In this document: positions 1 to 64,000 of the stretch, one piece after another | How positions within the stretch are numbered: the stretch's first letter is position 1 | Layout: every line of letters starts with the position of its first letter | Source of the DNA: Pseudomonadota bacterium | GTDB taxonomy: Bacteria; Pseudomonadota; Alphaproteobacteria; Caulobacterales; Parvularculaceae | Assembly (NCBI GenBank): GCA_039187035.1 | Contig: JBCCZS010000001.1 | Span: 2,284 to 66,283, forward strand | Length of the DNA: 64,000 nt | Direction: 5' to 3' | Position numbers and translations under genes: made by a program | The notes under the pieces: model-generated | Databases searched by the model: none | The model's input: only the letters and a program-made list of their open reading frames with translations | What the model was told of the DNA's origin: nothing

Positions 1-2077
1 ACGACAGAATATCAACGAGATCGCCCGCGCCGTGGTCGTGATTGATTTCGACAATGTGCGGACCGAAGCCGCAAAGTCGTCAAGTATCTTTAATTTGGTC
101 GGTGCGACCATACCGGCGCTCGGTCCCCCGACGCAAAACAACATCAATCGCGCCCAAACGCTCCGCGGACGCGACGCGCAATACCTTATCGACGGCGTCC
201 CGCTCGGCTTTAACGGGGGCGCCGGCTCCGGCCTCGGCGAGCTCGATAAGTTTGACGTCGAGATTATCGAACGCATCGAGGTCCTTTACGGACCCAACGC
301 CGTTTACGGCGCCGGCGCGACGGGCGGCGTGATCCAGTTTTTCACCAGGGCCCCGTCACAAGAACCGTTTGAATTTCGTGTGCGCCAGCAGTTCTCGACG
401 TTTCTGGGCGCCGACGACATTTTCGGCGATATCGCACGAAGCAATAAAACCACCGTCGGCGCGAGCGGCACGCTGGGTCGCTTCGATTATTTGTTGAATG
501 CGAGTTTCGACTCAAACAACGGCGTCATCGATGGTGAGGACGACTTGCGTGCGCCCGTATTCTCGTCCTTTGACAATGAGTTGAGCTATTTCGCCAAAGT
601 CGGCTTCACGATCGACAGCGACCAGCGCATCGAGGGCTTTTACAACTTTGTCGATTTGAGCTTTGACGATCGCGTCTTTGACGTTTCGATTACGGACGAC
701 GGTCGCGCGGTCGGGCAGTTGTCCGACAACCAAGTTGCGTTCACTTACGGGGCCGACAACGAGCCCATCAACGAAAAGCGTGCTTGGAACTTTCGCTATA
801 CGCACGACAATCTGTTGGGCGGGGCATTCGCTTTCCAGTATTACGGACGCGACGAAGATATTATCGAGCCGTTGACGGATCTGCGCGCGCTCGCTTTCGC
901 GCCGCCGTTCCCTGATAATTTCCAAGCGTTTTTTACTGATAAAGGCGAAGGCGTCCGAACACAGTATTCACGGTCTTTTCTAGACCGATTCAATATCCTC
1001 TTTGGCGTGGACTATAATGAGGAAAGCCGTTCATCCGACGCGCGGGTCTATGAGCTTGGTCCCGATTTTGACGACGAACGGTCGGTGACGAACGCCGTGC
1101 GCGAGGACACGTTCCTTTTCCCTTACGCGCTGGAAACGCTCGGCTTGTTCGGGCAGGTGGATATCGCCGTAACCGATCGAATTCGCCTGACGGGCGGGGT
1201 ACGTTGGGAAGACGTGGAATTCGAAATCGGCAGCGGCACCCGCGTTTTCGAAGTCGTGACGGACGCGAACGGCGACCAGATCGAGCGGCAAGGCGGGTTC
1301 GGCGAAAATGACGGCGTTGCGTGGAACATCGGGGCGACGATCGACGTCTCGGAGGACGTCACCGTCTTCGGGAGTTTCGCGCAGGGCTTTGAGATCCCCA
1401 GTCTACTCAGTCTTTCGTTTCTGGTGCCGGCGGGAGAGCCGCTCGCGACGTCGGCGGCGGCGGCCCCGCAAATCGTCGACAATTACGAGATCGGGCTGCG
1501 CGGCGCCGCGGGGATCTGGGATTATTCCGCCTCGGCGTACTTCGCCTCATCGGAACTCGGCGCGACCTTCCTCTTAGCGCAGGGCTCGACGCAGGGAGAG
1601 TTTATCCGTGCGCCGCAAGAGAATTACGGCTTTGAGACCAGCATCGGCGTTGAGCCGACGGAGCGGTTTCGACTTTCCGGCGCATTCAGCTGGAATGACG
1701 GCGATTTTGACGGCGACGACGACGGGAATTTTGACGCGCTGAGCGGGTTGGAAGTTGCGCCGTGGAAACTGATTGTCGACGCGCGTTTCGACGCGACGGA
1801 CGATCTAAGTTTCAACGGCAAGATCCTGACGATCGGCGGGCGCGACCGCGCCTTTGACGACGGCGTCGATCCGGCCCCGGTCGACGGGTATACGACGGTC
1901 GATATCGGCGGCGTATACGAAACCGGCCCCGGGGTTCTCACCGTTCAGCTCACCAACGTTTTCAACAACACGTACATTCCGACAGCGAATCAAACGTTCG
2001 CCGGAACAGGCTTTGTGGACCGTGTCGTCGCGGGACCGGGACGGCAGTTGATCGCGGCCTACGCCTTCAACTTTTAA
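1..2077 (+). CDS. TonB-dependent receptor (5' end outside window)
   Basis: The frame is open to the window edge. Plug-type motif IERIEVLYGPNAVYGAGATGGVIQF, a long beta-barrel region, and a C-terminal aromatic AYAFNF. Confidence 0.85.
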   Translation, partial: RQNINEIARAVVVIDFDNVRTEAAKSSSIFNLVGATIPALGPPTQNNINRAQTLRGRDAQYLIDGVPLGFNGGAGSGLGELDKFDVEIIERIEVLYGPNAVYGAGATGGVIQFFTRAPSQEPFEFRVRQQFSTFLGADDIFGDIARSNKTTVGASGTLGRFDYLLNASFDSNNGVIDGEDDLRAPVFSSFDNELSYFAKVGFTIDSDQRIEGFYNFVDLSFDDRVFDVSITDDGRAVGQLSDNQVAFTYGADNEPINEKRAWNFRYTHDNLLGGAFAFQYYGRDEDIIEPLTDLRALAFAPPFPDNFQAFFTDKGEGVRTQYSRSFLDRFNILFGVDYNEESRSSDARVYELGPDFDDERSVTNAVREDTFLFPYALETLGLFGQVDIAVTDRIRLTGGVRWEDVEFEIGSGTRVFEVVTDANGDQIERQGGFGENDGVAWNIGATIDVSEDVTVFGSFAQGFEIPSLLSLSFLVPAGEPLATSAAAAPQIVDNYEIGLRGAAGIWDYSASAYFASSELGATFLLAQGSTQGEFIRAPQENYGFETSIGVEPTERFRLSGAFSWNDGDFDGDDDGNFDALSGLEVAPWKLIVDARFDATDDLSFNGKILTIGGRDRAFDDGVDPAPVDGYTTVDIGGVYETGPGVLTVQLTNVFNNTYIPTANQTFAGTGFVDRVVAGPGRQLIAAYAFNF

Positions 2078-2605
2078 ACGGCGCGCCAAGCGCAACCCGC
2101 CGGCGTCGCCCGTATCGTCGATAAGCAGCCGCTAAATTTCCGGCATCTCGGTCTCGTGGCGACGGCGCTGCCGAATGCGAAGATCATCCACGGCGTGCGG
2201 GATATTCGAGACGCCGGCCTGTCGATTTACGCACGGAATTTCAATCTGCAGCCGCGTTGGGCGACGGACGTTGAGCACATCGCCGATTACTGGCGCGGCG
2301 ATCGGCGCTTGATGGACCATTGGCGGGCCGCGACCGGGCTCGCCATGATCGACGTCGTCCATGGGGACACGGTTGCGCATCTTGCGGGCAAAGCGCGCCG
2401 GCTCCTCGACTTTCTCGATCTGCCTTGGGGCGCGCGCGTTCCGGCGTTCCACGAGGATGCGCGCGCCGTACAAACGCGCTGCAAACGGCAAGTTCGCCAG
2501 CCGCTTTAGGCGACGTCCAAAGCGAAGCGGCGGAACGACGAACGCCGCCTCGGGCCGCTGATCGAAGCCCAAGCTGAAGCCGAAGCCGAAGCGAACGTGC
2601 GCTGA
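2078..2605 (+). pseudogene. Sulfotransferase-domain remnant (5'-truncated, internal in-frame TAG)
   Basis: The frame opens directly after the TBDR stop codon. It reads VDKQPLNFRHLGLVATALPNAKIIHGVRD...RRLLDFLDLPWGARVPAFHEDARAVQTRCKRQVRQPL, then TAG at 2507-2509, then continues in the same frame as SKAKRRNDERRLGPLIEA to TGA at 2603. There is no PAPS-binding N-terminal part and no ATG. Confidence 0.6.
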
Positions 2606-2886
2606 ACGAGGCCGCGACCTTGCGAGCGCCGGGCCCCGTCTTCGGGACGCCCGTTCGCCGACGTGTACGGACCGCTGAAGCCGGGCGAACGACGCCGCGG
2701 CTTCCGGTGCGCGCGCCAGCCGCGCGATTGTCGGAAGAGGCCCCGGCGTAACCGTAGCCTGAGCGTTACGCCGCCGAACGGCGCCAACCGGCCCAGGCGA
2801 AACGCGCGCGCTTCTGACTGCGGCGCTTTCGCCCAGCGGCAGTATCTGTTGTGGTCTTGCCGTTGGAAACGCCATGGGAGGAATGC

Positions 2887-3459
2887 ATGAATAAGAAACT
2901 GGCGACAGCATTAGGTTTTTTGGTTTTCGTCCAGGCTAGCCCGTCTTTCGCCCGTTCCTTGGGCGGCACGTGCAGCAACTGGATGACCATGAGTTTGAAC
3001 GTCGAAGCCGGCGTCGCCGACGCCAAAACTACGCGCGCGTCATGCACGGCGCTTAACGGCGACACAAGTTTCGTGACCGTTTACGAAGATCGCGCCAATA
3101 CTTGCCTTATCTGCGCATCGCAGGATTGGACGCCTTTCGTCCCCGGCGCAACGGCGATCGCCCCCGGCACTTATGAGGATAAAGGCGGATGGGGGATCGT
3201 GGTTTTGGCCGCGAGCGGCGGGGGCCTCGCCGGCACCTATACCGGGGCCTATGAGGCGGACACCGGCGCCATCAAGTTCGTCGCCGACGGCGCCGGGGGC
3301 TATCGAGGCGAGTGGAGCGAACCCGAAATCGGACGGTCCGGCGTTCTGGAAAACGTCGTTATCGCGAAGGACGGCAAGTCCTTTTCGGCCGATTGGCGAT
3401 CGACCGTAGCGGGCGAACGCCGACACGCTAGCGGCACGTCGACGTTCACGCTTAAATAG
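2887..3459 (+). CDS. Hypothetical secreted protein
   Basis: GGGAGGA lies 4 nt upstream of the ATG. Signal-peptide-like MNKKLATALGFLVFVQASPSFA. I recognise no family. Confidence 0.55.
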   Translation: MNKKLATALGFLVFVQASPSFARSLGGTCSNWMTMSLNVEAGVADAKTTRASCTALNGDTSFVTVYEDRANTCLICASQDWTPFVPGATAIAPGTYEDKGGWGIVVLAASGGGLAGTYTGAYEADTGAIKFVADGAGGYRGEWSEPEIGRSGVLENVVIAKDGKSFSADWRSTVAGERRHASGTSTFTLK

Positions 3460-4074
3460 TGAGGTTGTCGAAGAGCCCGCCTTCTTCTACCGGCGGGCCG
3501 ACGCCGCACGCGCGGATTTAAACTCGCTCGTGAATTGCAGCGGGGCGTTGCATCGGCGCGGCGGCGCTCCCCGGACGGTTGTCCGACTGCGGACCGTATC
3601 TCGCGCCGCGGCGGGCATTCGTTTTGCGCGTCGCTCAGCGTACGTTGCAGCCGGCCAGGCTAGGCCGGGTGCGACCTGAAGAGGCGATCGGCGACGAGCC
3701 GGTTCACCTTCTAAGGGAAGCGGCGGGGCCTTTTAGGGGCGCTTCAAAAACGCCGGGCTTTAGGGGCCGCAGGGGACGTCCGTCGGACGGCCCGACGGTC
3801 TCCGTCAGGCGTTTCTAAAGGGCGACGCGCTCCCGCAATTGGCGGGGCGCCGGGAACGCCTTCCACTATTCGGCGCTTGGCCTGAATTTCGCTCTTTCTT
3901 TCGCGACTATACTGCGCCTGCACAATCGAGGGACAGCCGCGCTGTTCTTTCCGCGGGCGCTGACGATAGCCGCAAGAGTGGTCTTGGCGGCGTGTAAGGC
4001 AACTGACGTCCGCAGGTGATCGCTTAAGGAGGCGAACGCCCGGCCGGCGACGATTGGGGGAGTGGGAGTTCACC

Positions 4075-5511
4075 ATGGTGAAAGTGGTGTTTTTGCAGCT
4101 GAACGAGCTGAACTTCGATTACGTCGATCGCTACATCGCGCAAGGCAAGCTGCCGCACTTTGCGGCGCTGTTTGAGCGCCATCCTTATGTGAAAACGGTC
4201 TCCGAGAGCGAGCACCATCTGGCCAATCCTTGGATCCAATGGCCGACGGTGCACACCGGTAAATCTTACGCGGAGCACGGCGTCTTCCGTCTCGGCGATA
4301 TGGTCTATACAGACCATGAGCACATTTACGAAGCGCTCGAGCGCCGCGGCGTTCGCGTCGCCGCCTTGTCGCCCTTCAATGCGAAGAACAACACCAAAGA
4401 CGCGGCCTTCTTCGTGCCCGACCCCTGGACGCGGACCGGGTTTGTCGGTTCCCGAAGTCTGCGCCGGCTCTACGATGCGCTTGTCCAAGTCGCCGACGAT
4501 TACGCCAGCGAGAAAATTGCGACGCAAGCGTTGGTCAACCTTAGCTTGGGAGCGCTCGACAACTTCATGTGGTCGAGCGTGCCGGCGTACGTCAAAAGCA
4601 CATATGGGTATTTGTTTGGCGGCAAGCGTTGGGCGCGGGCGATCGTCTGCGACCGGTTGCTGGCCGACGCTTTCTTCACCCAATGCCGGCGGACGAAGCC
4701 GGACTTTGCGACCCTGTTCCTGAACGGCTCGGCCCATTTGCAACACCACTACCTGTTCTCGTCGGCGGCCTACGAGGGCCCGCGTCATAATCCGGAGTGG
4801 CATTGCGGCGACGGTGAGGACCCGCTTCTTGAGATCCTGGAAAGCTATGACGGGATCCTCGCCGATCTGAAACGCGAAATGCCGGACGCGCGCGTGATGG
4901 TAGGCACCGGCTTGCGGCAGAACCCGCACGAACGCGAGACCTATTATTTCCGCATCGACGATCACGTGCGGTTCCTCGACGATATCGATCTCGATTATGC
5001 CGACACCTATCGTCTTATGACGGAAGACTTCGTCGTGCACTTCAATTCGGTCGAAGAGGCCGCCGCGGCCGAATGCAGGCTCGCATCCGTCAACATGATA
5101 GGCGGCGACGACGTCTTCTATGTTGAAACCGCGGACAGCGCGGTGCGAACGCAGAAGAAATGGGCCAACATCTTCCACATCGAAAACCGCGGCGAGTCGC
5201 TCTACGTGCAATTGCGCCCTAGCGCGGTCGCCATCCCGAAGGACGCCAAGGTCGTCAGCGGCGAGATCGTCGTCAGCAATTTCGGCGAGCGGGTGTCGTT
5301 CGCTCAGTATAAAAACACCCACCACCAGGGCGACGGGAGCTTCATCGACACGGGCGCGTCCAACCTGAAGGATCCGATGCCGCTGACCGATGTCTTCTCG
5401 CACATCTTGCGAGCGTTCGGCATCAATCGGTCACCGGCACGGGACATCGCTGTCGACACGGCCCTCGTTAATGTATCGGAGCAAAGAGTATTGGCGGAGA
5501 CGGGAGCCTAA
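4075..5511 (+). CDS. Alkaline-phosphatase-superfamily (nucleotide pyrophosphatase/phosphodiesterase-like) protein
   Basis: N-terminal VVFLQLNELNFDYVDRYIAQGKLPHFAALF and QWPTVHTGKSYAEHGV resemble the AlkP-core metal and nucleophile regions. ATG at 4075 preferred over TTG at 4054. Confidence 0.55.
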   Translation: MVKVVFLQLNELNFDYVDRYIAQGKLPHFAALFERHPYVKTVSESEHHLANPWIQWPTVHTGKSYAEHGVFRLGDMVYTDHEHIYEALERRGVRVAALSPFNAKNNTKDAAFFVPDPWTRTGFVGSRSLRRLYDALVQVADDYASEKIATQALVNLSLGALDNFMWSSVPAYVKSTYGYLFGGKRWARAIVCDRLLADAFFTQCRRTKPDFATLFLNGSAHLQHHYLFSSAAYEGPRHNPEWHCGDGEDPLLEILESYDGILADLKREMPDARVMVGTGLRQNPHERETYYFRIDDHVRFLDDIDLDYADTYRLMTEDFVVHFNSVEEAAAAECRLASVNMIGGDDVFYVETADSAVRTQKKWANIFHIENRGESLYVQLRPSAVAIPKDAKVVSGEIVVSNFGERVSFAQYKNTHHQGDGSFIDTGASNLKDPMPLTDVFSHILRAFGINRSPARDIAVDTALVNVSEQRVLAETGA

Positions 5512-5852
5512 TCCGTCTTCATATAACGACGGTTCGTAGCGAAGCCGCTGCTCAAACCTACGTCCGCTCCCATCTAGCCGAACGGCTGTAAGAGGGGCAT
5601 TTTGCGCATAAGGCGTCTAGGCGCGTCGGCCGCCGAGCAGGCCGGGTGCTTGCCGATACGTTCGTCCGCTCACTGACGGCAGACGGCGTGGTCCTGCCAT
5701 TGTCCCTTACGGTCCGTCGCCCAACCGCTGTAGCGCGCGTCATCATCGTCGCGCGGCGCACAAAGCGGGCGACGTGCGCGACGCCCTGGAATTCGGTAGG
5801 ATGCGTTCTGAGGCGCTTGAGGTGCGCTGGATTGCTTGGAACGGAGGATGAT

Positions 5853-7292
5853 ATGCCGCTCGACGACGCGATCGAAGGCGATGTTATGAAAGCGTTATTG
5901 GCGCGCCAAAAGGCGGCCCAAACGCTCGAAGGCGCGCCGTCGGCGGCGGTGCGCATTGATCGGATCGACCGCGCGATTGATCTCCTCGTGCGCCATCGAT
6001 CCGAGCTAGACGAAGCGGTCTCAAGCGATTTTGGTCACCGATCGAAGGACGTGACGGCGTTCGCCGACACGGCGACGTCGATCGGACAGCTGAAGTTCGC
6101 AAAGAAGCATCTGCGCCGTTGGATGCGTCCGGAACGTCGTGGTACGGAGTTTCCGCTCGGGTTCTTAGGGGCGGCCGTTCGGATCGAGCGCCAGCCCAAA
6201 GGCGTCGTCGGGATCATCGCGCCGTGGAACTTTCCCATCGGCATGGCGTTCGGTCCGCTTGCCGGCGTCTTGGCGGCCGGCAACCGCGCCATGATTAAGC
6301 CGTCCGAATTCACCGAAGCGACGTCCGCGCTGATCGCGTCGATGGTGCAGGAAGCCTTCGATGAAAGCGAACTCGCAGTCGTCACCGGCGGCCCGGACGT
6401 CGGCGCGGCGTTCTCAAAGCTCCCGTTCGACCATATCATTTTCACGGGCTCGACGTCGGTCGGCAAACACGTGATGCGCGCGGCGGCCGATCACCTCGTG
6501 CCCGTGACGTTGGAACTTGGCGGCAAATCGCCCGCGATCCTCGGCCGCTCCGCTGATTTTGAAAAAGCCGCCGCCCGTATCATGCACGGCAAAGTGCTGA
6601 ACGCCGGGCAAATTTGTCTGGCGCCCGACTATGCGATCGCCCCCGCGGAGAAGATCGACGAATTCGTCGGCTATGCGAAGTCGGCGGTCGCGACGATGTT
6701 CCCGGAGGGCCTCAAAGACAGCGACGACTACACCTCGATCATTAATCGGCGCCACTTCGATCGTCTTCAGGGGTATCTCGACGACGCAAGGGCTAAAGGC
6801 GCCGACGTCGTCGAGATTAATCCGAAGGGCGAGGATTTCACGCAGCAGCCGCATTTCAGAATGCCGCCGACGCTTGTGCTTAACCCGACCGACGAGATGA
6901 CGGTGATGCAGGACGAGATTTTCGGCCCCGTCCTGCCGGTCAAGACCTATCGGGACCTTGATGACGCCGTCGACTACGTCAATGACCGCGATCGACCGCT
7001 CGCGCTCTATTATTTCGGCGACGACCGACAGGAGTGTCGGCGCGTCGTGTCGTCGACGAACTCAGGCGGCGTGACCGTGAACGACGTGATCTTTCACATA
7101 GCGCAGGAAGACCTGCCGTTCGGCGGCGTGGGCGCGTCGGGCATGGGCGCCTACCACGGACGCGACGGGTTCGACGCGGTCAGCCATAAAAAATCGGTTT
7201 ACGAACAGACGCGTAGCGAGCTTATAAGAATGCTCCGACCGCCTTACGGCGATCTGTTCCGTAGTCAAATAAACGGCCGGATTAAGAAATAA
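5853..7292 (+). CDS. NAD(P)-dependent aldehyde dehydrogenase (coniferyl-aldehyde dehydrogenase-like)
   Basis: ELGGKSP, catalytic-Cys region GQICLAPDY, FGGVGASGMGAYHGRDGF. GGAGGA precedes the ATG at 5853. The upstream ORF extension is Arg-rich and non-homologous. Confidence 0.9.
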   Translation: MPLDDAIEGDVMKALLARQKAAQTLEGAPSAAVRIDRIDRAIDLLVRHRSELDEAVSSDFGHRSKDVTAFADTATSIGQLKFAKKHLRRWMRPERRGTEFPLGFLGAAVRIERQPKGVVGIIAPWNFPIGMAFGPLAGVLAAGNRAMIKPSEFTEATSALIASMVQEAFDESELAVVTGGPDVGAAFSKLPFDHIIFTGSTSVGKHVMRAAADHLVPVTLELGGKSPAILGRSADFEKAAARIMHGKVLNAGQICLAPDYAIAPAEKIDEFVGYAKSAVATMFPEGLKDSDDYTSIINRRHFDRLQGYLDDARAKGADVVEINPKGEDFTQQPHFRMPPTLVLNPTDEMTVMQDEIFGPVLPVKTYRDLDDAVDYVNDRDRPLALYYFGDDRQECRRVVSSTNSGGVTVNDVIFHIAQEDLPFGGVGASGMGAYHGRDGFDAVSHKKSVYEQTRSELIRMLRPPYGDLFRSQINGRIKK

Positions 7293-7440
7293 CGCGCGGT
7301 CGACGGCGGCGATCGACAGTCGTCGTCTCCGCCCACCGGACCCTTTCCATCGAGACCGATGCGGGTCGGCGCCGATACGCGCGCTTTACCTGCTCGGCTC
7401 GGGCCGTTTACGCGGTCGACCAAGAAAACGGAGAAGGCTC

Positions 7441-8430
7441 ATGCGCGCGATAACCTATGATCGCTTCGGCGACGCCCATGACGTTCTGGCCCTAGAAGAC
7501 CTGCCGACGCCGTCTCCGAAGAACGGCGAAGTCCTCGTCAGGCTGGCGACGTCGGGGGTCAATCCTTCGGACGTGCGCGCGCGGGCCGGGGGGCGGCCGG
7601 GCGTCGTAACGCCGCCCTTTCCGAAAATCATTCCGCATAGCGACGGCGCGGGCGTTATCGAGGCGGTTGGCGAAGGCGTTCCGGCGTCGCGCGTCGGTCA
7701 ACGGGTTTGGATCTGGAACGGGCAATGGAAACGCGCCTTTGGGACGGCGGCCGAATATATCGCCGCGCCAAGCGAGCAAGCCCCGCCCTTGCCCGACCAT
7801 ATTAGTTTCGAAGACGGCGCCTGTTTGGGCATTCCGGCGCTCACCGCATGCCACGCCGTTCTCGGCCGCGGACCGGTTCGTGGTTTGAACGTCTTGGTGA
7901 GCGGCGGGGCGGGAACGGTCGGGCGGCTTGCCGTCCAGGCCGCCGTCGCTTCCGGGGCGACCGTCTTCACCACCGTCCGCGGGGCGGCGAGCGAAGCCGA
8001 CATGCGCGGTCTCGGCGCGCATCATGTTTTCGATTATGGAGATGAGGATCTCAGCGAACAGATCCTCGCCGCGTCGAGCGGGGCGCCGATGGATAGGATT
8101 ATCGAGGTCGAATTCGGCAAAAATCTCAAAACCGACACGGCGGTAATTGCCGAAGGGGGCGTCATCACAAGCTATGGATCGGCGACGGACATGACGCCGG
8201 TTCTGCCTTTTTATCCCTTGATGTTTAAGGCGGTGACGATCGAGTTGATGCTGGTCTACGTGCTGCGAAAGGACGCCCGCGACCGGGCCGTCGCCGCGTG
8301 GGACGCGCTGCTTCACGCCAAAGCGCTCGATTTTCAGATTGGCGTGGTCTTCGCGCTCGCCGACTGCGCACAGGCGCACGGGAAGGCGGCGGCCGGCGGC
8401 CGAAACGGCGCGATCATCCTCTCGTGCTGA
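7441..8430 (+). CDS. Zinc-type alcohol dehydrogenase / NADPH:quinone oxidoreductase family protein
   Basis: MDR-family layout: GEVLVRLATSGVNPSD and a nucleotide-binding VLVSGGAGTVG motif. Confidence 0.85.
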   Translation: MRAITYDRFGDAHDVLALEDLPTPSPKNGEVLVRLATSGVNPSDVRARAGGRPGVVTPPFPKIIPHSDGAGVIEAVGEGVPASRVGQRVWIWNGQWKRAFGTAAEYIAAPSEQAPPLPDHISFEDGACLGIPALTACHAVLGRGPVRGLNVLVSGGAGTVGRLAVQAAVASGATVFTTVRGAASEADMRGLGAHHVFDYGDEDLSEQILAASSGAPMDRIIEVEFGKNLKTDTAVIAEGGVITSYGSATDMTPVLPFYPLMFKAVTIELMLVYVLRKDARDRAVAAWDALLHAKALDFQIGVVFALADCAQAHGKAAAGGRNGAIILSC

Positions 8431-8550
8431 CGAGAGAACGTCCGTAGGCGGCGCGTATCGGCGCGCATCGCCGGTCCGCGCTACCTGCAAAAAAACGCAC
8501 CGCAACAGCCCTCCGCACTTGATTCGCATTTGCAGTAGGCGTAGCCATCT

Positions 8551-8565
8551 TGCGAATAATTCGCA
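8551..8565. promoter_or_regulatory. Fur-box-like 7-1-7 palindrome TGCGAATAATTCGCA
   Basis: Perfect inverted repeat 14 nt upstream of the receptor ATG. It matches the 15-bp Fur core TGATAATnATTATCA at 11 of 15 positions, with symmetric mismatches. Confidence 0.35.
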
Positions 8566-8578
8566 GGAAGGGGACGTT

Positions 8579-10750
8579 ATGCGACTGAGGGGTTTCCGCC
8601 AAAACCGGTCCGCGCTGCTGGCCGCCACGTTGCTGACCACGTCGGCGCTGACGACGTCGGTGCTGGCCACGTCGGCGCTCGCCCAGTCGCCGGCCGGCGA
8701 CGAAGCGGACGGCGAAGCCGTCGATGAGATCGTCGTTACGGGCCGCGCGCAGGAGCTTTATCGGGTCGACACGGTCACGTCGGGCAAACTGCCGACCGCG
8801 CCGCTGACCTCGCCGATCACGATCACGACGATCACCAAAGAACTGATCGCCGACCAGGGCGCGCGCGACGCGCAGGACATTTATCGCAACATCTCAGGGG
8901 TTACGGTCTTCAGTTACGCCGGCGTCACCGCGCGGGGCTTCCGACAGGAGGAGAACTTCTATGACGGCCTGCGCGGCGACCCCTACGCAGGCTTTTCCGT
9001 GCCGCAGCTTTTCAATGTTGAACGCGTGGAGTTCCTGAAAGGGCCGGCCGGCATGCTCTACGGCCCCGGCGCGCCCGGCGGCCTGTTCAATTACATCACG
9101 AAACGTCCGACTGAGGAGTTTACCGGCCGGATCGCCGGCATCTACGGCACCGAGGGCCGCAAAGGCGGGTCCGGCGAGGTGGCCGGCGCGCTTCCGATCG
9201 AGGGCGCGGCGGGCCGCTTCGGTATTTTCTATGAAGACGGCAACTTACAGCGCCGCAACGCCGCGAGCGAGATCCTCATCTTCGACGCCGGGCTGACCTT
9301 CGACGTCGGCATCGGCGATCTGATCCTGCAAGCGGTCCATTACGACCAGGACCTTCAGGGCAACCGGCTGCGCGGCGTGCCGGTGGACGACACCGGCGTT
9401 TTCATCGCCGACCGCCGGTGGAACCACAACGAGGCGTCGGACTTTCTGCGCCTTGAATCGACCGTGCTGCAGGCGAAACTCGAAGGCGCCGTCGGGGACT
9501 CGATCGTCTACGACATCGGCTTCCGGTGGAACGACGTCGAAGAGAACCAGGAGTACCACGAGCCGCGCGGGCTCTTCGATTCGGACGGCGACGGCCTCGT
9601 CGACAGAAGCGTCCGGGAGTTTCGCGATCAAACACGCGGCAACGACTATTACTCCTTCGGCGCCAATCTCGTCTGGACGACGGATTTCGGCGCGATCGGC
9701 AATCGCGTCCTTGTCGGCGCCGATTGGTTCAAGCGGGAATCGCTGTTCGACGGCGTGACCGTCCGGGGACAGACGACGGACGTGCCGGGCCTTCCGACGA
9801 CGCTCAGCCTGTTCACGCCGGAATACGGGATCACCGATCCGTCGACCTATATACGACCGCCGGCGCGGGTTACGGAAAACGAGCAGGTCCGCTACGGCTT
9901 TTACGCGCTTGACGAGATCACCATCGGTCGGTTGATCGCCACGTTCGGGGCGCGGTTCGATCGGTTCAAGGATACGAACCTTCTGACGGACGAGGGGTTC
10001 GACGACGACGCCGTTACGCTGCGCGCCGGTCTCGTTTATCGTATCCGCGACGACGTCTCTATCTTCGGTCAGTGGGCGGAGAGCTTTGAGCCGCAGGGGA
10101 TCGGCGCCCAGAACCCGCTCGCCGGCGGCCCGTTTGAGCCGACGGCCGGGGACATGTTCGAAGGCGGCGTTAGAACGGAATTGCTGGACGGCCGCATTCA
10201 GTCCTCTCTCGCGATTTACCGGATCAAACGCTCAAACGTTCTGCAGGCAGACCCGCTCGGGGACGTGCAGGGCGACGGCGTCGACGACTTCGTGGCGTTC
10301 GGCGAGGTGACCAGCAAGGGCGTCGAATTCGACGTCACCGCCGACATCACGCCGAACTGGGTGGCAACATTCAGCTACGCTTACAATGACACGCGCATCA
10401 CCGGCGACAATGGCGGCGGCGGCATTTCAAACCGCGTCGGCGACCGGTTCGCCAACGCGCCGGAAAACCAGGCCGGGTTCTGGACCCGCTACCAGATCCC
10501 CGAATACAACCTCGCCTTCGCTCTCGGCGGCGACTATGTCGACGTACGCCAAAGCTTGAGCGGTCAGAAGGTTCGTCCCTATACGGTGTTTGACGCCTCG
10601 ATCATTTACTCGCCGGGGTCATGGAACGCGCTTCTCAGGATCGACAACCTCTTCGACCATACTTACGCCGCGTCAGGATTTATCGAGCGTACGGGGCATT
10701 TCCCGGGCCAACCGCGGCAAGTCTTTCTTGAGCTCTCGCGAAACTTCTAA
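8579..10750 (+). CDS. TonB-dependent siderophore-type receptor
   Basis: Signal peptide MRLRGFRQNRSALLAATLL...ALAQSP, plug motifs (VERVEFLKGPAGMLYGPGAPGG), and a terminal ...LELSRNF. Confidence 0.9.
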   Translation: MRLRGFRQNRSALLAATLLTTSALTTSVLATSALAQSPAGDEADGEAVDEIVVTGRAQELYRVDTVTSGKLPTAPLTSPITITTITKELIADQGARDAQDIYRNISGVTVFSYAGVTARGFRQEENFYDGLRGDPYAGFSVPQLFNVERVEFLKGPAGMLYGPGAPGGLFNYITKRPTEEFTGRIAGIYGTEGRKGGSGEVAGALPIEGAAGRFGIFYEDGNLQRRNAASEILIFDAGLTFDVGIGDLILQAVHYDQDLQGNRLRGVPVDDTGVFIADRRWNHNEASDFLRLESTVLQAKLEGAVGDSIVYDIGFRWNDVEENQEYHEPRGLFDSDGDGLVDRSVREFRDQTRGNDYYSFGANLVWTTDFGAIGNRVLVGADWFKRESLFDGVTVRGQTTDVPGLPTTLSLFTPEYGITDPSTYIRPPARVTENEQVRYGFYALDEITIGRLIATFGARFDRFKDTNLLTDEGFDDDAVTLRAGLVYRIRDDVSIFGQWAESFEPQGIGAQNPLAGGPFEPTAGDMFEGGVRTELLDGRIQSSLAIYRIKRSNVLQADPLGDVQGDGVDDFVAFGEVTSKGVEFDVTADITPNWVATFSYAYNDTRITGDNGGGGISNRVGDRFANAPENQAGFWTRYQIPEYNLAFALGGDYVDVRQSLSGQKVRPYTVFDASIIYSPGSWNALLRIDNLFDHTYAASGFIERTGHFPGQPRQVFLELSRNF

Positions 10751-10784
10751 GAGGGGAGAGCCGGCGGGCCGGGGGGGGCTCGCA

Positions 10785-10821
10785 GCCGCGGCGTCGGCGA
10801 CGGCGCCGCGGCTTCTTCTTT
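10785..10821 (+). terminator. Rho-independent terminator candidate
   Basis: 9-bp GC stem GCCGCGGCG/CGCCGCGGC with a 10-nt loop, followed by TTCTTCTTT, 35 nt after the receptor stop codon. Confidence 0.6.
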
Positions 10822-10945
10822 GGACGCCGCCGATCGCGCGAACGTAGGGCGCCGATATTTTATCTGAATACTGACGGTGCTTGACGCCGTCAGACAAGCC
10901 TCGCGTTCGGGCGGTCAGTGCGGCGCCGGGCGGTCTGAGCGGCGC

Positions 10946-12181
10946 TTAGCCCATTGGATCGTCCATAGACGGCGTGAGGCCGGTGAAGAGCTTTGCGCCC
11001 GCCTCGGTCATGTAGAGGCAGTCTTCATGGCGGACGCCGAATTTTCCGGGTACGTAGATGCCCGGCTCGTTCGATAGGCACATGCCGGGCGCCAGCGGCA
11101 TATCCTCATTGCCGACGAAATTAATCGGCTCGTGCGTCTCCATGCCGATGCCGTGCCCCAAGCGATGCGACAGGCCCGGCAATTGGTAGCCGGGACCAAA
11201 GCCCGCGGTTTCGTAAAATTCTCGGACGGCCGCATCCACCTGGCGTGCGGGAAGGCCGACTTTTGCGGTCTTGAGCGCGATCTCCTGGCCTTCACGCACG
11301 GTGTTCCAGACGCGCGCCTGCTCCGCATTCGCCTCGCCATGCACCCACGTTCGCGAGATGTCCGATTTATAACCGTGTACGTCGCACCCGCAATCCATCA
11401 AAATCATTTGACCGTCCTCGACCGCGTGGACCTTCTTGGAGCCATGCGGGTAGGCGCTGGCTTCTCCGATCAAGGCGAGCGCAAAGGTCGCCTCGACGCC
11501 GTGCTTGCGGGTCGCCTCGCGCATCATCGCGCCGATATCGGCGCCGACCATGCCCGCTTCGACCTTCGGGTAAATCTCGCGATAGGCCGCCATCGTAATG
11601 TCGTTCGCCGTTTGCATGAGCGCCAATTCGTGTTCGGACTTAATCATCCGGCAGCCGTAAACGACGCCGTCTGCTGACGTCGTTTCGCGATTGCTCATAT
11701 CCTTTTTCAACCCGTCGACGACGAAATAGCGCACGCTCGCTTCTAGCCCCAGGGGGCCGGCCGCGCCGCGGTCGTCAAGTACGCCTTTGACCAGTGCAAA
11801 GGGCGATTCATCTTCATTCCAGACCCGGAGTTCCGCATCGAGCGTCATCTGTTCACGGATCGACGGTTCTTCAAAGGCCGGCGCGATGATCGCCATGTCT
11901 CCTTTGGCGGGGATGACAACAGCCACGAGGCGCTCGGACCGCCACCAGCCGAGCCCCGCGAAATATAGCATGGACGCACCCGGCTCGAGCAGAACGCCCG
12001 ACAGCCCCTGCCGTTTCATCAATTCCTGCGCTTTAGCGATCCGTGCACGGCGCTCGTCCGCGGAAATCGGTTCCGGCAGCGTAATCGCCGTCGTCTTCTC
12101 CGCATGGCTCGACGACGCGGCGGCGCCCGCCATGGCCGTGCCGACGGCGGCTGATTTTAGAAAGTCTCGCTTGGTGATCAT
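10946..12181 (-). CDS. M24 family Xaa-Pro peptidase, exported (Tat-like signal)
   Basis: MITKRDFLKSAAVGTAMAGAAA signal. Canonical pita-bread ligand motifs DCGCDVHGYKSDISRT, HGIGMETHE, SNEPGIY, RHED. Confidence 0.85.
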   Translation of the reverse strand: MITKRDFLKSAAVGTAMAGAAASSSHAEKTTAITLPEPISADERRARIAKAQELMKRQGLSGVLLEPGASMLYFAGLGWWRSERLVAVVIPAKGDMAIIAPAFEEPSIREQMTLDAELRVWNEDESPFALVKGVLDDRGAAGPLGLEASVRYFVVDGLKKDMSNRETTSADGVVYGCRMIKSEHELALMQTANDITMAAYREIYPKVEAGMVGADIGAMMREATRKHGVEATFALALIGEASAYPHGSKKVHAVEDGQMILMDCGCDVHGYKSDISRTWVHGEANAEQARVWNTVREGQEIALKTAKVGLPARQVDAAVREFYETAGFGPGYQLPGLSHRLGHGIGMETHEPINFVGNEDMPLAPGMCLSNEPGIYVPGKFGVRHEDCLYMTEAGAKLFTGLTPSMDDPMG

Positions 12182-12614
12182 GGGGCCTCTTCCGTTTTGG
12201 CGGCGAGCTTAGCGCATCGGGCGTCGTCCAGCCACGCCCAATCCGTTTTTCAACAGCGCAAAAGAGCTAAAGCCGGCGTGCGCGACCGACAGACCCTGGC
12301 GACGCCTTAAAAGTATACGTCGTATAGAACCTATTAGGCTTCGACCGACCGCGGCCCGTAGGCGTCTAGATCCCGGCGCGGAGCGGGCGGTGGAGCGAAC
12401 CCGCCCCCCGGGCGGTTCGGTGCGGCGGGCCTTCTCCCTGATGAAACAGCAGGTCGACAACGCGAACTTGTCAATCGGAATTCGGGCGCGTACGCCACGC
12501 GTAGCGTTAATTCTGGCCGGGACGGCGGCGTTGCGCGGTCCGCCGCAGGCGCGGCGCAAGCGGCGTCGGCGGGCTAACCGCGAGCCGCGGCGCAGATAAT
12601 TTGTGTAGAGACGG

Positions 12615-13781
12615 CTAGGCGTCGTCGCTCGGAAAGGTGATGGCGGCGACGGCGCCGCCCGTCGGCGCATTCGACAGCTCGAGGGCGCCGCCATGCGCCT
12701 CGGCGATCGCCCGGACGACCGCGAGCCCGAGGCCGGAGCCGCCTTGCGCCCGATCGCGCGACGGGTCGCCTCGCCAGAAACGGTCGCTCGCCCGGTCGAG
12801 CGCCTCATCGGAAAAACCGGCGCCCGCGTCCGCGACCTTAATGGATACGGTCCCGTTATCGTGAGCGCACGCCACGGTGCAGCGCGCATCGGGGCCTGCG
12901 TAACGCAACGCGTTGCTGATGAGCGCGACCAGCGCCTGTTTGACGCGCTCGGCGTCCACGCAAACGTTGATCGCGCGGCGCGCGGGCGCGATGGCGAGCG
13001 CGCCGCCGGCCTGGTCGAATTGCGGGCGCATGAAGTTTACGGCGTCCACCGCGCAAGCTTCGAGGTCCGTTTGCGTCCGGTGAAGAACCAACCCCTTCGA
13101 TTCTGCGAGCGAGATCAGCTTGAGATCGTCGACCAATCGGGACAGGCCGGCCACATGCCCGAGGATCAAATCCAACTGTTCCGTATTCGCCTGAAAAACG
13201 CCGTCCTGTATGCCTTGGACGTAACCCTGGATCACCGTCAGCGGCGTGCGTAATTCATGCGCCACCGATGCCGACGTATAGCGCACGTTATCTTCCATTT
13301 TTTGAAGCGAGTCCGAAAGATAGATGAAGCTCTCGCTCAACGAGACGATCTCTTCCGACGCGCCGTCCGGGATCTCCATGCGATGGGAGAAGTCGCCATT
13401 GGCGATGAGTTTCGCCGATTGGGACGCTTTTTCGAGCGGCAGCGTCAGGCGCCTTGAAAGGTTCCACGCCAGCCCCGACCCGACGATTATTACGAGCACG
13501 GATAATAGGGCGAACACCAAGTAACTATTTTCGTATGCCGGGTAAATGTGTTTCTCGTGGGCGAGCGCGATCTCCTCCAGAACGCCCGGCGCCGGCGGGC
13601 CGTCCTCCAACCAGTCTTGCTCAACCGCTTCGCGCGCGGCCTCTGAAAGATCAGTGTAGAACCGGTCCTCTCCGATCGACAGATATAACAACGTGCCCGC
13701 GAGCGCGAAGGAGAAGCCGCCCGCGAGGAGACCCACGATGGAGAACAGTATGCGACCGCGTAGAGAGTTCGAGCGCGCCAC
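12615..13781 (-). CDS. Sensor histidine kinase (HAMP-HisKA-HATPase)
   Basis: Two TM segments, H-box SVAHELRTPLTVI, and G-box region GSGLGLAVV. Confidence 0.9.
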   Translation of the reverse strand: MARSNSLRGRILFSIVGLLAGGFSFALAGTLLYLSIGEDRFYTDLSEAAREAVEQDWLEDGPPAPGVLEEIALAHEKHIYPAYENSYLVFALLSVLVIIVGSGLAWNLSRRLTLPLEKASQSAKLIANGDFSHRMEIPDGASEEIVSLSESFIYLSDSLQKMEDNVRYTSASVAHELRTPLTVIQGYVQGIQDGVFQANTEQLDLILGHVAGLSRLVDDLKLISLAESKGLVLHRTQTDLEACAVDAVNFMRPQFDQAGGALAIAPARRAINVCVDAERVKQALVALISNALRYAGPDARCTVACAHDNGTVSIKVADAGAGFSDEALDRASDRFWRGDPSRDRAQGGSGLGLAVVRAIAEAHGGALELSNAPTGGAVAAITFPSDDA

Positions 13782-13786
13782 GACGC

Positions 13787-14512
13787 CTAACGATCGCCGA
13801 AGCGATAGCCGAAACCGCGGCGAACGCTAACGAGGTCGGCCGCGCCGACTTCGTGAAGTTTTTTCCGGAGATGGCTCACATGGCTGTCGACCGTCCGCTC
13901 AAGGGCGTCGCTTTCGGGAAAGCACGACCCCAGGATTTCCCCGCGGGAAAACACCTTGTTCGGCGTTTGCATGAGAAGGAGCAAAATCTTGTATTCGCTC
14001 GGCGTCAGGTTCAGAACGGTGCGGCGTGCGCCATTCTGATAGACCACGCGGCTGTCGTCGAGATCTACGGTGATCCCTGATCGACGTAGCAGTTTCGGCG
14101 CCACGCGGCCGTCGGCGCGGTGGAGAACGGCTTTGATCCGGGCGACGACTTCGGACGGGTTGAACGGTTTGACGACGTAGTCGTCCGCACCAAGACCAAG
14201 GCCGTTTAATTTATCCTCGTCTTCTATCCGCGCGCTAATGATGATCACGGGCGTGTCCGAACTCGCGCGGATCGCCTCCAAGACTTCGAATCCGTCGCGC
14301 TTCGGCAAATTGACGTCGAGCAAAATGATATCCGGGCGAACCGCGCGGCGCCGCCGCAACGCTTCCTCGCCGTCCGGCGCGAGATAGGCGCGGCACCCGT
14401 GGCTTTCCGCATAATCCCGCAAGATGCGCGCGATGTCCGTGTCGTCCTCAACAATAAGGACGCGTTTGTCGTTGAGGGCGTCGTCGTGCGGTCGCTTCGT
14501 CGTATCTTGCAT
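13787..14512 (-). CDS. OmpR-family response regulator
   Basis: RVLIVEDD, IILLDVNLP, VVKPF, and a winged-helix C-terminus ...VRRGFGYRF. ATG at 14512 chosen over the longer ORF start. Confidence 0.9.
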   Translation of the reverse strand: MQDTTKRPHDDALNDKRVLIVEDDTDIARILRDYAESHGCRAYLAPDGEEALRRRRAVRPDIILLDVNLPKRDGFEVLEAIRASSDTPVIIISARIEDEDKLNGLGLGADDYVVKPFNPSEVVARIKAVLHRADGRVAPKLLRRSGITVDLDDSRVVYQNGARRTVLNLTPSEYKILLLLMQTPNKVFSRGEILGSCFPESDALERTVDSHVSHLRKKLHEVGAADLVSVRRGFGYRFGDR

Positions 14513-14566
14513 CAAAAACGCGCTCCGACGCTCGTTCGGCGAGCCTGCCCATAGCGGGACGGGTAT

Positions 14567-14602
14567 GGAGACTATGTGGAGGCGCGCCTCCACATAGTCT
14601 CC
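14567..14602. repeat. Perfect 36-bp palindrome (candidate operator or hairpin)
   Basis: GGAGACTATGTGGAGGCG|CGCCTCCACATAGTCTCC, read directly. It lies in the divergent intergenic region between the response regulator and the amine oxidase. Confidence 0.95.
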
Positions 14603-14643
14603 ACAGATAGCCGTAGGCTGCGGTTCCATCAAAGAGGTTTCTT

Positions 14644-15867
14644 ATGATGGAAAGACGCGTTCTGCTGACGTCTGCTGCTGCGACCGTTGCGGCGGCCCTT
14701 ACGGCGACCATGCAACCGCTGCCTGTGCGGGCGCAATCGCCGCTTCGTCCCAAGGGGTATTTGAGAACGAATTGGAGCAAGGACCCGTTCGCCTTCGGCT
14801 CCTACTCGTACACCGCCAAGGGATCGAGCATGCGCGATCGGCGCCGGCTCGCCGCGCCGATAGATGATAAGGTCTACTTCGCCGGCGAAGCTTGCCACCC
14901 GGACTACAACTCAACCGTACACGCAGCTTATGAGAGCGGCGTTATGGCCGGCGAGGCCGTCGAAAAGACGGGCAAAGAACGCATCGCCGTCATCGGCGCC
15001 GGCATGAGCGGCCTTGCGGCCGCCAGCCGCTTGGCCGGCGCCGGCCGATCGGTCACCGTATTTGAGGCGCGCGACCGCATTGGCGGGCGCGTTTGGACCA
15101 ATGCCGACCTCGGGACGCCGCTCGATCTCGGCGCGAGTTGGATTCATGGCGTCAGGAAAAACCCGTTAACCGCGCTTTCCGATCGCCTTGACGTCGCGCG
15201 CGTCGCAACCGACGACAGTTCCGTCATTCGCGGGAACGGCGGATCACGGCTCAGATCGTCACCGTCCTGGATGCGGGGGATTGAAACCCAACTTAGTGCC
15301 GGTACGGAGCTATCCACGCTCAATCTGCTCGCCTACGCGCTGCAGTCGGACTATGGCGGCGAGGACGTCATTTTTCCCGGAGGGTATTCGGCGCTTTTCA
15401 AAGGCCTCGCCGGACCTTACGTCGTCAAGACGAATAGCGCCGTCACATCCGTGTCCATCGACGACGCGGGGGTCACGTTGGCGGTCGGGGACGAGGCCGC
15501 GGCGTTCGACGCGGTTGTCGTCACGCTGCCGTTGGGCGTCCTGAAGCGCGAAACCGTCCGCTTCATCCCACCGTTGCCGGAGGAGAAGCGGACTGCGATC
15601 GAGCGGCTGGGCTTCGGCCTGTTGGACAAACTCTACCTGCAATTCGAAACGGTCTTCTGGGATAAGAGCCCGACTTGGATCGAACTGCCTGAAACGCGTT
15701 TGCCGCGCGGTCAGTTCAATCAATGGCTCAACATTTATAAATATACAGGAGCGCCGATCATCGCGGCGTTCAACGGCGCCTCTCCGGCTCGCGACCTGGC
15801 GACGCTTGATGATGACGCGCTCTTATCGCGCGCACTGACCGCCCTCCAGCGCGCCTACCCAAGCTAG
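14644..15867 (+). CDS. Flavin-containing amine oxidase, motifs in circularly permuted order, with export signal
   Basis: Residues about 41-106 carry the normally C-terminal motif (NWSKDPFAFGSYSY...VYFAGEACHPDYNSTVHAAYESG). Residues 114-150 carry the normally N-terminal FAD fold (IAVIGAGMSGLAAASRLAGAGRSVTVFEARDRIGGRV). AGAGG RBS. Confidence 0.85.
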   Translation: MMERRVLLTSAAATVAAALTATMQPLPVRAQSPLRPKGYLRTNWSKDPFAFGSYSYTAKGSSMRDRRRLAAPIDDKVYFAGEACHPDYNSTVHAAYESGVMAGEAVEKTGKERIAVIGAGMSGLAAASRLAGAGRSVTVFEARDRIGGRVWTNADLGTPLDLGASWIHGVRKNPLTALSDRLDVARVATDDSSVIRGNGGSRLRSSPSWMRGIETQLSAGTELSTLNLLAYALQSDYGGEDVIFPGGYSALFKGLAGPYVVKTNSAVTSVSIDDAGVTLAVGDEAAAFDAVVVTLPLGVLKRETVRFIPPLPEEKRTAIERLGFGLLDKLYLQFETVFWDKSPTWIELPETRLPRGQFNQWLNIYKYTGAPIIAAFNGASPARDLATLDDDALLSRALTALQRAYPS

Positions 15868-15947
15868 GCGCTTCGAAACCGCGGACGTCGCCGGCTTTCA
15901 CCGTGACGCGGCGCAGTCCGACGATCGTCAACTAAGTAACGGGTTCA

Positions 15948-16868
15948 ATGATGACATCTATCTCGAAGAAATACCGCCGGTCATGGGCGTTTCGATACGG
16001 GGTCCTTGCGACGTTTTTCGTGGCGGCCCCGTTCGGGGCGGCGGCGCAGGACAATCGGCAAATCCCCGGTTATCAGGGCGACGCCGATAGCCGTGCGGAC
16101 AACGTAACGGGTAAGCCGTGGTCGTTCATTATCGGCGCCGGGTTCGGCATCGGTCCGCTTACGGACGGCTCAGGCGATACGGAACTCATTCCGTTGCCTC
16201 TCTTTAACGTGACCTATCGGGACTTCTTTTACATCGACGCGTTGGACGGGATCGGGATCAGCCCGGTCAGCACCGAAACGACGTTCGTCTCCATAGACGC
16301 CAACTTTGCGACGTCGCGGTCCGCCGATGACGACCGCAACAGTTTCCTCAACGACGGCGATTTCGAGCGCTTCGCCGGTCTCGGCGATGTAGACGGCGAC
16401 GTCGCGATTGAAGTCTACGCGTCGCATCTGTTCTTTGATGTCGTCGAAGCGTCGATTTCGGCAACGCGCGAATTTGGCGACGTCGACGGCTGGCAAGTCG
16501 CCGCCGGCCTCGCGTCCGGGGTCGAGATCGGCTCGGGGCTGTTTGTCGGCGTCGAGGCGTCGACGACGTGGTCGAGCGGCAATTACTCGCGTGCGTTCTT
16601 CGGCGTCACGCAGGCGCAGGCGGACGATCGACTGGCCGTCGCCGCGATTAATCCGGCGGTCGAGCCGTATGGCGTGTTCAACGCCGGCGCCGGTTTGACC
16701 GACGTGTCGGTCGGCGTCGGGGCCTTCAAAGCGTTCGGCCAAAACGATCGGTTCTTTGCGACGCTGGAGGCCGGGTATTCGTTCGCCCTCGGGGATTTGC
16801 GCGACAGCCCGATCACGGAACGGACGATTACGCCGGGCGGATCGTTCTCCTTAGGTTGGCGGTTTTAA
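15948..16868 (+). CDS. MipA/OmpV family outer-membrane protein
   Basis: Signal peptide, alternating beta-strand pattern, and the terminal SLGWRF typical of MipA-type barrels. It is adjacent to a two-component system, as is often seen. Confidence 0.75.
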   Translation: MMTSISKKYRRSWAFRYGVLATFFVAAPFGAAAQDNRQIPGYQGDADSRADNVTGKPWSFIIGAGFGIGPLTDGSGDTELIPLPLFNVTYRDFFYIDALDGIGISPVSTETTFVSIDANFATSRSADDDRNSFLNDGDFERFAGLGDVDGDVAIEVYASHLFFDVVEASISATREFGDVDGWQVAAGLASGVEIGSGLFVGVEASTTWSSGNYSRAFFGVTQAQADDRLAVAAINPAVEPYGVFNAGAGLTDVSVGVGAFKAFGQNDRFFATLEAGYSFALGDLRDSPITERTITPGGSFSLGWRF

Positions 16869-17066
16869 CGACCGCGCAATGAAGCGCGCGTGCGGCGGCG
16901 CTCGCCGCCAGGGGCGACGGCGCGGGACGTAACGGCAAAGCGAACAAACGCGTCTCGGATCCGATTTGGCGGATCCGCCTTCCGACAGCGCCCGTCGCAT
17001 GGTTACATACCGCGAGGTCGCCCCGCTGGGGTTTCATCAGCCCCCCGCCGGAAAAGAAAAACAACC

Positions 17067-17190
17067 ATGGGATCGACACCCGCGCGCTTGCGGATTGACA
17101 ACCGGTCCGCACGGCGGCTCTGGCTTGCCGCGCAAGGGCTCGCCGAGACGCCGACCGGCGCGTTCAATTCTATTCGGGAATTACGACCGC
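17067..17190 (+). pseudogene. N-terminal remnant of a YcaQ/DUF1006-like winged-helix gene
   Basis: MGSTPARLRIDNRSARRLWLAAQGLAETPTG resembles the family N-terminus (E. coli YcaQ LSLADARNLHLAAQGL). Similarity is lost where the convergent 832-aa gene ends. Confidence 0.4.
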
Positions 17191-19668
17191 CGCGCTCCGG
17201 CAGATTTCTTGAACTTCTGCGGGCGTCGGCGCGTCCCCGACCGCAATATGGTTTGGTCGATAAGCTTCATAACCCTGGAATTCTTCGGTTTTGCGCGTTC
17301 GCGCGCAGACCCCGCCGCAGGCTTTGTGCGTCGTCGCTTCGATGACCTCCATCTCGCCGGGGCCCCGCCAGAACAGAAACATGACCACGTGGTTGCCGGC
17401 TTTATTCAAGACGTCGCCGGGTTGGAGTTCGTCAAAGCTGATTTGCGTCGATGCGCTCGGAATGCTCCGCGTCGTGTATCGGGCGGCGCCGCCCCACGCG
17501 CGGGACACGAAACCCGAACAGTCGACGCCGGCGGCGTAGATGGAATTCACCGCCGATTTGGCATCGTAAATAATGATCTTTGTACAAACGTCGCCCGCGG
17601 GGCGCCCGGCGGCGATCTTTTCAACGAATTGCCATGGCCAGTCGCTGCCGGCCCAAACGTACGGCGCGCTCGAGACTTCCTCGCCGACGCGGCCGGAAAG
17701 CCGGCTCGGCCGGCTCCAAAACGCAAGATTATGATTGCCGCGCGACGCGCAGGCGGACGTCACCGTCGACTGTTCGCCGTAATGGAACGCCGTCTCCGGT
17801 TCGTAATTCGCGGGCTTCAACTCGTATTTGAGGTTGAGGTAGGTGCAGGCGTTTCGGACGACGGATCGCCGGTCGATCGCTTCGCCGGCCGAAACGCGGA
17901 CGAAGGCTTGTTTGAGCGCCGCCGCATAGGTTTCGGCTTCGCCGATTTCAGGGCCGGTCTCAGGGCCGGTCTCAGGGCCGGTCTCAGGGCCGGTCTCAGG
18001 TTCGGCTGAAGTTTCGACTGCCGGCCCGCTCTCGGCTTCAGCGGCGTCGTCGGGAAGGTCAAGGGCGGGGGACGCGGGGGTGGCGATCTCGTCGCTTGCC
18101 GGGTCGTCAATCGAGGCCGCCGCCGCCCGCCCGTCGGCGATGTCGTTCGACCCCGAAGCGATTTGGGCGTTATCGTCCGTAGACGCCGGGTCGCCGCCGG
18201 CGCTGGTATCGTCTTCGTTCGACGCGGCCGGCGGCGCTTCCTCGTCCGGCCCGGCCGGCAACGCCTCCTCTTCCGGCGGCCGCGCTTCCTCCGCCGGTGC
18301 GGGCGGCGTTTCGTCCTCGGCGGCCGCGCCCTCGGTCGCTTCGTCCGTCGGCGTGCTTGCGGGCGCGTCGTCGGCAGGTTCGCTTGCCGGCGCGGGCTGC
18401 TCGCCGCCGGCCTCGGTCTCGTCGTCGTCTCGTTGCGGCAGCGGCGGCCTCTCGGGCAGCGTCTCGATAAAATCCGGGTACGCCGCAGCGGCCAGATCCG
18501 CCGGTTTTTGTTCGTCGCGCAGTTGTTCGGTCAGAAAGACGCCGACGGTGTCGCGGGCCGTTCTTACGCGCCACTGCCATTGACCTTTCGGCCGCAATTT
18601 GACGAGCGACACGTCGTTCCGGCGCACAAAAATAGAAACGACGTCGCCGTTCGGCATAACGGTCGTGCTCTGGCGCGGCGTGCATACGCTGGACCGCGGG
18701 ACGTAAAAGAGTTCCACCTCGTCGACGGCGTTCGCCGGCGCTTTGATGATCGTTTCGTCGGAACGGAACGCTTTCGCCCGCCGAAGTTCTTCCGTCATCG
18801 ACAGAAATATGTCGCCGGATTCAATGACCGCAGCGAGGCGAACGACGGCGATGGGGCGGCGCGCATGAACGACGGCTTCGGCGACGTCTCCGGAGGGAAG
18901 GGGGCGCGTCAACTCAAGGAAGCGACCGTCCTTGATCGCGTAATCGACGCGCGCGACGCCGCCGTCCGGGGTCGACGCGGAAACGGAGCCTGTCGGCGGC
19001 TGCGTACCGCCGATCTCGGCGTCGGCCATCGCGTCCCCGGCGGCCGTTAGCGGCGCATAGCCGCGGCTTTCGAGTGACGCGACGACGGCGTCCGGCAGGT
19101 CGTCGGCGTTTTCATAGTATGCGCCTTGTGCGCTCGTCTCGCCGCCGAACGAGACGCGTCTGAGGCGGTCGCCGCGTCCCGTCAGACTGCGCTCGGCGAT
19201 TAAGAGATCGCCGTCGTGCGCGACGGCCGCAATGACGTCGAAGCCTTCCGACCGCTGCAACGGGGAGACGGACGTCACCCTGTCTTCAGTGGGCGAATAA
19301 ATCAGCAGGCGGTCGGCGCTCGTGTCGATGATTGCGATCCGGTCCGCGTCAAGCGCCTCTATTCCGAACGGACAATTAAACCCGATCTCGTCGGCGTCGC
19401 CGGCGATATCAAAAGCGGCGACGCCGTCCTCGCCCGCGCCGAACCCGAAAAAGCCGCCCGTTCGCGTATCGTCGTCCGTCTCGCCCGCCGTCGACGGCGC
19501 CTGCCCGTCGCCTGCATTGGCGGCGTCCGCATCGCCGCTCGCTTCTTGGCTCGCGATCGACGTTTCGATCTGCGTTAGAACCCTGTGCTCGGATACGACC
19601 GAACAATAGCTCAAACTGAACGCCGCCGCGCCGATAACCAAAAGGACCAGAAGAAACCGCATTTCCAT
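17170..19668 (-). CDS. Large secreted modular protein with C-terminal NlpC/P60-like (Cys-His) domain
   Basis: N-terminal hydrophobic signal or anchor, a globular region of about 400 aa, an acidic Pro/Glu/Ala/Asp linker of about 180 aa that includes the ETGP repeats, and a C-terminal GVDCSGFVSRAWG...PGDVLNKAGNHVVMF. Confidence 0.8.
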   Translation of the reverse strand: MEMRFLLVLLVIGAAAFSLSYCSVVSEHRVLTQIETSIASQEASGDADAANAGDGQAPSTAGETDDDTRTGGFFGFGAGEDGVAAFDIAGDADEIGFNCPFGIEALDADRIAIIDTSADRLLIYSPTEDRVTSVSPLQRSEGFDVIAAVAHDGDLLIAERSLTGRGDRLRRVSFGGETSAQGAYYENADDLPDAVVASLESRGYAPLTAAGDAMADAEIGGTQPPTGSVSASTPDGGVARVDYAIKDGRFLELTRPLPSGDVAEAVVHARRPIAVVRLAAVIESGDIFLSMTEELRRAKAFRSDETIIKAPANAVDEVELFYVPRSSVCTPRQSTTVMPNGDVVSIFVRRNDVSLVKLRPKGQWQWRVRTARDTVGVFLTEQLRDEQKPADLAAAAYPDFIETLPERPPLPQRDDDETEAGGEQPAPASEPADDAPASTPTDEATEGAAAEDETPPAPAEEARPPEEEALPAGPDEEAPPAASNEDDTSAGGDPASTDDNAQIASGSNDIADGRAAAASIDDPASDEIATPASPALDLPDDAAEAESGPAVETSAEPETGPETGPETGPETGPEIGEAETYAAALKQAFVRVSAGEAIDRRSVVRNACTYLNLKYELKPANYEPETAFHYGEQSTVTSACASRGNHNLAFWSRPSRLSGRVGEEVSSAPYVWAGSDWPWQFVEKIAAGRPAGDVCTKIIIYDAKSAVNSIYAAGVDCSGFVSRAWGGAARYTTRSIPSASTQISFDELQPGDVLNKAGNHVVMFLFWRGPGEMEVIEATTHKACGGVCARTRKTEEFQGYEAYRPNHIAVGDAPTPAEVQEICRSAAVVIPE
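17948..18000. repeat. 12-bp tandem repeat TCAGGGCCGGTC x4 plus a partial copy
   Basis: Read directly. It encodes (ETGP)n on the minus strand, inside the 832-aa CDS. Confidence 0.95.
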
Positions 19669-19962
19669 ACCCCAGACGGACGAGCGTCCGCCTCACGATC
19701 GGATCGGTCAGGCGGTGGCCGCGACAATTTCGTTTAAGAGACTACCAGCTTAGGTGCAAAGCGGAAGGCCGGGCCCCAATTGCGGTGCGCCGGCGCCGAC
19801 GCGTTTTGTGTCAAAAGCCCTTTGCACAGTCCGCGTCCGCTCCGGCTAGCCGCAACGGCGGCGCCCCGATCGCGCGCGCGTACAACGCTCGGTTATTGAT
19901 TTTCCTCCGTATTCGGCGGACCCTCCGGTCAAGCGCGAGAAAGCGCGATGGAGGAACCAGCC

Positions 19963-21228
19963 ATGCCCGACGCCCGCATCGACCGCCTTCGTTCGCTCTG
20001 CACCGACCAGGGCGTCGACGCCTTGGTTTTGACCGATCCCCATAATGTCCGATACGCGACGGGCTACCACTCCGTTCTTGAGCGGTGGACGCTGCGCGAA
20101 CCGTTGAGCGCGGCCATCGTGCCCGCCGACGCGGCCGCGCCGGTGCAACTCGTCATTCCCGAAGCGAACGTCGCCATTCTCGCCGTCCTCGCCGACCAGG
20201 GCGCGCCGACGCGCGAAGACGAGATCCGCACGTTCGACATGCTGAACTTTTGCGACGTCGCCCGTGCGGCCGACCCGCACGCTGCGGCCAGCGCCATCGG
20301 CGAGGCCGCGGCCGCGCTTTTCGCGGAGAAAGTGCGCGGCGCCTGCCGTGCCGACATCGTCGCCGCGGTCGCGGCCGCGTTGGCCGACCACGGTTTGGCC
20401 GGCGCGCGCCTCGGGGTCGACGACTTGCGCATGGGCGCGAAAGTCGCCGACGCGGCGTCCGGTCCGGCGATCGTCGACGCCTACGATCCGTTGATCGTCG
20501 CACGCATGGTCAAAACGCCGGACGAGCACGCGGCGTTCCGACGCGTCGGCGCGCAGGGCGACGCGGCCGTCGCGTTCGCCGCCGAACAACTCGAACCCGG
20601 CGTAACGTGGGACGAGGTGCAATACCGCATCGCTGATTTTATGGTGCGGCGCGACATCATTCCCGTGGACGAGGGGGCGGTTCTGTTCGGCGGCGCCTTC
20701 CGCGGCGCTTTCATGCCGGAATTATTCCGTACACGGTGCGATCGACCGCTCGCCGACGGTGACATCGTCATCCTGGAGACGCAAGGCGTCAGCGAGGGCT
20801 TCTGGATCGACATCAACCGCACGGCGACCCTCGGCGCGCCGAGCGCGCCCTACCAACGTCTCCACGACATGATCCGCGACACGTTTTTGACGCTCGTCGA
20901 CGCCATGAAGCCCGGCGCGCACACCGGGGACCTCTCGCGCCAAGGCTACGAGATCTTGAAGTCGAAAGGCGTTTCGGCGCCGGAGAAGTTCCTCGTCGTC
21001 GCCCACGGGGTCGGTCATATGCCGTTGGAAATTCCGGTTCCGTTTCCCGCCTACGGACGCGCCGGCGCCGACGGCTTCGTCATCGAAAAGGACATGGTCG
21101 TCAGCCTCGACTGTCTGCATTTCGGGTCGGAGTTCGGGCCTTGCCATATGGAAAACGTGTTCATCATTTCTGACCACGGCGCGGAGTCGACATACAAAAC
21201 GCCGTTGGACCTTCTCGGCCCGCGCTAA
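19963..21228 (+). CDS. M24 family peptidase / creatinase-like protein
   Basis: Creatinase-like N-terminus (RIDRLRSLCTDQGVDALVLTD) and a pita-bread C-terminal domain (HGVGHMPLE). GGAGGA lies 7 nt before the ATG at 19963. An alternative ATG is at 19948. Confidence 0.85.
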   Translation: MPDARIDRLRSLCTDQGVDALVLTDPHNVRYATGYHSVLERWTLREPLSAAIVPADAAAPVQLVIPEANVAILAVLADQGAPTREDEIRTFDMLNFCDVARAADPHAAASAIGEAAAALFAEKVRGACRADIVAAVAAALADHGLAGARLGVDDLRMGAKVADAASGPAIVDAYDPLIVARMVKTPDEHAAFRRVGAQGDAAVAFAAEQLEPGVTWDEVQYRIADFMVRRDIIPVDEGAVLFGGAFRGAFMPELFRTRCDRPLADGDIVILETQGVSEGFWIDINRTATLGAPSAPYQRLHDMIRDTFLTLVDAMKPGAHTGDLSRQGYEILKSKGVSAPEKFLVVAHGVGHMPLEIPVPFPAYGRAGADGFVIEKDMVVSLDCLHFGSEFGPCHMENVFIISDHGAESTYKTPLDLLGPR

Positions 21229-21230
21229 CG

Positions 21231-21260
21231 CGGCGCAGCATTTTTGCTGCGGCGCCGTTT
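21231..21260 (+). terminator. Hairpin / possible intrinsic terminator
   Basis: GCAGCA-TTTT-TGCTGC core with flanking G:C pairs, followed by GTTT, immediately after the M24 stop codon. Confidence 0.45.
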
Positions 21261-21382
21261 AAGCTTGCAAGCCTTCGCAGATGTGACGGTTTGTGGTCGA
21301 CTCAGTCGACCGTCAGCACCCGTACGGTGTCTCCGAGAAGTGGTATAAATGGTTGAATTTATTTGATGTTTTGCGTCTGCGC

Positions 21383-21416
21383 GAAAAACAAAAAGACATG
21401 ATTGTTTTTTTCTGGC
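21383..21416 (+). promoter_or_regulatory. AT-rich motif copy A (AAAAAGACATGATTGTTTTTTTCTGGC)
   Basis: It shares A-run+AGAC+NN+GATTGTTTTTT+WYTGGC with 31908-31943. It lies about 190 nt upstream of the receptor ATG, within a locally AT-rich stretch. Confidence 0.4.
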
Positions 21417-21599
21417 CACCGCTCCCGCGTTAGTGTTAACGTTCTAAAGTGCGTCGCTAACGCGAAGTGATCCGTGTACGCCTTCGGGCGTGTCCTGACG
21501 GTTCGTTCGGTTGCAGGCGTGCGACGAACAAGGCGCCGAAAAGGCGTTTCACGGCCGCGTCGAGGGGGCTCGGCGGGCCGTTCCTGGGAGGGAATTGTC

Positions 21600-23879
21600 A
21601 TGATGAAATCGGCCCCGTTCACTAAGCGTGCGCTTTTGTTGCAGTCGTCGCTCGCCGGCTTCGGCCTCGCTGCGGCGGCGCCCGCGCCTGCGGTCGCGCA
21701 GGATGACGCCGGCGCGCGCCGGCTGGACGAAATCGTCGTCACGTCGCGGCGTAAAGAAGAGAGTTTGCAGGACGCGCCGGTGTCGGTCACGGCGATCGAG
21801 GCGGAAGCGCTCGATCAGTTCTTCGCCGACGACTTGACGGATTTGAACGGCATCGCGCCGAACGTCGTCGTCACCAACGTGACGGGTTTCAACGCGGCCG
21901 CGATCTCGTTTCGCGGCACCTCGACCGGCGACATCATCCTGACGTTCGACCCGGCGGTCGGCGTCGTCATCGACGACTTCCCGATCGCGCACGTGCAAAC
22001 CCAATTGCTCGACTTGTTCGACATCGAGCGCATCGAGTTTTTGCGCGGTCCGCAAGGCACGACCTTCGGCAAGAACACCGTCGGCGGCGTCATCAACGTC
22101 GCGACGAAGCTGCCCGACATGGACCGGTACGGCGCCGAAGCGCGGTTCCTCTACGGCAATTTCGACACCCAAGAAGTTCGCGCGGCCGTCAACATGCCGC
22201 TGATCGAGGACACGCTCGCCATGCGCACGGCGATCCTTTATCAGCGTAACGACGGCTTCTACCGCAACGCCAAAGGCGACGGACGGCGCTTCGCCGGCGA
22301 CGACGTTTTTTCGTTGCGGTCCAAACTCCTATGGACGCCGACGTCGCGCACGGACGTTCTTTTCACGTTCGAATATTTGCGCGATCGGGGCGGCACGCCG
22401 GGCAACGTCAACGAAACGCCGGAAGACTTTGCATTCTCGCAATTCGGCTTTCCCGGCATCCAGACGACCGGCGCGGACCCGTTCGACACCGGGGTCACGC
22501 TTTGCGAAGGCGACCGGTTCGATCCGGATTGCATCGGAACGATCAACGGCCACCAAGTCGACGTATATGGCGGGTATTTGCGCCTCAACCATCAATTCGA
22601 CATCGGCACGCTCACGGTGATCGGCGGGCATCGCTATCAACAATCGGTCCTGCCGAGCGATTTCTCCGGCGAGGTCGCGCGGCTCTTTGAGTCGACCCGG
22701 GACGACATTCGTCGCCAATATATGATCGAATCCCGGTTCGCCTCGACGCTTGAAGGGCCGCTCAACTTTATCGTCGGCGGTCAATATTGGTCGAACGACC
22801 TTGACTACGTCTCGTCGAGCTTCCTGAGTTTCTTGACGTTTCTGGGCGATCCGACGGCGACGTCGGACCCGAACCTCGGCGGCGCGCGCCACAATGTCGA
22901 CAGTTTCGCCTTCTTCGGCGAGGCGGAGTACGAAATCGCTCCCGCTTTCGACATCATCTTCGGCATGCGGTACACGAACGAATCGAAGGACTTCGAGCGC
23001 CAGCCTCAGGTCCGCCGGTCGCTTGTCGAATTGGGCCAGCAGCCGACCTTTGAGGAAAGCGCGAACTTCGACGCAATCACGCTACGCGCCGGCTGGCGTT
23101 ATCAGATTACGGACGACGTCTCGTCCTACTTCACGTTCAGCCAAGGCTTTAAGAGCGGCGGCTTCAACAGCCAGGCGATGACCGCGTTTTCCGCACAGCC
23201 GTTCAACGAGGAAACCGCCGATTCGTTCGAACTCGGCCTCAAGTCGGAGTTGTTCGACAATCGGTTGCGGTTCAACGCGTCGGGCTTTTACGTGAAGTAT
23301 GACGATTTGCAGCGCGAGTCGGTTCTTCCTTTTATCGATCCGTTGACCAACCTGCCGGGGCAAGAGACCGTCACCTCCAACGCGGGCGGCGCGCGCGTCT
23401 ACGGTCTTGAGTTCGAGGCGTTGGCCGTGCCGACTCAGAACCTGACGCTGCAAGGCTCGCTCGGTTGGCAAGATGCTGAGTATACGGAATTTCAGACCGA
23501 CATTGACGGCGACGGCATAAACGACGACGCGTCGTTCTTGGAATTGACGCGCGTGCCGACCTGGACGGTGTTCGGCTCCGCGACGTATGAAGCACCGATC
23601 AACTACGGGCGAATTTCCGCGAACCTCAACGTCAGCTATCAGTCCGAGTTCGAATTTTCGGTGCTGAACGCCGATTTCACGCAAGGCGAGGCGCGAACTC
23701 TGTTCAACACGAGCCTCACTTGGTTTGCGCCCGATGATGCGTTCCAGATTTCCGGTTTCGCACGAAACCTGTTCGACGAGCGCTACCGGGTGTCCGGAAA
23801 CTCCGTGGCCGGCTTGTGGAACTTCACCAACTACGGCGCGCCGCGCACCTACTGCGTCGAAGTCGGCGCTAATTTCTAG
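21600..23879 (+). CDS. TonB-dependent receptor
   Basis: Signal MMKSAPFTKRALLLQSSLAGFGLAAAAPAPAVAQ, plug motifs (IERIEFLRGPQGTTFGKNTVGGVINV), and a terminal VEVGANF. Confidence 0.9.
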   Translation: MMKSAPFTKRALLLQSSLAGFGLAAAAPAPAVAQDDAGARRLDEIVVTSRRKEESLQDAPVSVTAIEAEALDQFFADDLTDLNGIAPNVVVTNVTGFNAAAISFRGTSTGDIILTFDPAVGVVIDDFPIAHVQTQLLDLFDIERIEFLRGPQGTTFGKNTVGGVINVATKLPDMDRYGAEARFLYGNFDTQEVRAAVNMPLIEDTLAMRTAILYQRNDGFYRNAKGDGRRFAGDDVFSLRSKLLWTPTSRTDVLFTFEYLRDRGGTPGNVNETPEDFAFSQFGFPGIQTTGADPFDTGVTLCEGDRFDPDCIGTINGHQVDVYGGYLRLNHQFDIGTLTVIGGHRYQQSVLPSDFSGEVARLFESTRDDIRRQYMIESRFASTLEGPLNFIVGGQYWSNDLDYVSSSFLSFLTFLGDPTATSDPNLGGARHNVDSFAFFGEAEYEIAPAFDIIFGMRYTNESKDFERQPQVRRSLVELGQQPTFEESANFDAITLRAGWRYQITDDVSSYFTFSQGFKSGGFNSQAMTAFSAQPFNEETADSFELGLKSELFDNRLRFNASGFYVKYDDLQRESVLPFIDPLTNLPGQETVTSNAGGARVYGLEFEALAVPTQNLTLQGSLGWQDAEYTEFQTDIDGDGINDDASFLELTRVPTWTVFGSATYEAPINYGRISANLNVSYQSEFEFSVLNADFTQGEARTLFNTSLTWFAPDDAFQISGFARNLFDERYRVSGNSVAGLWNFTNYGAPRTYCVEVGANF

Positions 23880-23960
23880 CGCCCCTCAGCGGACGGCGGC
23901 GTCGCGCGCCGCCGCCCGCAACGCCGGCGGCGATCCTGCATCCAACGCGCAGCGTCAAGA

Positions 23961-25910
23961 ATGATCACACCCTTCGGCACAAGGATCGCCCATCGCGTCG
24001 CGGCGCTATGCGCCGGCTTACTGGCCGCGGTCTTGTCGCCGGCCGGGGTCGGTGCGGAAAAGGCGCGCGTCGGTTCCTGGTCGCAGTATGGCGGCGACGA
24101 CGCGGGCACGCGATACGCGCCGCACGACCAAATCAATCCGCAGACGATTAAGAAGCTCCGGCGGGTTTGGACGTACCGGACGGGCGAGCTGGAGCGCCGT
24201 TCGGCGGCGATGAACGTCAACAGCTCCAACGAAAACACGCCAATCGTCGCAGCCGGCTCCCTGATCGTCTGTACGCCGTTCAACCGCGTCGTCGCGCTTG
24301 ATCCGGCGACGGGCGAAGAACGCTGGACCTTCGACCCGCAGGTGCGCGACGACTTTCCGTTGCCCAATCAATATGTGTGTCGCGGCGTGGCGCAGTGGCG
24401 CGACGCCTCGGCCGACGACGGCGCCGCCTGCGCGCATCGCCTGTTCGTCGCCGCGAACGATTTGCGCGTCATCGCAATCGACGCGCATACGGGAGAACGT
24501 TGCGCCGGTTTCGGCGAAAACGGCGAGGTCCGCGTTCAAACGGTTCGGGCGCAACGAACGCCCGGCGAAATCAAATTCAACTCCGCGCCGGCGGTGGTGA
24601 ACGACGTCGTCGTCGTCGGCTCGTCAATTCTTGACAATGTGCGCACCGACGCGCCGCTCGGCACCGTACGCGCCTTTGACGCACGGACGGGCGCGCCCGC
24701 ATGGACGTTCGACGCGGTGACGCCGACTGCAGACGTCGGTGCGGCGAACGTCTGGACGGCGATGGCGACGGACGACGCGCGCGATCTCGTCTTCCTGCCG
24801 ACGTCGAGCGCGTCGCCCGACTTCTACGGCGGCGAACGCGGCGGCGACAACGAACTCGCCAACGCGATCGTCGCTGTGCGCGGCGCGACCGGCGAGCGGG
24901 TTTGGTCGCAACAACTCGTCCGACACGACGTTTGGGACTACGATTTGCCGTCTCAACCGACGCTCGTCGATTTGCGGCGCGACGGCGGCGTCGTGCCCGC
25001 GGTCGTCCAAACGACGAAGCAGGGCTTCGTTTTCATCTTTCATCGAGAGACCGGCGCGCCGATTTTTCCGCTAACGGAGGTGCCGGTTCCCGCATCGGCG
25101 GCGCTGGGCGAAGCCTTGCCGCGATCCCAACCGGCGCCGAGCCTGCCCGCGCCGCTCGTGCCGCAACGGCTGACGCCGGACATGGCGTTCGGCTTCACGC
25201 CGATCGATAAATCAGCCTGTCGACAAAAGATCGCCGATGCGCGGTCGGAAGGGCTCTTCACGCCGCCGAGCGTTGAGGGAACGATTTTCTATCCGTCGAC
25301 GGCGGGCGGCGCCAATTGGGGCGGGTCCGCGTTTGACCCGGCGCGGCGGCTTCTCTTCGTCAACACCTCGCGCGTTGCGCAACTCATCACGCTCGAACCC
25401 AAGAGCGCAGAGGACGGCGAGGCGGCGAGCGTCGTTTTGTCGGCCAAGGAAGACGTCTCCCCGCAAGACGGCGCGCCCTATCGCGTGCGCCGCGAATGGC
25501 TGTTGTCGCCGCTCGGCGCACCGTGCTCGCCGCCGCCTTGGGGCGGCCTGACGGCGATTAATCCGGATACGGGAGAAACCGTTTGGGACGCGCCGCTCGG
25601 CGACATTCGCGACCGCTTGCCGGTCCCCTTGCCGATGAAAACCAATCTCGGCACGCCCAATATCGGCGGCCCGGTCGCCACCGCAGGGGGCCTCGTCTTC
25701 ATCGCTGCGGCCCAGGACAACTACTTACGCGCTTACCGGTCGGACACCGGCGAGGAAGTCTGGCGCGACAAACTCCCCGCGGGCGGCCAGACGACGCCCA
25801 TGTCCTATGAAGTCGACGGCAAGCAATATGTCGTCATCACGTCGGGACAACATCTTTGGTTCCAAACCCCGCCGGGCGACTACGTCGTCGCCTATGCGCT
25901 GGAGGACTAG
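23961..25910 (+). CDS. PQQ-dependent dehydrogenase (glucose/quinate/shikimate-type propeller, soluble form)
   Basis: Signal peptide, then WSQYGGDDAGTRYAPHDQINPQTIKKLRRVWTYRTGE and repeated W-containing propeller motifs. There is no N-terminal multi-TM anchor. Confidence 0.85.
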   Translation: MITPFGTRIAHRVAALCAGLLAAVLSPAGVGAEKARVGSWSQYGGDDAGTRYAPHDQINPQTIKKLRRVWTYRTGELERRSAAMNVNSSNENTPIVAAGSLIVCTPFNRVVALDPATGEERWTFDPQVRDDFPLPNQYVCRGVAQWRDASADDGAACAHRLFVAANDLRVIAIDAHTGERCAGFGENGEVRVQTVRAQRTPGEIKFNSAPAVVNDVVVVGSSILDNVRTDAPLGTVRAFDARTGAPAWTFDAVTPTADVGAANVWTAMATDDARDLVFLPTSSASPDFYGGERGGDNELANAIVAVRGATGERVWSQQLVRHDVWDYDLPSQPTLVDLRRDGGVVPAVVQTTKQGFVFIFHRETGAPIFPLTEVPVPASAALGEALPRSQPAPSLPAPLVPQRLTPDMAFGFTPIDKSACRQKIADARSEGLFTPPSVEGTIFYPSTAGGANWGGSAFDPARRLLFVNTSRVAQLITLEPKSAEDGEAASVVLSAKEDVSPQDGAPYRVRREWLLSPLGAPCSPPPWGGLTAINPDTGETVWDAPLGDIRDRLPVPLPMKTNLGTPNIGGPVATAGGLVFIAAAQDNYLRAYRSDTGEEVWRDKLPAGGQTTPMSYEVDGKQYVVITSGQHLWFQTPPGDYVVAYALED

Positions 25911-25963
25911 AGCGTCGGAGCCTTATTCCGACAAAGCCGGTCCGCCGTTGCGACCCGGACCCT

Positions 25964-27490
25964 TCAGTCGAGCGGTTCGACGTCGAATGCGATGCTGACG
26001 CGTTCGTCGACCGAAAACGGCGTCGTGCGGTGATAGAAAAACGACGGAAACAAAAAGAGCCGCCCTTCCGCCGGCTGAAAGAGCGCAGGCGGCGCCGCCG
26101 GATCCGTGTGGTAATGGGCGGGCGGCCGTCCGACCTCGAACCAACCGGCGGTCGGCTCGTCCGGCGTTGCAGGCGGTAATTTCGGGTAATAGACGCCGCT
26201 CAGCCAATTGGGCGCGTGAATATGCGGTTCAAGTCTGCCGCCGGGGTCCAGGATCGTCCCCCACATCGTCAGGGTCCGCCGTTCGGGAAGGCCGCTGAGA
26301 AAAAGCGCGTCGCGCTGCGGGTCGAGCGCGGCGATATAGTCGTCGACGCAACGCTCGATCCACGTCGCCAGCACGGCGAAGGGGCCGGGCGCGCCGTCGA
26401 GCAATTCGCGGGTCTGGCGGCCTTGCCGCGTCGTCAACCCCGCCGGTTCGAAGGTGAGGGACGGGTGCGCGCGAACGCTATCGGTCAGCATACGGTTGAA
26501 ATCGGCGACGGCGGTCTCGCCGGTCGCCTGCGCAAAGGCGTCCGGCGGCGCGTCGTACTGTCTGACCAGCCGGCTCGTCTCGACCAACGTCCCGAATGCG
26601 TCTGGGTCGTTCAAGACGGAGAACGCGACCGAGCGCAGCGCGAGCGCTGTCGTTTTCTCGCCTGAGGCCGCGAGCGCCGCGTCGGTCGCGTCGAGGGCCT
26701 CGCGCGCCCGGCCCGCGGCGAGAAGAGCGCCGGCGAGGTTCGCATGCGGTTCGGCGCGCTCCGGCGCCGCCGCGGCGACGCCCTCAAAAAGCGCGATCGC
26801 CTCGTCAAGGTCGCCTTGCTTCTCTAGAAGCCCCGCCAAATCGTTGCGTGCCGGCCAATAGTCCGGCTGAGTGTTTTGGACGGCGCGCAACGCTGCGATC
26901 GCGTCGCGCGTGTCGCCGGCCGCGGCGAGGCAAGCGGCGTAATTGCGCCGGACCGGCGCGGCGTCGGGGGCCAGTTCGAGCGCGCGTGCATAGGCGACAA
27001 GCGCGCCGGAAAAATCGCCCATCCGTTTACGGACGACGCCGAGGCTGTTCCACGCCATCGGGTTTTGCGGTGCGGCCGACGTCGCAGCGTCCAGCGCGGC
27101 CTCGGCGTCGCGCCAGCGACCGAGCGCGAGATAGCAATTGCCGAGATTGAGATTGACGCTTCGGTTTGCGGGGTTCAGCCGCCGGGCCTCGGCGAGCGCG
27201 GCGATCGCCTCCTCGTACGCGCCCGTTTGTTTGAGGAAGACGCCGTAATTGTTGTGAAGGTCGGCGTCGTCCGGCGCGGCCGAGAGGCCGCCCAGAAACG
27301 CCTCACGGGCCTGCGCGCTTCGCCCCGACCGGTGGCGCGCGACGCCGAGGAGCCCGAATGCGCGCCCGGATCGCACGCCCGCGCCGACGAGTTGTTCTAG
27401 GAGAACGACCGCGTCGTCGGGGCGGCCTTGCGCGATCGCCCGTGCGGCCTCCTGCAGGGCGGCGTCTCGGTCTTCGTCGTCGATCGACAA
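25964..27490 (-). CDS. TPR-repeat protein fused to a 2OG-Fe(II) oxygenase-like C-terminal domain
   Basis: About 8 TPR-like repeats (AxxxYxxALxxxP pattern), then HIHAPNWLSGVYYPKLP...LFLFPSFFYHRTTPF...ERVSIAFDV. Confidence 0.8.
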   Translation of the reverse strand: MSIDDEDRDAALQEAARAIAQGRPDDAVVLLEQLVGAGVRSGRAFGLLGVARHRSGRSAQAREAFLGGLSAAPDDADLHNNYGVFLKQTGAYEEAIAALAEARRLNPANRSVNLNLGNCYLALGRWRDAEAALDAATSAAPQNPMAWNSLGVVRKRMGDFSGALVAYARALELAPDAAPVRRNYAACLAAAGDTRDAIAALRAVQNTQPDYWPARNDLAGLLEKQGDLDEAIALFEGVAAAAPERAEPHANLAGALLAAGRAREALDATDAALAASGEKTTALALRSVAFSVLNDPDAFGTLVETSRLVRQYDAPPDAFAQATGETAVADFNRMLTDSVRAHPSLTFEPAGLTTRQGRQTRELLDGAPGPFAVLATWIERCVDDYIAALDPQRDALFLSGLPERRTLTMWGTILDPGGRLEPHIHAPNWLSGVYYPKLPPATPDEPTAGWFEVGRPPAHYHTDPAAPPALFQPAEGRLFLFPSFFYHRTTPFSVDERVSIAFDVEPLD

Positions 27491-27579
27491 GCCGGCGCCT
27501 CCTATTTTGCTTTGTCAACGCGGCGTTCGCCCCGCATAGTAGCCGCGGCCGACGGCCGGAGGAACAGGGAGGACCGCCG

Positions 27580-27897
27580 ATGATTACGCTTATCATGCGC
27601 GTGCGGATAAAAACTGAAAAGATCGACGACTTCTCAGCGCTGATCGCGCAACTTGCGCAAGACGTTTACGCGAACGAGCCCGACTGTCTCGCGTTCGAGG
27701 TGCGCCAGAGCGAGGCGGACCCGGCGCTGTTCGTCTTTTTTGAGTGTTTCCGTTCAAAAGCCGCGCATGAAGCGCATCCGGACATGCCGTACCATAAAGC
27801 GATGTCGGAAGCCGGCTGGGCGTGCGTCGACGGCGAGCCGGAGATCGAGTTTCTAACGCCGGTCGCCGGCGCCCCGGCCCCGCTTCGCGGCGTGTAG
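27580..27897 (+). CDS. Antibiotic-biosynthesis-monooxygenase (ABM/Dabb) family protein
   Basis: About 105 aa. Typical pattern MITLIMRVRIK...FEVRQSEADPALFVFFECFRSKAAHEAH. GGGAGGA RBS. Confidence 0.75.
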   Translation: MITLIMRVRIKTEKIDDFSALIAQLAQDVYANEPDCLAFEVRQSEADPALFVFFECFRSKAAHEAHPDMPYHKAMSEAGWACVDGEPEIEFLTPVAGAPAPLRGV

Positions 27898-27902
27898 CGC
27901 GG

Positions 27903-29804
27903 TCACTCGCCGGGCGCCGTCGGCGCGTCGGCCGCTTCAAACACAAGAAGCGCGTTGCCCGGCATGCGGTCGCCGAAGAGATAGCCGGAGTTCACAAGCA
28001 CCCGCCCGTTCGCGACGACGGGGCCGGCGGATTCAATCGAGCCGCCGCGCGCCGTTTCGCCGGATACGGACGGAAAGTCGCGATTGGTGTCGAAGTCCCA
28101 AAGAAGATCGCCGGACGCTTTGTCATAGGCGCGCAAATGGCCGTCAAACGCGCCGGCGAACACGAGGTCCCCGGCGACGGTGACGGGGGCGGAATAGCCG
28201 GGATCGCACGCGGGTTTTTCCTCTTCGGCGCAGGTTAGCGGCGCCGCGGCGAACCAGCGCGTTTCTCCCGTGGCGGCGTCGAGCGCGAAGAGGCCGGGTT
28301 TGCGCTCGCCTTTGAAGCGGCCGATAAACTCCGTGTCGGCGTTCGGCGCGTAGACGGTGCGCCCGTCGCTCGCCATGCCCCAGTGGACGCCGCCGGCGAA
28401 GCCGCCGCGGCCGATCTTCTTTTTCCAAATGAGGGCGCCGTTATCGTCCGGGTCCAGCGCGAACACGTCGCCGGATTTTTGGCCGACGACGACGAGATCG
28501 CGGCCCGTCTCGTCGGTGACGAGCATGGGCGGCGCGCCGATGTCGAGGTCCGGCCCGTTTTCTTCCGGACAATTCGGTCCGCCGCCGATGAAACACGCCA
28601 TGTTCCAGGCGTCTCCGGCGATCGACTGATACGTCCAGCGCACCGCGCCCGTCTTAAGGTCGATCGCGAGCACCGAGTCGCTCGTGTCCGCCGCGGGCGA
28701 GGTGTACGCCTCGCCGGTGCCCACATAGAGAACGCCGCGTTTTTCGTCGATTGTCGGCGAGTTCCAAATCGGCGCGCCGGCCGGGTGAAAGCGGGCGGCG
28801 CCGGCGGCGTTGGTCTCGCCGGTCGGCGCCGGCGTTTGCGGGATCGAGTAGGTTTTCCAAAGGAGCGCGCCGGTCGCGACGTCGAATTTTGCGACGCCGC
28901 CGCGAAACGTGCAGCATTCATAGGCCGGGTCTGCGGCGCTCGCCCACTCGGTCGACGACAACGGCACATAAAGCGCGCCGTCGTAAAGGCGCGGCGACCC
29001 GGTCAGCGTCACGTCCGGGTGCGCGTCCGCGACGGCGCGCCATTGCAGGGCGCCGGTCCGCGCGTCGACCGCATAGACGTGCCCTTGGATGTCGCCGAAG
29101 AGCGCGAGGGGGCCGTCCGGCGTCGCCGCGACGTTGACGGCGTTGCGTACTTCCGCGTCCGCGGCGAACGTCCATCGCGCGCAGCCGCTTGCGAAATCGA
29201 GCGCGTAGACCGCGCCGCCCTGGCTGCCGACAAAGACGACGTCGCCGTAGACCGTAGGTTGGCTGCGCGCGCGGCTCGCGCCCGGATACGCGAACGCCCA
29301 TTTCAACTCCAGGCGCGCGGCGTCTTCCTTTGAGAGGCCGGCGCTCTCCGCGTCGACCGCGCGGGTGCCGGCGAGCGTCAGGCCCCACCCTTCGAATGCG
29401 GGGCGCGCGTCGGCAACGGTTCGGTCCGTGCACATCTTAACCGGTTTCGAACCGGCTGACGTCCCGCCGAGAAACGCGGCGAGCGCGGAGATTTCCTCCG
29501 ACGTCAGACCTTCGGCTTGGGTTTGCATGACGCCGCTCGTCAACGCGGCGGCGATCGCGTCGGGCCCGATGACTTGGAACATGACGGCGTGCGGCGCCTT
29601 CGGCACGCCGCCCATATGGCAAGAGGCGCATCGCTCCGCAAAGAGACCGGCGGCGTCGACGTCGCCATGGGGTGCGGCGGGCGCGGCGGCTTCCGGTTTT
29701 GTCGGAATGCTCGCGGGAGCGGCCTGCGCGATCGCTCCGGCGGCAAGGATAGCGACTGCGACGGCTGGGGCGACGGCGCGGATCATCAAGTCTATGGCGT
29801 GCAT
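27903..29804 (-). CDS. PQQ-type beta-propeller dehydrogenase with N-terminal cytochrome c domain (polyvinyl-alcohol-dehydrogenase-like architecture)
   Basis: Signal peptide, haem c site CASCHMGG, then a PQQ-like repeat propeller (GGAVYALD, GHVYAVDARTGALQW, and others). Confidence 0.85.
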   Translation of the reverse strand: MHAIDLMIRAVAPAVAVAILAAGAIAQAAPASIPTKPEAAAPAAPHGDVDAAGLFAERCASCHMGGVPKAPHAVMFQVIGPDAIAAALTSGVMQTQAEGLTSEEISALAAFLGGTSAGSKPVKMCTDRTVADARPAFEGWGLTLAGTRAVDAESAGLSKEDAARLELKWAFAYPGASRARSQPTVYGDVVFVGSQGGAVYALDFASGCARWTFAADAEVRNAVNVAATPDGPLALFGDIQGHVYAVDARTGALQWRAVADAHPDVTLTGSPRLYDGALYVPLSSTEWASAADPAYECCTFRGGVAKFDVATGALLWKTYSIPQTPAPTGETNAAGAARFHPAGAPIWNSPTIDEKRGVLYVGTGEAYTSPAADTSDSVLAIDLKTGAVRWTYQSIAGDAWNMACFIGGGPNCPEENGPDLDIGAPPMLVTDETGRDLVVVGQKSGDVFALDPDDNGALIWKKKIGRGGFAGGVHWGMASDGRTVYAPNADTEFIGRFKGERKPGLFALDAATGETRWFAAAPLTCAEEEKPACDPGYSAPVTVAGDLVFAGAFDGHLRAYDKASGDLLWDFDTNRDFPSVSGETARGGSIESAGPVVANGRVLVNSGYLFGDRMPGNALLVFEAADAPTAPGE

Positions 29805-29831
29805 CTTGGTGCCTATCAGGGGCGGCGCAAT

Positions 29832-30848
29832 TCAGGCGGCGTAGCCCGCCGCGCGCCGCGCGGCCGCGACGATGTCGTCTTTCGACGGAACGTAGGCGGC
29901 CTCGAGCGCGGGCGAGGCCGGCACGGGGGTGTGCGGCGCGGTGACTTTCTCGACCGGCGCTCTGAGCGAGGAAAACGCCTCGGCCGCCGCGAGCCCCGCT
30001 ATTTCCGATGCGAAGGAACAAATCGGCGTCGCTTCGTCGACGACCACGAGGCGACCGGTCTTCTCAATCGAATCGAGAATGCTGTCGGCGTCGAACGGAG
30101 AGAGCGACCGTGGATCGATCACTTCGGCCGAGACGCCCTCGGCCTCCAGCGCCTGCGCGGCTTCGTCGGCGACGAGCGCCATGCGGCCGATCCCGACGAT
30201 GGTGACGTCGGCGCCCTCGCGGACGATCCGTGCCTTGCCGAACGGCACGACGTAATCGCCGTCCGGCACGTCGCCTTCGTCGCCGAGCAACATCTTGTGT
30301 TCGCAGAAGATCACGGGGTCTTCATCGCGGATCGCCTGGATCAACATGCCCTTCGCGTCGTACGGCGTCGTGGGCAAGACGACTTTCAGGCCGGGAATAT
30401 GCGCGAAGATCGGATAGCAGGCCTGCGAGTGCTGCGGCCCTGCGCCGATCCCGGCGCCGACCATGGTGCGGATGACCATGGGCGCGCCGCGTTGATTGCC
30501 GAACATGTACCGAAACTTCGCGGCCTGATTATAAATCTGGTCGAAGCAAACGCCGAAGAAATCCGCGAACATGAGTTCGGCGACGGGGCGCAGTCCGGTC
30601 AAGGCGGCGCCGGCCGCGGCGCCCATAATGGCGGATTCCGAAATCGGCGTGTCGATGACGCGCCCGGCGCCGAATTCCGTATGCAGACCGGCGGTGAGCC
30701 CCATCACGCCGCCGGCTTTTTCGTCGTCGCCGGCGGTCCCGCCGCGCCCGCCCGCGACGTCCTCGCCGATGACGACGACGTTCGGGTCGCGGCGCATTTC
30801 GGTGCGCAGCGCGTCCGTGATCGCTTCGCGTAAGGTGATCTTCGGCAT
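29832..30848 (-). CDS. 2-oxoacid/acetoin dehydrogenase E1 component beta subunit
   Basis: MPKITLREAITDALRTEMRRDPNVVVIGEDV..., with transketolase-like pyrimidine-binding and C-terminal domains. Confidence 0.9.
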   Translation of the reverse strand: MPKITLREAITDALRTEMRRDPNVVVIGEDVAGGRGGTAGDDEKAGGVMGLTAGLHTEFGAGRVIDTPISESAIMGAAAGAALTGLRPVAELMFADFFGVCFDQIYNQAAKFRYMFGNQRGAPMVIRTMVGAGIGAGPQHSQACYPIFAHIPGLKVVLPTTPYDAKGMLIQAIRDEDPVIFCEHKMLLGDEGDVPDGDYVVPFGKARIVREGADVTIVGIGRMALVADEAAQALEAEGVSAEVIDPRSLSPFDADSILDSIEKTGRLVVVDEATPICSFASEIAGLAAAEAFSSLRAPVEKVTAPHTPVPASPALEAAYVPSKDDIVAAARRAAGYAA

Positions 30849-30860
30849 GGCCCGCTCCCT

Positions 30861-31832
30861 TTACGCGTACTCGGCGTAGACGTGATCGTGAAGCGCCGAC
30901 GGGTCGGGCGTCGGCGCGGCTTTGGCGAACGCGACCGCCTTGTCGATTTCTTCAGCGACTTCGGCGTCGATATCGTCAAAGGTCTGCGCGTCAAGCAGGC
31001 CGGCCTCGAGCACCTTCGCTTTAAAGATCGTAAGCGGATCTTTTTCGACCTGGAGGCCGGCGATTTCTTCTTTGTTGCGATAGGCTTGCGGGTCCCCTTC
31101 GTAATGGCCGTACCAGCGATAGGCGACGCACTCGATGCTCGAGGGACCCTCGCCGGCGCGCGCCCGCTCGACCGCGTCGCGCACCGCGTCGTGCACGGTG
31201 AAGAAGTCCGAACCGTCGATGCGCACGCCGGGCATGCCGAAGCCGGCCGCGCGCGTCGCAATATCTTTCGCGCCGCAATGATAATCGACGCCGGTGAATT
31301 CGGCGTAGCCGTTGTTCTCGTAGAGGAAAATGACGGGAAGCTTGAGGACCACCGCCAAATTCATCGCTTCAAAAACGGTTCCCTGGTTCGAGGCCCCGTC
31401 GCCGATGAACGCGACCGCGACCCGGTCGGTCCCGCGGGTTTTCGCCGAGAGCGCAGCGCCGACCGCGAGCGGCGGCGAGCCGCCGACGATCGCGTTCGCG
31501 CCGAGCATGCCTTTCGATAGGTCCGCGATATGCATCGATCCGCCCTTGCCGCCGCACAGGCCGTCGGCGCGGCAGTAAATCTCCAGCGTCATGTCGCGGA
31601 TGTCGCACCCTTTGGCGATGCAGTGGCCGTGCCCGCGGTGGGTCGAGCCGATATAATCCTCGTCGCTGAGGTGCGCGCAAACGCCGGCTGCTATGGCTTC
31701 TTGCCCGCAATAGAGATGAATGAAGCCGGGCATCGTGCCGGTCATGAACTCTTTGCGCATGCGTTCGTCGAAGTCCCGCATACGGCGCATTTTGAGGTAC
31801 GCGGTACGCAGATCGTCGCGACTTAGCTGCAT
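30861..31832 (-). CDS. TPP-dependent 2-oxoacid/acetoin dehydrogenase E1 component alpha subunit
   Basis: GFIHLYCGQEAIAAGV and the TPP motif GDGASNQGTVFEAMNLA...LPVIFLYENNGY. Confidence 0.9.
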   Translation of the reverse strand: MQLSRDDLRTAYLKMRRMRDFDERMRKEFMTGTMPGFIHLYCGQEAIAAGVCAHLSDEDYIGSTHRGHGHCIAKGCDIRDMTLEIYCRADGLCGGKGGSMHIADLSKGMLGANAIVGGSPPLAVGAALSAKTRGTDRVAVAFIGDGASNQGTVFEAMNLAVVLKLPVIFLYENNGYAEFTGVDYHCGAKDIATRAAGFGMPGVRIDGSDFFTVHDAVRDAVERARAGEGPSSIECVAYRWYGHYEGDPQAYRNKEEIAGLQVEKDPLTIFKAKVLEAGLLDAQTFDDIDAEVAEEIDKAVAFAKAAPTPDPSALHDHVYAEYA

Positions 31833-31907
31833 TGCAGCATCCTCCCGTTGTCGCCCGCTTGTCCGGTTTCTTGATTGCGAGCCTATCCAATCGGCCGACG
31901 GCAGGGC

Positions 31908-31943
31908 AATTAAAAAAACAGACGCGATTGTTTTTTATTGGCG
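31908..31943 (+). promoter_or_regulatory. AT-rich motif copy B (AAAAAAACAGACGCGATTGTTTTTTATTGGC)
   Basis: It sits in the 155-bp divergent region between the E1 alpha and SDR genes and shares its core with 21383-21416. It contains the inverted arms AAAAAACA / TGTTTTTT. Confidence 0.4.
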
Positions 31944-31987
31944 CCCGGCGGGTCGGCGGGGTAGCGTTCAAGGCGGGAGGACTGCGG

Positions 31988-32767
31988 ATGAGCCGACGCT
32001 TTGACGGAAAAGCGGCGTTCGTAACGGGTGCGGCCAGCGGCATCGGCGCGGCGACGGCGCGCAAGCTCCATGACGAAGGCGCGTGCGTCTTTGCAGCGGA
32101 CGTCGCCTTCGAGAACGCGGAATGGTCCGCCGCCGACGACCGGTTTTTCCGCGCCCGCCTCGACGTTACGGACGGCGCGGCGTGCGCGTCGGCGATCCGC
32201 GGCGCGGCCGAACGCGCCGGCCGGCTCGACGTCGCGGTTCTCAACGCCGGGATCGGGTATTCCAAGCCGTTCGAAGAGACGACTGCTGACGATTGGCGCA
32301 GTTTGTACGCCGTAAACGTCGACGGCGTTTACCACTGCTGTCAGGCCGTCATCGCGGTGATGAAGGAAACGGCGCCGGACCGCTCCTGGGACGACGCCGC
32401 GTCGATCGTGATCACGTCGTCGGTCGTCGGGCAGGTCGGGACGGCGGACGCCAGCGCGTATGCGAGCACCAAAGGCGCGGTGCGCATCCTCGCGAAATCG
32501 CTCGGTCTTTATTGCGCCCAGCGCGACTACCGCATCCGCGTCAACTCCGTGCACCCGGGCGTCATCGACACGCCGCTCCTTTGGGCCGACTTGGAGCGCA
32601 CCGGCGCGGCGCAAGACGCGTTTAAGGCGGTCAACGCCGCCCAGCCGATCGGGCGGATCGGCCGGCCGGAAGACATTGCGAACGGCGTCGCGTATCTGGC
32701 GTCCGACGACGCCTCTTTCGTGACCGGATCCGAACTCGTTATCGACGGGGGGTATACGGCTTTATGA
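31988..32767 (+). CDS. Short-chain dehydrogenase/reductase (SDR)
   Basis: GKAAFVTGAASGIGAATA, NAGI, and YASTKGAVRILAKS (YxxxK). Confidence 0.9.
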   Translation: MSRRFDGKAAFVTGAASGIGAATARKLHDEGACVFAADVAFENAEWSAADDRFFRARLDVTDGAACASAIRGAAERAGRLDVAVLNAGIGYSKPFEETTADDWRSLYAVNVDGVYHCCQAVIAVMKETAPDRSWDDAASIVITSSVVGQVGTADASAYASTKGAVRILAKSLGLYCAQRDYRIRVNSVHPGVIDTPLLWADLERTGAAQDAFKAVNAAQPIGRIGRPEDIANGVAYLASDDASFVTGSELVIDGGYTAL

Positions 32768-33558
32768 CGCAAGAGGCCGCCGCCTCGACGAACCTTGAGG
32801 GACGCGTCGCTCTTATTACGGGCGGCGCGTCCGGGATTGGCCAGGCGACGGCGCGCGCCTTCGCCGCAGCCGGCGCGCGGGTCGCGATCCTCGACAACGC
32901 CGATGACGCCGCGATCGCCGCGGAAGTCGACGCGCTGCGCGCCGACGGCGCCGACGCGTTCGGCGTGCGGGCGGACATATCGGACGCGGACGAGGCGGCG
33001 CGCGCCGTCGGCGCGGTCGCGGACGCGCTCGGCCCGGTCGACGCGCTCGTCAACAACGCCGGCGTTTGGGAACCGAACCCGGTGCCGGACAGCCCGTTGG
33101 CGTTGTTCGAGCGCCACATCGACGTGAACGTAAAGGGCACGTTTTTCGTCACGCACGCCTGCCTGCCGTCGATGTTGGAAAAAGGCGCCGGCACGATCGT
33201 CAACGTTTCTTCCGTCAGCGGCGTCGCCGGCCGCGCCGGCGACAGCGCCTATTCGGCCTCGAAAGCCGCGGTCGTGATGCTGACGAAAACCCTCGCCGCG
33301 GAACTCGGCGGGCGGGGCGTACGGATCAACTGTCTCGCGCCGGGGGCCGTCGCGACGCCCCTGACCGCCGCGCTACGCACGCCCGAGGGCGAGGCCGCCG
33401 TCGCCGAATTGATGGCGACGCACCCGAGCCCCAACGGCCGCTTCTTCATGCCGCCGGAGGACATGGCCTCGATCATTGTGTTTTTGTCGAGCGCGCCGTC
33501 GAAAGCGATCCACGGCGCAACGATCGTCGCCGACGAAGGCATCACGGCGACGATGTGA
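32764..33558 (+). CDS. Short-chain dehydrogenase/reductase (SDR)
   Basis: GRVALITGGASGIGQATA, NNAGV, and YSASKAAVVMLTKT. ATGA overlap with the upstream SDR. Confidence 0.9.
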   Translation: MTQEAAASTNLEGRVALITGGASGIGQATARAFAAAGARVAILDNADDAAIAAEVDALRADGADAFGVRADISDADEAARAVGAVADALGPVDALVNNAGVWEPNPVPDSPLALFERHIDVNVKGTFFVTHACLPSMLEKGAGTIVNVSSVSGVAGRAGDSAYSASKAAVVMLTKTLAAELGGRGVRINCLAPGAVATPLTAALRTPEGEAAVAELMATHPSPNGRFFMPPEDMASIIVFLSSAPSKAIHGATIVADEGITATM

Positions 33559-33625
33559 TCGCCCGCGCCGCCGGACCCTAACGCCCGCAAGTCCCCGGCG
33601 CCCGCAAGACCAAAGGGAGGAAACG

Positions 33626-34075
33626 ATGGCCGAACCGCTAACCGACCCGTCCAGCCTGGGCGACATCATCATCAATACGAACACGGCGCCGTGGCACGAT
33701 CTCGGCGAAGGAACGACGTTTCAGCTTCTGCGCTTCAGCGAGGTGACCGGCGACTGGGCGCTCTATGTGCGCATGGCGCCGGGCGCGACATTCGCGCCGC
33801 ACAAACACCTGAGCGACGGCGAATACTTCGTCACGAAAGGCGAACTCGTCTACGATGTCGGCTCGGCTCCAGCGGGAACGTACGGTTACGAACCGATCGG
33901 CTCGATCCACCATGAAGCGCACTGCACGGTCGAAACTGAGCTCTTGTTTTTGGGGCACGGACCCGTCGCCTTCACCGCCGAGGACGGATCAATCCGCTTT
34001 ATTCTCGACTATGAATTCCTTAAAGGGATCGCCGACCAAAAAGTCGACGCCGACATTTCCGGCGAGGCGTACTAG
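33626..34075 (+). CDS. Cupin-domain protein (ChrR-like cupin)
   Basis: AGGGAGG RBS. PGATFAPHKHLSDGEYFVTKGEL...GYEPIGSIHHEAH cupin metal motifs. Confidence 0.7.
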   Translation: MAEPLTDPSSLGDIIINTNTAPWHDLGEGTTFQLLRFSEVTGDWALYVRMAPGATFAPHKHLSDGEYFVTKGELVYDVGSAPAGTYGYEPIGSIHHEAHCTVETELLFLGHGPVAFTAEDGSIRFILDYEFLKGIADQKVDADISGEAY

Positions 34076-34383
34076 AAAGCGGCGCAAGGCCGGCTGTTTG
34101 TGCCGGGCTAGTCGCCTCTGCGGCGCGACGTCGAAGCGGGTGCGCGACGGCACAAGCGCGTGGTCGGCCGTCCGTTTTCGGCCCAGGGCGCATCCACGGT
34201 ATGACAGGACGGCGAGCGATTCGTGATGACCGGCATCGGTCACGACGCCTCCCGGACGTTTCGTCCGAAGACGTCGCTCTTTCGCCTGCGGAGACCGGCG
34301 TTTAAAGGACGACGACCCCCATCCCGCAAGGCCCGATCGCGGCGCGGCCGGCATCGGGAGAGGGGCGTCGCCGGGGTTCTACG

Positions 34384-36531
34384 TTACAAAGCGACGTCGA
34401 CGGAGATGCCGTAGACGCGCCGCGGGCCGAGGGTCGCGCAGCAATCGAAATCGATTACGCCGTCGGCGTCGAAATCGAACGTATCCTGATAGACGAAGTA
34501 GTCCTCGTTGAAGGCGTTGTCGGCGAAGAGCATCACCATCAAGCCGTCGCCGCGCCACCCGCCGCGAAAGTTCGCGACGATATAGTCGCCCACGGGATCG
34601 GGCGGAAAGTTCTGGATGTCGCGGGAGAGATAGGCGTCGACATATTTCGCGTCGCCCCCGACGAAGAAGCCCGACGGCAAGACGTAGTTAAAGCCGCCGG
34701 CGATCGTCCAATTGGGCGCCTCCGGGAAGTCGGAGCCGGTGAGATCAAATTCCGTTGTGACGAATTCGTCAAACTCGGTCTCGACATAGCCGATCGAGGC
34801 GAAGGCGGACAATTCGGCCGTAATGTCGCCGCGCATCTCCAATTCAAAGCCGTAAAGGCTCGATTGCCCGGCGTTCGCCGTGATGACCGACTGAAAGTCG
34901 CCCGGTACGAGCTGCAATTCGACCTGCTGGTTCTGCCAGTCCGTATAGAAAGCGTTGGCGTTTACCGTCGCTTGGCCGTCGAAGAGTTCGCTGCGGAATG
35001 ACACTTCATACGTCCACGTTGTTTCTGCATCAAACGACGTAGCCGCCTCGGTCACAGGGTTGACGAAAACGCCGCCGGCGCGGAAGCCGCGCGCGGCCGT
35101 AAAGCCGATCGTGCGGTCCGGGAGGAATTCCCAGACGATCGAGCCCTTGGGAAGAAACTCGACGGAATCATCCGTTCCGCCGCCGATCGGAACGGCGGCG
35201 AGGGCGGGGTTGAAGGCGCCGGACGCCGCAAAGAGTTCCACGTCTTGCTCTTCATACTGAACGCGGCCGCCGGCGATAATGTCGACGGTCGGGAGGATCG
35301 GCCAGGTCGCCTCGCCGAATATCGCGACGTTGGTCGTGTCGATTTCTGCGGCCGTGGCGTTCGTGCTGCCGCCGCCGAAGAAGGTCGAGCGGCGGTTGAT
35401 GTCGCGCGTGTCCTCGGTCAGGTAGTAAAGGCCGGCGACCCACGAGACCGCATCTTCGCCCTTGTCGAAGTTCAGCAAGAATTCCTGCGTGATCAAACGT
35501 TGGTCGATCTCGCCGTTCGAGGTGAAGACCTCACCGGGCGTGCCTTCGTTGATCGAGGGTTTGTTGGTTTCCGAATAGGACGCCGTCGTCAGTGAGCGGA
35601 ACGACAGCGCGTCGGTCAGATCTTTCGTGACGTCGAACGAGAAGTTATGCGCCTCGCCTTCGCGATTATCTTGGAAGAAGGGTAGGCTGGCGTTCAGATC
35701 GCCGCGACGCGCGCTGTAGGGAAAGCCGAGCCCCGGGCCGGCGATATCGTCATAGTGCGGAGAATCGGCCGAGTAAGAATAAGTGAGCAGGCCGCTCCAC
35801 CCGGGAAGGGCGTCGGGCTCGATCAGAAGTTTGCCGCGGATCTGATAATATTCGTCGTCGATGAAGTTGTCGAAACGATCAAAGCCGCTATAGCCCTGAT
35901 AGTTGAGATCGCTCTCTTCGGTCTGGAATTCGGCGGCGATCCGAAACGCGATTTGGTCGTCGAGGATCGGCCCGCCGAACGCGACGCCCGCTTGCCAGGT
36001 TTCGAGCGTGCCGACCGTCAGGTTGGCTTGCGCTTCCCATTCGTAGGTCGGGTTGTTGGTGGTGACGTAAATGGCGCCGGCGAGCGCGGCGCGTCCTGAA
36101 AGCGTCGATTGCGGGCCGCGATAGACCTCAATTTGCGACACGTCCCAGGCGCCGCGCGCGCCGCGCCTCGCGCCTTGGACCGTTTGCTGGGCGCCGTCGA
36201 TGTAAAGCGCCGCGAGCGGGCTGCCGCCCGGCGTCAGCCCTTCTGAGTTGACGCCGCGAATGATGAAGCCCGCGTCCGACCAGTCGGCGTCGAGAATGTT
36301 CGCCGAGACGCGGAAGGCGTCACGAAAGCTCTGGATACCGAGTTCGCGAATTTGCTCTTCGGAAACGACCGCGACGCTCGCTTGCGTATCTTGCAAGGTG
36401 CGGCCCCGTTTCTCGCCGAAGACGATAATTTCGTCGTCCTCGATTTCCTCGACCGGTTGCGCGAGCGCGGCGCCGGCCGAGCACAGAACGGCGAGCGCGC
36501 TCGCCCCTAATAGAATCCCTTTGAACGTCAT
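34384..36531 (-). CDS. TonB-dependent receptor
   Basis: Signal MTFKGILLGASALAVLCSAGAALAQ, plug motifs (IEVYRGPQSTLSGRAALAGAIYV), and a beta-barrel. Confidence 0.9.
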   Translation of the reverse strand: MTFKGILLGASALAVLCSAGAALAQPVEEIEDDEIIVFGEKRGRTLQDTQASVAVVSEEQIRELGIQSFRDAFRVSANILDADWSDAGFIIRGVNSEGLTPGGSPLAALYIDGAQQTVQGARRGARGAWDVSQIEVYRGPQSTLSGRAALAGAIYVTTNNPTYEWEAQANLTVGTLETWQAGVAFGGPILDDQIAFRIAAEFQTEESDLNYQGYSGFDRFDNFIDDEYYQIRGKLLIEPDALPGWSGLLTYSYSADSPHYDDIAGPGLGFPYSARRGDLNASLPFFQDNREGEAHNFSFDVTKDLTDALSFRSLTTASYSETNKPSINEGTPGEVFTSNGEIDQRLITQEFLLNFDKGEDAVSWVAGLYYLTEDTRDINRRSTFFGGGSTNATAAEIDTTNVAIFGEATWPILPTVDIIAGGRVQYEEQDVELFAASGAFNPALAAVPIGGGTDDSVEFLPKGSIVWEFLPDRTIGFTAARGFRAGGVFVNPVTEAATSFDAETTWTYEVSFRSELFDGQATVNANAFYTDWQNQQVELQLVPGDFQSVITANAGQSSLYGFELEMRGDITAELSAFASIGYVETEFDEFVTTEFDLTGSDFPEAPNWTIAGGFNYVLPSGFFVGGDAKYVDAYLSRDIQNFPPDPVGDYIVANFRGGWRGDGLMVMLFADNAFNEDYFVYQDTFDFDADGVIDFDCCATLGPRRVYGISVDVAL

Positions 36532-37037
36532 CGGTCACCCCTGGTTGCGATTATACAAGCTCCGAGATATTGTATACGATCATTCGCGTGCAGTGCAGCA
36601 AGAAATTAACCCTGCAGCGAATGACATGCAATCGCAAGAGTTTGGTGCGGTTTCTTTATTCGTTTCCGCACGCGCCGCGCGCGCCGTAACTCAGTAGACG
36701 AACGATTGTTTCGCGCGCCCTCCTTGGCGGAGCGGCGGTCCCGCACTCTTCTCTAAGGGCACATCTATGCGGGCGGACCGGGCAGGCGGGTCTCGGAAAA
36801 AAGCGTTCGTCGCGCGACCGCGCGTCTTTTAGGGGGCGCGCGACTGCATGTCGGCGGTAATGGCCGATTGCCAAAGGCCGCCGTTCGCCTACAGTCCTTG
36901 AGATTCACTCGCAACAGCCGGCGGCGCCGGGGTTTGGGATTGGCGAGCATGGCCTGGCGCGACGCCGGCATATCGAACGAACCGTCGGCGTTGACGCCCG
37001 ATCGCCCGCGATTTTCACGCGATCGAGGCGCGTCGCC

Positions 37038-37670
37038 ATGAGCGAGGCGCGACGCTTAAAGCGCGGTGGCGGCGCCGCGGCGGACGCCGGCGCCCCGCCG
37101 CAGGCCGAGGCCCCAGCGATCGGGGCCCCAGCCATTGACGACCACGGCGGGGCCGCAGACCGCAACCGGGTCACCGCCCTTTACAGCGATTACGCCGCCC
37201 AACTGTCGGCGACCCTGCGCAGCATTTATGGCGACGGGCCGCCCGATCCCGACGACGTCGCCCAACAGGCGTTCCAAAATGTAATGGAGCGCGGCGACAT
37301 CGGATCGGTCAAAAACCTCAAAGCGTTCGTTTGGCGCACGGCCCGCAACCTGATCTTCAAAGCGCACCGAACCCGCGAAACGCGGGCGCGATACGATTAT
37401 GAGATCGATCAGCTGTTTTTTCCGCTCCGGACCGACGAACTGACCCCTGAAAGGATCATAGTAGCAAGAGAGCAATTGCAGGCGATCAACCGGGCGTTGC
37501 TGGAGATGCCGCCCAAGCGACGGCGCGCCTTCCTCCTGCACCGGTTGCACGGGCTGACGGTGTCCGACGTCGCCCGAAGGCTAGGCGTGAGCCGGTCGAC
37601 GGCGGACGAGCACATCGTCCGCGCCGCGACCGAAATCAACAGGCTCCTCCTCGATATGACGGAGACATGA
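37038..37670 (+). CDS. ECF (FecI-type) RNA polymerase sigma factor
   Basis: Sigma-70 region 2 (DDVAQQAFQNVME...) and region 4 (LEMPPKRRRAFLLHRLHGLTVSDVARRLGVSRSTADEHI). The exact start is uncertain. Confidence 0.85.
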   Translation: MSEARRLKRGGGAAADAGAPPQAEAPAIGAPAIDDHGGAADRNRVTALYSDYAAQLSATLRSIYGDGPPDPDDVAQQAFQNVMERGDIGSVKNLKAFVWRTARNLIFKAHRTRETRARYDYEIDQLFFPLRTDELTPERIIVAREQLQAINRALLEMPPKRRRAFLLHRLHGLTVSDVARRLGVSRSTADEHIVRAATEINRLLLDMTET

Positions 37671-38737
37671 GCATGCCGGATACATCCAGCCGTTTCGACG
37701 CGGACGACGTTCTCTACGTCGCCCACAAATGGCGGTCGCTGCTCAACAGCCCCGATGCGACGGACGCGGATCGCGCGCGTTTCGAGGCGTGGATTGACGC
37801 CGATCCGCGGCACGCGGACGTCTTCGGCCAAGCCGTCACCTTTTGGGAGGCGTTCGGACACGTATCGCAAAGCGATCTCGACCCGGAAACGCTGAAGCCG
37901 GTCGTTCGCGAACGGATCGCGCACTTTGTCGGGGCCGTGGCGGCGGTCGCCGCGACGCCGGCGGTACGCGTCGCGAGGGCGGCCGCGGTCGGCCTCGTAA
38001 TCGTCGGCGCCGTCGTGCTCAACGGCGTCGGCGCGCCGCGAATGGCGGCGGCGCCCGTCGTCGCGGCCTATTCAACGGCGAAAGGCGCAGTGAAGTCGGT
38101 CGCCCTCAACGACGGGTCGACGATCACCATGGGGCCTGAGACCAGCCTCGAGGCGACCTATTCCGCTAACGCGAGACGCATTCGGCTCACGACGGGCGCG
38201 GCGTATTTCGACGTGGCGCGCGACGCGGCGCGGCCGTTCTCGGTGGAAGCCGGCGACTTGGAGGTGGTGGCGCTGGGCACCGCGTTCGACGTGCGCGGCG
38301 GCGACCGGGTCTGGCGCGTCGCGGTGGCGGAAGGCGCGGTCGACGTCGCGTATCCGCCGGCCACCGATGGGGCGACCGACGAGACGCTCGGCGCGCAGGC
38401 GACGTCGAGAAACCTGTCCGCAGGGGAACAGATCGCCGCGACGCGCACGCGCGGCTTGTCCGAGGTGAGCCCCATCGCGCCCGTCGACGTCGGGGCCTGG
38501 CGATCCGGCCGACTATTCTACGACGGCGCGTCGCTCCGCGAGGTGGTGTCGGACCTCAACCGATACTCCGAGACGCCCATAATGATCGACGACGGCGGCG
38601 AGGGAATCGCCGACCTTCGCTTACGCGGCGGTTTCCGCGCCGACGATATCGACGGCTTGCTCAACGCGACGGCGTTCATTCACCCCGTCACGATCGATCG
38701 CAGCGATCCCGACGTCGTCGTGATCCGCGCGCGCTGA
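37667..38737 (+). CDS. FecR-family anti-sigma / transmembrane sensor
   Basis: ATGA overlap with the sigma gene. N-terminal RFEAWIDADPRHA, a single TM segment, and a FecR domain (VALGTAFDV...). Confidence 0.85.
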   Translation: MSMPDTSSRFDADDVLYVAHKWRSLLNSPDATDADRARFEAWIDADPRHADVFGQAVTFWEAFGHVSQSDLDPETLKPVVRERIAHFVGAVAAVAATPAVRVARAAAVGLVIVGAVVLNGVGAPRMAAAPVVAAYSTAKGAVKSVALNDGSTITMGPETSLEATYSANARRIRLTTGAAYFDVARDAARPFSVEAGDLEVVALGTAFDVRGGDRVWRVAVAEGAVDVAYPPATDGATDETLGAQATSRNLSAGEQIAATRTRGLSEVSPIAPVDVGAWRSGRLFYDGASLREVVSDLNRYSETPIMIDDGGEGIADLRLRGGFRADDIDGLLNATAFIHPVTIDRSDPDVVVIRAR

Positions 38738-38872
38738 ACCGACGGGGCGGCGGCCCGCCGTCGATTGCAGAATTCATCCCCGCATCGCCCGGTAAATCCG
38801 ATCGGTCAGGAGTCATAGGATCGGAGAAGCGAACGCGAGCCGTTCGCGGGGCTTAGCGTCTAGGGGTATGAA

Positions 38873-41449
38873 ATGGGGCTGACTGTCCGTAACCGCCGGG
38901 CGACGTCCGCGCTGTGCAGCGTCGCGTCGTGTCTGGCTTTAGCGACGGCGACGCCCGCCGCCGTCGCGCAAGAACCCGTCGATGCGGCCGCCGCCGCGCC
39001 AATCGACATTCCGGCGGGGCCGTTGGGAAATGCGATCAACAGCATCGTCCGGATTTACGGCGTCAACGTGCTCGTCGATGAATCCCTCGTCGAAGGACGC
39101 GACGCGCCGGCCGTTTCCGGCGAATTGACGATCAACGGCGCGCTTGATGCGCTGCTCGCCGGCTCGGGCCTCGAGGCGACATACCTCACGGACGGAACCG
39201 TCGTTATCGCCCGACAACGCGCCGCGACGGACGCCGATGCGCCCGTCGACGCCGAGGTCCGAACCGCCGATACGATCGTCGTGACCGGCCAAAAGCGCGA
39301 ACGCACGCTCCTGGAAAGCGACGTGTCGGCGACGGTGCTCGGCGCCCGCGATATCGAGGAGTTGCGCCTTCGCGACATCCGCCGGCTCGACGACGTCGTC
39401 CCCAACGTGCAGTTCGCCCAGGGCAGCCAGGTGAGCCCGGTGTTCGCCTCGATCCGGGGCATTGAATCAAACCCCGCCATCGTCAACCGCGCCGCCATTT
39501 ACATCGACGGCGTGCCGTTTCGCGAGTTGAGCAACGCGGTGCTCGACCAGATTGAATCGATCGAGGTTCTGCGCGGCCCGCAATCGACGCTCTACGGCGC
39601 CAATAGCGAGGCGGGGCTGTTCATCATCAACTCCCGGCAGCCGACCGAGGCGTTTGAAGCCGAATTTCGCGCCGACGCGTCTGCTTATAATGGCGACTAC
39701 GCCTATAATTTCAGCGGATTTGCGGGCGGGCCGCTGATCGAAGACACGCTCTTCGGTTCGGTCGTCGTCAGCTACACGAACGAGGACTCGTTCTTACAAA
39801 ATCCGTTCGCGCCCGAGGTCTCCACGGCTGAAATACGAGATACGTTCGTCCAGGGGCGGCTCACCTTCACGCCGAACGACAGCCTAACGATTAAAGCGAC
39901 AGCCTACTATCTCGATGTCGAGGCGCCGGGCTTGTATGAAGGGGCGTTCGCGCCCATCGACACTGCGGCGTTTGACGACAACATCGCCTTCGATCCGTTC
40001 ACGCAGCAAGTTCTCGGGCCGTATATCGACGTCTTCCACGAGGGTCGCGAAATCGGCGATTGGGAGTTCTTCAGCGACACCGATCAATTGACCGAAGAGC
40101 GCGACGTCGTCGCCGGGTTCAGCCTGACCCAGGACGTGGGCGACGGCAAGATCGACCTTGCGGCGTCCTATTCAAATCTTGATGCGGACAGTTTTGGACT
40201 TGATATCGACTTCTCGGCCTTCCCGCTCCAGGTCGGCTTCGCCAATGACGAGTTGACGGTCTGGTCCGGCGAGCTTCGTTACACGTCCCCCGACAGCGAC
40301 GTTTTCGAATACATCGTAGGCGTCTCTTTCTACAAGGACGAACGCGTTAGCGAGCGAAACGTGACCTTCGCCGACCCGTTCAACGGCGGGTTCTTGCCGT
40401 TTGACGAAATCCCGGAATTGTTCGCCGAGAGCGAAGATTACGCCGTGTTCGGATCGGGGAGTTTCGGCTTAGGGGCGCCGGGGCTTAAAGGGACGATCGG
40501 GCTGCGTTACGACAACGCGACCCGGCGCGCGAGCCAGGAGGGCTATGAAGTCACGTTCGGTCAGCAGACGCTCTTTTTGTTGGACGCGGAAGGCGAGACG
40601 ACCTTCGAGCAATGGTTGCCGCGGTTTTCCGTGAACTACGAAGCGAGCGACCGGTTCAGCGTTTTTGCAAGCGCGTCGCGCGGATACATTCCCGGGGGGT
40701 TCAACATCGCGGCGTCGGCTGATCCGACCGTTGCGGAGGATATCTTCCGCTTCGACGAAGAGAAGATCTGGAATTATGAGATCGGCGTGAAGACCATTTT
40801 TCCGGACGGCCGCGGGTACCTCAACGCCGCCGTCTTTTACATCGAGTCCGACGGGTGGCAGGAAGTGCAGCTTCTAACGGACCCGGTCACGGGATCGATT
40901 ACGACGCCCACGTTTTTGTCCGCCGACGCCGACATCGTCAGCAAGGGTTTTGAAATCGAAGGGGTTTATCGCCCGATCAACAATCTCAAAATCAGCGCAA
41001 GCTTCGGATATACCGATGCGGAGTATCGAAACTTCGACTTCGAGGTCGGCGCGCGGGGGCAAATCGCTCAGATTGAAGATCTGAGCGGCGCCGGGGTGAA
41101 ACTCGTTCCGGAATATGACCTCAACGTGTCCGCGCTCTATGAATTTAGTTGGGGCGGTTATGTCCGCGGCGAAATCAACGGCCAGGGCGACATGCCCTTG
41201 GAGGAACGCACGCGCGAAATCGACCCGTTCGCCGATCGGGCGGTGCAAGAAGCGGTGACGCGCTTTAATCTCTACGCCGGTTATGAAACGGCCGGATATT
41301 CCCTTTCCGTCTTCGCTGAAAATATCACCGACGAACGCGTCGTTTCCGGCCTGGCGTTTCAAAACCTCTTCTTCGGGAATGACGGCACGTTTTACGGCCC
41401 GCTCGACGCCCCGCGGGTCGTGGGCGTCGAAGTCGAGGCGCGTTTTTAG
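38873..41449 (+). CDS. TonB-dependent transducer (receptor with N-terminal STN signalling domain)
   Basis: IDIPAGPLGNAINSIVRIYGVNVLVDESLVEGRDAPAVSGELTINGALDALLAGSGL before the plug. Terminal VEVEARF. Confidence 0.9.
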   Translation: MGLTVRNRRATSALCSVASCLALATATPAAVAQEPVDAAAAAPIDIPAGPLGNAINSIVRIYGVNVLVDESLVEGRDAPAVSGELTINGALDALLAGSGLEATYLTDGTVVIARQRAATDADAPVDAEVRTADTIVVTGQKRERTLLESDVSATVLGARDIEELRLRDIRRLDDVVPNVQFAQGSQVSPVFASIRGIESNPAIVNRAAIYIDGVPFRELSNAVLDQIESIEVLRGPQSTLYGANSEAGLFIINSRQPTEAFEAEFRADASAYNGDYAYNFSGFAGGPLIEDTLFGSVVVSYTNEDSFLQNPFAPEVSTAEIRDTFVQGRLTFTPNDSLTIKATAYYLDVEAPGLYEGAFAPIDTAAFDDNIAFDPFTQQVLGPYIDVFHEGREIGDWEFFSDTDQLTEERDVVAGFSLTQDVGDGKIDLAASYSNLDADSFGLDIDFSAFPLQVGFANDELTVWSGELRYTSPDSDVFEYIVGVSFYKDERVSERNVTFADPFNGGFLPFDEIPELFAESEDYAVFGSGSFGLGAPGLKGTIGLRYDNATRRASQEGYEVTFGQQTLFLLDAEGETTFEQWLPRFSVNYEASDRFSVFASASRGYIPGGFNIAASADPTVAEDIFRFDEEKIWNYEIGVKTIFPDGRGYLNAAVFYIESDGWQEVQLLTDPVTGSITTPTFLSADADIVSKGFEIEGVYRPINNLKISASFGYTDAEYRNFDFEVGARGQIAQIEDLSGAGVKLVPEYDLNVSALYEFSWGGYVRGEINGQGDMPLEERTREIDPFADRAVQEAVTRFNLYAGYETAGYSLSVFAENITDERVVSGLAFQNLFFGNDGTFYGPLDAPRVVGVEVEARF

Positions 41450-41870
41450 GCGCCTTCCCGAGAAACGCCGTCCGTAAACCGCCCGGGTCGCCCGCCGCTG
41501 AGCCGGCGGCGGGCGGCGGCGATGTCGTCGCCGTCGCACGGCGCGCCATAACCCTGTCGCGGACCGATTGTCGGCGCTGCTCGCCCCGGCCCGTTGCGGG
41601 CGGAGACCGGCGTCTTCCCGCCTGCGCGCCCGAAACGACGCGTTGTCCCGTCAATACGCCGACAATTTCGCCGCGGTCTGTCGACGCCGGCGGGGATATG
41701 CCCTAAGCATTTATGCAATTGTGAGGCATTCTCAGATCAAGCGGTTCGCGACGGCGCGCCCGAAACGCCCGCGGGGAAGACGTAACGGGCGCCTGCGCCG
41801 TCGCATTCTCGGCGACGCGCGCGTTCATGCGCACGCGCGGATCGTCGGCGCGGCGGCCTGCGAAGGACCG

Positions 41871-41915
41871 CGCCCGATCCGTTTGCGCCCGATCCATTTG
41901 GGCCCGACCGGTTTG
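41871..41915. repeat. Three tandem 15-bp direct repeats
   Basis: CGCCCGATCCGTTTG / CGCCCGATCCATTTG / GGCCCGACCGGTTTG, read directly. They lie 168 nt upstream of the flavoprotein ATG. Confidence 0.9.
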
Positions 41916-42082
41916 CGACGACTGCGGATTATCGGCGGAGACGGAATAAGCAGCGTTCAACGCGCCGCTCGCCGCCGATGCCCCTGCGCGAGGCTTCACG
42001 ATCGGCCCATGCGTCGTATAGCCTTCGGGCGAATTTCGGATCCGCGTCGCGCGCTCGGGCGAACAACAGTAAAGCTGCACCC

Positions 42083-43150
42083 ATGACCATACATCCCGTT
42101 ATCATAGTGGGCGCCGGGCCGGCCGGCGTCGGCGTCGCCTCGCTTCTGTCGCAATGCGCGATTCCCGCCCTGATTTTGGAACGAGGCGTGGTCGGTCAGA
42201 GCTTGCTGGATTGGCCGAAGGAGACGCGCTTCATTTCGCCGTCGTTCACCGGGAATTTCTTCGGCGCGGTCGACTTGAACGCCGTCACGCCGGGAAGCTC
42301 GCCCGCCTTCGGGTTGCAAGCCGAACACCCTTCCGGCCGTCAGTATACAAAATACTTAAGCGATTTGGTCGAACATTACGGCTTGAAGATCGACGAAGGC
42401 GTCGACGTCGAAGACGTTGACGTGGAGGACGACGGGCTCATTACGCTCTCCACAAACGAAGGCGAGGTGCGCTGCCGGGTGCTGATATGGGCCGGCGGCG
42501 AATTTCAGTATAAAAAGACGATCCCCGGCACGGTGCGCGTCGGCTCGTCGTACAAAGATATTCCCGTCGGACGCCACGTCATTATCGGCGGTGCGGAAAG
42601 CGGCATGGAGACGGCCTATAATCTGGTCAAATACGGCTCCACCGTCAGCGTCATCGACCCCGCCGCGCCTTGGGCCAAGCGCGTCAGCGATTCAAGTTAC
42701 GGGCTGAGCCCCTTCACCTTCGCGCGCGTGCGTTCGTTGCAGAAGGGCGGACAAGCCGAGTTCTTTGCAGAATTCGCCGAACATATCGGCGAAACTGAAG
42801 TGCGGACGAACAACCGCGTGTTCAATCTGGAACATCCGGCGATAGACGCGACCGGTTTCGACATTCGCCAAAGCCTCGCCGGAAAGCTCTTCGATTTTTC
42901 CGACGGCTACCCCGCGCTAACCGATCGCGACGAAAGCACGAAACATAAGAACGTCTATCTCGTCGGCCCGAACGTGCAGCACGAGAAGGCGATCTTCTGC
43001 TTCATCTACAAATACCGCCAGCGCTTCGCCGTCATCGTGCGCGAGATTTTGAGCCGTTGGGGCGAACAAAGTTCGGTTATCGACGAATACGCGGCCTCTA
43101 ATTTTCTGCTCGATGATTTGAGCTGCTGCGACGGGGAATGCGAATGCTAA
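42083..43150 (+). CDS. NAD(P)/FAD-dependent oxidoreductase with Cys-rich C-terminal tail
   Basis: VIIVGAGPAGVG and a second dinucleotide motif VIIGGAESGMETA. It ends ...LLDDLSCCDGECEC. Confidence 0.8.
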   Translation: MTIHPVIIVGAGPAGVGVASLLSQCAIPALILERGVVGQSLLDWPKETRFISPSFTGNFFGAVDLNAVTPGSSPAFGLQAEHPSGRQYTKYLSDLVEHYGLKIDEGVDVEDVDVEDDGLITLSTNEGEVRCRVLIWAGGEFQYKKTIPGTVRVGSSYKDIPVGRHVIIGGAESGMETAYNLVKYGSTVSVIDPAAPWAKRVSDSSYGLSPFTFARVRSLQKGGQAEFFAEFAEHIGETEVRTNNRVFNLEHPAIDATGFDIRQSLAGKLFDFSDGYPALTDRDESTKHKNVYLVGPNVQHEKAIFCFIYKYRQRFAVIVREILSRWGEQSSVIDEYAASNFLLDDLSCCDGECEC

Positions 43151-44172
43151 GCGCGCCGTTGCAGACCGCGGCGGATTTCATGTCCGGGCGCGGCTCGTTG
43201 ATCGCTTTGATTGCGGCGATCCTCTTCGGCTCGGCGTTCGGCATGGCGCGCCCCGAGGCCGGCGCCGCGCTTGCGGGCAATATCGACGCCACAATTTTGT
43301 TGCTCGTCTTTTTGCTGCTTTTTGAAGTGCGGATCGAGAATATCGTGTCGAGCCTCAACCGCGCCGGGTTTATCGGCGCGGCGTTGGTCGCCAACTTCAT
43401 CATCATTCCCGTGCTCGGATTTGCGATCGCGTCGGTCTTCCTTGCCGGGCGCCCGCTGTTCGCCGTCGGTCTCGTGATTTATTTCATGGCCCCGTGTACG
43501 GACTGGTTTTTGGGCTTCACGCGGCTTGCGAAAGGCAACACCGCGCTCGGCGCCGCGCTGTTGCCGATCAACATGATCGTCCAGCTTCTGCTGTATCCGT
43601 TCTATCTGCAGCTCTTCGGAATCGACGCGGTTGAAAAGAGCGCGGGCGCCGTCTTTCAGACGTTAGGCCAATGGTTCCTCGCCCCGCTCGTCGCGGCGGC
43701 CGTTTTCCGTTTTTTGGCCGACCGGCTTTTCTCCGAGCGTTTGGCTCAACAGGTTCAATCCGCCGTTTCGATCGTTGTGCCGGTGTTGTTGGCGGTTTTG
43801 GTCGGCCAGATCGCCGCCGCCAATATTGAGACGTTGACGGCGAACGTCGGCGTTTTCCCGCTTATCCTCGGTGCAATCTTTCTCTTCTTTGTACTGACCT
43901 ATTTCTTGAGCGAAGCGATTTCGAAGCTCATGCGGTTGCGCTACGAGGATCGCGTGCTCATGACGATGACGACCGCCGCCCGCAACGCGCCGCTCATGCT
44001 TGCGCTGACGATCGCGGTGATCCCCGATCAGCCGACGATCTACGCGGCCATCGTTATCGGCATGCTTATCGAGCTCCCGCATTTGGTGGCGTTGAAGACG
44101 ATCCTCGTGCGCCGCCGCGCGGCGACGGACGCCGCCGTCGCGACGTTCGGCGGGGAGCCCTTGGCCCGGTAA
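43138..44172 (+). CDS. ACR3/BASS-fold permease (arsenic-resistance-protein-like)
   Basis: About 10 predicted TM helices. Region VGLVIYFMAPCTDWFLGF with a membrane-embedded Cys. 13-nt overlap with the upstream gene. Confidence 0.7.
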   Translation: MRMLSAPLQTAADFMSGRGSLIALIAAILFGSAFGMARPEAGAALAGNIDATILLLVFLLLFEVRIENIVSSLNRAGFIGAALVANFIIIPVLGFAIASVFLAGRPLFAVGLVIYFMAPCTDWFLGFTRLAKGNTALGAALLPINMIVQLLLYPFYLQLFGIDAVEKSAGAVFQTLGQWFLAPLVAAAVFRFLADRLFSERLAQQVQSAVSIVVPVLLAVLVGQIAAANIETLTANVGVFPLILGAIFLFFVLTYFLSEAISKLMRLRYEDRVLMTMTTAARNAPLMLALTIAVIPDQPTIYAAIVIGMLIELPHLVALKTILVRRRAATDAAVATFGGEPLAR

Positions 44173-44226
44173 AGCCGGCGCAACGAATGTCCTCGCAGCC
44201 GAGGAACAGCTTGGAGGTTAGGCGCC

Positions 44227-44448
44227 ATGATCTCAGATCAACGATCATTTGAGACGTATGACGACTGGAAGCACTGCATCACCGTGTTGTGCGGCATCCC
44301 GCTCACCGCGCCTTACATACAAGACCGCCTGCAAACGCTTCGCGATCCTTCGGACTACGGAACGCAGAAATTCATCGCCACCTGGGGCGAGGGGCATCTT
44401 CAGCGCGTTATCGGTTGGTTCGAACAGGCCGAGCGCGACTATCGATAG
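44227..44448 (+). CDS. Small hypothetical protein (73 aa)
   Basis: GGAGG RBS and an ATG 54 nt after the permease. Non-Arg-rich composition, unlike the spurious ORFs. I recognise no family. Confidence 0.55.
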   Translation: MISDQRSFETYDDWKHCITVLCGIPLTAPYIQDRLQTLRDPSDYGTQKFIATWGEGHLQRVIGWFEQAERDYR

Positions 44449-44958
44449 CGATACGGATGAGCGGTCGCCGAACGGCGCTTGGAGACGTCTACAAGCGTAC
44501 TCGCGGCGCTCACGGCCCAAGCGGGCTTTCCCGGCGCCAGCGCGCCGGCGAGACGCGTAATCCTTGCGGCGTCTCTCCAAATACGCCGGCGATCAAAACC
44601 GCGCCGGCGACTTGAAGCCGGTTTTAGACGGCCGCGCCGGTCGATCGGCTTGATGTCGGTGCAAAGCCAAGGCGCTGAGCGAACCGGTCCGGCTACCCGG
44701 GGCGTCGCCTCTCGGCTTGGCTCCAGCGGCGTTTCGGCCGTCGGTTCCCGGCTGACCGTTGCGGGTACGGCCCCGGATTCGCCCCGGGTTCCCTCTTAGC
44801 CTTCATCGCGAAGGCGCCGTCAGGCGCAGGCGGTCTTGCACGCTCGCCGGCAAGTCAATAGCTCTCGCAGGCGTGTTGCAGAAACGCACGCCCGATAACG
44901 GGGCGGGCGCAAGGCGCTTCGCCGGAGCCTGCGCCGAGGCGGGAAAGCAGAGATCGAT

Positions 44959-46062
44959 ATGGACCTTCCTTGTTTCACCGTGACCGGCGACCCGGACGAA
45001 ATGGGTCGTCAGTACGGATCGCTTTGCGGAGACCGCATTCATGCGTTCGTCTCCAACAGGATGTCGGCGGTCGAGGCGTACCTTGGGGACAGGGGGTTTA
45101 ACGGCACGTCCGAGCTGATCGAAGCGGGCGCGCGGTGCCTGGAGATCGTCGGCGCGTTCGATCCGCGGGGGAGCCGGGAACACCGGGCGATCGCCGAGGG
45201 CGCGCAGATTGATCCGGTTCGCTTGTTCACCGCCGCCAACATGACCGACGTTCGCGACGTCATCATTCTCCCTGGCGATCCCGACGTCTTAGAAGACGAA
45301 GGCTGTACGGCCGCGCTCTTGCCGCCCGACGTCACCTCGGGGGGCGCGAGCCTCCAAGGACAGACTTGGGATCTCAACCCGCCGGACGTCCAATACGTGA
45401 TCGCGCTTCATCAGATCCCGGACGCGGGGCCGGAGACATGGACGGTCACGTGCGCCGGGTGTCAGACGCTCATGGGCATGAACGAGCATGGCGTGACGGT
45501 CGGCACCACCAACCTCAAGACCCGGGGCGCCCGGGTGGGCGTACCATACCTCTCGGTTCTTCATCTGGCGCTTCGGCAAACGTCGCTGGAAGCCGCGAGC
45601 GCCGTGGTGGAAAACGCCCCCGTCGCCGGCAGCCATTCCTATTGGATCGGCGACAAGAGCCGCGCGATCGAATGGGAACGCACGCCGACCGCCGCTTACG
45701 CCCGGACGACGGAAAACGGGGCGCTCGTGCGCTCAAACCACTGCCTTTTCGATGAGAACATACGGCTTGAAACGGATCTTTCGGAAAGCACCCATGCGCG
45801 GTTTGACCGGATGCGCACGCTGATCGACCAGTCCGATCGCCACACGACGGCGTCGATGATCGAGATGTTCGCCGACCGGTCCGACGGCCGTTTGGGCGTC
45901 AACCGGTTTCCGGAGGACCAATCGGGCGCGGCGACGAACGCCGTCGTCGCCATGAACCCCGCCTTTTTGGTGTTCCGCGCCTGCCGGGGTAACGCGTTTA
46001 ATGGGGTTTGGACGACGCTTCGCTTCGAACGCGCGCCCCGCGCGCGCGGCGGCGCGGGCTAA
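44959..46062 (+). CDS. C45 family peptidase / acyl-CoA:6-APA acyltransferase-like Ntn hydrolase
   Basis: N-terminal GDPDEMGRQYG and the candidate autoprocessing/nucleophile site EDEGCTAALL. Confidence 0.8.
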   Translation: MDLPCFTVTGDPDEMGRQYGSLCGDRIHAFVSNRMSAVEAYLGDRGFNGTSELIEAGARCLEIVGAFDPRGSREHRAIAEGAQIDPVRLFTAANMTDVRDVIILPGDPDVLEDEGCTAALLPPDVTSGGASLQGQTWDLNPPDVQYVIALHQIPDAGPETWTVTCAGCQTLMGMNEHGVTVGTTNLKTRGARVGVPYLSVLHLALRQTSLEAASAVVENAPVAGSHSYWIGDKSRAIEWERTPTAAYARTTENGALVRSNHCLFDENIRLETDLSESTHARFDRMRTLIDQSDRHTTASMIEMFADRSDGRLGVNRFPEDQSGAATNAVVAMNPAFLVFRACRGNAFNGVWTTLRFERAPRARGGAG

Positions 46063-46373
46063 AACTTCTCTTTTTGAATGACTTCGATCGGCGACAGGTA
46101 GACGATGCCGGAATACTCGCTGAAATAACTGTCGGCGATTTCGGTCGCCAGCGCCCGCGCCACGTCGTCTTTCGCGAAGATCGCTTCGATCCGGATGATC
46201 GAAAAGGCCTTGACCACGGTTGCTCTGTCGCCGGAGCGAAGGAAATGCTCGCCCTTCCCGCTCCCGTCGACGATCGTGTAGCCCGTCGCGCCGGCGGCTT
46301 CGATCTTCGCGATCAGGCTTTTTTGGAGAAGGCGCTCGGCGACGATCGTGATTTTGCTAGCTGGGTGAAACAT
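46059..46373 (-). CDS. sbtB: PII-like signalling protein SbtB
   Basis: It aligns by eye along its whole length with cyanobacterial SbtB (KITIVAERLLQKSLIAKIEAAGATGYTIV..GSGKG......IRIEAIF....A..LATEIADSYFSEYSGIVYL). It lies directly downstream of sbtA. Confidence 0.75.
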   Translation of the reverse strand: MFHPASKITIVAERLLQKSLIAKIEAAGATGYTIVDGSGKGEHFLRSGDRATVVKAFSIIRIEAIFAKDDVARALATEIADSYFSEYSGIVYLSPIEVIQKEKF

Positions 46374-46400
46374 AGATCCTTCCGTAGGCGCTTGCAGCGA

Positions 46401-47432
46401 TCACGCGAAAACAATCTCTGAGAGGGCGACGAAAAACGGGATGCAGACGGCGATCGCCACCGGCGTCCCGACGCTCGTCGACGAACCGATATAGGCGGCG
46501 GGATTTGCGCTTGGAATGCCGGCCCGCAAGGTGGGCGGCCCCGAGATGTCGGAATTCGACGCCGCGATAACCGCAAGGATCACGGCGCCGCCCGGACTGA
46601 AGCCCACGGTTTCGTGCGCGATCCAGCCGAGCCCGAAACCGATGAAACCGTGCACGATCGGCGCGACGACGGCGTAAAGCAGATACCAATGCGCCACGCG
46701 GCGCAGCTCCGCCAATCGCGACCAGGCCTCCATTCCCATGATCAGCATCAAAATGGAGAGAAAGCCCCGAAACAAGGGCTTATAGAATTCCTCGTGAACG
46801 GATGCGGGTTGGGCGACCAGCCCCAAAACCAGCCCCAAAATAAGCGCGGACAGTGCGGAGCCCTGCAAACTGTCGACGACGATGCTCCTGACGCCAATGT
46901 TTTCCGATCGCGCCGCTTTCCGGACCTTTCCCGACGCCGATCCCAGTCGCGCAAGCACGATCGCCAACACTAACGCGGGGATGTCCATGAACGGATAGAG
47001 CGCGGGCGCCCAGGCTTCAAAGTCGATCGCCCGCTCGTCGAGGACGATCATCGCGGCCGCAAGCGTTGAAGCGCTGACCGCGCCGAAAAGCCCCGACGTC
47101 GCCAAGGCGTCCGCGCGGCTAACGCCCGGCAGCCGCATCAGCGTGACGAGGCCGATAAGAACGCACGCGCAGCCCGCGACCGCCGCAAAGAGCGCCGGCA
47201 GCGCCAGCGCGCCCAGGTTGGCCTCGCGGATCTCCATCCCGCCCTCAAGCCCGATCGACATGAGCAGTATAAAGACGATAAAGCGATAGATCGCGTCGGG
47301 AATGGAGAGCCGGCTCCCCGTGGCCCCCAAAGCCATCCCGCCGAGGAGAAACGCAAGCGTCGGCGATCGCAACTGCGCCAGAAAATTCTCACCAAACGAT
47401 AGGGCGAAATCCACGGCGACCTCAGCGTACAT
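46401..47432 (-). CDS. sbtA: Sodium-dependent bicarbonate transporter family permease SbtA
   Basis: Strong identity blocks with cyanobacterial SbtA: LRSPTLAFLLGGMALGA, ALYPFMDIPALV, PLFRGFLSILMLIMGMEAWSRLAELRRVAHWY, SDISGPPTLRAGIPSANPAAYIGSST. Confidence 0.85.
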   Translation of the reverse strand: MYAEVAVDFALSFGENFLAQLRSPTLAFLLGGMALGATGSRLSIPDAIYRFIVFILLMSIGLEGGMEIREANLGALALPALFAAVAGCACVLIGLVTLMRLPGVSRADALATSGLFGAVSASTLAAAMIVLDERAIDFEAWAPALYPFMDIPALVLAIVLARLGSASGKVRKAARSENIGVRSIVVDSLQGSALSALILGLVLGLVAQPASVHEEFYKPLFRGFLSILMLIMGMEAWSRLAELRRVAHWYLLYAVVAPIVHGFIGFGLGWIAHETVGFSPGGAVILAVIAASNSDISGPPTLRAGIPSANPAAYIGSSTSVGTPVAIAVCIPFFVALSEIVFA

Positions 47433-47789
47433 CGAGCCGCCCCGCTCCCGGCGGGTCGACACGGGATCCGATCGAACAGCGCGCGCCGGACACCGCGCGG
47501 CTTGGCGCGCCGCGCGCGGCTGTGCGGCGCCAACGACGACGCGCGCCTGCAAACGGGCGAACCCGCCGCGGAACGACGACGCGACGACGATCTTTACCGG
47601 GCGTCGCCGCGCCTACGCAAACGCCCTCGCCGATCGCTGGCCCCGCATCCGATTTCACCGGCGCAGGCGGCGAAACCATGCGCGCGTTGGGAACGACGCG
47701 ATTGTCGCGCTCGAAGACCGTTTTGTGATAAACGCCGTTTTCTTGCGTCGTCGCCCGCAGAGCGGCGCCGTAGCTGAGAGGCCCGCGAA

Positions 47790-48863
47790 ATGGACACGGT
47801 CGATCTTGAAGAGACGTCGCGGCGTCTGCCCGTCTCGGTGATATCCGGGTTTTTGGGCAGCGGGAAAACGACGTTGCTCAACCATCTGTTGGGGCGGCCC
47901 GAGCTCGCGCGAACGCTGGTGATCGTCAACGAGTTCGGCGAGATCGGGCTCGACCATCAACTCATGGCGCACAGCGCGGACGACGTCGTCGTCGAAATGT
48001 CGAACGGGTGCTTTTGCTGCACCCTTCGGCGCGATCTCGCCAAGACGTTGCGCGAAGCGCCGTGGCGCTTTTCGCGGGGCGGGGCGCTGTGGTTCGATCG
48101 CGTCGTGATTGAGACGACCGGCATCGCCGATCCCGCCCCGATCATCAACACGCTGATGAGCGATCCGAAGATCGCGGAGCGTTATCGATTGGACGGCGTC
48201 GTCGTCACGGTCGATGCGGCGAACGGCGAGGAGACGCTCGATCGCCAGATAGAGGCCGTCAAACAGGCGGCCGTCGCCGATCGTTTGGTCCTGACAAAGA
48301 CGGATCTTGTGAACGACGACGCTTTACGCCGCCTGCAAGATCGATTGCGGGTCTTAAACCCGGCCGCGCCCCATTTGGCCGCACAACACGGCGTCGTTGA
48401 TCCCGCGTCTCTGTTTGACGCCGGTCTCTACGACCCGAAAACAAAGAGCTTCGACGTTCAGAATTGGCTCAAAGCGGAAGCCTACAACGATGCCGAAGGA
48501 GGCGGGGGTGGAGCTGCCGGGCGAGCGCGGATGCGCCGACACGCCGAAGACATCCAGTCGGTCTGCCTAACGATTGACGAACCCGTCCGCCAAGGCGCGA
48601 TCGATCGCTGGTTCGACGCGCTGCGCCATCTTAAGGGTGCGGACTTTTTGCGAATGAAAGGCCTCATAAACGTCGCCGACCGAGATGGCCCGACCGTCGT
48701 GCACGGCGTTCAGCACATTTTCCATCCTGTCGTCGCCTTGAAGGAATGGCCGAGCGAAGACCGCCGTTCACGGATCGTCTTCATCACGCGCGATATCGAC
48801 GAAGCGGCGTTGCGCGACACGCTCTCGACGCTTACTGGCGCCGGCGGCCCGCCGCACCAGTAG
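47790..48863 (+). CDS. CobW/COG0523 family G3E GTPase (metal chaperone)
   Basis: P-loop GFLGSGKTTLLNHLL, CxCC motif GCFCCTL, and a CobW C-terminal domain. Confidence 0.9.
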   Translation: MDTVDLEETSRRLPVSVISGFLGSGKTTLLNHLLGRPELARTLVIVNEFGEIGLDHQLMAHSADDVVVEMSNGCFCCTLRRDLAKTLREAPWRFSRGGALWFDRVVIETTGIADPAPIINTLMSDPKIAERYRLDGVVVTVDAANGEETLDRQIEAVKQAAVADRLVLTKTDLVNDDALRRLQDRLRVLNPAAPHLAAQHGVVDPASLFDAGLYDPKTKSFDVQNWLKAEAYNDAEGGGGGAAGRARMRRHAEDIQSVCLTIDEPVRQGAIDRWFDALRHLKGADFLRMKGLINVADRDGPTVVHGVQHIFHPVVALKEWPSEDRRSRIVFITRDIDEAALRDTLSTLTGAGGPPHQ

Positions 48864-49093
48864 GGTCTGGGCGGTCCGGCCGGAACGCCCGCGATCTTCG
48901 CGGGAAGCCGCCGCTATCGGCGACCGACATCGCCGGCGCCTCAAATCATCGTCGTCCGCCATGCCGCAAAGGCTTGCGCGTCCGAGCGGGCGCGATCTTT
49001 GGGCAGATTGTCACAAGCCGGGGGCGCACCGTTCTGTTGCATCGCAACGAGGTTATCGGCCATGCTTCGGCGCTCCGCAAAACAGGCTCGGAT

Positions 49094-50686
49094 ATGTCGA
49101 TATCAGTGTGGACGGTTTGGTTGGTCGCGTGTTTCTCCGCCTGCTGCATGGCGTCGTCGTCGTCGGCGGCGGCGGCGCAAATCCTCTACCGAGGGAACGA
49201 CGGCGACCCCGAAACCCTCGACCACCACGGCACGTCGGTCATCTCAGAATCGAGGCTCATGGACGATCTTTATTCGGGCTTGGTCGATTTCTCGGCGAGC
49301 GCGACGGTCGCGCCGGGCACGGCGGAGCGGTGGGACATCTCCGAGGACGGGCTGACGTATACGTTCTATCTGCGAGAAAATGCGGCGTGGTCGAACGGCG
49401 ATCCCGTTACGGCGCAGGATTTCGTATTCAGCTATCGCCGCCTCATGAACCCGGCGACGAACGCGAAATACGCCACCATCCTCTACCCGATCAAAAACGC
49501 TGAGAAGGTCAATACCGGCGCATTGGAGCCCGCCGCGTTAGGCGTAAGGGCGATTGACGCGCGAACCTTGGAAATCACGCTTGAGCAGCCCACCCCCTAC
49601 TTCCTCGACCAGTTGACCCACCAGACCGGCAAGCCGCTCCACCAGGCGTCGGTCGAGGCGCTTGGCGACCAGTTCGTCAAGCCCGGCAATATGGTGACCA
49701 ACGGCGCTTATGTTCTTGCCGAGTTCGTCCTCAATGATCGGATCGTGATGCGCAAAAACGACTATTTCTATGATGCGGACAACGTCGCGATCGAGGAAGT
49801 CCATTATATTCCGTTCGAAGATCGCGCGACGTGCGTGCGTGCATGGGAGGCGGAAGAAGTGCACGTCTGTTCGGATCTTCCGGCCCAAGATCTTCAACGG
49901 CTCGCGCGGTATGGGGACGCGTTGAAAGTCGAGCCTTATCTTGGGACGTATTTCTACGCGTTCGACACGACGGACGAGATTTTGTCCGATCCAGAGGTCC
50001 GCCGCGCCATGTCGATGGTGGTGGATCGCGAGTTTCTCGCCGACGAGATTTGGCCGGGCATGATCCCTGCCGCGAGCCTCGTGCCTGTGGGCATCAACAA
50101 TTACCCGGGCGGCTCGCCGGTTACGGACTATTTCGGCATGTCGATGTTGGACCGAGAAGACGAGGCCGCGGCGATCATGGCGCGCAAAGGCGTCACGAAG
50201 AAAAATCCGATCACGATCGAGTTTATGTACAATAGCGGCGAGAATCACAAAAATACTGCGACGGCGATCGCCGACATGTGGTCCCATATCGGCATCAACG
50301 TCACCTATAAAATACGGGATGTCGCGGCGCATTACGCCTACCTTAGAGACCGGGGGAAAATGCAGGTCGCGCGCGCCGGTTGGATCGGCGATTATTCCGA
50401 CCCCCACAATTTTCTGTTTCTCTTGGAGTCCCATAATACGGGCTTTAACTACGCGAAGTATGAAAACCCGGACTATGATGCGATCATGGCGCGCGCGGCG
50501 AACGAGTTGGATCTTGTAAAACGTGCGGACATCCTGCGTGAGGCCGAGCGGATCGTCATGCGCGATACGCCTTTTCTGACGATCTTCTATTATTCCTCGT
50601 TCGGTCTCGTGTCCCCTAAGATCCGCGGATGGGAAAGCAACGTCATGAACAAAAACCTGACGCGTTACCTGACGTTGGACGACTAG
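49094..50686 (+). CDS. Peptide/oligopeptide ABC transporter substrate-binding protein (family 5)
   Basis: Signal MSISVWTVWLVACFSACCMASSSSAAA, then SBP_bac_5-type motifs (TYTFYLRENAAWSNGDPVTAQDFVFSYRR). Confidence 0.9.
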   Translation: MSISVWTVWLVACFSACCMASSSSAAAAQILYRGNDGDPETLDHHGTSVISESRLMDDLYSGLVDFSASATVAPGTAERWDISEDGLTYTFYLRENAAWSNGDPVTAQDFVFSYRRLMNPATNAKYATILYPIKNAEKVNTGALEPAALGVRAIDARTLEITLEQPTPYFLDQLTHQTGKPLHQASVEALGDQFVKPGNMVTNGAYVLAEFVLNDRIVMRKNDYFYDADNVAIEEVHYIPFEDRATCVRAWEAEEVHVCSDLPAQDLQRLARYGDALKVEPYLGTYFYAFDTTDEILSDPEVRRAMSMVVDREFLADEIWPGMIPAASLVPVGINNYPGGSPVTDYFGMSMLDREDEAAAIMARKGVTKKNPITIEFMYNSGENHKNTATAIADMWSHIGINVTYKIRDVAAHYAYLRDRGKMQVARAGWIGDYSDPHNFLFLLESHNTGFNYAKYENPDYDAIMARAANELDLVKRADILREAERIVMRDTPFLTIFYYSSFGLVSPKIRGWESNVMNKNLTRYLTLDD

Positions 50687-50738
50687 ACCTCATGATCTTG
50701 ACGACACGGCGCCGTCGGATCTCCGGCCGGAGACTCCC

Positions 50739-51656
50739 ATGCTGAATTACACGTTGAAGCGGCTGCTGACGATTGTTCCCACGCTGTTCGTCATCATCAC
50801 GCTGACGTTTTTCTTGATGCGCGTGGCGCCCGGCGGGCCGTTCGACGAAGAACGCCCGCTCGCGCCCGCCGTTCTTGAGAACATTCGGGCGAGCTACGGG
50901 CTCGATAAGCCGCTGGTCGAGCAGTACTGGACCTATATGGGCAATCTGTTGCGGGGCGATCTCGGCCCGTCCTTCGTTTACAGGGACAAGCGCGTACACG
51001 AAGTGTTGGGCGAAGGCTTGCCGATCTCGATGACGCTCGGCGCGACGGCGCTGACGATCGCGCTGATCCTAGGCGTGCTGCTCGGCACGATTGCGGCGCT
51101 GAACCAGAACAAGCGCGCCGACTACGTGATCGTGACGTTCGCGACGTTCGGCATCACCATCCCGAATTACGTGTTGGCGCCCGTCCTGACGCTGATTTTC
51201 GCGCTCTCGTTCAACCTTCTGCCGGCGACGGGCTGGGGGACGCCGTCGCAAATGGTCCTGCCGGTTCTCTCGCTCGCATTGCCGCAAGTGGCGATCATCA
51301 CGCGTCTGATGCGCGGGGCGATGCTGGAGGCGTTGAAATCCGACCATGTCAGGACGGCGCGCGCCTACGGGCTGCCGTTGACGCGGGTCGTCGGCAAACA
51401 TGCGCTACGGTCGGCGTTCATCCCGGTGCTGACCTATATCGGCCCCGCCGCGGCGGCGTTGCTGACCGGATCGATCGTCGTTGAGCAAATCTTCAATATC
51501 CCCGGCATCGGGCGGTATTTCGTCACGAGCGCCCTCAACCGCGATTATACGATGGTGATGGGGACGGTCGTGATCGTCGCGACGTTTATCCTGGTCTTCA
51601 ACCTGATCATCGACCTCCTTTATTCCGTCCTCGACCCGCGGGTGCGCTATGAGTAG
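50739..51656 (+). CDS. ABC transporter permease (OppB/DppB-like)
   Basis: MLNYTLKRLLTIVPTLFVIITLTFFLMRVAPGGPF and the EAA-loop region. Confidence 0.9.
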   Translation: MLNYTLKRLLTIVPTLFVIITLTFFLMRVAPGGPFDEERPLAPAVLENIRASYGLDKPLVEQYWTYMGNLLRGDLGPSFVYRDKRVHEVLGEGLPISMTLGATALTIALILGVLLGTIAALNQNKRADYVIVTFATFGITIPNYVLAPVLTLIFALSFNLLPATGWGTPSQMVLPVLSLALPQVAIITRLMRGAMLEALKSDHVRTARAYGLPLTRVVGKHALRSAFIPVLTYIGPAAAALLTGSIVVEQIFNIPGIGRYFVTSALNRDYTMVMGTVVIVATFILVFNLIIDLLYSVLDPRVRYE

Positions 51657-52782
51657 TTCGTCGGCCGCTCCGGCCGCGGACGGCCCCGCCGGCCGTTCGC
51701 TTCTCGACACCGCCTTCTTGCGGCTGAAGCGGAACCGCGCCGCCATGGCGTCTCTTTGGGTGGTCGTCGCCTTGACGTTGGCGGCGATATTCGGCCCGAT
51801 GCTGTCGCCGCATCCGTACACTGAAGTCTACAACAGCTTCGTCGGGGCCAAGCCCTCTCTCGCCCCCTATCCGAGGGACGACCAGATCGTCCCGATCGCG
51901 GAGCGGGCGCTCAAACGAGCGCGCGTCGATGTTGAAGCGATCGACGCCTCGGGCGGTCGGATCGAGATCGACATCGTCAACCGGACGGACGACGCGCTCG
52001 ATCCGCGGATCACCCGCTATCTCGTCCGTTCGGACGTGTTCGACGACGTCGACATGGCCGTCAAGGAAGGCGACGCAACCCGGGCCCGCATGACGGCGGA
52101 CGTGAAGTCGCTCTACTTTTTGATGGGGACGGATCAAAACGGCCGCGATCTTCTGACCCGTATCCTGATATCGCTGCGCATTTCGCTGCTTGTGGCCGGG
52201 CTCGCGACCGGCGTCGCGCTGCTGATCGGGGTGACATACGGGTCTGTTGCGGGTTTTGTCGGCGGTCAGGTCGACAATGTCATGATGCGCCTCGTCGACC
52301 TCTTATATTCGCTTCCCTTCGTGTTCTTCGTCATCTTGCTGGTGGTCTTTTTCGGCAACAACATCATTCTGATTTTCATCGCCATCGGCGCGATCGAATG
52401 GCTTGATATGGCGCGGATCGTCCGGGGGCAAACGTTGCAGCTTAAACAGAAAGAGTTCGTTCAAGCCTCGCAGGCCCTGGGCGTCGGCAGGCCGGACATC
52501 ATCAAGCGCCACATTATCCCGAACGTCGCGGGCACGGTGGCCGTCTACGTGACGTTGCTCATTCCCAAAGTGATCTTGCTGGAGAGTTTTCTTAGCTTTC
52601 TCGGATTGGGCGTGCAGGAGCCGTTGACGTCGCTCGGCGTTCTAATCGCCGAGGGCGCGCGCTATATGCGCAACGACACTTACATGTTGGTCTTCCCGGC
52701 GCTGACGATGTCGGCGCTTCTCTTTGCACTGAATTTTTTGGGCGACGGGTTGCGTGACGCGCTAGACCCTAAGGATCGGTAA
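51649..52782 (+). CDS. ABC transporter permease (OppC/DppC-like)
   Basis: 8-nt overlap with the upstream permease. GTDQNGRDLLTRIL motif and the binding-protein-dependent transport signature. Confidence 0.9.
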   Translation: MSSSSAAPAADGPAGRSLLDTAFLRLKRNRAAMASLWVVVALTLAAIFGPMLSPHPYTEVYNSFVGAKPSLAPYPRDDQIVPIAERALKRARVDVEAIDASGGRIEIDIVNRTDDALDPRITRYLVRSDVFDDVDMAVKEGDATRARMTADVKSLYFLMGTDQNGRDLLTRILISLRISLLVAGLATGVALLIGVTYGSVAGFVGGQVDNVMMRLVDLLYSLPFVFFVILLVVFFGNNIILIFIAIGAIEWLDMARIVRGQTLQLKQKEFVQASQALGVGRPDIIKRHIIPNVAGTVAVYVTLLIPKVILLESFLSFLGLGVQEPLTSLGVLIAEGARYMRNDTYMLVFPALTMSALLFALNFLGDGLRDALDPKDR

Positions 52783-52783
52783 G

Positions 52784-54430
52784 ATGAGCGACGGCGCGCC
52801 TTCTCCGCCCGTATTGGACGTTCAGGACCTGCGGGTCGATTTTGAGACCCCGGACGGGCCCGTCCACGCGGTGCGCGGCGTCTCCATGGCGGTGGCCCCG
52901 GGCGAAGTCGTCGCGATTGTGGGCGAAAGCGGCTCCGGCAAAAGCCAAATCGCCATGAGCGCGCTCGGGATCCTCGCCTCGAACGGCCGCGCGTCAGGCA
53001 AGATCGCGTTCCAAGGGCGCGACCTTCTCGGTCTGTCGCGCCGCGAGATGAACGACATCCGCGGCGTTCGGATCGCGATGATCTTTCAGGAGCCGATGAC
53101 GTCCCTCGACCCGCTCTACTACGTCGGCGATCAAATCATTGAACTCCTGACGATCCATAAGGGCATGACCAAATCGCAGGCGCGGTCAAAAGCGCTCGAA
53201 TTGCTTCGATTGGTTCAGATCCCGGAGCCGGAACGACGCATGCGGTCTTATCCGACTGAGCTGTCCGGGGGACAGCGCCAGCGCGTCATGATCGCGATGG
53301 CGCTCGCGAACGAACCCGATCTGTTGATTGCGGACGAGCCGACGACGGCGCTCGACGTGACGACCCAGGCCGGCATTCTGCAACTCCTCGCCTCCCTCAA
53401 TCGCGAGCTTGGGATGAGCATCGTGTTCATCACGCACGATCTCGGCATCGTCGAGGCGTTCGCCGATCGCGTATACGTCATGCAGAAAGGCGAACTCAAA
53501 GAAGCCGGAACGACTGAGGCGATCTTTGAAAATCCGCAAACGGCCTATACGAAAGCGCTGTTGGCGGCTGAGCCCAAGGGCGCCAAGCCGCCGGTCGCGG
53601 ACGCCGTCGACATTGTTCTTGATGCGAAGAATATCGACGTCGTTTACGGGTCGGCCGCCGGGTTCCTTCGAAAAGACACGCGCTTTCAAGCCGTAAAGGG
53701 GGTCGGCCTCAAGCTCCGCGAGGGCCAGACGGTGGGGCTTGTCGGCGAGAGCGGCTCCGGCAAGTCGACGCTGGGGCGCGCCTTGCTGCGTTTGACGCAA
53801 AGCGCCGGCGACATCGTCTATCTCGGCCGGGATCTCCAGAGCCTGCCGGCGAACGATATGAAGCCCCTGCGCAAAGAGCTTCAGATGGTCTTCCAAGATC
53901 CGTACGGATCGCTATCTCCGCGCATGACGGTGCTCGATATCGTCGAGGAAGGGATCCGCACCCACGCGCCGCACCTCGACAAAGCCGAACGGGACGCCCA
54001 AGCGCTCGACGTGCTTAAGAAAGTCGGGTTGGACGCGTCGGTCAGAAACCGATTTCCGCACGAATTTTCCGGCGGGCAACGCCAACGCATCGCCATTGCG
54101 CGCGCGATGGTCCTCAAGCCGCGCGTCGTCGTCCTCGACGAGCCGACGTCGGCGCTGGACCGGACCGTGCAGACCGAGGTGATCGACCTCCTGCGTAAGC
54201 TGCAGTCGGAATTTGCGCTGTCCTACGTCTTCATCAGTCACGATCTTGCGGTCGTGCGGGCGATGGCCGACTATGTGATGGTGATGCGTGCAGGGACGAT
54301 CGTTGAGGAGGGGATCACCGAGCAGATTTTCGATCACCCTCGGGAGGATTACACCCGAAGCTTGATCGCGAGCTCGTTCAACCTCAAAGATCTCCTGCGC
54401 CTGAGCGGCGATCGGTCGGCGGCCGAATAA
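52784..54430 (+). CDS. ABC transporter ATP-binding protein, duplicated ATPase domains
   Basis: Two Walker A sites ([18 protein letters not shown]), two LSGGQRQR signatures, and two Walker B sites ([16 protein letters not shown]). Confidence 0.95.
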
Positions 54431-54718
54431 GGCGAACGGCGTGTCGGCCTTACGCGCCGCGCCGCGACGTGCACAACACGTTGAACACGCTGCCTTTCGC
54501 CTTTCAACGGCGCGCGCAGTGAGTTTCGTACGGAAAAGTCGTCACGATACGGATCGTATAATCGCCTGTGACGGGGGATCGCCTTCGCGCGTCGACATGC
54601 GCCGGCTGCGCCGGAGCGCGGGGCGGTTTGCGTCGCGGCGTTTGTTGCGCGCTTGCTTTCGACGGGCGGGCCCGCCTAAGAATCGAGCGGTCGGCAGGGT
54701 CGGAGAGGGCGGGGCGAC

Positions 54719-56245
54719 ATGGAAAACCAGAATATTCGTTGGAATGCCGGCCTGTCGCGTTTGCTGATCCTCGCCGCGGCCATCGCGATCCTTTCGGTCG
54801 CCGCGGCGCAGGGGCGCGACAATGACAAGAGAGACGTCGTTCCGGCCCTCGAGGGGCTTCGCTACGGGATTTCCGTAACGGACCTGGAAGGCAAGGTGCT
54901 CGTCGCGCGCCGGGCGGACGAACGGTTCGTGCCCGCCTCAAACGCCAAACTCTTCGTCACCGCGGCGGCGCTCGCGGCCGAGCCCGCTTTGTCGGCGTTG
55001 AACGCCGGGCTGCAAATCGTCTTAGAGCCGTCCGCGGCGGGGCCGCCGACCCTGGTGCTTGTCGGGCGCGGCGACCCGACCGTCGGCTTCGGCCCTGACT
55101 GTAAGGCGCGATGCCTCGAAACGCTGGCCGCGGACGTTGCGGCGGCGGGGATCCGGGAAGTCGGCGACATCGTCGGCGATGATCGGTGGTTCGCGGACGA
55201 GCGCAGGCCGCTGGGGTGGAGTTGGGACGATCTGAAATTTGGTCAGGGGACGTCCGTCTCGGCGATCGCCGTCAACGACAACATCCTCCCTCTGCGGGTT
55301 TCGCCGGCGCGCGAGCCGGGCGCGGCCGTCCGGACGTCGTGGACGGACGCGGGGCCGGCGTTTTTCGAGTTGCGCAACGAAGCGACGACCGGCGAGGCGG
55401 ACGCATCGAAGGCGTTGCGCTTAGAGCGGCGTATCGGAACGCGGATCGCGCGGCTTTACGGCGCGCTTCCGGTCGGATCGCGGTCGATGAAGCTCGATCT
55501 CGGCGTCGACGATCCGGCGCACTTGGCGGCCTGGTACTTCAAAAGGGCCTTGGAGGCGGAGGGCGTCACGGTTTCGGGGCGATTGCTCACGCGGCGCAGG
55601 CCGCTTCAGTATGCCGACGAACCGGCGGCGACCGATCCGAGCGATCCGACGTCTGAGGCGCAATGCGCGCGTCGCGCCGAACCGGCGCCGGGCGGCGCTG
55701 TCATCGCGTCGCTCCCGTCGGTCTCCGTCCGAGAGGTCGTGACCGCGATCAACCGCAAAAGTCAAAATCTGTATGCGGAGGTGCTGCTCCGACAATTGGG
55801 CCGTGCGGCGGGGACGGGGTCGACCTTTTGCGGCTTGTTGCAAATCCAGGACTTGTTGGATGCGGTCGGGGCGCCGCGGTCGTCATATGACGTCGCCGAC
55901 GGGTCCGGCCTGTCGGCCTATAATCGCGTAACGCCGGCGACGGTCACGGCGCTGTTGCGCCACGCGGCGGCGGCGCCCTGGGGCGAGGCCTTCCGGGCGA
56001 GCCTGCCGGTCGGCGGGGCGCCGGTCGGATCGCTGAAATATCGCTTCCGCGGCGGCGCGCTGGAGGGAAAAGTCTTTGCAAAGACGGGGACGCTCAACCA
56101 TGTCGACGCGTTGTCCGGATACATGCAAGCGCGCAGCGGCAGAACGCTGGTGTTTTCCGTCATCGTCAACGACCGACCGCTCGACTCGCCGTCGGCGACC
56201 GCCAGGATCGACGCCGCCCTTTTGGAGATCGCCGCGCAGAATTGA
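54719..56245 (+). CDS. D-alanyl-D-alanine carboxypeptidase/endopeptidase (PBP4, S13 family)
   Basis: All three active-site motifs are present: SNAK (PASNAKLF), SQN (KSQNLYAE), and KTG (AKTGTL). Confidence 0.85.
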   Translation: MENQNIRWNAGLSRLLILAAAIAILSVAAAQGRDNDKRDVVPALEGLRYGISVTDLEGKVLVARRADERFVPASNAKLFVTAAALAAEPALSALNAGLQIVLEPSAAGPPTLVLVGRGDPTVGFGPDCKARCLETLAADVAAAGIREVGDIVGDDRWFADERRPLGWSWDDLKFGQGTSVSAIAVNDNILPLRVSPAREPGAAVRTSWTDAGPAFFELRNEATTGEADASKALRLERRIGTRIARLYGALPVGSRSMKLDLGVDDPAHLAAWYFKRALEAEGVTVSGRLLTRRRPLQYADEPAATDPSDPTSEAQCARRAEPAPGGAVIASLPSVSVREVVTAINRKSQNLYAEVLLRQLGRAAGTGSTFCGLLQIQDLLDAVGAPRSSYDVADGSGLSAYNRVTPATVTALLRHAAAAPWGEAFRASLPVGGAPVGSLKYRFRGGALEGKVFAKTGTLNHVDALSGYMQARSGRTLVFSVIVNDRPLDSPSATARIDAALLEIAAQN

Positions 56246-56246
56246 T

Positions 56247-56268
56247 GCGCCGGCTTGACCGCCGGCGC
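56247..56268. terminator. GC hairpin between convergent genes (possible terminator)
   Basis: GCGCCGGC-TTGACC-GCCGGCGC starts 2 nt after the PBP4 stop codon. There is no clear U-tract. Confidence 0.35.
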
Positions 56269-56348
56269 TCCAGATCCGGTCGCCGCCGGCGCGCCCGCCG
56301 CACAACATTCCGGGGGCAAGGGGGGCGCGTAGTCCCGGCGGCGGCGGT

Positions 56349-57782
56349 TTACGATTCGTCCGCGGGCGCGTCGGTCTCGGGTTCTTTTGGCGCGTCGCGG
56401 AAGCCGCCGTCCATTTCGCTCGCCATGTACAAAAACGCGGCCCAAGCGGCGACGTTCTGGCGGAGGTCGTCGAGCGCGACTTTGTCGAACGTGTCGTCGG
56501 GCGTGTGGTGGAGATCGAAATAGTCCCAGCCGTCCTGGCGCAGAGAGACGGCCGGCACGCCGGAGAGCCGCAGCGGGATGACGTCCGGCCCGCCGGAGGC
56601 CTCGTTGTTTCCCGGCGCGACGCCGAGCCGGCGCAAGCCCGCGGCCATCGCCGCGCCCTTCGGCAGCGCGCTCTCGCCGAACCGTGTTTGGAATTGCCAG
56701 ACCCGCCCGGCGCCGAAATCGGATTCGCTGGCGACGACGTGCTTGTCGAGTTCGTCTTTGTGGTCCTTTGCGTAGGCCCGCGCGCCGTGTAGCCCGACTT
56801 CCTCAGCACCCCAAAGAATAATGCGGATCGTGCGTTTCGGTTTGCCCGCGACGTCGCGCACGAGTTTCGCGGCGGCCATCGTGATCGCGACGCCCGCCCC
56901 GTCGTCGACGGCGCCGGTGCCGAGGTCCCAGCTGTCGAGGTGGCCGCCGATGACGATCAATTCGTCCGTTTCCCCTGGAATCTCGCCGATGACGTTGCCG
57001 GAAGGCGCCGCGACTTTCGTTTCCACCGCCACGTCGACGCGCACGGTCACAGGGCCGTCCGCGCGCTCGATCGCGCGCGCCAATTGATCGGCGTCCGGAT
57101 TGGATAGAGCGAGCGCCGGCGGCTTGCCGCCGGTCGGCGCGTACCGCATTTGCCCGGTGTGGGGAAAGCGGCGGGCGTCGGTGCCCACCGAACGAATAAG
57201 CGCAGCGACCGCGCCGCGCTTGCCGGCCTCCACGGCCGCGCCCGAGCGCTTGGCGACCGCTTGGCTGTAGCCGGAGCCGTCTTGCGTGCGCGTCATCAAC
57301 TCGTCGACGAAGACGATCTTCCCTTCAAGGCCTTCGGCGGGCGCGGCCTGCAGCGCCGGCAACGTCTCGAACCGGACGACTTCGCCGACGACGCCGCCTT
57401 CCGGCGTCGGCGTCGAGCCGCCGAGCGCCGTGACGGTGAGCGCTTGCGGGAAGGGGCTGACGATCGCCGCGCTTTCGCTGACGCGCGACCAATAGGGAAT
57501 GGTGAACGGCTCTATGCGGATGTTTTCAAAACCGAAGGCCTGCATTTTGGCGACGCCCCAGTCGCGCGCGCGGGCCTCCGCGGGCGAGCCGGCGAGGCGC
57601 GGGCCGACTTCGGTCGTTAGGCTCTCAAGGACCTCGAGCGCGACCGCGTCTTTGAGGCCCTCGTCGATAAGCCTATCGACCGTCTCCATCTGCGCGTCGG
57701 ACAAAAACGGTTCGTCGGCGGTTGCGACGCCGAGGCTCGTTGCGGCGACGAGGGCGAAGAGCAAAATCCGCATGGAGATCAT
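56349..57782 (-). CDS. M28 family metallopeptidase with PA domain, secreted
   Basis: Signal MISMRILLFALVAATSLGVATA. GGHLDSWDLGTGAVDDGAGVA and WGAEEVGLHGA zinc-ligand motifs. Confidence 0.85.
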   Translation of the reverse strand: MISMRILLFALVAATSLGVATADEPFLSDAQMETVDRLIDEGLKDAVALEVLESLTTEVGPRLAGSPAEARARDWGVAKMQAFGFENIRIEPFTIPYWSRVSESAAIVSPFPQALTVTALGGSTPTPEGGVVGEVVRFETLPALQAAPAEGLEGKIVFVDELMTRTQDGSGYSQAVAKRSGAAVEAGKRGAVAALIRSVGTDARRFPHTGQMRYAPTGGKPPALALSNPDADQLARAIERADGPVTVRVDVAVETKVAAPSGNVIGEIPGETDELIVIGGHLDSWDLGTGAVDDGAGVAITMAAAKLVRDVAGKPKRTIRIILWGAEEVGLHGARAYAKDHKDELDKHVVASESDFGAGRVWQFQTRFGESALPKGAAMAAGLRRLGVAPGNNEASGGPDVIPLRLSGVPAVSLRQDGWDYFDLHHTPDDTFDKVALDDLRQNVAAWAAFLYMASEMDGGFRDAPKEPETDAPADES

Positions 57783-57788
57783 CCTTTA

Positions 57789-58319
57789 TTAGGCGCCGAA
57801 TCGGGCGAGCCATTCGGTCCGGTCGGCGGCCCACACTTCGAGCGTAAATTTCCAAAAGTCGAATTTTTCGTCCGTGCGCGTCTCGCCGATTTTGCGCGCG
57901 ACGGCCTGGCTGTTGACGTTGGTCGGCTCGATGACCGAGATGATGCGGTCCAGCTCGGGGAATTTGGCAAACGTCCATCGCACGGCGGCGACCGCCGCTT
58001 CGGGTGCGTAGCCTTTACCCCAATGCTCGCGCGCGACGCCCCAACCGCACTCTAGCGCCGGCCACCCTTCCGGAAACCACGGGCCGACCCGCCCGACCCA
58101 GTCGCCGGTCGCCGTTTCAACGACGGAGAAAAAGCCGTAGCCGCGGATCGACCAATGGCCGATATAAGACGCCGCGCTGCGCCATTCGTCGGCGCGCGCG
58201 CGCGGAAGCCCCTCGGGCGCCAACGTCGCGGCGACGTCCGGATGCGCCATCATCGCCATATGGGGCTCGACGTCGTCCGGGCCGAACGGGCGCAGGGTCA
58301 ATCGGTCCGTATGCAACAT
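57789..58319 (-). CDS. GNAT family N-acetyltransferase (RimJ/RimL-like)
   Basis: TDRLTLRPFGPDD N-terminus and the acetyl-CoA-binding region REHWGKGYAPEA. ATG at 58319; a TTG at 58346 would overlap the upstream gene by 4 nt. Confidence 0.8.
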   Translation of the reverse strand: MLHTDRLTLRPFGPDDVEPHMAMMAHPDVAATLAPEGLPRARADEWRSAASYIGHWSIRGYGFFSVVETATGDWVGRVGPWFPEGWPALECGWGVAREHWGKGYAPEAAVAAVRWTFAKFPELDRIISVIEPTNVNSQAVARKIGETRTDEKFDFWKFTLEVWAADRTEWLARFGA

Positions 58320-58342
58320 GTCGGTCACGCGCGGGCGTCCGT

Positions 58343-59518
58343 TCAAGCGGCGGCGCGCCGTTCGATCAGGGATCGGGCGATCGCCTCGACGCGTTCGGCA
58401 TTATGGGCCCAGGTGAGCTTGCGGCGCAACAAGGTCTCCCGGGCCGCCGCGCCGAGCCGCGCGCGCAAGCCGTCGTCGTCAATCAGTGCAGCGAGCGCGC
58501 GGGGTAAGGCGTCCTGGTCCGCGGGGTCGAACAAGACGGCGTCCTCGCCGTCGGTCAGCGTTTCTTGGATATTCGCTTGCGCAGGCGCGAGGATCGGCTT
58601 GGCGGCCGCCATATATTCAAAGAGCTTTAGCGGGGAGGCGTAGGCGACCGACGCCGGCTGCAGGGCGATGTCGAAAGCGGCGACGTGCTCGGGCATCGCG
58701 TCGCGTTGGACGACGCCGGTGACGGTGAACCGCTCGGCGAGCCCGGCGGCGGCCGCTTGGCGCGTCAACGCCTCGCGTGCGGGCCCGTCGCCGACGAGCA
58801 AGAGGTGGAGATCGTCGCGGTCGCTCCTCGCCATGAAGGTCAGTATACGGTCAACGCCGTGCCAGTCGCGTACAAAGCCGGTGAAGCCGAGAACGAGACG
58901 GTCGCCGAGCCCGTACGCCTCTCGGATCGCCGCGCCGTTCGCCGGCGCCAGAAAATCGTCGTCGACGCCGTTTTGAATGACGGTGACGCGGTCGGGCGCA
59001 ACGCCGAGCGCGGTCGCTTTTGCTGCGAGGACGCCGGTGACCGGCAACACCGCGTCGGCGGCGCGCCATAGGCCCGCTTCGCTCCAATGCGCGACAGGCC
59101 GCAGCGCGAGGCCGCCATTCGTCGCGCGCTCATCTGCGAGCGGGGCGTTGACCTCTAGGATGAACGGCAGCCCGCGTGCGCGCGCAAACCGCGCGCCCGC
59201 ATGGTAAAAAAGGTTGTAGCGCTCATAAAGAACGTCCACAGACGGAAGGCTCGCCGCGACGCGCGCGAGCCGCCGGTACCCGACCGCCGAATAGCCGAGC
59301 TCGGCCGCTTCATAAAGCGCGGCCGCCGGCCAGGCGCGCGCTGCGGCCCCGCCGCGACCGGCCGCATCCAGCCGGCGCGTGGCGGCGCGATCCCCGTCTT
59401 CGCCGGGTCCGCAAATGGCGACCGGGCAGCCGCGCGCGCGCAAGGCGTCGGTGAGAGCGCGGATGTGGACATATTGACCGTCCGCGGACCGGGTCCTGTG
59501 CGAATAAAGAATCTGCAT
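58343..59518 (-). CDS. Glycosyltransferase family 4 (GT-B)
   Basis: C-terminal EX7E-type region ASPLKLFEYMAAAKPILA. ATG at 59518 preferred over the longer ORF. Confidence 0.85.
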   Translation of the reverse strand: MQILYSHRTRSADGQYVHIRALTDALRARGCPVAICGPGEDGDRAATRRLDAAGRGGAAARAWPAAALYEAAELGYSAVGYRRLARVAASLPSVDVLYERYNLFYHAGARFARARGLPFILEVNAPLADERATNGGLALRPVAHWSEAGLWRAADAVLPVTGVLAAKATALGVAPDRVTVIQNGVDDDFLAPANGAAIREAYGLGDRLVLGFTGFVRDWHGVDRILTFMARSDRDDLHLLLVGDGPAREALTRQAAAAGLAERFTVTGVVQRDAMPEHVAAFDIALQPASVAYASPLKLFEYMAAAKPILAPAQANIQETLTDGEDAVLFDPADQDALPRALAALIDDDGLRARLGAAARETLLRRKLTWAHNAERVEAIARSLIERRAAA

Positions 59519-59687
59519 CGTTGCTCGTGCGCCTTGCTGAACCGTTCGCGTGAAACTGAAGCGGTTGGCCGGACCCGGCAACGCTTCCTCAATTCGCCGA
59601 TCGCGCGAACGTTACGGTCTTGTAATCGCGCGCGCGCCGCAACAAGCTCGGCGACGTGGGGGGCGTGAACAGCGTGAGGAGTTCGCT

Positions 59688-60128
59688 ATGACGAGGGTCC
59701 GCGCTTTAGCCGGTCTCGGGCTCGCCGTGGGGGCGGCGGTTTGGACGACGGGCGTCACGCACGAGGCGCGTGCGCATGATCCGGCGGTTCGCGTGTTCCT
59801 CGGGGCGACCGAGCTGAAATCCGGGCACGACCCGCAGCTCGATTGCAAGACGGAACATGGCGTGCGCGTTTGCGCCTGGGCGCGCGCGGCGATCACGAGC
59901 CCGATCGCCGCGCCGCCCCTCGGCGCGGCCGCGCTCGACGATCGCCTCGCCGGACGCGAGCCCGTCCGGGTTCGCCGCGAGGTCGTGATCGTCGAGAAGC
60001 GCGTGATTGAGCGCCGCTACCACCCGCCGCGGCGGCTGCGCAGCCAGGGTTTCTGGTCGGGCAAGGGCCCGCGCTCCAAGCGGTTCACGCAGGGCTTCTT
60101 CTCAGACCGCGTCGCCGCCGAACGCTGA
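59688..60128 (+). CDS. Hypothetical exported protein
   Basis: GTGAGGA RBS, signal-like MTRVRALAGLGLAVGAAVWTTGVTHEARA, and high GC3. I recognise no family. Confidence 0.45.
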   Translation: MTRVRALAGLGLAVGAAVWTTGVTHEARAHDPAVRVFLGATELKSGHDPQLDCKTEHGVRVCAWARAAITSPIAAPPLGAAALDDRLAGREPVRVRREVVIVEKRVIERRYHPPRRLRSQGFWSGKGPRSKRFTQGFFSDRVAAER

Positions 60129-60173
60129 CCGCCGCCGATCGCCGACGGTGCAAGTACCTAGAGCGGCGCGGCT

Positions 60174-61226
<1,053 letters not shown>

Positions 61227-61940
61227 TCAGAACGCTTTGATTAGCGAGATCAGCGCCGTCGACTGGACGTACGGCGCGCCGCCGATCGTCAAGGTCGCGC
61301 CGGCCGGGTCCGTCGCCTGAAACTCAAGGTCGCGGGTGCGCAGATAGTTGATCTCGGCGCTGAGCTTCAAGGTCGGCGAAAGATCGTAGGTCAGGCCCGC
61401 TTTGGCTTGGTAAGCGAACGCCCAGTCCGACGCCGCGTCAAAGCCGGTATCCATGAAGTTCGTCACGCGCGCGCCGCCGACGCCGACGCCGATAAACGGC
61501 GTGAAGCGCGTGTCGTTGTCGAAATCGTAGATCACGTTCGACATGAGGATATGCGCGTTGACGTCGTCGTCGATCGGCGGCTGGACCACGGCCGTGGTGA
61601 CGCCGTCAATGTCGACCGACTCGTAGGCGTTGGACGTGAAGCGATACTCAAGTTCGGTGCGGAACCCGCTCGGATACTTAAAGCCCACGGCCCCGCCGAT
61701 CGCGAGGCTATTGTCAAATACGCTTTCGCGCCCCGGAATTGCGGTCGCCGCGCCGCCCGCCGGCGCGACGGTTTGGGATTGGTCGGCGTCCGTGACGGCG
61801 GCGACGCCGATCGATACTTTACCGTAGAGGCCGACGTCGTCATCGGTTTGCGCGTCCGCGTCCGACTGGGCGAGGGCGGCGGGCGAGACGGCGCACGACA
61901 AAACAGACGCCGCCAATACGGCGCGACGGTTCACGGTCAT
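61227..61940 (-). CDS. Outer-membrane beta-barrel protein (OmpA-like/opacity-porin family)
   Basis: Signal MTVNRRAVLAASVLSCAVSPAALAQ, alternating strands, and a terminal ...LISLIKAF. Confidence 0.75.
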   Translation of the reverse strand: MTVNRRAVLAASVLSCAVSPAALAQSDADAQTDDDVGLYGKVSIGVAAVTDADQSQTVAPAGGAATAIPGRESVFDNSLAIGGAVGFKYPSGFRTELEYRFTSNAYESVDIDGVTTAVVQPPIDDDVNAHILMSNVIYDFDNDTRFTPFIGVGVGGARVTNFMDTGFDAASDWAFAYQAKAGLTYDLSPTLKLSAEINYLRTRDLEFQATDPAGATLTIGGAPYVQSTALISLIKAF

Positions 61941-62085
61941 AACGTGACTTAACCCTCCTGAACCCGACCCGCTCACCGGTTTAGGAGATTTGTTCGCGCC
62001 GCAACAGGATAAAAGCGACGACGCGAAAACCACGGACGCCGAAGCGCCGGTTCGGCGCGCCGAAGCGTTTCGGACCGGCGCGGGG

Positions 62086-63537
62086 TTAAGCGCCGCCGCC
62101 GGCTTTCTCGCGCGCAAAATACTCCTTGGAAAGGCGCGCGACGAGCGGGCTCAAGACCAACAGGGCGATGAGGTTCGGCGCGGCCATCAGCCCCGTCAGC
62201 GTGTCGGCGACGAGCCAGAACAGGCTGACGACGTCGGTGAGTACGCCGCCTTCTTCGACCATGAGAACGCTCGCCCCGAGAAACACGACCGCGATCCAGC
62301 TCAGGCGGAAGGCGAAAATGCTGCGCTCGCCGATGAGGAACTCGCAACAGCGTTCTCCGTAATAGCTCCACCCCAAAATCGTCGTGAAGCCGAAGACCGC
62401 GAGGCCGACGGCGACGATGTGTTGGCCGACGCCGGGAAGCGTGTTTTCAAACGCGGCGACGGTGAGCGGCGCGCCGGTCTCGCAGCCGGCGGGCAGGGAG
62501 ACCAGCGATTCGCGCACGAAGGGCTCGCAGCTTTCCGGGATGATGCCGGCGGTGATGATGACGATCGCGGTGATCGAACACACCACGATCGTGTCGATGA
62601 ACGTGCCCAGCATTGCGACGACGCCCTGGTTGATCGGGTCTTTGTTTTGAGCGGCCGCGTGGGCGATGGGGGCCGACCCCTGGCCGGCTTCGTTGGAAAA
62701 GATGCCGCGCGCGACGCCTTTTTGCATGGCGAGCAACAATAAGCCGCCGACGAAACCGCCCTTCGCCGCGTCGATGCCGAAAGCTTTCGTGAAAATTTCG
62801 CCGAACGCCGCCGGCACCGCTTCGGCATTGAGGCCGATGACGACGAGGCCGGCGAAGAGATACCCGAACGCCATCGCCGGCACGAGCCGCGAGGCGACGG
62901 TCGCGATCCGCTTGATGCCGCCGAGGATGACCGCCGCCGCGCCGCCCGCGAGCACGAGCCCGGAGACCCACGGCGCGACGCCGTAGGTCTCGTTCAGCGC
63001 ATCGGCGATCGAGTTGGCTTGGATGGACGCGCCCGTGCCCCAGGACGCTAAAATCCCGAAGACGGCGAACAACACGCCGAGCCACGCCCAGGCCGGCCCC
63101 ATTCCGTTTTTGATGTAGTACATCGGCCCGCCGACATGCCGACCGGAAGCGTCGACCTCCCGGAACTTCACGGCGAGCACGCCTTCAGCGAACTTGGAGG
63201 CCATGCCGACCAGCGCGGTCATCCACATCCAAAAGACCGCGCCCGGCCCGCCGATTGCGATCGCGACGGCGACGCCGGCGATGTTGCCGGTGCCGATGGT
63301 TGAGGAGAGCGCCGTCATCAACGCGCCAAACGGAGAGACGTCGCCTTCCTCGCCGCCCGAGCGTTTGCGGAACAACTGGCCGAACGCATAGGGGATTTTC
63401 AGAATCGGCATGCCGCCGAAGCGGACGGTTAGGTAAAGACCTGTCGCCAATAACAACAGCAAGACCGGCGGGTAAGGTACGGACGCCGATCCCCAAACGA
63501 GCGCGTTCGTTTGCTCGATGATGCTCACCAAATTCAT
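62086..63537 (-). CDS. Alanine/glycine:cation symporter (AGCS) family transporter
   Basis: SPFGALMTALSSTIGTGNIAGVAVAIAIGGPGAVFWMW and multiple TM helices. ATG at 63537 chosen. Confidence 0.9.
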   Translation of the reverse strand: MNLVSIIEQTNALVWGSASVPYPPVLLLLLATGLYLTVRFGGMPILKIPYAFGQLFRKRSGGEEGDVSPFGALMTALSSTIGTGNIAGVAVAIAIGGPGAVFWMWMTALVGMASKFAEGVLAVKFREVDASGRHVGGPMYYIKNGMGPAWAWLGVLFAVFGILASWGTGASIQANSIADALNETYGVAPWVSGLVLAGGAAAVILGGIKRIATVASRLVPAMAFGYLFAGLVVIGLNAEAVPAAFGEIFTKAFGIDAAKGGFVGGLLLLAMQKGVARGIFSNEAGQGSAPIAHAAAQNKDPINQGVVAMLGTFIDTIVVCSITAIVIITAGIIPESCEPFVRESLVSLPAGCETGAPLTVAAFENTLPGVGQHIVAVGLAVFGFTTILGWSYYGERCCEFLIGERSIFAFRLSWIAVVFLGASVLMVEEGGVLTDVVSLFWLVADTLTGLMAAPNLIALLVLSPLVARLSKEYFAREKAGGGA

Positions 63538-63743
63538 GTAGACGCCCCTCGGGCCGGCGTGCGCGTGACGCTCGCGCCGGCTATCCTTTTGATAAGCCGC
63601 CGAGATTAAGCGCAGCGCGCACCCGCCGTCCAGCGTGCGGACGCAGCCTGGGGCGAGGTCTCTATCTTTCGGCCCGCCGGCATTCAACGCATACTGTCCA
63701 AAACGATCCCGCTGCGCGCGAACGCCTTTGGAGTGCTGCCGTC

Positions 63744-64000
63744 ATGTCGAAACCCGTTTTTGCGGCGCTATTGCACGCGGTCTTGTTCTTCTTTTCGGGG
63801 CTCGCCCTTGCGCAAACGCCGACCGCGCCGTCTGCGACGCCGCCGGTCGACGCGCCCCTCGCGACCTACGAAGCGACGTTGCGCGCGTTCCTCGCCGTCA
63901 ACGAAGACCTCCTCGATGAGAGCGCCGCCGCCCTCAACGCGCACCGGGTTTTCGACCTGAAGGGAGGACCCGACGGTTGTCGTAAGCTGCTGTCGACCGC
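63744..64000 (+). CDS. Hypothetical secreted protein (3' end outside window)
   Basis: My own translation of the open frame from the ATG at 63744: MSKPVFAALLHAVLFFFSGLALAQTPTAPSATPP... It has a signal peptide and runs to the window edge. Confidence 0.45.
   Translation, partial: MSKPVFAALLHAVLFFFSGLALAQTPTAPSATPPVDAPLATYEATLRAFLAVNEDLLDESAAALNAHRVFDLKGGPDGCRKLLST

Follow-up and report, generated by a model that had tools for sequence, protein, structure and literature searches.

E1 enzymes as a rule work specifically with their own lipoyl domain, and taking over the E2 of another complex is therefore not trivial. In the acoABC operon, the E1 alpha/beta pair is accompanied by a bona fide AcoC as its E2. 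Polyvinyl alcohol (PVA) chains are cut in the periplasm. In the PVA degrader Sphingopyxis sp. 113P3, the pva operon is chromosomal (PMC4611681). We found no published description of the gene cluster reported here, which was recovered from a 64-kb stretch of DNA (the window) and joins an E1 alpha/beta pair to a periplasmic quinohaemoprotein (cPQQ). This unit appears to form the centre of a catabolic island of about 16.6 kb (19948-36531), whose parts recur in many Proteobacteria and which is seemingly controlled as one regulon. Its features are as follows.

19948..21228, plus strand: M24 hydrolase of creatinase/prolidase fold, cytoplasmic (Pfam Peptidase_M24 and Creatinase_N)
21390..21409, no strand: operator-like palindrome, site A, AAAAAGACATGATTGTTTTT (20-mer match)
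21601..23879, plus strand: TBDR_L, TonB-dependent receptor (TBDR) with plug and beta-barrel domains and a signal peptide
23961..25910, plus strand: PQQ2, second periplasmic PQQ dehydrogenase (PF01011; TIGR03074 below cut-off)
25964..27490, minus strand: TPR and 2OG-Fe(II)_Oxy_5 protein (Pfam), start codon uncertain, divergent from the ABM gene
27580..27897, plus strand: ABM-fold protein, 105 aa (PF03992), convergent with the cPQQ gene
27903..29804, minus strand: cPQQ, periplasmic quinohaemoprotein (Pfam, NCBIfam)
29832..30848, minus strand: E1 beta (Transket_pyr and Transketolase_C)
30861..31832, minus strand: E1 alpha, AcoA-like (PF00676)
31916..31935, no strand: operator-like palindrome, site B, AAACAGACGCGATTGTTTTT, within the divergent region 31833-31987
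31988..32767, plus strand: SDR1, 259 aa, cytoplasmic (adh_short)
32764..33558, plus strand: SDR2, 264 aa, start overlapping the SDR1 stop
33626..34075, plus strand: Dke1-like cupin, 149 aa, cytoplasmic, putative Fe(II) dioxygenase (PF12973)
34384..36531, minus strand: TBDR_R, second TonB-dependent receptor with plug and beta-barrel domains

On the minus strand, the genes for E1 alpha, E1 beta and cPQQ lie in tandem, separated by 12 and 27 nt, and the unit diverges from SDR1-SDR2-cupin. The initial annotation had described this operon-like arrangement, and both the gaps, read from the sequence, and the open reading frames and domains, scanned with Pfam, agree with it. Neither gap contains a terminator-like site; across the 64-kb stretch such sites are no commoner than in shuffled sequence. 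The second PQQ dehydrogenase, the ABM protein, the TPR-2OG oxygenase and the TBDR named as neighbours are also present, with two TBDRs in all. In the divergent unit, the genes and the coupling of the two SDRs (ATGA overlap, 32764-32767) stand, but two coordinates are corrected: SDR1 begins at ATG 31988 rather than TTG 31832, in line with the 259-aa gene call on an independent contig, and the cupin at ATG 33626, preceded by the ribosome-binding site AGGGAGGA, rather than at 33476. The corrected SDR1 start therefore leaves a divergent region of 155 bp. The start of TBDR_L (ATG 21601) with its signal peptide, and the ABM start with its ribosome-binding site, were likewise read from the sequence. 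TBDR_R, whose N terminus resembles a signal peptide, closes the island, within which there is neither an inner-membrane transporter nor a regulator gene.

E1 alpha scores 286 bits with PF00676 and 328 bits with TIGR03182, under the latter's cut-off of 394, and carries the ThDP motif GDG...NN. E1 beta, with ThDP pyrimidine-binding and C-terminal domains, reaches 328 bits with NF006667, above the cut-off of 321. In alignment it keeps the equivalents of Glu59 and His128 (His140 here) of the G. stearothermophilus enzyme; the latter contacts the substrate and, we take it, lipoamide as well. We regard the pair as AcoAB-type. The E1 alpha of the true acoABC operon is 67% identical to that of the window and has a nearly equal, sub-threshold PDH score, and many homologues are labelled acetoin:DCPIP oxidoreductase. 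The window encodes no second E1. In a neighbour-joining tree, which carries no support values, the quinohaemoprotein-linked pairs form a clade of their own, apart from the AcoC-linked pair and also from the "second" E1-E2 sets of the same genomes (Hellea L011 and L014; L053). The sister groups of the window's pair are Hellea and Luminiphilus/Pseudohaliea. The closest relatives, with E1 alpha 72-76% identical, keep the order E1 alpha, E1 beta, quinohaemoprotein and the same short gaps.

The architecture proposed for cPQQ, an N-terminal haem ahead of a PQQ propeller, holds: a signal peptide is followed by a haem c domain (C59xxC62H63 and Met93) and an eight-bladed PQQ-type propeller. The CxxCH motif, the vicinal Cys297-Cys298 pair and other columns are invariant among 20 homologues. 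Compared with the PDB, its AlphaFold model (pLDDT 80.6) matches quinohaemoprotein and PQQ alcohol dehydrogenases best (1kv9, E 3e-26) and BamB less well. Unlike quinohaemoprotein alcohol dehydrogenases, which have a catalytic Asp, the cPQQ family has an invariant Asn at that position, in a poorly modelled region. Close homologues bear the JGI label "polyvinyl alcohol dehydrogenase (cytochrome)". PQQ2 is of the glucose/quinate/shikimate type without the membrane anchor: it scores 732 bits with PF01011 and 658 bits with TIGR03074 (cut-off 833), the latter match beginning at profile position 150, and its N terminus resembles a signal peptide.

The cupin (PF12973, 126 bits) has as its best characterised PDB relative the acetylacetone-cleaving enzyme 3BAL, with 34% identity over 101 columns and E-values of 2e-12 for the single sequence and 4e-15 for a profile. 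The equivalents of Dke1 His62, His64, His104 and Glu98, whose roles have been described (PMC4019311), are invariant and leave the metal ligands intact, but two second-shell residues of Dke1, Arg80 and Thr107, are not kept in the protein. From its sequence the cupin is thus putatively a Dke1-like beta-diketone dioxygenase that would cleave beside a carbonyl, a second candidate for C-C cleavage that the initial annotation had missed. The best NCBIfam models for SDR1 are (R)-specific alcohol dehydrogenase and meso-2,3-butanediol dehydrogenase, all below cut-off; SDR2 also matches the latter below its cut-off. Aligned with prolidase, at positions that we take to be the metal ligands, the M24 protein has E, D, H, D, E where D, D, H, E, E would be the usual set.

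Two transcription units of the island share an operator-like palindrome upstream. Site A lies about 190 nt before the TBDR_L start and site B has perfect 8-bp arms at 31913-31936; the 20-mer matches nowhere else in the 64 kb, where 0.01 matches would be expected. Site A and the palindrome AAACA[AG]TCATGA[CT]TGTTT, found in intergenic regions of related clusters, are of one family; related loci have 32 intergenic sites, whereas shuffled sequences give about 0.1. In a Hellea locus (L013), the window-derived motif also recurs without mismatch 92 nt ahead of an SDR gene.

Relatives of the quinohaemoprotein are encoded in 528 species genomes, and an E1 alpha/beta pair adjoins them in 46 of the best 80 loci, so the association between a cytoplasmic E1 and a periplasmic quinohaemoprotein, called unusual at the outset, is real and strongly conserved. 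We compared 40 well-flanked loci, 20 of the E1 type and 20 lacking E1. TBDRs occur in 18/20 and 3/20 respectively, PQQ2 orthologues in 15/20 and 1/20, M24 orthologues (39-59% identity) in 12/20 and 0/20, and the cupin and the ABM protein, the latter usually just upstream of PQQ2, each in 7/20 and 0/20; all five are therefore found with E1 and hardly ever without it. A P450 is present in 24 related loci. The carriers are marine, freshwater and soil bacteria, among them MAGs of open-water, lake and soil origin.

No E2, lipoyl domain or E3 appeared in the 64 kb when every sizeable open reading frame was scanned with Pfam. Six-frame tblastn of the same stretch with two standard E2s, an AcoC-type E2 and E. 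coli LpdA gave no match at E <= 1, and free lipoyl-domain proteins as queries gave none at E <= 10, in agreement with the earlier statement that the window encodes neither E2 nor E3. The lack of E3 is uninformative, since none of 98 loci encodes one in the cluster. A complete E2 is nevertheless present in 13 of the 20 well-flanked E1-type relatives, often directly after the quinohaemoprotein gene, and 13 loci show the order E1 alpha, E1 beta, quinohaemoprotein, E2. These E2s belong to the standard acyltransferase type rather than to AcoC and look catalytically complete, with the lipoyl lysine, an E3-binding domain and a DHRVVDG active site. Sphingomonad versions instead encode, directly behind E1 beta, a free lipoyl protein of 79 aa that lacks an acyltransferase domain. 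In the remaining 7 loci, which include the window's closest relatives, E2 is absent within 10 kb. Such loci are dispersed through the E1 clade and make up no specialised branch, and the C-terminal region of E1 beta shows no difference between loci with and without E2. Of the sister groups, Luminiphilus/Pseudohaliea has E2 in the operon and Hellea has an E2-bearing operon 8 kb away, preceded in one species by the same operator motif. Since most relatives carry E2 inside the operon, it has here probably been moved or lost rather than made unnecessary. With no lipoyl acceptor within 64 kb, and E3 always encoded elsewhere, the acceptor is most likely supplied from another part of the genome.

We give an even chance to the view that the island is a conserved, regulon-like unit for a TBDR-fed pathway of oxidation and C-C cleavage, with an AcoAB-type E1 whose E2 and E3 act in trans. 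The TonB-dependent receptor would bring an oxygenated organic compound into the periplasm, where cPQQ and PQQ2 would oxidise hydroxyl groups, with the respiratory chain receiving the electrons. The two cytoplasmic SDRs could then carry the oxidation through to dicarbonyl or hydroxyketone groups, and the cupin may cut the C-C bond beside a carbonyl using O2. E1 with thiamine diphosphate would cleave the resulting 2-oxo or alpha-hydroxyketone fragment and load the acyl part onto a lipoyl group, yielding acyl-CoA; the acceptor, which most relatives encode in the operon as a complete E2 or a free-standing lipoyl domain, would here come from elsewhere. The M24 hydrolase and the ABM protein would act in further steps of the pathway. 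The order of these steps is our inference. A diol, polyol or acyloin-type substrate, as first proposed, remains the most plausible class.

The initial annotation offered, as one plausible reading, an E2-independent E1 performing the C-C cleavage. Such an E1 would act either as a ThDP lyase turning acyloins or 2-oxo compounds into aldehydes or with another electron acceptor, the products going to other enzymes such as SDRs or aldehyde dehydrogenases. The empty 64 kb is in its favour, as are the E2-less order common to the closest relatives and 7/20 well-flanked loci, the sphingomonad acceptor reduced to a lone lipoyl domain, and another E1 lineage beside the quinohaemoprotein that has no E2 and is followed in one locus (L009) by an aldehyde dehydrogenase. 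Yet 13/20 well-flanked loci encode an E2, the E2-less ones form no separate E1 clade, the sister lineages have E2 in the operon, no sequence signature sets the E2-less E1 beta apart, the substrate/lipoamide histidine is kept, the Hellea E2 operon lies 8 kb away and in one species has the operator motif before it, and an E1 alpha/beta heterotetramer working naturally without E2 is not known to us. We consider this reading unlikely, and in its original form it is not supported. Chance juxtaposition of functionally unrelated E1 and quinohaemoprotein genes, to which non-conservation would have pointed, might seem to fit two proteins working in different compartments. The adjacency, however, is found repeatedly in both Alpha- and Gammaproteobacteria and involves two distinct E1 lineages, the gaps are of only 12 and 27 nt and the island's units share an operator motif; conserved across many genomes, the arrangement goes far beyond chance, and these data refute juxtaposition, to which we attach next to no probability.

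Two readings with a defined substrate were also weighed. An ordinary acetoin/2,3-butanediol locus, with AcoAB, the SDRs as butanediol/acetoin dehydrogenases, the PQQ enzymes oxidising butanediol in the periplasm and AcoC/AcoL encoded elsewhere, draws on the 67% identity to the acoABC E1 alpha, the acetoin:DCPIP label and the sub-cut-off butanediol dehydrogenase matches of both SDRs. The separate E1 clade and the non-AcoC type of the clusters' E2s argue against it, and a volatile four-carbon compound needs no TBDR, M24 hydrolase, P450, Dke1-like cupin or ABM protein, so that we find it distinctly improbable. A locus for PVA or another synthetic polymer, with cPQQ as a true PVA dehydrogenase (PVADH) and the rest handling oxidised PVA fragments, seems more doubtful still and very improbable. 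The haem-PQQ architecture and the PVADH label point to it, a beta-diketone-cleaving cupin would suit oxidised PVA chemistry, and cPQQ is 36-38% identical to a PVADH-like plasmid gene of Sphingopyxis sp. 113P3. That gene, flanked by a c-type cytochrome, is however not the characterised PVADH, whose operon is chromosomal. The island lacks an oxidised-PVA hydrolase, its cupin is cytoplasmic whereas the polymer is cut in the periplasm, and a natural substrate is favoured because the cluster is widespread in open-water, lake and soil MAGs.

Many of the island's parts also occur in clusters on sphingomonad plasmids, which comprise a TBDR gene, a TPR-2OG gene and the series ABM-SDR-SDR-cupin-M24-E1 alpha-E1 beta-lipoyl-PQQ. 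The shared parts are 38-63% identical to those of the window, except E1 alpha/beta at 38-47% and SDR1 at 36-37%. The TBDR is 56% identical to TBDR_L, the M24 protein 55-56%, the ABM protein 43-60% and the second SDR, compared with SDR2, 59%. The divergent TPR-2OG/ABM pair is also the same in the sphingomonad clusters L093, L094 and L098, with 38% identity between the TPR-2OG proteins.

The initial annotation had described a minus-strand unit of two E1 genes and a haem-PQQ dehydrogenase gene, and this was borne out by the domains of the three products and by the gaps of 12 and 27 nt that separate the genes, each of which has its own ribosome-binding site.

30861-31832, minus strand: E1 alpha (PF00676, 286 bits)
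29832-30848, minus strand: E1 beta (Transket_pyr, PF02779, 162 bits; Transketolase_C, PF02780, 134 bits)
27903-29804, minus strand: quinohaemoprotein of 633 aa, with a signal peptide, a C59xxC62H63 haem motif and a PQQ-type propeller

No other E1 pair is present in the window. Terminator-like sites were no commoner in a scan of the window than in shuffled sequence, with none inside the two gaps. For the divergent plus-strand set of two SDRs and a cupin, the genes and the coupling of SDR1 to SDR2 through a shared ATGA overlap stood, but two starts needed correction. SDR1 begins at ATG 31988 and encodes 259 aa, which leaves a divergent region of 155 bp; the same 259-aa call is found on an independent 5.3-kb read-assembly contig with an exact E1 alpha match. 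The cupin begins at ATG 33626 (149 aa), downstream of the ribosome-binding site AGGGAGGA. Signal peptides are predicted for both PQQ enzymes, the quinohaemoprotein and a second PQQ dehydrogenase (PQQ2, 23961-25910, plus strand), and for the TonB-dependent receptors (TBDRs), and for none of the E1, SDR, cupin, M24 and ABM proteins.

The neighbourhood that the initial annotation had singled out proved to be strongly conserved. Homologues of the window E1 alpha at 63-76% identity number in the thousands and those of the quinohaemoprotein more than 4000, and 528 species genomes encode a relative of the latter. When the window proteins and E2s (lipoyl acyltransferases) were compared by tblastn with the best 80 loci, an E1 alpha/beta pair lay within reach of the quinohaemoprotein gene in 46 of the 80. 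Co-occurrence was counted in 40 loci that have 6 kb or more on each side, half of them (20) with a window-type E1 and 20 without. A TBDR gene was present in 18 of the E1-type loci versus 3 of the others, PQQ2 in 15 versus 1, M24 in 12 versus 0, and the cupin and ABM genes each in 7 versus 0. The nearest relatives, whose E1 alpha is 76% and 72% identical to that of the window, have the order PQQ2, E1 alpha, E1 beta, quinohaemoprotein, TBDR, with equally short gaps. Since the other genes of this island travel with E1, the functional unit has the M24 gene (19948) at one end and the second TBDR (36531) at the other.

Related loci carry further genes and contexts of their own. A P450 with 55-86% identity among clusters is encoded at L038:11778-13064 and in 23 other loci, regularly in the gammaproteobacterial versions and in most cases immediately behind the quinohaemoprotein gene or that of E2; it has no orthologue in the window. 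In one alphaproteobacterial relative, a full sulfotransferase gene (L064:6689-7603) lies directly upstream of E1 alpha. Quinohaemoproteins 61-69% identical to that of the window also occur in a second context without E1 (L088:9534-11824, L089:9525-11818, and loci L027, L028, L032, L036, L037, L041, L042 and L051), in which a SnoaL_4 gene overlaps the start and an FMO/BVMO-like flavin monooxygenase is encoded nearby. This E1-less context suggests a route from secondary alcohol to ketone to ester.

The conserved island also has the appearance of a regulon. The divergent region contains the palindrome AAAAAACA-N8-TGTTTTTT (31913-31936), and a 20-mer based on this palindrome, AAAMAGACRYGATTGTTTTT, occurs exactly twice in the 64 kb, compared with 0.01 expected.

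31916-31935: 20-mer site in the divergent region
21390-21409: 20-mer site, intergenic, upstream of the TBDR-PQQ2 genes

In the related loci, the palindrome consensus AAACA[AG]TCATGA[CT]TGTTT gave 32 sites at no more than three mismatches, all of them intergenic, against about 0.1 in shuffled sequence, and most lie in the TBDR/quinohaemoprotein divergent region or upstream of the M24-E1 operon. In one Hellea species, the exact window-derived motif is found 92 nt upstream of an SDR gene which, by synteny with two other Hellea loci, heads an SDR-SDR-E1'-E1'-E2 operon, a weak hint that this operon, with its E2 gene, is part of the same regulon. Within the island of the window there is no regulator gene; the sphingomonad clusters are flanked by TetR genes, so that a TetR-family protein is the first candidate for binding the operator. 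We also considered a sigma-54 promoter upstream of E1 alpha, of the kind that serves aco operons under AcoR control, and rejected it on the misfit of its GG/GC spacing, and a sigma-70 scan of the divergent region found nothing. Directly beside the island, at 37038-41449, are genes for an ECF sigma factor, a FecR-like anti-sigma factor and an STN-domain TonB-dependent transducer; this surface-signalling set could also control the island.

The two E1 subunits have the characteristics of a heterotetrameric ThDP-dependent E1, save for cognate E2 and E3 (E2's dehydrogenase partner) genes nearby. E1 alpha contains the ThDP-Mg motif GDGASNQG...ENNGY, read from the sequence, and E1 beta keeps, in DTPISE, the equivalent of Glu59 of the Geobacillus stearothermophilus E1 beta, which we take to be the ThDP-activating residue. 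Its His140 is aligned to His128 of the same enzyme (1W85/3DUF chain B). His128 of the beta subunit, with its hydrophobic nest, contacts the substrate (PMC2663715); its site is also that of lipoamide. As a means of telling 2-oxoacid from acyloin specificity, these positions, the only ones given in that study, were set aside, as they do not discriminate between the two. Compared with the G. stearothermophilus pyruvate dehydrogenase (PDH) E1 beta, the window protein also has an 11-residue Gly/Asp-rich insertion (GGRGGTAGDDEKA) at 30711-30755, residues ~32-46.

Among solved structures, the two subunits match human PDH E1 alpha (217 bits) and G. stearothermophilus E1 beta (276 bits) best. On the PDH model TIGR03182, the window E1 alpha scores 328 bits and that of L004, a related locus with a true acoABC operon, 321 bits, both below the cut-off of 393.85. 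The two E1 alpha proteins are 67% identical, the E2 of L004 reaches 452 bits on the AcoC model NF011457 (cut-off 307), and many E1 alpha homologues are labelled acetoin:DCPIP oxidoreductase. In a neighbour-joining tree of concatenated alpha and beta sequences, drawn without support values, the quinohaemoprotein-linked E1s form one clade, and the true acoABC operon falls outside it, as do second E1-E2 sets that coexist with the linked ones in Hellea and in locus L053. Hellea is the sister of the window E1, and Luminiphilus and Pseudohaliea, whose operons include E2, are the sister group of the two together. Judged by sequence, the E1 is AcoAB-like, yet it lies outside the AcoC-linked clade, to which its own is sister in the tree.

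The absence of E2 and E3 from the 64-kb window was confirmed by both domain scan and tblastn. No Biotin_lipoyl, 2-oxoacid_dh or Pyr_redox_dim domain was detected among its sizeable ORFs, and six-frame tblastn of the window with two standard E2s, the AcoC-type E2 of L004 and E. coli LpdA returned nothing at E <= 1; the LpdA query was accurate enough to detect members of the family. The six-frame window likewise gave no match at E <= 10 to either of two free lipoyl-domain proteins. E3 genes were also absent from all 98 related loci (1.6 Mb), and a missing E3 carries no information.

The initial annotation had offered, as one plausible reading, an E1 that cleaves its substrate independently of E2. 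Seven of the 20 well-flanked E1-type loci agree with the window in having no E2 within 10 kb; an E2 is nevertheless present in the other 13, the E2-less members are scattered through the quinohaemoprotein-linked clade, and the E1 beta histidine is kept, so that E2-independence is unlikely. The order E1 alpha, E1 beta, quinohaemoprotein, E2 is found in 13 loci, mostly of Halieaceae and Luminiphilus, with the last two genes 3-62 nt apart, and Luminiphilus syltensis and Pseudohaliea rubra have the arrangement E1 alpha, E1 beta, cupin, E2, quinohaemoprotein. The E2s of these clusters are of the 2-oxoacid_dh type, with the lipoyl lysine, the E3-binding domain and the DHRVVDG active site all present, and they score under every PDH and OGDH equivalog cut-off. 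We conclude that lipoyl-dependent chemistry is the ancestral mode and probably also the current one, and that relocation or loss of the acceptor gene has happened at this locus on several occasions. The C-terminal region of E1 beta does not differ between E2-linked and E2-less loci. As a mark of lost E2 binding, we considered the position aligned to Glu285 of the G. stearothermophilus E1 beta, presumably a contact for the E2 binding domain, and rejected it, since it is equally variable in the two groups. An aldehyde dehydrogenase as regular replacement of E2 was rejected too, as it adjoins E1 only in the related locus L009.

The clusters nearest to the window in gene content are those of sphingomonads (Sphingobium sp. 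RAC03, Croceicoccus marinus and a contig with the Chol11 cupin). Their order is TBDR / TPR-2OG / ABM-SDR-SDR-cupin-M24-E1 alpha-E1 beta, followed by a free lipoyl protein of 79-80 aa and, in two of them, by a PQQ dehydrogenase. The lipoyl proteins, each with an EAAK lipoyl-lysine motif, lie directly after E1 beta.

L093:15799-16038: free lipoyl protein, Sphingobium sp. RAC03 pBSY17_1
L094:15829-16068: free lipoyl protein, Croceicoccus marinus
L098:13804-14046: free lipoyl protein

No acyltransferase domain was found in the sphingomonad clusters, and the bare lipoyl protein occupies the place expected of E2. An E1 heterotetramer with a bare lipoyl carrier is an unusual pairing in itself. The sphingomonad TBDR, ABM, SDR2, cupin, M24 and PQQ2 proteins are 43-63% identical to those of the window and the E1 proteins 38-47%. 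The sphingomonad E1 represents a second E1 lineage, which in some Pseudomonadales adjoins the quinohaemoprotein without E2, in one case followed by an aldehyde dehydrogenase.

The architecture proposed for the quinohaemoprotein, that of the polyvinyl-alcohol dehydrogenases (PVADHs), is supported by its layout of signal peptide, N-terminal CxxCH haem c domain and PQQ propeller, and its homologues carry the JGI label PVADH. Pfam PQQ models match the protein, while on the methanol/ethanol family model TIGR03075 it reaches no more than 116 of the 480 bits required. The predicted structure (20 homologues, pLDDT 80.6) is most similar to quinohaemoprotein and PQQ alcohol dehydrogenases (1kv9, E 3e-26), ahead of BamB. 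All 20 homologues share a vicinal Cys-Cys and the CxxCH motif, and D398-A-W-N401 (28594-28605) is invariant in them too. Asn401 is aligned to Asp308 of 1KB0, which we take to be the catalytic base of quinohaemoprotein alcohol dehydrogenase (ADH), and the loop 401-408 is poorly modelled (pLDDT <50). The protein is 36-38% identical to the product of a PVADH-like plasmid gene of the PVA degrader Sphingopyxis sp. 113P3, which is not the characterised PVADH, adjoins a c-type cytochrome gene and has DDNYID at the D398-N401 position. The characterised pva operon of this strain is chromosomal (PMC4611681). Neither an oxidised-PVA hydrolase nor a soluble cytochrome c gene was found in the island.

The closest characterised solved relative of the cupin is Dke1 (3BAL; E 2e-12 with the single sequence and 4e-15 with a profile, against PDB sequences), with 34% identity over 101 columns; the anti-sigma factor ChrR, namesake of the Pfam family, is more distant (E 7e-8). 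Dke1 of Acinetobacter johnsonii uses a three-histidine Fe(II) site to convert acetylacetone and O2 to acetate and methylglyoxal (PMC4019311), splitting a beta-diketone into a carboxylate and a 2-oxoaldehyde; the residue roles used here are from the same study (PMC4019311). All 16 cluster cupins lack a signal peptide. The M24 protein weakly matches prolidases and aminopeptidases, and the positions that we take to be metal ligands in the prolidase alignment still hold histidine or a carboxylate, with an Asp/Glu swap at two. The SDRs score under every equivalog cut-off. TBDRs as PQQ importers were considered and rejected, with 28-32 bits on the PqqU model against a cut-off of 1200.

The window encodes at least five TonB-dependent receptors. 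Beyond the signalling set are genes for an FMO-like flavoprotein (41978-43150) and an SBF-family transporter (43138-44172). The flanks of the island abound in genes of peptide and amine catabolism (10946-12181, 14644-15867, 5646-7292, 48746-54430, 54719-57782 and 62086-63687), among them a second M24 peptidase, a flavin amine oxidase, an aldehyde dehydrogenase, an Opp/Dpp-type ABC transporter, S13 and M28 peptidases and a Na/alanine symporter. An 832-aa ORF (17170-19668, minus strand) has coding-like GC3 and no Pfam match, and a 485-aa ORF (4054-5511, plus strand) only a marginal phosphodiesterase match. A 117-aa ORF (2156-2509, plus strand) corresponds to no more than the C-terminal half of a sulfotransferase, and is possibly what remains of a gene.

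The observation made in the initial annotation is thus upheld, and its interpretation in part. The finding is more solid than first thought, because the cluster is conserved and regulon-like, and less exotic with respect to E2, because E2-independence is unlikely. We tentatively put forward, as a possibility to which we give rather low odds, that the E1-quinohaemoprotein module represents an undescribed, widespread pathway for an imported polyol-like natural product, combining periplasmic oxidation, cytoplasmic Dke1-like and AcoAB-like ThDP cleavage and a modular acceptor (full E2, bare lipoyl domain or none), with the E1 of genomes such as that of the window working without a dedicated E2. 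As the most likely mode of action of the island, we propose that the TBDR imports the substrate, the two PQQ enzymes oxidise hydroxyl groups in the periplasm and the SDRs continue the oxidation in the cytoplasm. The cupin would cleave next to a carbonyl in an O2-dependent manner, and E1 would cleave the resulting 2-oxo or alpha-hydroxyketone fragment with ThDP and pass it to a lipoyl acceptor and on to CoA. Chemically attractive, by our own reasoning, is the idea that a Dke1-type 2-oxoaldehyde product could be the E1 substrate, since in hydrated form it is similar to 2-oxoacids and acyloins alike. DMSP (from cupin and M24 lyase families), haem (from the ABM fold), bile salts, PVA and mycosporine/gadusol-type cyclohexenones were weighed as substrates; they are linked to the island through family resemblance alone, and so none is proposed.

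Our literature search covered PVADH with acetoin and TBDR, Halieaceae genomics, Chol11 bile-salt proteomics and Dke1 gene clusters. In the searchable full-text literature, with most subscription journals outside its scope, no description was found of the conserved combination of parts, of a periplasmic dehydrogenase gene between E1 and E2 genes, or of a modular acceptor present as full E2, as free lipoyl domain or not at all. If the reading is correct, a large set of genes labelled "pyruvate dehydrogenase E1", "PQQ-binding beta-propeller repeat protein", "anti-sigma factor ChrR" and "M24 peptidase" would belong to one pathway, serving a single carbon source. They occur in abundant aquatic and soil Proteobacteria, including Halieaceae, Luminiphilus, Steroidobacteraceae, Hellea, the PS1 clade and sphingomonads, and would provide a natural series, from full E2 through free lipoyl protein to no acceptor gene, within one E1 family, for asking how strictly an E1 heterotetramer needs its own E2, which other approaches can hardly address. 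Because several carriers are cultured (Luminiphilus syltensis NOR5-1B, Pseudohaliea rubra DSM 19751, Seongchinamella unica GH4-78, Sphingobium sp. RAC03, Croceicoccus marinus E4A9 and Sphingobium sp. Chol11) and the conserved operator offers a handle on the regulator, the pathway is directly testable.

Compared with known systems, the window E1 shares its fold and ThDP machinery with the PDH and branched-chain 2-oxoacid dehydrogenase complexes; unlike them, it has no E2 or E3 in the window, and its context is catabolic rather than that of central metabolism. With the acetoin dehydrogenase system it shares a heterotetramer-type ThDP E1 and adjoining SDR genes, in the position that butanediol dehydrogenase genes occupy in aco operons. 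In contrast to that system, the window has neither AcoC nor AcoL, and its relatives have a standard E2 or a free lipoyl domain. The window operon also differs from aco operons in embedding a periplasmic quinohaemoprotein gene, whose linked E1s are a separate clade, and the TBDR, M24, cupin, ABM and P450 partners of these clusters are foreign to aco operons.

The quinohaemoprotein has the eight-bladed PQQ propeller and single haem c domain of the type II quinohaemoprotein alcohol dehydrogenases (ADH IIB, 1KV9), but the propeller comes first in those enzymes, whereas the haem is N-terminal in the window protein, and identity is 16-20%. Like the PVADH of the 113P3 pva operon, it is a periplasmic quinohaemoprotein with haem c before the propeller, and it shares the vicinal Cys-Cys and CxxCH with the PVADH-like plasmid protein. 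That operon joins PVADH to oxidised-PVA hydrolase and cytochrome c, while the partners in the window (E1, cupin and SDRs) are cytoplasmic. The cluster cupins resemble Dke1 in that His62, His64, His104 and Glu98 are invariant in 16 of 16 and Tyr70 is Tyr or Phe; they depart from it in the gate and second shell, where Arg80 is replaced by Asp or Glu and Thr107 by Ala in all 16. Taken one by one, the parts of the island all belong to known kinds: the E1 is AcoAB-like, the quinohaemoprotein of the PVADH type and the cupin Dke1-like, and the others are SDRs and TBDRs.

Follow-up and report, generated by a model that had tools for sequence, protein, structure and literature searches.

A 24-bp palindromic promoter motif in a Parvularculaceae bacterium as the candidate operator of a CymR-like TetR catabolic regulon

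Two inverted repeats and the genes around them

Two AT-rich strings lie in separate promoter regions of the stretch of DNA analysed here (64,000 nt of contig JBCCZS010000001.1 from a Parvularculaceae bacterium, hereafter the window), and the question is whether they mark genes that answer to one regulator, as the first-pass annotation had proposed. Both strings were found where it had placed them. Copy B, TTAAAAAAACAGACGCGATTGTTTTTTATTGGC, occupies positions 31910-31942 within the 155-bp gap between the start of the E1 alpha gene (31832, minus strand) and the ATG of an SDR gene (31988). Copy A, GAAAAACAAAAAGACATGATTGTTTTTTTCTGGC, occupies positions 21383-21416, and the ATG of a TonB-dependent receptor (TBDR) gene at 21601 follows 185 nt downstream. 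The likeness between the copies, originally put at about 22 of 29 aligned positions, proved slightly better, with 25 of 31 positions identical in the best ungapped local alignment. No similarity was detected in the flanks past these 31 nt, and a longer repeat or mobile element was rejected on this ground. Only about eleven 30-nt stretches of the window contain at least 70% A+T, and the copies are two of these. The 11-mer GATTGTTTTTT common to both occurs at just these two window positions; with one mismatch allowed, two or more matches were present in 16 of 100 shuffles, so that the 11-mer alone is weak evidence.

Both copies are inverted repeats, a feature absent from the first-pass annotation. 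In copy B the dyad is well formed, each half having a single mismatch, and the predicted 24-bp palindromic operator, to which no strand is assigned, reads AAAAAACAGAC-GC-GATTGTTTTTT at 31913-31936. The dyad centre falls between 31924 and 31925; from there it is 63.5 nt to the ATG of the SDR gene and 92.5 nt to the E1 alpha start. The predicted 24-bp operator of copy A, likewise without strand, reads AACAAAAAGAC-AT-GATTGTTTTTT at 21387-21410 and is centred between 21398 and 21399, with the TBDR ATG 202 nt downstream. Its right half is consensus-like and its left half degenerate, with an A in place of a 99%-conserved C in column 10 of the weight matrix described below.

The genes around copy A are transcribed in one direction. 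Upstream lies a gene for an M24 (creatinase/prolidase-like) protein (19948-21228, plus strand), from a family that is motif-associated in other genomes and has no site upstream here; directly upstream of this gene is an 832-aa ORF (17170-19668, minus strand) with a strong GC3 signal and no Pfam match. A GC-rich hairpin followed by UUU (21227-21259, plus strand; -20.9 kcal/mol, z = -2.8) begins at the M24 stop codon and is a likely terminator dividing the M24 gene from the copy-A promoter region. The first gene downstream of copy A encodes the TBDR (21601-23879, plus strand; Pfam Plug and TonB_dep_Rec_b-barrel), and a co-directional gene for a PQQ-dependent dehydrogenase (23961-25910, plus strand; PF01011, 732 bits), which we infer to belong to the TBDR operon, follows after an 81-nt gap. 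The TBDR leader after copy A (21417-21600) is unusually long, about 160-185 nt.

Copy B is flanked by two units that point away from each other. Leftward, the first gene encodes a TPP-dependent E1 alpha (AcoA/PDH-E1-alpha-like; 30861-31832, minus strand), and the same unit contains E1 beta (29832-30848, minus strand) and a PQQ beta-propeller protein with an N-terminal cytochrome c domain (27903-29804, minus strand), both assigned by Pfam search. Rightward, the first gene encodes an SDR oxidoreductase (31988-32767, plus strand), whose stop overlaps a second SDR gene (32764-33558, plus strand) by 4 nt; the last gene of the unit encodes a ChrR-type cupin_7 protein (33476-34075, plus strand), the true start of which is probably after 33558. 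In the plasmid collection, acoAB-like genes were only about 66% identical to those of the window. Outside the window, the E1 alpha itself was found only on a 5.3-kb Logan contig, an identical copy being present in sample SRR22824305, and searches for the TBDR and PQQ proteins returned no record of them. Between the two motif-associated units, a minus-strand gene (25964-27490) encodes a TPR-repeat protein with a C-terminal 2OG-Fe(II) oxygenase domain; it lies 412 nt downstream of the PQQ/cytochrome c gene and has no counterpart in related loci.

The first-pass annotation had seen no regulator gene inside the island, and this absence extends further for one family, with no TetR homologue anywhere in the 64-kb window. 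The window encodes two other sets of regulators, an ECF sigma/FecR pair (37.0-38.7 kb) and a two-component pair of the OmpR type (12.6-14.6 kb); to our knowledge, neither type would be expected to bind such a dyad. Beside the island, a FecI-type ECF sigma, a FecR anti-sigma and an STN-domain TonB-dependent transducer (37038-41449, plus strand) form a classic cell-surface signalling cassette, and a further TBDR gene lies at 34384-36531 (minus strand); the palindrome is absent from both. The sole Rfam match of the window is a cobalamin riboswitch at 44722-44833 (minus strand; 34.2 bits against a gathering score of 31.5), downstream of which the minus strand has no ORF of at least 150 aa; the nearest large ORF (44959-46062) is on the plus strand and on the opposite side. 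The AT skew of positions 43001-44000 is strongly negative (-0.31), unlike the remainder of the window.

Conservation and specificity of the motif in other genomes

The comparison began with a set of 80 loci from species-representative genomes encoding relatives of the window E1 alpha (58-72% identity). The 11-mer GATTGTTTTTT was found in 15 of these loci, often directly upstream of E1 alpha, and in locus L007 it forms part of a perfect palindrome. A 30-column weight matrix was built from 88 distinct near-match instances in other organisms, with no window sequence included. These instances gave the consensus dyad AAAAAACAGTC-AT-GACTGTTTTTT, with the core ACAGTC-AT-GACTGT, about 26 informative positions, strict dyad symmetry, and a near-invariant C and G in columns 10 and 21 (31919 and 31930 in copy B).

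When the 64-kb window was scanned with this matrix, copies A (38.9 bits) and B (38.6 bits) were the sole matches, against a median of 43 bits for the other instances, while the rest of the window scored at most 8 bits, if a second, overlapping register of copy A is set aside. In 200 block-shuffles of the window (60-nt blocks, local composition), no score of 18 bits was reached, and none of 20,000 shuffles of the 30-mer of either copy reached its observed score. Since no shuffle of the 30-mers matched, base order matters and not composition alone. The 80 loci contained 108 positions of at least 30 bits, against none in ten block-shuffles. The significance of the copies therefore lies in their fit to the comparison with other sequences and not in the 11-mer by itself; the claim that such a pair is very unlikely by chance stood for the matrix scores and failed for the 11-mer alone.

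These scores bear directly on a chance or generic likeness, namely that the copies are two AT-rich promoter spacers, UP elements or IHF sites in GC-rich DNA. Both copies are low-complexity A/T runs, and the one-mismatch 11-mer was not significant, as such a likeness would have it. Against it, base order was decisive in the shuffles, both copies fit a dyad matrix learned wholly from other organisms, and the motif is restricted to promoters of a single group of gene families, so we regard this explanation as very improbable. The first-pass annotation had offered a shared UP element or IHF-like site as an alternative to a dedicated regulator; the strict dyad with its near-invariant C and G speaks against this. 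The IHF consensus is WATCAANNNNTTR, and on direct reading it is present in neither copy. The trailing WYTGGC, which had been counted as part of the shared element, is not conserved in other instances and was dropped from it. The same TGGC prompted a search for a sigma-54 promoter (TGGCAC-N5-TTGC), in which copy A reads TGGCCA-CCGCT-CCCG and copy B TGGCGC-CCGGC-GGGT; this candidate was rejected, the consensus being absent from both copies and the TGGC unconserved elsewhere.

An A-run, a dyad and a T-run can also form a hairpin, and the consensus does fold (-8.1 kcal/mol, z = -3.1), which would suit a bidirectional intrinsic terminator, a REP/MITE-type repeat or a small structured RNA. The hairpins of the window copies, however, are weak (-8.1 and -5.5 kcal/mol, z = -1.4 and -0.3), their AU-rich stem lacks a GC core, and neither copy is called by the terminator scan. 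In addition, 45 of 109 sites are flanked by divergent gene starts and so have no transcript to terminate; the flanks are unconserved, and no Rfam family was matched at copy A, copy B or the TBDR leader. We consider a structural or mobile element of this kind highly unlikely.

Across the 80 loci, 111 sites of at least 18 bits were present in 48, and in the 82 sources comprising these loci, locus L081 and the window, 97 of 114 sites lay outside predicted genes. The families whose 5' ends face the sites were TBDR (20 sites, the family most often adjoining the motif in related loci), Rieske oxygenase alpha (15), E1 alpha (13), SDR (13), acyl-CoA synthetase (13), PQQ/cytochrome c (12), M24-like (12) and ABM (10), with Rieske ferredoxin, ACAD, GST and cupin_7 also represented, the last adjoining sites in L006, L007 and L063. 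The island of the window has the same composition as those of L007, L012, L016, L020 and L029.

As the 80 loci were chosen by their E1 alpha genes, metagenome contigs were also scanned by the motif alone (pattern AANAAACARTCNNGAYTGTTTNTT), which removes this anchoring bias. At least 120 further contigs were obtained, most of 60-70% G+C. Among the matches listed, the families flanking the sites were SDR (at least 24), Rieske oxygenase (at least 19), ACAD (at least 11), 2Fe-2S ferredoxin (at least 10), TBDR (at least 9), ABM (at least 9) and acyl-CoA synthetase (at least 8). Both surveys combined gave more than 150 mostly uncultured proteobacterial contigs and, among the matches listed, about 260 predicted operators. 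Because the same families recur in both surveys, the motif is the mark of a single, specific catabolic regulon. It is no common AT-rich spacer scattered over unrelated genes, the outcome that the first-pass annotation had named as counting against its proposal. A full-text literature search by the motif sequence returned nothing relevant.

The palindrome precedes orthologous TBDR, PQQ-cytochrome c, E1 alpha, SDR and M24 genes in many genomes. Recurrence of this kind is what comparative genomics normally takes as evidence of a regulon, and it supports the proposal of one regulator site common to the TBDR-PQQ promoter and the divergent E1/SDR promoters. The motif was absent upstream in the closest E1 alpha relatives by protein identity, those of Hellea MAGs (the closest), Halieaceae, sphingomonads and Rhodococcus; it therefore tracks the lineage of the regulator and not the E1 gene. 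In two sphingomonad MAG loci (L018, 9878-9898; L023, 3756-3776), the canonical dyad is lacking and TGACTTCTGA(A/T)TCA(C/T)AAGTCA stands instead between ACAD and E1 alpha, a palindrome that uses the same AGTCA hexamer; a TetR like those of family c11, described below, is encoded in L018 as well. Three further loci, L010, L013 and L069 (GC 0.54-0.63), are titled Janthinobacterium lividum, Candidatus Planktophila lacus and Flavobacteriaceae, and their content and motif are as in the gammaproteobacterial loci; these taxon assignments are probably binning errors.

Promoter geometry and candidate regulators

To place the motif within promoters, each site was oriented toward its neighbouring gene, and the best TATAAT-like hexamer was located from the dyad centre. 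Of 135 gene-facing orientations in the 80-locus set, 68 had the hexamer starting at +27 to +31, as did 36 of the 42 with strong hexamers; among the metagenome matches listed, it lay at +28 to +31 in 78 of 131 and, for strong hexamers, in 46 of 60. A third of the orientations without a called gene also showed the hexamer, the gene calls being crude. With the hexamer at about +27 to +31, the dyad centre would lie at about -39.5 to -41.5, and the -35 position holds only a T-run and no -35 box. In the window, the nearest -10-like TAnnnT hexamers start at +33 (copy A toward TBDR), +38 (copy B toward SDR) and +40 (copy B toward E1 alpha), and a simple sigma-70 scan found no canonical promoter in either intergenic region.

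A fixed -10 distance combined with a missing -35 box is seen more often with activators than with repressors. The same operator and regulon might thus be served by a class II-type activator contacting RNA polymerase from about -41.5, either a TetR itself acting positively, as regulators of the Vibrio LuxR/HapR type can, or an unlinked CRP/FNR- or LuxR-like dimer. The recurrence of the hexamer at its fixed distance in both site sets, strongest among the strong hexamers, favours such a protein, as do the lone T-run at -35 and the lack of a canonical sigma-70 promoter in the two window regions. CRP/FNR sites are 22-24-bp dyads with A/T flanks, and the motif resembles class II sites of this family in its size, its A/T-rich flanks, its predicted centre about 41.5 bp upstream of the inferred start and its missing -35 box. 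The cores differ, since neither TGTGA-N6-TCACA (CRP) nor TTGAT-N4-ATCAA (FNR) is like ACAGTC-AT-GACTGT. Vibrio LuxR, HapR and SmcR are TetR-fold global regulators whose binding sites are AT-rich dyads of 20-22 bp and which can both activate and repress; their half-site is different from the present motif, and they are quorum-sensing regulators for which no small-molecule-controlled catabolic regulon is known.

Several further observations weigh against activation. No CRP/FNR family member was among the annotated recurrent gene clusters near sites, and neither LuxR nor any other activator gene recurred there; TetRs alone did. A repressor bound over -53 to -29 would block polymerase too, and the -10-like hexamers of the window are off the class II distance. 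Moreover, members of the TetR family, including CymR as the closest characterised one, are usually repressors (PMC3694467). We consider activation clearly less probable than repression. In its fullest form, it would have a CymR-like TetR or another factor act as a class II-type activator at a rigid 24-bp dyad and drive -35-less promoters of a widespread catabolic regulon, mostly in uncultured Gammaproteobacteria and in the organism of the window, with paralogous TetRs of the clade using one half-site vocabulary at different spacings; this picture, too, we put forward only tentatively.

TetR cluster c11 is the only regulator family repeatedly linked to the motif. An HMM search detected it in 25 of the 80 loci; all but two of these also contain sites (23 loci, Fisher p = 6e-5), while 25 site-bearing loci of this set have no TetR within 10 kb. 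Among the metagenome matches listed, it was present in 28 of 120 motif-anchored contigs and was the third most common family there, always in the order TetR(-)/SDR(+)/(ferredoxin)/site/SDR-ThuA-Rieske-E1alpha-E1beta. A LysR gene divergent from M24 was considered as a general regulator and rejected, as it was present in only three closely related loci (L010, L012, L013).

The own promoter of c11, TTGACT-N17-CATNCT, has related hexamers (CAGTCA, CAATCA, TGACTT) at other spacings and no canonical dyad, and c11 might therefore bind a different site. The c11 TetR/SDR intergenic region (L039, L053, L067 and about 37 other loci) has a conserved 60-nt architecture, TA.CAGTCA-N9-GGTTTCAATCA-N4-TGACTTTTT-N17-CAtnCT, which reads as back-to-back promoters (-35 boxes TTGAAA and TTGACT) interleaved with hexamers of the regulon motif at different spacings.

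In a sister group, TetR-B (seven loci), the perfect 30-bp palindrome ACAAACAAACAGTCTTGACTGTTTGTTTGT lies 34-39 nt before the regulator's own start codon. TTGACT is situated at the dyad centre as the -35 box, and a CATCGT-like -10 box follows 16-17 nt beyond; this would be a textbook autorepression layout, judging from the arrangement of the elements. The inferred -10 box is 22 nt from the centre of the palindrome, and the TetR-B genes of L118, L122, L128, L102, L135 and L151 are apparently leaderless or nearly so, with the start codon about 7-12 nt past it.

The present system shares with the TetR/tetO type of autoregulated operator a palindrome that overlaps the promoter and, in many genomes, a regulator gene beside its targets, and the TetR-B dyad spans its own -35 box as in that paradigm. 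A single-dimer TetR operator is about 15 bp, whereas about 26 positions are informative here; the fixed -10 distance and the window without a regulator gene are also unlike TetR/tetO.

The closest characterised relative is CymR, a TetR-family repressor whose operator cmtO is ACAAACAGACAATCTGGTCTGTTTGT (ACAAACAGAC-AATCTG-GTCTGTTTGT) (PMC3694467) and sits between the promoter and the first gene (PMC1654148). The identity of the CymR query sequence was confirmed by a natural protein, 99% identical to it, whose gene has cymB-C-Aa-Ab-D-E-like neighbours. The neighbours of this protein (SDR, aldehyde dehydrogenase, desaturase-type monooxygenase, reductase, Toluene_X and an acetyl-CoA-synthetase-like protein) correspond to the cym operon. 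Identity to CymR was 38% over 131 aa for TetR-B and 26% over 117 aa for c11. The recognition-helix motifs of the two groups are AGVSRGAQLHH(Y/F)PTK and AGLSRGAMLHHFPSK, and the linked TetRs share with CymR the motif (A)G(V/L)SRGA..HH(F/Y)P(T/S)K. No close match to CymR was found in the plasmid collection, and CymR peptide strings gave no matches in the full text of the literature.

Like the regulon proposed here, the p-cymene/p-cumate operons of Pseudomonas putida F1, controlled by CymR through cmtO/CuO, form a catabolic regulon in which a TetR-family regulator has multiple operators. The half-site AAACAG(A/T)C is common to both, as ACAAACAGAC in cmtO and AAAAACAGTC in the motif, and the left half of copy B reads AAAAACAGAC. 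The half-sites are 2 nt apart in all canonical instances here but 6 nt apart (between 10-mers) in cmtO, and the natural cymB operator (L202) scored 21 bits on the matrix only in a shifted register. The CymR operator in L202 follows the -10 box, whereas the present motif lies upstream, around -40, and the regulon here contains TBDR, PQQ and E1 genes, in contrast to the cym/cmt genes under CymR. No canonical site was found in the cmt-like operons of Polycyclovorans, Solimonas and a Stellaceae MAG, which encode CymR homologues of about 50% identity. These loci (L204 2091, L205 2222, L206 2329) have a common upstream element, (A/C)TTACA(A/G)(G/T)C-N9-CGG(A/T)(A/T)TGT, which may be the own operator of those homologues.

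A predicted catabolic regulon

From these comparisons, it is fairly probable that copies A and B are operators of one regulator, most likely a CymR-like TetR encoded outside the window, that ties three transcription units into one regulon. One dedicated transcription factor would bind the 24-bp dyad at both copies. Copy B would serve back-to-back promoters, with E1alpha-E1beta-PQQ/cytochrome c leftward and SDR-SDR-cupin rightward, and copy A would serve TBDR-PQQ dehydrogenase, so that roughly 12 kb of genes would be controlled together as the regulon of an uncharacterised catabolic pathway. The factor is proposed to be a TetR-family dimer or pair of dimers that covers the -35/upstream region, about -53 to -29, and is released by a substrate or intermediate of the pathway. 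Repression relieved by ligand is taken as the default sign because of the precedent of the TetR family. While the motif, its specificity, the gene content of the regulon, the placement of the site against -10 boxes in other genomes and its genomic linkage to TetR genes are direct observations, we infer that a TetR binds the motif, that it represses, and that the genome of the window encodes it.

The regulon in other genomes covers TonB-dependent uptake, periplasmic PQQ dehydrogenases, Rieske mono-/dioxygenases and ferredoxins, P450, SDRs, acetoin-dehydrogenase-like E1alpha-beta/E2, acyl-CoA synthetase, ACAD, enoyl-CoA hydratase, DUF35/thiolase-like proteins and family III CoA-transferase. This gene content fits a pathway in which hydroxylation and oxidation to an alpha-hydroxyketone would be followed by TPP-dependent C-C cleavage and then by beta-oxidation-like steps, and the substrate would probably be alicyclic or aliphatic. 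For the units of the window, the outline would run from uptake by the TonB receptor through periplasmic PQQ oxidation and SDR oxidation to TPP-dependent C-C cleavage.

Judged from sequence comparison, the element would be an operator of the TetR/CymR type with its regulon, unusual in its size, its conservation and its promoter geometry. The three operons are probably under common control, and annotation and further study should treat the three transcription units found from 21.4 to 34 kb as a single unit. The motif turns anonymous oxidoreductase and receptor genes into a defined regulon, and since the predicted operators mark genes belonging together, they could guide the search for the substrate of the pathway. 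The regulator of the three units is predicted to be encoded elsewhere in the genome, and the candidate regulator-operator pair, with its sharply defined 24-bp site, could serve as an inducible switch like CymR/CuO.

Follow-up and report, generated by a model that had tools for sequence, protein, structure and literature searches.

Flavoproteins of the kind described here have been represented in the PDB since 2008, when the crystal structure 3D1C, a 'flavin-containing putative monooxygenase' (NP_373108.1) from Staphylococcus aureus Mu50, was deposited; Zur regulons, for their part, are well studied. One S. aureus operon, furnished with a Zur box, contains genes for a COG0523 GTPase, for a putative iron transporter and for an oxidoreductase (PMC13586535), and the genes NWMN_2481-2483 are induced 43-, 83- and 152-fold by calprotectin (PMC5480029, Table 1). 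Judging from accession numbering and from the gene order in Anoxybacillus, 3D1C is probably the Zur-regulated, calprotectin-induced oxidoreductase SA2370/NWMN_2483, and the induction of this family member probably ranks among the largest changes that calprotectin brings about in S. aureus. A literature search on 3D1C turned up nothing useful, and searches on Zur together with ACR3, bile-acid symporter or flavin returned no description of the flavoprotein-permease pair that we report below; nor did we find an experiment on any family member that carries the permease.

Several other systems come close in part. ACR3 arsenite/H+ antiporters (TIGR00832) have a ten-helix BASS-type fold. Their As(III)/H+ antiport depends on two conserved residues, a TM4 cysteine and a glutamate, which in Corynebacterium glutamicum Acr3 are Cys129 and Glu305 (PMC3317726). 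In ars clusters of Streptomyces, an ACR3-type gene adjoins that of ArsO, a flavoprotein of the same broad class as ours. YpdA/Bdr, the bacillithiol disulfide reductase (PDB 7A7B, 7A76), comprises two Rossmann domains with FAD and NAD(P)H but no CxxC disulfide, and we know of no link between it and either Zur or transporters. MerA, a cytosolic pyridine-nucleotide flavoprotein, uses a C-terminal cysteine pair to take a thiophilic metal from the Cys-bearing membrane importers MerT and MerC, and serves here as a working analogy only. CzcO, a flavoprotein of Bacillus subtilis, is encoded beside, and reported to assist, the Zn/Cd transporter CzcD; we liken this pair to ours by description only, since CzcD is a CDF transporter, works in efflux, and responds to metal excess rather than starvation. 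Cg0795, a Zur-regulated 'oxidoreductase' of C. glutamicum, was also considered, and is not equated with the flavoprotein family discussed here.

Our locus lies within a 64-kb stretch of DNA that we refer to as the window. The features of the locus, all on the plus strand, are these:

41714..41734, plus strand: TGCAATTGTGAGGCATTCTCA, a degenerate palindrome resembling an operator of the Fur-family type, 5' of the zur remnant and of the flavoprotein gene.
41911..42030, plus strand: fragment of a Fur-family zur pseudogene with two in-frame stops, found by tblastn with the Zur proteins of two related loci, L008 and L026.
42083..43150, plus strand: FAD/NAD(P)H two-dinucleotide-fold flavoprotein of the 3D1C family, 355 aa, with a C-terminal CCx3CxC tail (ATG at 42083, TAA at 43148-43150).
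43138..44172, plus strand: 344-aa permease of the BASS fold, related to ACR3, whose gene begins ahead of the flavoprotein stop codon; it has Cys120 (in FMAPCTDWF) and Glu312.
44213..44448, plus strand: GGAGG ribosome-binding site and a 73-aa protein of four predicted helices, with W-K-H-C-I-T-x-x-C and GExH motifs.
47790..48863, plus strand: GTPase of the COG0523/CobW type, 3.3 kb beyond the 3' end of the cassette (Pfam cobW, 2.3e-48, plus CobW_C).

All three cassette ORFs are real coding genes, rather than chance ORFs: the flavoprotein has 1912 homologues at E <= 1e-3, the permease 730 and the small protein 160 (64-77% identity). The layout that an earlier note on this DNA had made out by eye is borne out in its particulars. 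The flavoprotein has its two dinucleotide motifs, VGAGPAG at residues 9-15 and GGAESG at residues 169-174, and terminates in ...DDLSCCDGECEC, the last eight residues of which, CCDGECEC, include four cysteines. From ATG 43138 the permease overlaps the flavoprotein by exactly 13 nt (ATGCGAATGCTAA), or by 7 nt from the second ATG, at 43144, which is the start that NCBI uses; its membrane cysteine motif, FMAPCTDWF, is present as described. The 73-aa ORF proper (44227-44448), judged conserved-looking at the time, has its own GGAGG (44213-44217) 9 nt 5' of the ATG.

The flavoprotein matches the whole of the Pfam profile Pyr_redox_3 (PF13738; positions 1-305 of 305, 3e-69, 234 bits versus a cut-off of 30). 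It belongs with 3D1C: a profile of its family aligns with that structure from end to end, the tail with it, at E 1.3e-109; its AF2 model (pLDDT 84) matches it with a Foldseek TM score of 0.86; and the invariant motifs ISPSFTGNFF, SDSSxxLSP and FCFIYKxRQRF are found along with the C-terminal CCx3CxC. The two proteins are only 33% identical, however, and they differ in their membrane partner, which in S. aureus, as in Anoxybacillus (L085), is FeoB-like rather than ACR3-like. YpdA/Bdr is the closest characterised fold (E 2.7e-27 by sequence, TM 0.72), but it is about 21% identical and lacks the C-terminal cysteine cluster. MerA has no close sequence relationship to the window flavoprotein. It carries a redox-active CxxxxC disulfide and reduces Hg(II); the window flavoprotein lacks a disulfide of this kind, and Zn(II) is not reducible.

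The cysteine cluster is where this family declares itself. CCx3CxC occupies the extreme C-terminus of 114 of 120 homologues, down to 41% identity, and of the flavoproteins at 80 of 80 genome loci, which span many phyla; it is present in eukaryote transcriptomes, too. S. aureus 3D1C ends in ...YSCCEVSCTC, in an entry that models 358 of 369 residues, and the tail of the window protein, residues 350-355, is of low confidence in the AF2 model (pLDDT below 50). Two variants (P0048 and P0119) have histidine in place of the first cysteine, an exchange typical of a metal ligand, and one eukaryote homologue (P0047) carries a His-rich insert, HDDHHNHDHHCHHHGHN. Metal binding by the tail is plausible. 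Since the tail is conserved, the outcome that the earlier note had set against itself, a tail absent from orthologues together with three genes that do not co-occur, does not arise. By these sequence comparisons, the family is sharply defined, widespread and of the 3D1C type; its invariant C-terminal cysteine cluster defines it, and it ranges over many bacterial phyla and is present in marine eukaryote transcriptomes.

The permease has the BASS/SBF fold by its score against Pfam SBF (PF01758; 2.6e-16, 60.3 bits versus a cut-off of 24.3), and its best solved relatives are bile-acid/sodium-type transporters (E 5e-7 to 1e-2). The kinship with ACR3 that had been proposed for it holds as well: C120 and E312 align with the essential cysteine and glutamate of ACR3, and are invariant in an alignment (A3) that includes the genuine ars-operon ACR3 of Bacillus mycoides. 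The surrounding motif differs, however, reading APCTDWFLGFT where that of ACR3 reads ARCIAMV. NCBI labels the permease 'arsenic resistance protein'. A homologue on an S. aureus plasmid, 33% identical, has as its neighbours a regulator of the ArsR/SmtB family and a CDF transporter, a setting that speaks of divalent metals and not of arsenic.

In most lineages, the flavoprotein is translationally coupled to an ACR3-like permease, to which databases at present give the name 'arsenic resistance protein'. The permease gene lies immediately 3' of the flavoprotein gene in 47 of 79 related loci (about 60%), usually with the stop codon of the one overlapping the start codon of the other, and it does so in all of the approximately 30 alphaproteobacterial loci. 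The pair occurs also in Bacteroidota, Balneolaceae, Calditrichia, Marinamargulisbacteria, Peribacteria and one Woesearchaeota MAG. Alternative partners of the flavoprotein are likewise metal-cation membrane proteins: FeoB-like in Bacillota and SAR324, MerC-family (adjoining it in six loci) and HupE/UreJ. The cassette is a conserved unit. Its 73-aa gene adjoins that of the flavoprotein at 15 loci, and is no constant third component.

What surrounds these genes in related loci speaks of zinc. Fur-family genes, their family confirmed by Pfam, are found in 18 loci, with zur directly 5' of the flavoprotein and on the same strand in L008, L009, L011, L015 and L026, and in 15 a CobW homologue is encoded no more than 8 kb away from it. 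Across several phyla the genes have Zur boxes in front of them or adjoin zur, COG0523/CobW, ZinT, an L36 paralogue and other Zur-island genes, and the same islands also carry HisI, FolE and ThrRS paralogues. In Verticiella sediminum the order is small protein, Zur box, fur, cobW, cobW, rpmJ paralogue, flavoprotein, permease, fur; in Shimia it is Zur box, flavoprotein, permease, Zur box, ZinT. Of canonical Zur boxes with no more than one mismatch, 11 fall in the 34.7 kb that precede the flavoprotein genes and 5 in the remaining 1,020 kb, so that the upstream regions are enriched 65-fold.

In the window itself zur is decayed. The remnant, 50-55% identical over 40 aa (VCDDCGLSAETE*AAFNAPLAADAPARGFTIGPCVV*PSG) to the Zur proteins that L008 and L026 encode immediately 5' of their flavoproteins (tblastn E 1e-7 to 4e-6), accounts for the 630-bp gap that precedes the flavoprotein; no intact zur was found within the 64 kb, and no canonical Zur box (TGTTATNNNATAACA, up to three mismatches) near the cassette. 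Eight boxes that occupy the corresponding place in related loci (consensus tTGCAAAtGATAATCATTCgC) were used to build a position weight matrix, and its best match on both strands of the window is the site at 41714, weak at 16.1 against 28-35 for the training sites. A variant of the box, GCrATTG-N4-G-N-CATTC, is seen at 41714 and also at 36616. The downstream CobW protein scores 144 bits with the NCBIfam model for ZigA and 201 bits with that for the YjiA type, in both cases under the cut-off.

The cassette, we conclude, very probably belongs to the Zur regulon; for the window's own copy, control by Zur is putative. Because its relatives sit with Zur genes and not with arsenic genes, it is most likely an uncharacterised zinc-handling module, distributed from bacteria to marine algae, and on balance we incline to view it as a module for zinc starvation rather than for arsenic or metalloid resistance. 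How it might work can be sketched. The permease would be a secondary transporter that retains the thiolate/carboxylate pair of Acr3, with an extra aspartate beside the cysteine (C-T-D), and would carry zinc through the inner membrane, either as Zn(II) or in a thiophilic complex. The co-translated, cytosolic flavoprotein might then bind the metal with the flexible thiolate cluster at its C-terminus, in a hand-off resembling, by analogy, that from MerT or MerC to the C-terminal cysteine pair of MerA, while its FAD/NAD(P)H centre would hold the tail cysteines reduced, or else oxidise them to gate release of the metal. Zn(II) is redox-inert, and so it is not obvious what chemistry a flavin would contribute to its movement. 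The direction of transport, the substrate and the role of flavin are, as proposed here, tentative hypotheses.

Pressed furthest, the proposal is that the pair constitutes a new kind of zinc importer, an ACR3/BASS-fold transporter with a membrane Cys-Asp-Glu site and a dedicated flavoprotein whose NAD(P)H-reduced tail pulls the metal off and releases it by redox switching. We know of no BASS/ACR3-fold protein that transports zinc, and we regard this full version as possible though doubtful. If true, such an importer would be shared by bacteria, archaea and marine algae, and would bear both on how zinc is obtained in the zinc-poor ocean and on nutritional immunity in S. aureus. A zinc role would mean a further transporter fold, and a redox component, among the means of acquiring zinc, would correct a widespread misannotation, and would supply a concrete candidate for uptake in zinc-poor seawater. 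Should the pair turn out not to handle zinc at all, it would still be a conserved response to zinc starvation.

Zinc starvation could also be met by doing without the metal. The flavoprotein might be a YpdA-like reductase of low-molecular-weight disulfides that tunes a thiol zinc buffer, or a flavin-dependent replacement for some zinc enzyme, with the permease carrying its organic substrate. YpdA/Bdr is the nearest characterised fold, after all; zinc-independent paralogues are common in Zur regulons, those of HisI, FolE and ThrRS among them in these very islands; and organic anions are the usual cargo of BASS transporters. We consider this unlikely, nevertheless. The flavoprotein scores 60.4 bits with the YpdA model (TIGR04018) against a cut-off of 339.9, and the active-site cysteine of YpdA (GGGPCG) is replaced by alanine (GAGPAG), the residue at position 14 in more than 90% of family members. 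The permease keeps the metal(loid)-binding cysteine of Acr3 and not the Na+/substrate motifs of BASS proteins, and it can be swapped for the FeoB-like, MerC and HupE/UreJ transporters of metal cations, which would carry no organic substrate.

Transport might instead run outward. Zinc importers, once derepressed, would admit cadmium, mercury and possibly cobalt, which the tail would capture and the permease expel, or the pair might trim an overshoot of zinc itself. ACR3 proteins are exporters, the plasmid-borne homologue of S. aureus keeps company with CDF efflux, and a Cys-rich tail and a membrane cysteine would favour soft metals. Zur-repressed genes, however, normally serve uptake or zinc sparing, and the partners that take the permease's place, FeoB-like, MerC and HupE/UreJ, belong to importer families. 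This alternative seems to us quite unlikely.

A role in iron metabolism is distinctly improbable, although it has its attractions. Here the tail cysteines would hold an Fe-S cluster, and the flavoprotein would be a ferric-chelate or flavin reductase that supplies Fe(II), taken up by way of FeoB-like or other partners, to enzymes able to use iron in place of zinc; alternatively, the cassette would be regulated by Fur. The operator-like boxes of the closest relatives do have a Fur-box-like core (AATGATAATCATT), which makes iron control conceivable in this clade, the window cassette comes after an ECF sigma / FecR / TonB-dependent receptor set, FeoB-like proteins are the partners in Bacillota and SAR324, and siderophore reductases of the FhuF type have a C-terminal 2Fe-2S motif that includes a Cys-Cys. 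Against this, the identifiable regulators and neighbours are specific to zinc (ZinT, the L36 paralogue, COG0523 and the TGTTAT-N3-ATAACA boxes), the S. aureus operon is attributed to Zur (PMC13586535), and CC-x3-C-x-C, within eight residues, would be an unusual geometry for a cluster.

That the cassette detoxifies metalloids or organoarsenicals, as the earlier note proposed on the model of ArsO and ACR3, with an ArsO-like flavin monooxygenase oxidising or conditioning an arsenical or thiol conjugate for export by an ACR3-type pump, is very improbable indeed: ACR3 is the permease's nearest named family, the critical cysteine and glutamate are kept, NCBI's name for it fits, and ArsO is among the weak NCBIfam matches of the flavoprotein, but the permease scores 68.7 bits with the acr3 model (TIGR00832; E 5.3e-19) against a cut-off of 282.8 and is just 24-26% identical to ACR3 proteins from ars operons; ArsO (NF040505) scores 32.8 bits against 425 and covers only residues 6-142, the N-terminal 140 or so; YpdA, too, falls far below its cut-off; and genuine ACR3 sits in arsR-acr3-arsC-arsD-arsA, whereas the permease's relatives, in 79 loci whose neighbours we clustered with no recurrent ars-type family emerging, sit with zur, cobW, ZinT, the L36 paralogue and Zur boxes. 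The same note had seen no arsR, arsC or arsH here, and the window indeed has no ars genes: tblastn of all 64 kb with ArsR, both types of ArsC, ArsD and ArsN1 found nothing.

Horizontal acquisition of the cassette had been suspected from a surplus of A/T-ending codons, an impression that was right in part. Against a GC3 of 0.794 +/- 0.037 for 38 window genes, that of the flavoprotein is lowish at 0.736 (z -1.6, within range), as is that of the small gene at 0.689 (z -2.8, but over only 73 codons); that of the permease, 0.809 (z +0.4), is typical. With the other two merely mildly low, neither GC3 nor a CAI-like index supports acquisition from elsewhere, and we set the idea aside.

No riboswitch was found by Rfam upstream of the cassette. 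The one Rfam match lies beyond the cassette, downstream and on the other strand: an orphan cobalamin aptamer, which has no btuB remnant beside it, and no counterpart at the equivalent place in any of 20 relatives scanned.

The 73-aa protein is modeled by AF2 as four helices with good confidence (pLDDT 89.5), and has no fold match in the PDB, and none in Pfam or NCBIfam. A profile search gathered 308 representative clusters, nearly all of them stand-alone proteins of 60-110 aa, and no domain fusions. It is a separate Zur-island protein that probably has a Cys2-His site, and it may be a small adaptor in the handling of zinc. Its gene occurs inside Zur islands that have no flavoprotein, and is a Zur-island gene in its own right, found apart from the other two as well as with them.

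The three open reading frames of the cassette (42083–44448) are as the earlier note described them, in coordinates, motifs, overlap and GGAGG alike, and each of the encoded proteins has many homologues:

42083–43150, flavoprotein, 355 aa, dinucleotide motifs VGAGPAG and GGAESG, C-terminus ...DDLSCCDGECEC
start 43138, permease, beginning inside the last codons of the flavoprotein gene (ATGCGAATGCTAA, 13-nt overlap), with FMAPCTDWF
44227–44448, 73-aa open reading frame, GGAGG 9 nt before the start

These genes had been read as a metalloid detoxification module, possibly acquired horizontally. That they form a conserved, metal-related cassette is supported; the other two parts of that reading are not. 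Codon usage departs only slightly from that of the surroundings: the flavoprotein gene has a GC3 of 0.736, the permease gene 0.809 and the 73-aa gene 0.689, versus 0.794 +/- 0.037 for the 38 other genes of the window, which makes no argument for transfer. The gene neighborhoods of relatives, instead, provide good support for placing the cassette in the zinc-starvation response.

Relatives were collected in one scan of species-representative genomes (185 obtained, 80 loci kept) and compared by tblastn and neighbor clustering. The permease lies directly 3' of the flavoprotein in 47 of 79 loci. All alphaproteobacterial loci pair the two, usually through the same stop/start overlap, and the pairing recurs in Bacteroidota, Balneolaceae, Calditrichia, Marinamargulisbacteria, Peribacteria and one Woesearchaeota MAG. 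Loci that lack the permease have, directly after the flavoprotein, a gene for a 95-aa three-helix membrane protein (19 loci) or for a FeoB-like protein (5 loci), and MerC and HupE/UreJ genes recur too. The 95-aa protein (L041, L042, L044, L046, L075 and 14 others, mostly Bacteroidota) is conserved and has three predicted membrane helices but no Pfam match; its gene overlaps the flavoprotein stop codon. Neighbors of the flavoprotein include Fur-family genes (18 loci), COG0523/CobW genes (15) and the 73-aa gene (15), and in L008, L009, L011, L015 and L026 the Fur-family gene is immediately upstream on the same strand. Canonical Zur boxes (TGTTATNNNATAACA, with at most one mismatch) occur in the 450 bp before the flavoprotein at 65 times their density elsewhere in the loci: 11 in 34.7 kb versus 5 in 1,020 kb. 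Two cultured organisms illustrate the arrangement. Verticiella sediminum, whose flavoprotein ends in GECCEGCEC, has the order small protein, Zur box, fur, cobW, cobW, L36 paralogue, flavoprotein, permease, fur; on a Shimia contig a Zur box is followed by the flavoprotein and the permease, then by a second Zur box and ZinT.

Within the window, the surroundings of the cassette are these:

34384–41449, TonB-dependent receptor (minus strand) and, transcribed divergently, ECF sigma factor, FecR-like anti-sigma factor and second TonB-dependent transducer (STN domain)
41911–42030, plus strand, zur gene fragment with two in-frame stops, in the 630-bp stretch directly upstream of the flavoprotein
44722–44833, minus strand, cobalamin riboswitch aptamer RF00174 (34.2 bits versus a gathering score of 31.5), a short form without the large peripheral insert
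46059–47552, minus strand, SbtA-like Na+/bicarbonate transporter (Pfam Sbt_1, 2e-85), then a small P-II-like protein; adjoins the CobW gene
47790–54430, plus strand, COG0523/CobW GTPase (start 47790), then SBP_bac_5 binding protein, two permeases and a fused double ATPase (Opp/Nik type)

The zur fragment matches the C-terminus of the Zur of a relative, L026, with 55% identity across 40 aa (E 1e-7). It stands where the five loci named above have an intact zur, and the 64 kb yielded no further Fur-family gene. The first of the sets listed forms a cell-surface signalling uptake system that directly precedes the cassette; the last is a candidate for the uptake of a metallophore or of zinc. A Zur island of Pelagibius (L091) likewise has CobW and then an SBP5 ABC transporter, with the 73-aa gene, fur, and HisI, FolE and ThrRS paralogues; there, the gene for the binding protein has a Zur-like box in front of it. 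Taken with this parallel, the zur remnant and its metal-related neighbors give the region the look of a zinc-starvation island in which the local regulator gene has degenerated. The window contains no canonical Zur box. A weight matrix built from Fur-family-type boxes at the equivalent position in close relatives matches best, weakly, at 41714–41734, upstream of the zur remnant, and second best, also weakly, at 36616–36636, between the TonB-dependent receptor and the ECF sigma factor. The two sites, both imperfect palindromes (GCGATTGCATGTCATTCGC and GCAATTGTGAGGCATTCTC), resemble each other and lie in the promoters of metal-related genes; they may represent this organism's operator variant. 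The SbtA-like/P-II pair might, speculatively, spare zinc-dependent carbonic anhydrase. The cobalamin aptamer sits between the 73-aa gene and the C45 gene, facing the 3' end of the cassette, and downstream of it we found neither a credible ORF on the minus strand nor a terminator or btuB remnant. In a relative (L007) a strong cobalamin riboswitch (112.6 bits) accompanies btuB-btuF-btuC, divergent from the flavoprotein. The aptamer in the window may be a relic or, alternatively, may drive a B12-controlled antisense transcript.

Pfam Pyr_redox_3 matches the flavoprotein over its full length (3e-69). The cysteine tail, CCx3CxC, is the C-terminal end of 114 of the 120 best homologues—exceptions include two fragments and proteins in which the first Cys is His (two) or Ser (one)—and it persists in proteins of Bacteroidota and Spirochaetota only 41–46% identical, and in eukaryote transcriptome proteins. 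By this conservation, which the note had made a test, the tail defines the family. One transcriptome protein (P0047) has a His-rich insert, THDDHHNHDHHCHHHGHN, located after roughly alignment residue 115 and of the kind typical for loops that bind zinc. The family profile finds PDB 3D1C, the JCSG 'flavin-containing putative monooxygenase' NP_373108.1 of S. aureus Mu50, at E 1.3e-109 with the tail included; the next structure, YpdA/Bdr, follows at 2.7e-27. The AF2 model (pLDDT 84) has TM 0.86 to 3D1C and 0.72 to Bdr; only the tail and the invariant TGNFF loop (residues 56–60) are of low confidence. In an Anoxybacillus locus the flavoprotein overlaps a FeoB-like gene, and the 3D1C accession number, by arithmetic on the numbering, presumably falls in the part of the Mu50 genome that holds the Zur-boxed operon of oxidoreductase SA2370/NWMN_2483. 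From these two observations we infer that 3D1C is that oxidoreductase. Calprotectin induces the corresponding Newman genes, NWMN_2481-2483, by 43-, 83- and 152-fold (PMC5480029). Our literature search found no paper on the flavoprotein–permease pair. Zur-regulon modules are already known; this one is made up of a flavoprotein family yet to be characterised and an ACR3-like permease that has been given the wrong label.

The permease has the SBF/BASS fold, and the ACR3 model gives it 68.7 bits, far under the cut-off of 282.8. Compared with a genuine ACR3, from an arsR-acr3-arsC-arsD-arsA operon, it is 24% identical with only 14 invariant columns, C120 and E312 among them; where ACR3 has ARCIAMV the permease has APCTDWFLGFT. 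Acr3 transport is reported to require two residues, a TM4 cysteine and a glutamate (PMC3317726, section 3.2). We read the permease as a sister group of ACR3 in which the thiolate/carboxylate site is retained but probably serves a divalent thiophilic metal. An S. aureus plasmid (L089, NZ_CP134069.1) carries a 33% identical homologue at 3809–4762 under the name 'arsenic resistance protein'; next to it, in divergent orientation, are genes for an ArsR/SmtB regulator and a cation-diffusion facilitator (CDF), which suggests a divalent-metal role for this subgroup too, not an arsenic one.

We picture, then, a thiophilic-metal permease linked to a flavoprotein in the cytosol: the metal would pass to the flavoprotein's flexible cysteine cluster, and its flavin would keep or switch the thiol state of that cluster. 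MerT/MerC to MerA is the closest working analogy. Zinc needs no redox chemistry, and this is a main weakness of a flavin-linked mechanism. One rival has the pair exporting collateral toxic metals. Another makes the flavoprotein a zinc-sparing enzyme or a thiol-disulfide reductase; the YpdA model gives it 60 bits versus a cut-off of 340, and the active-site cysteine of YpdA is Ala at the same position here. A third invokes Fe-S or iron. Arsenic resistance is the least likely: the ArsO model gives the flavoprotein 33 bits versus 425, and tblastn over the 64 kb matched neither ArsR, either ArsC type, ArsD nor ArsN1, upholding the absence of arsR and arsC already remarked upon.

The 73-aa protein has no Pfam or NCBIfam match. 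It is predicted as a confident four-helix fold (pLDDT 89.5), for which a PDB fold search returned no match. A profile search yields 308 representative clusters, and almost all of these proteins stand alone, at 60–110 aa. C22 is the most conserved residue, and C17 and H57 are present or missing as a pair (80/37/3/19; Fisher 2e-6, uncorrected for phylogeny), which hints at a Cys2-His site. Because the gene is also found in Zur islands without the flavoprotein, it is a fellow regulon member, not an obligate third subunit. In one 4.9-Mb metagenomic chromosome (L004) the 73-aa homologue belongs to a Zur-like island that also holds two cobW genes, a HisI paralogue and an ABC transporter of the FecCD type; a group II intron (6167–7970; RF02003 plus a reverse-transcriptase ORF) has inserted into this island, a short way upstream of the homologue.
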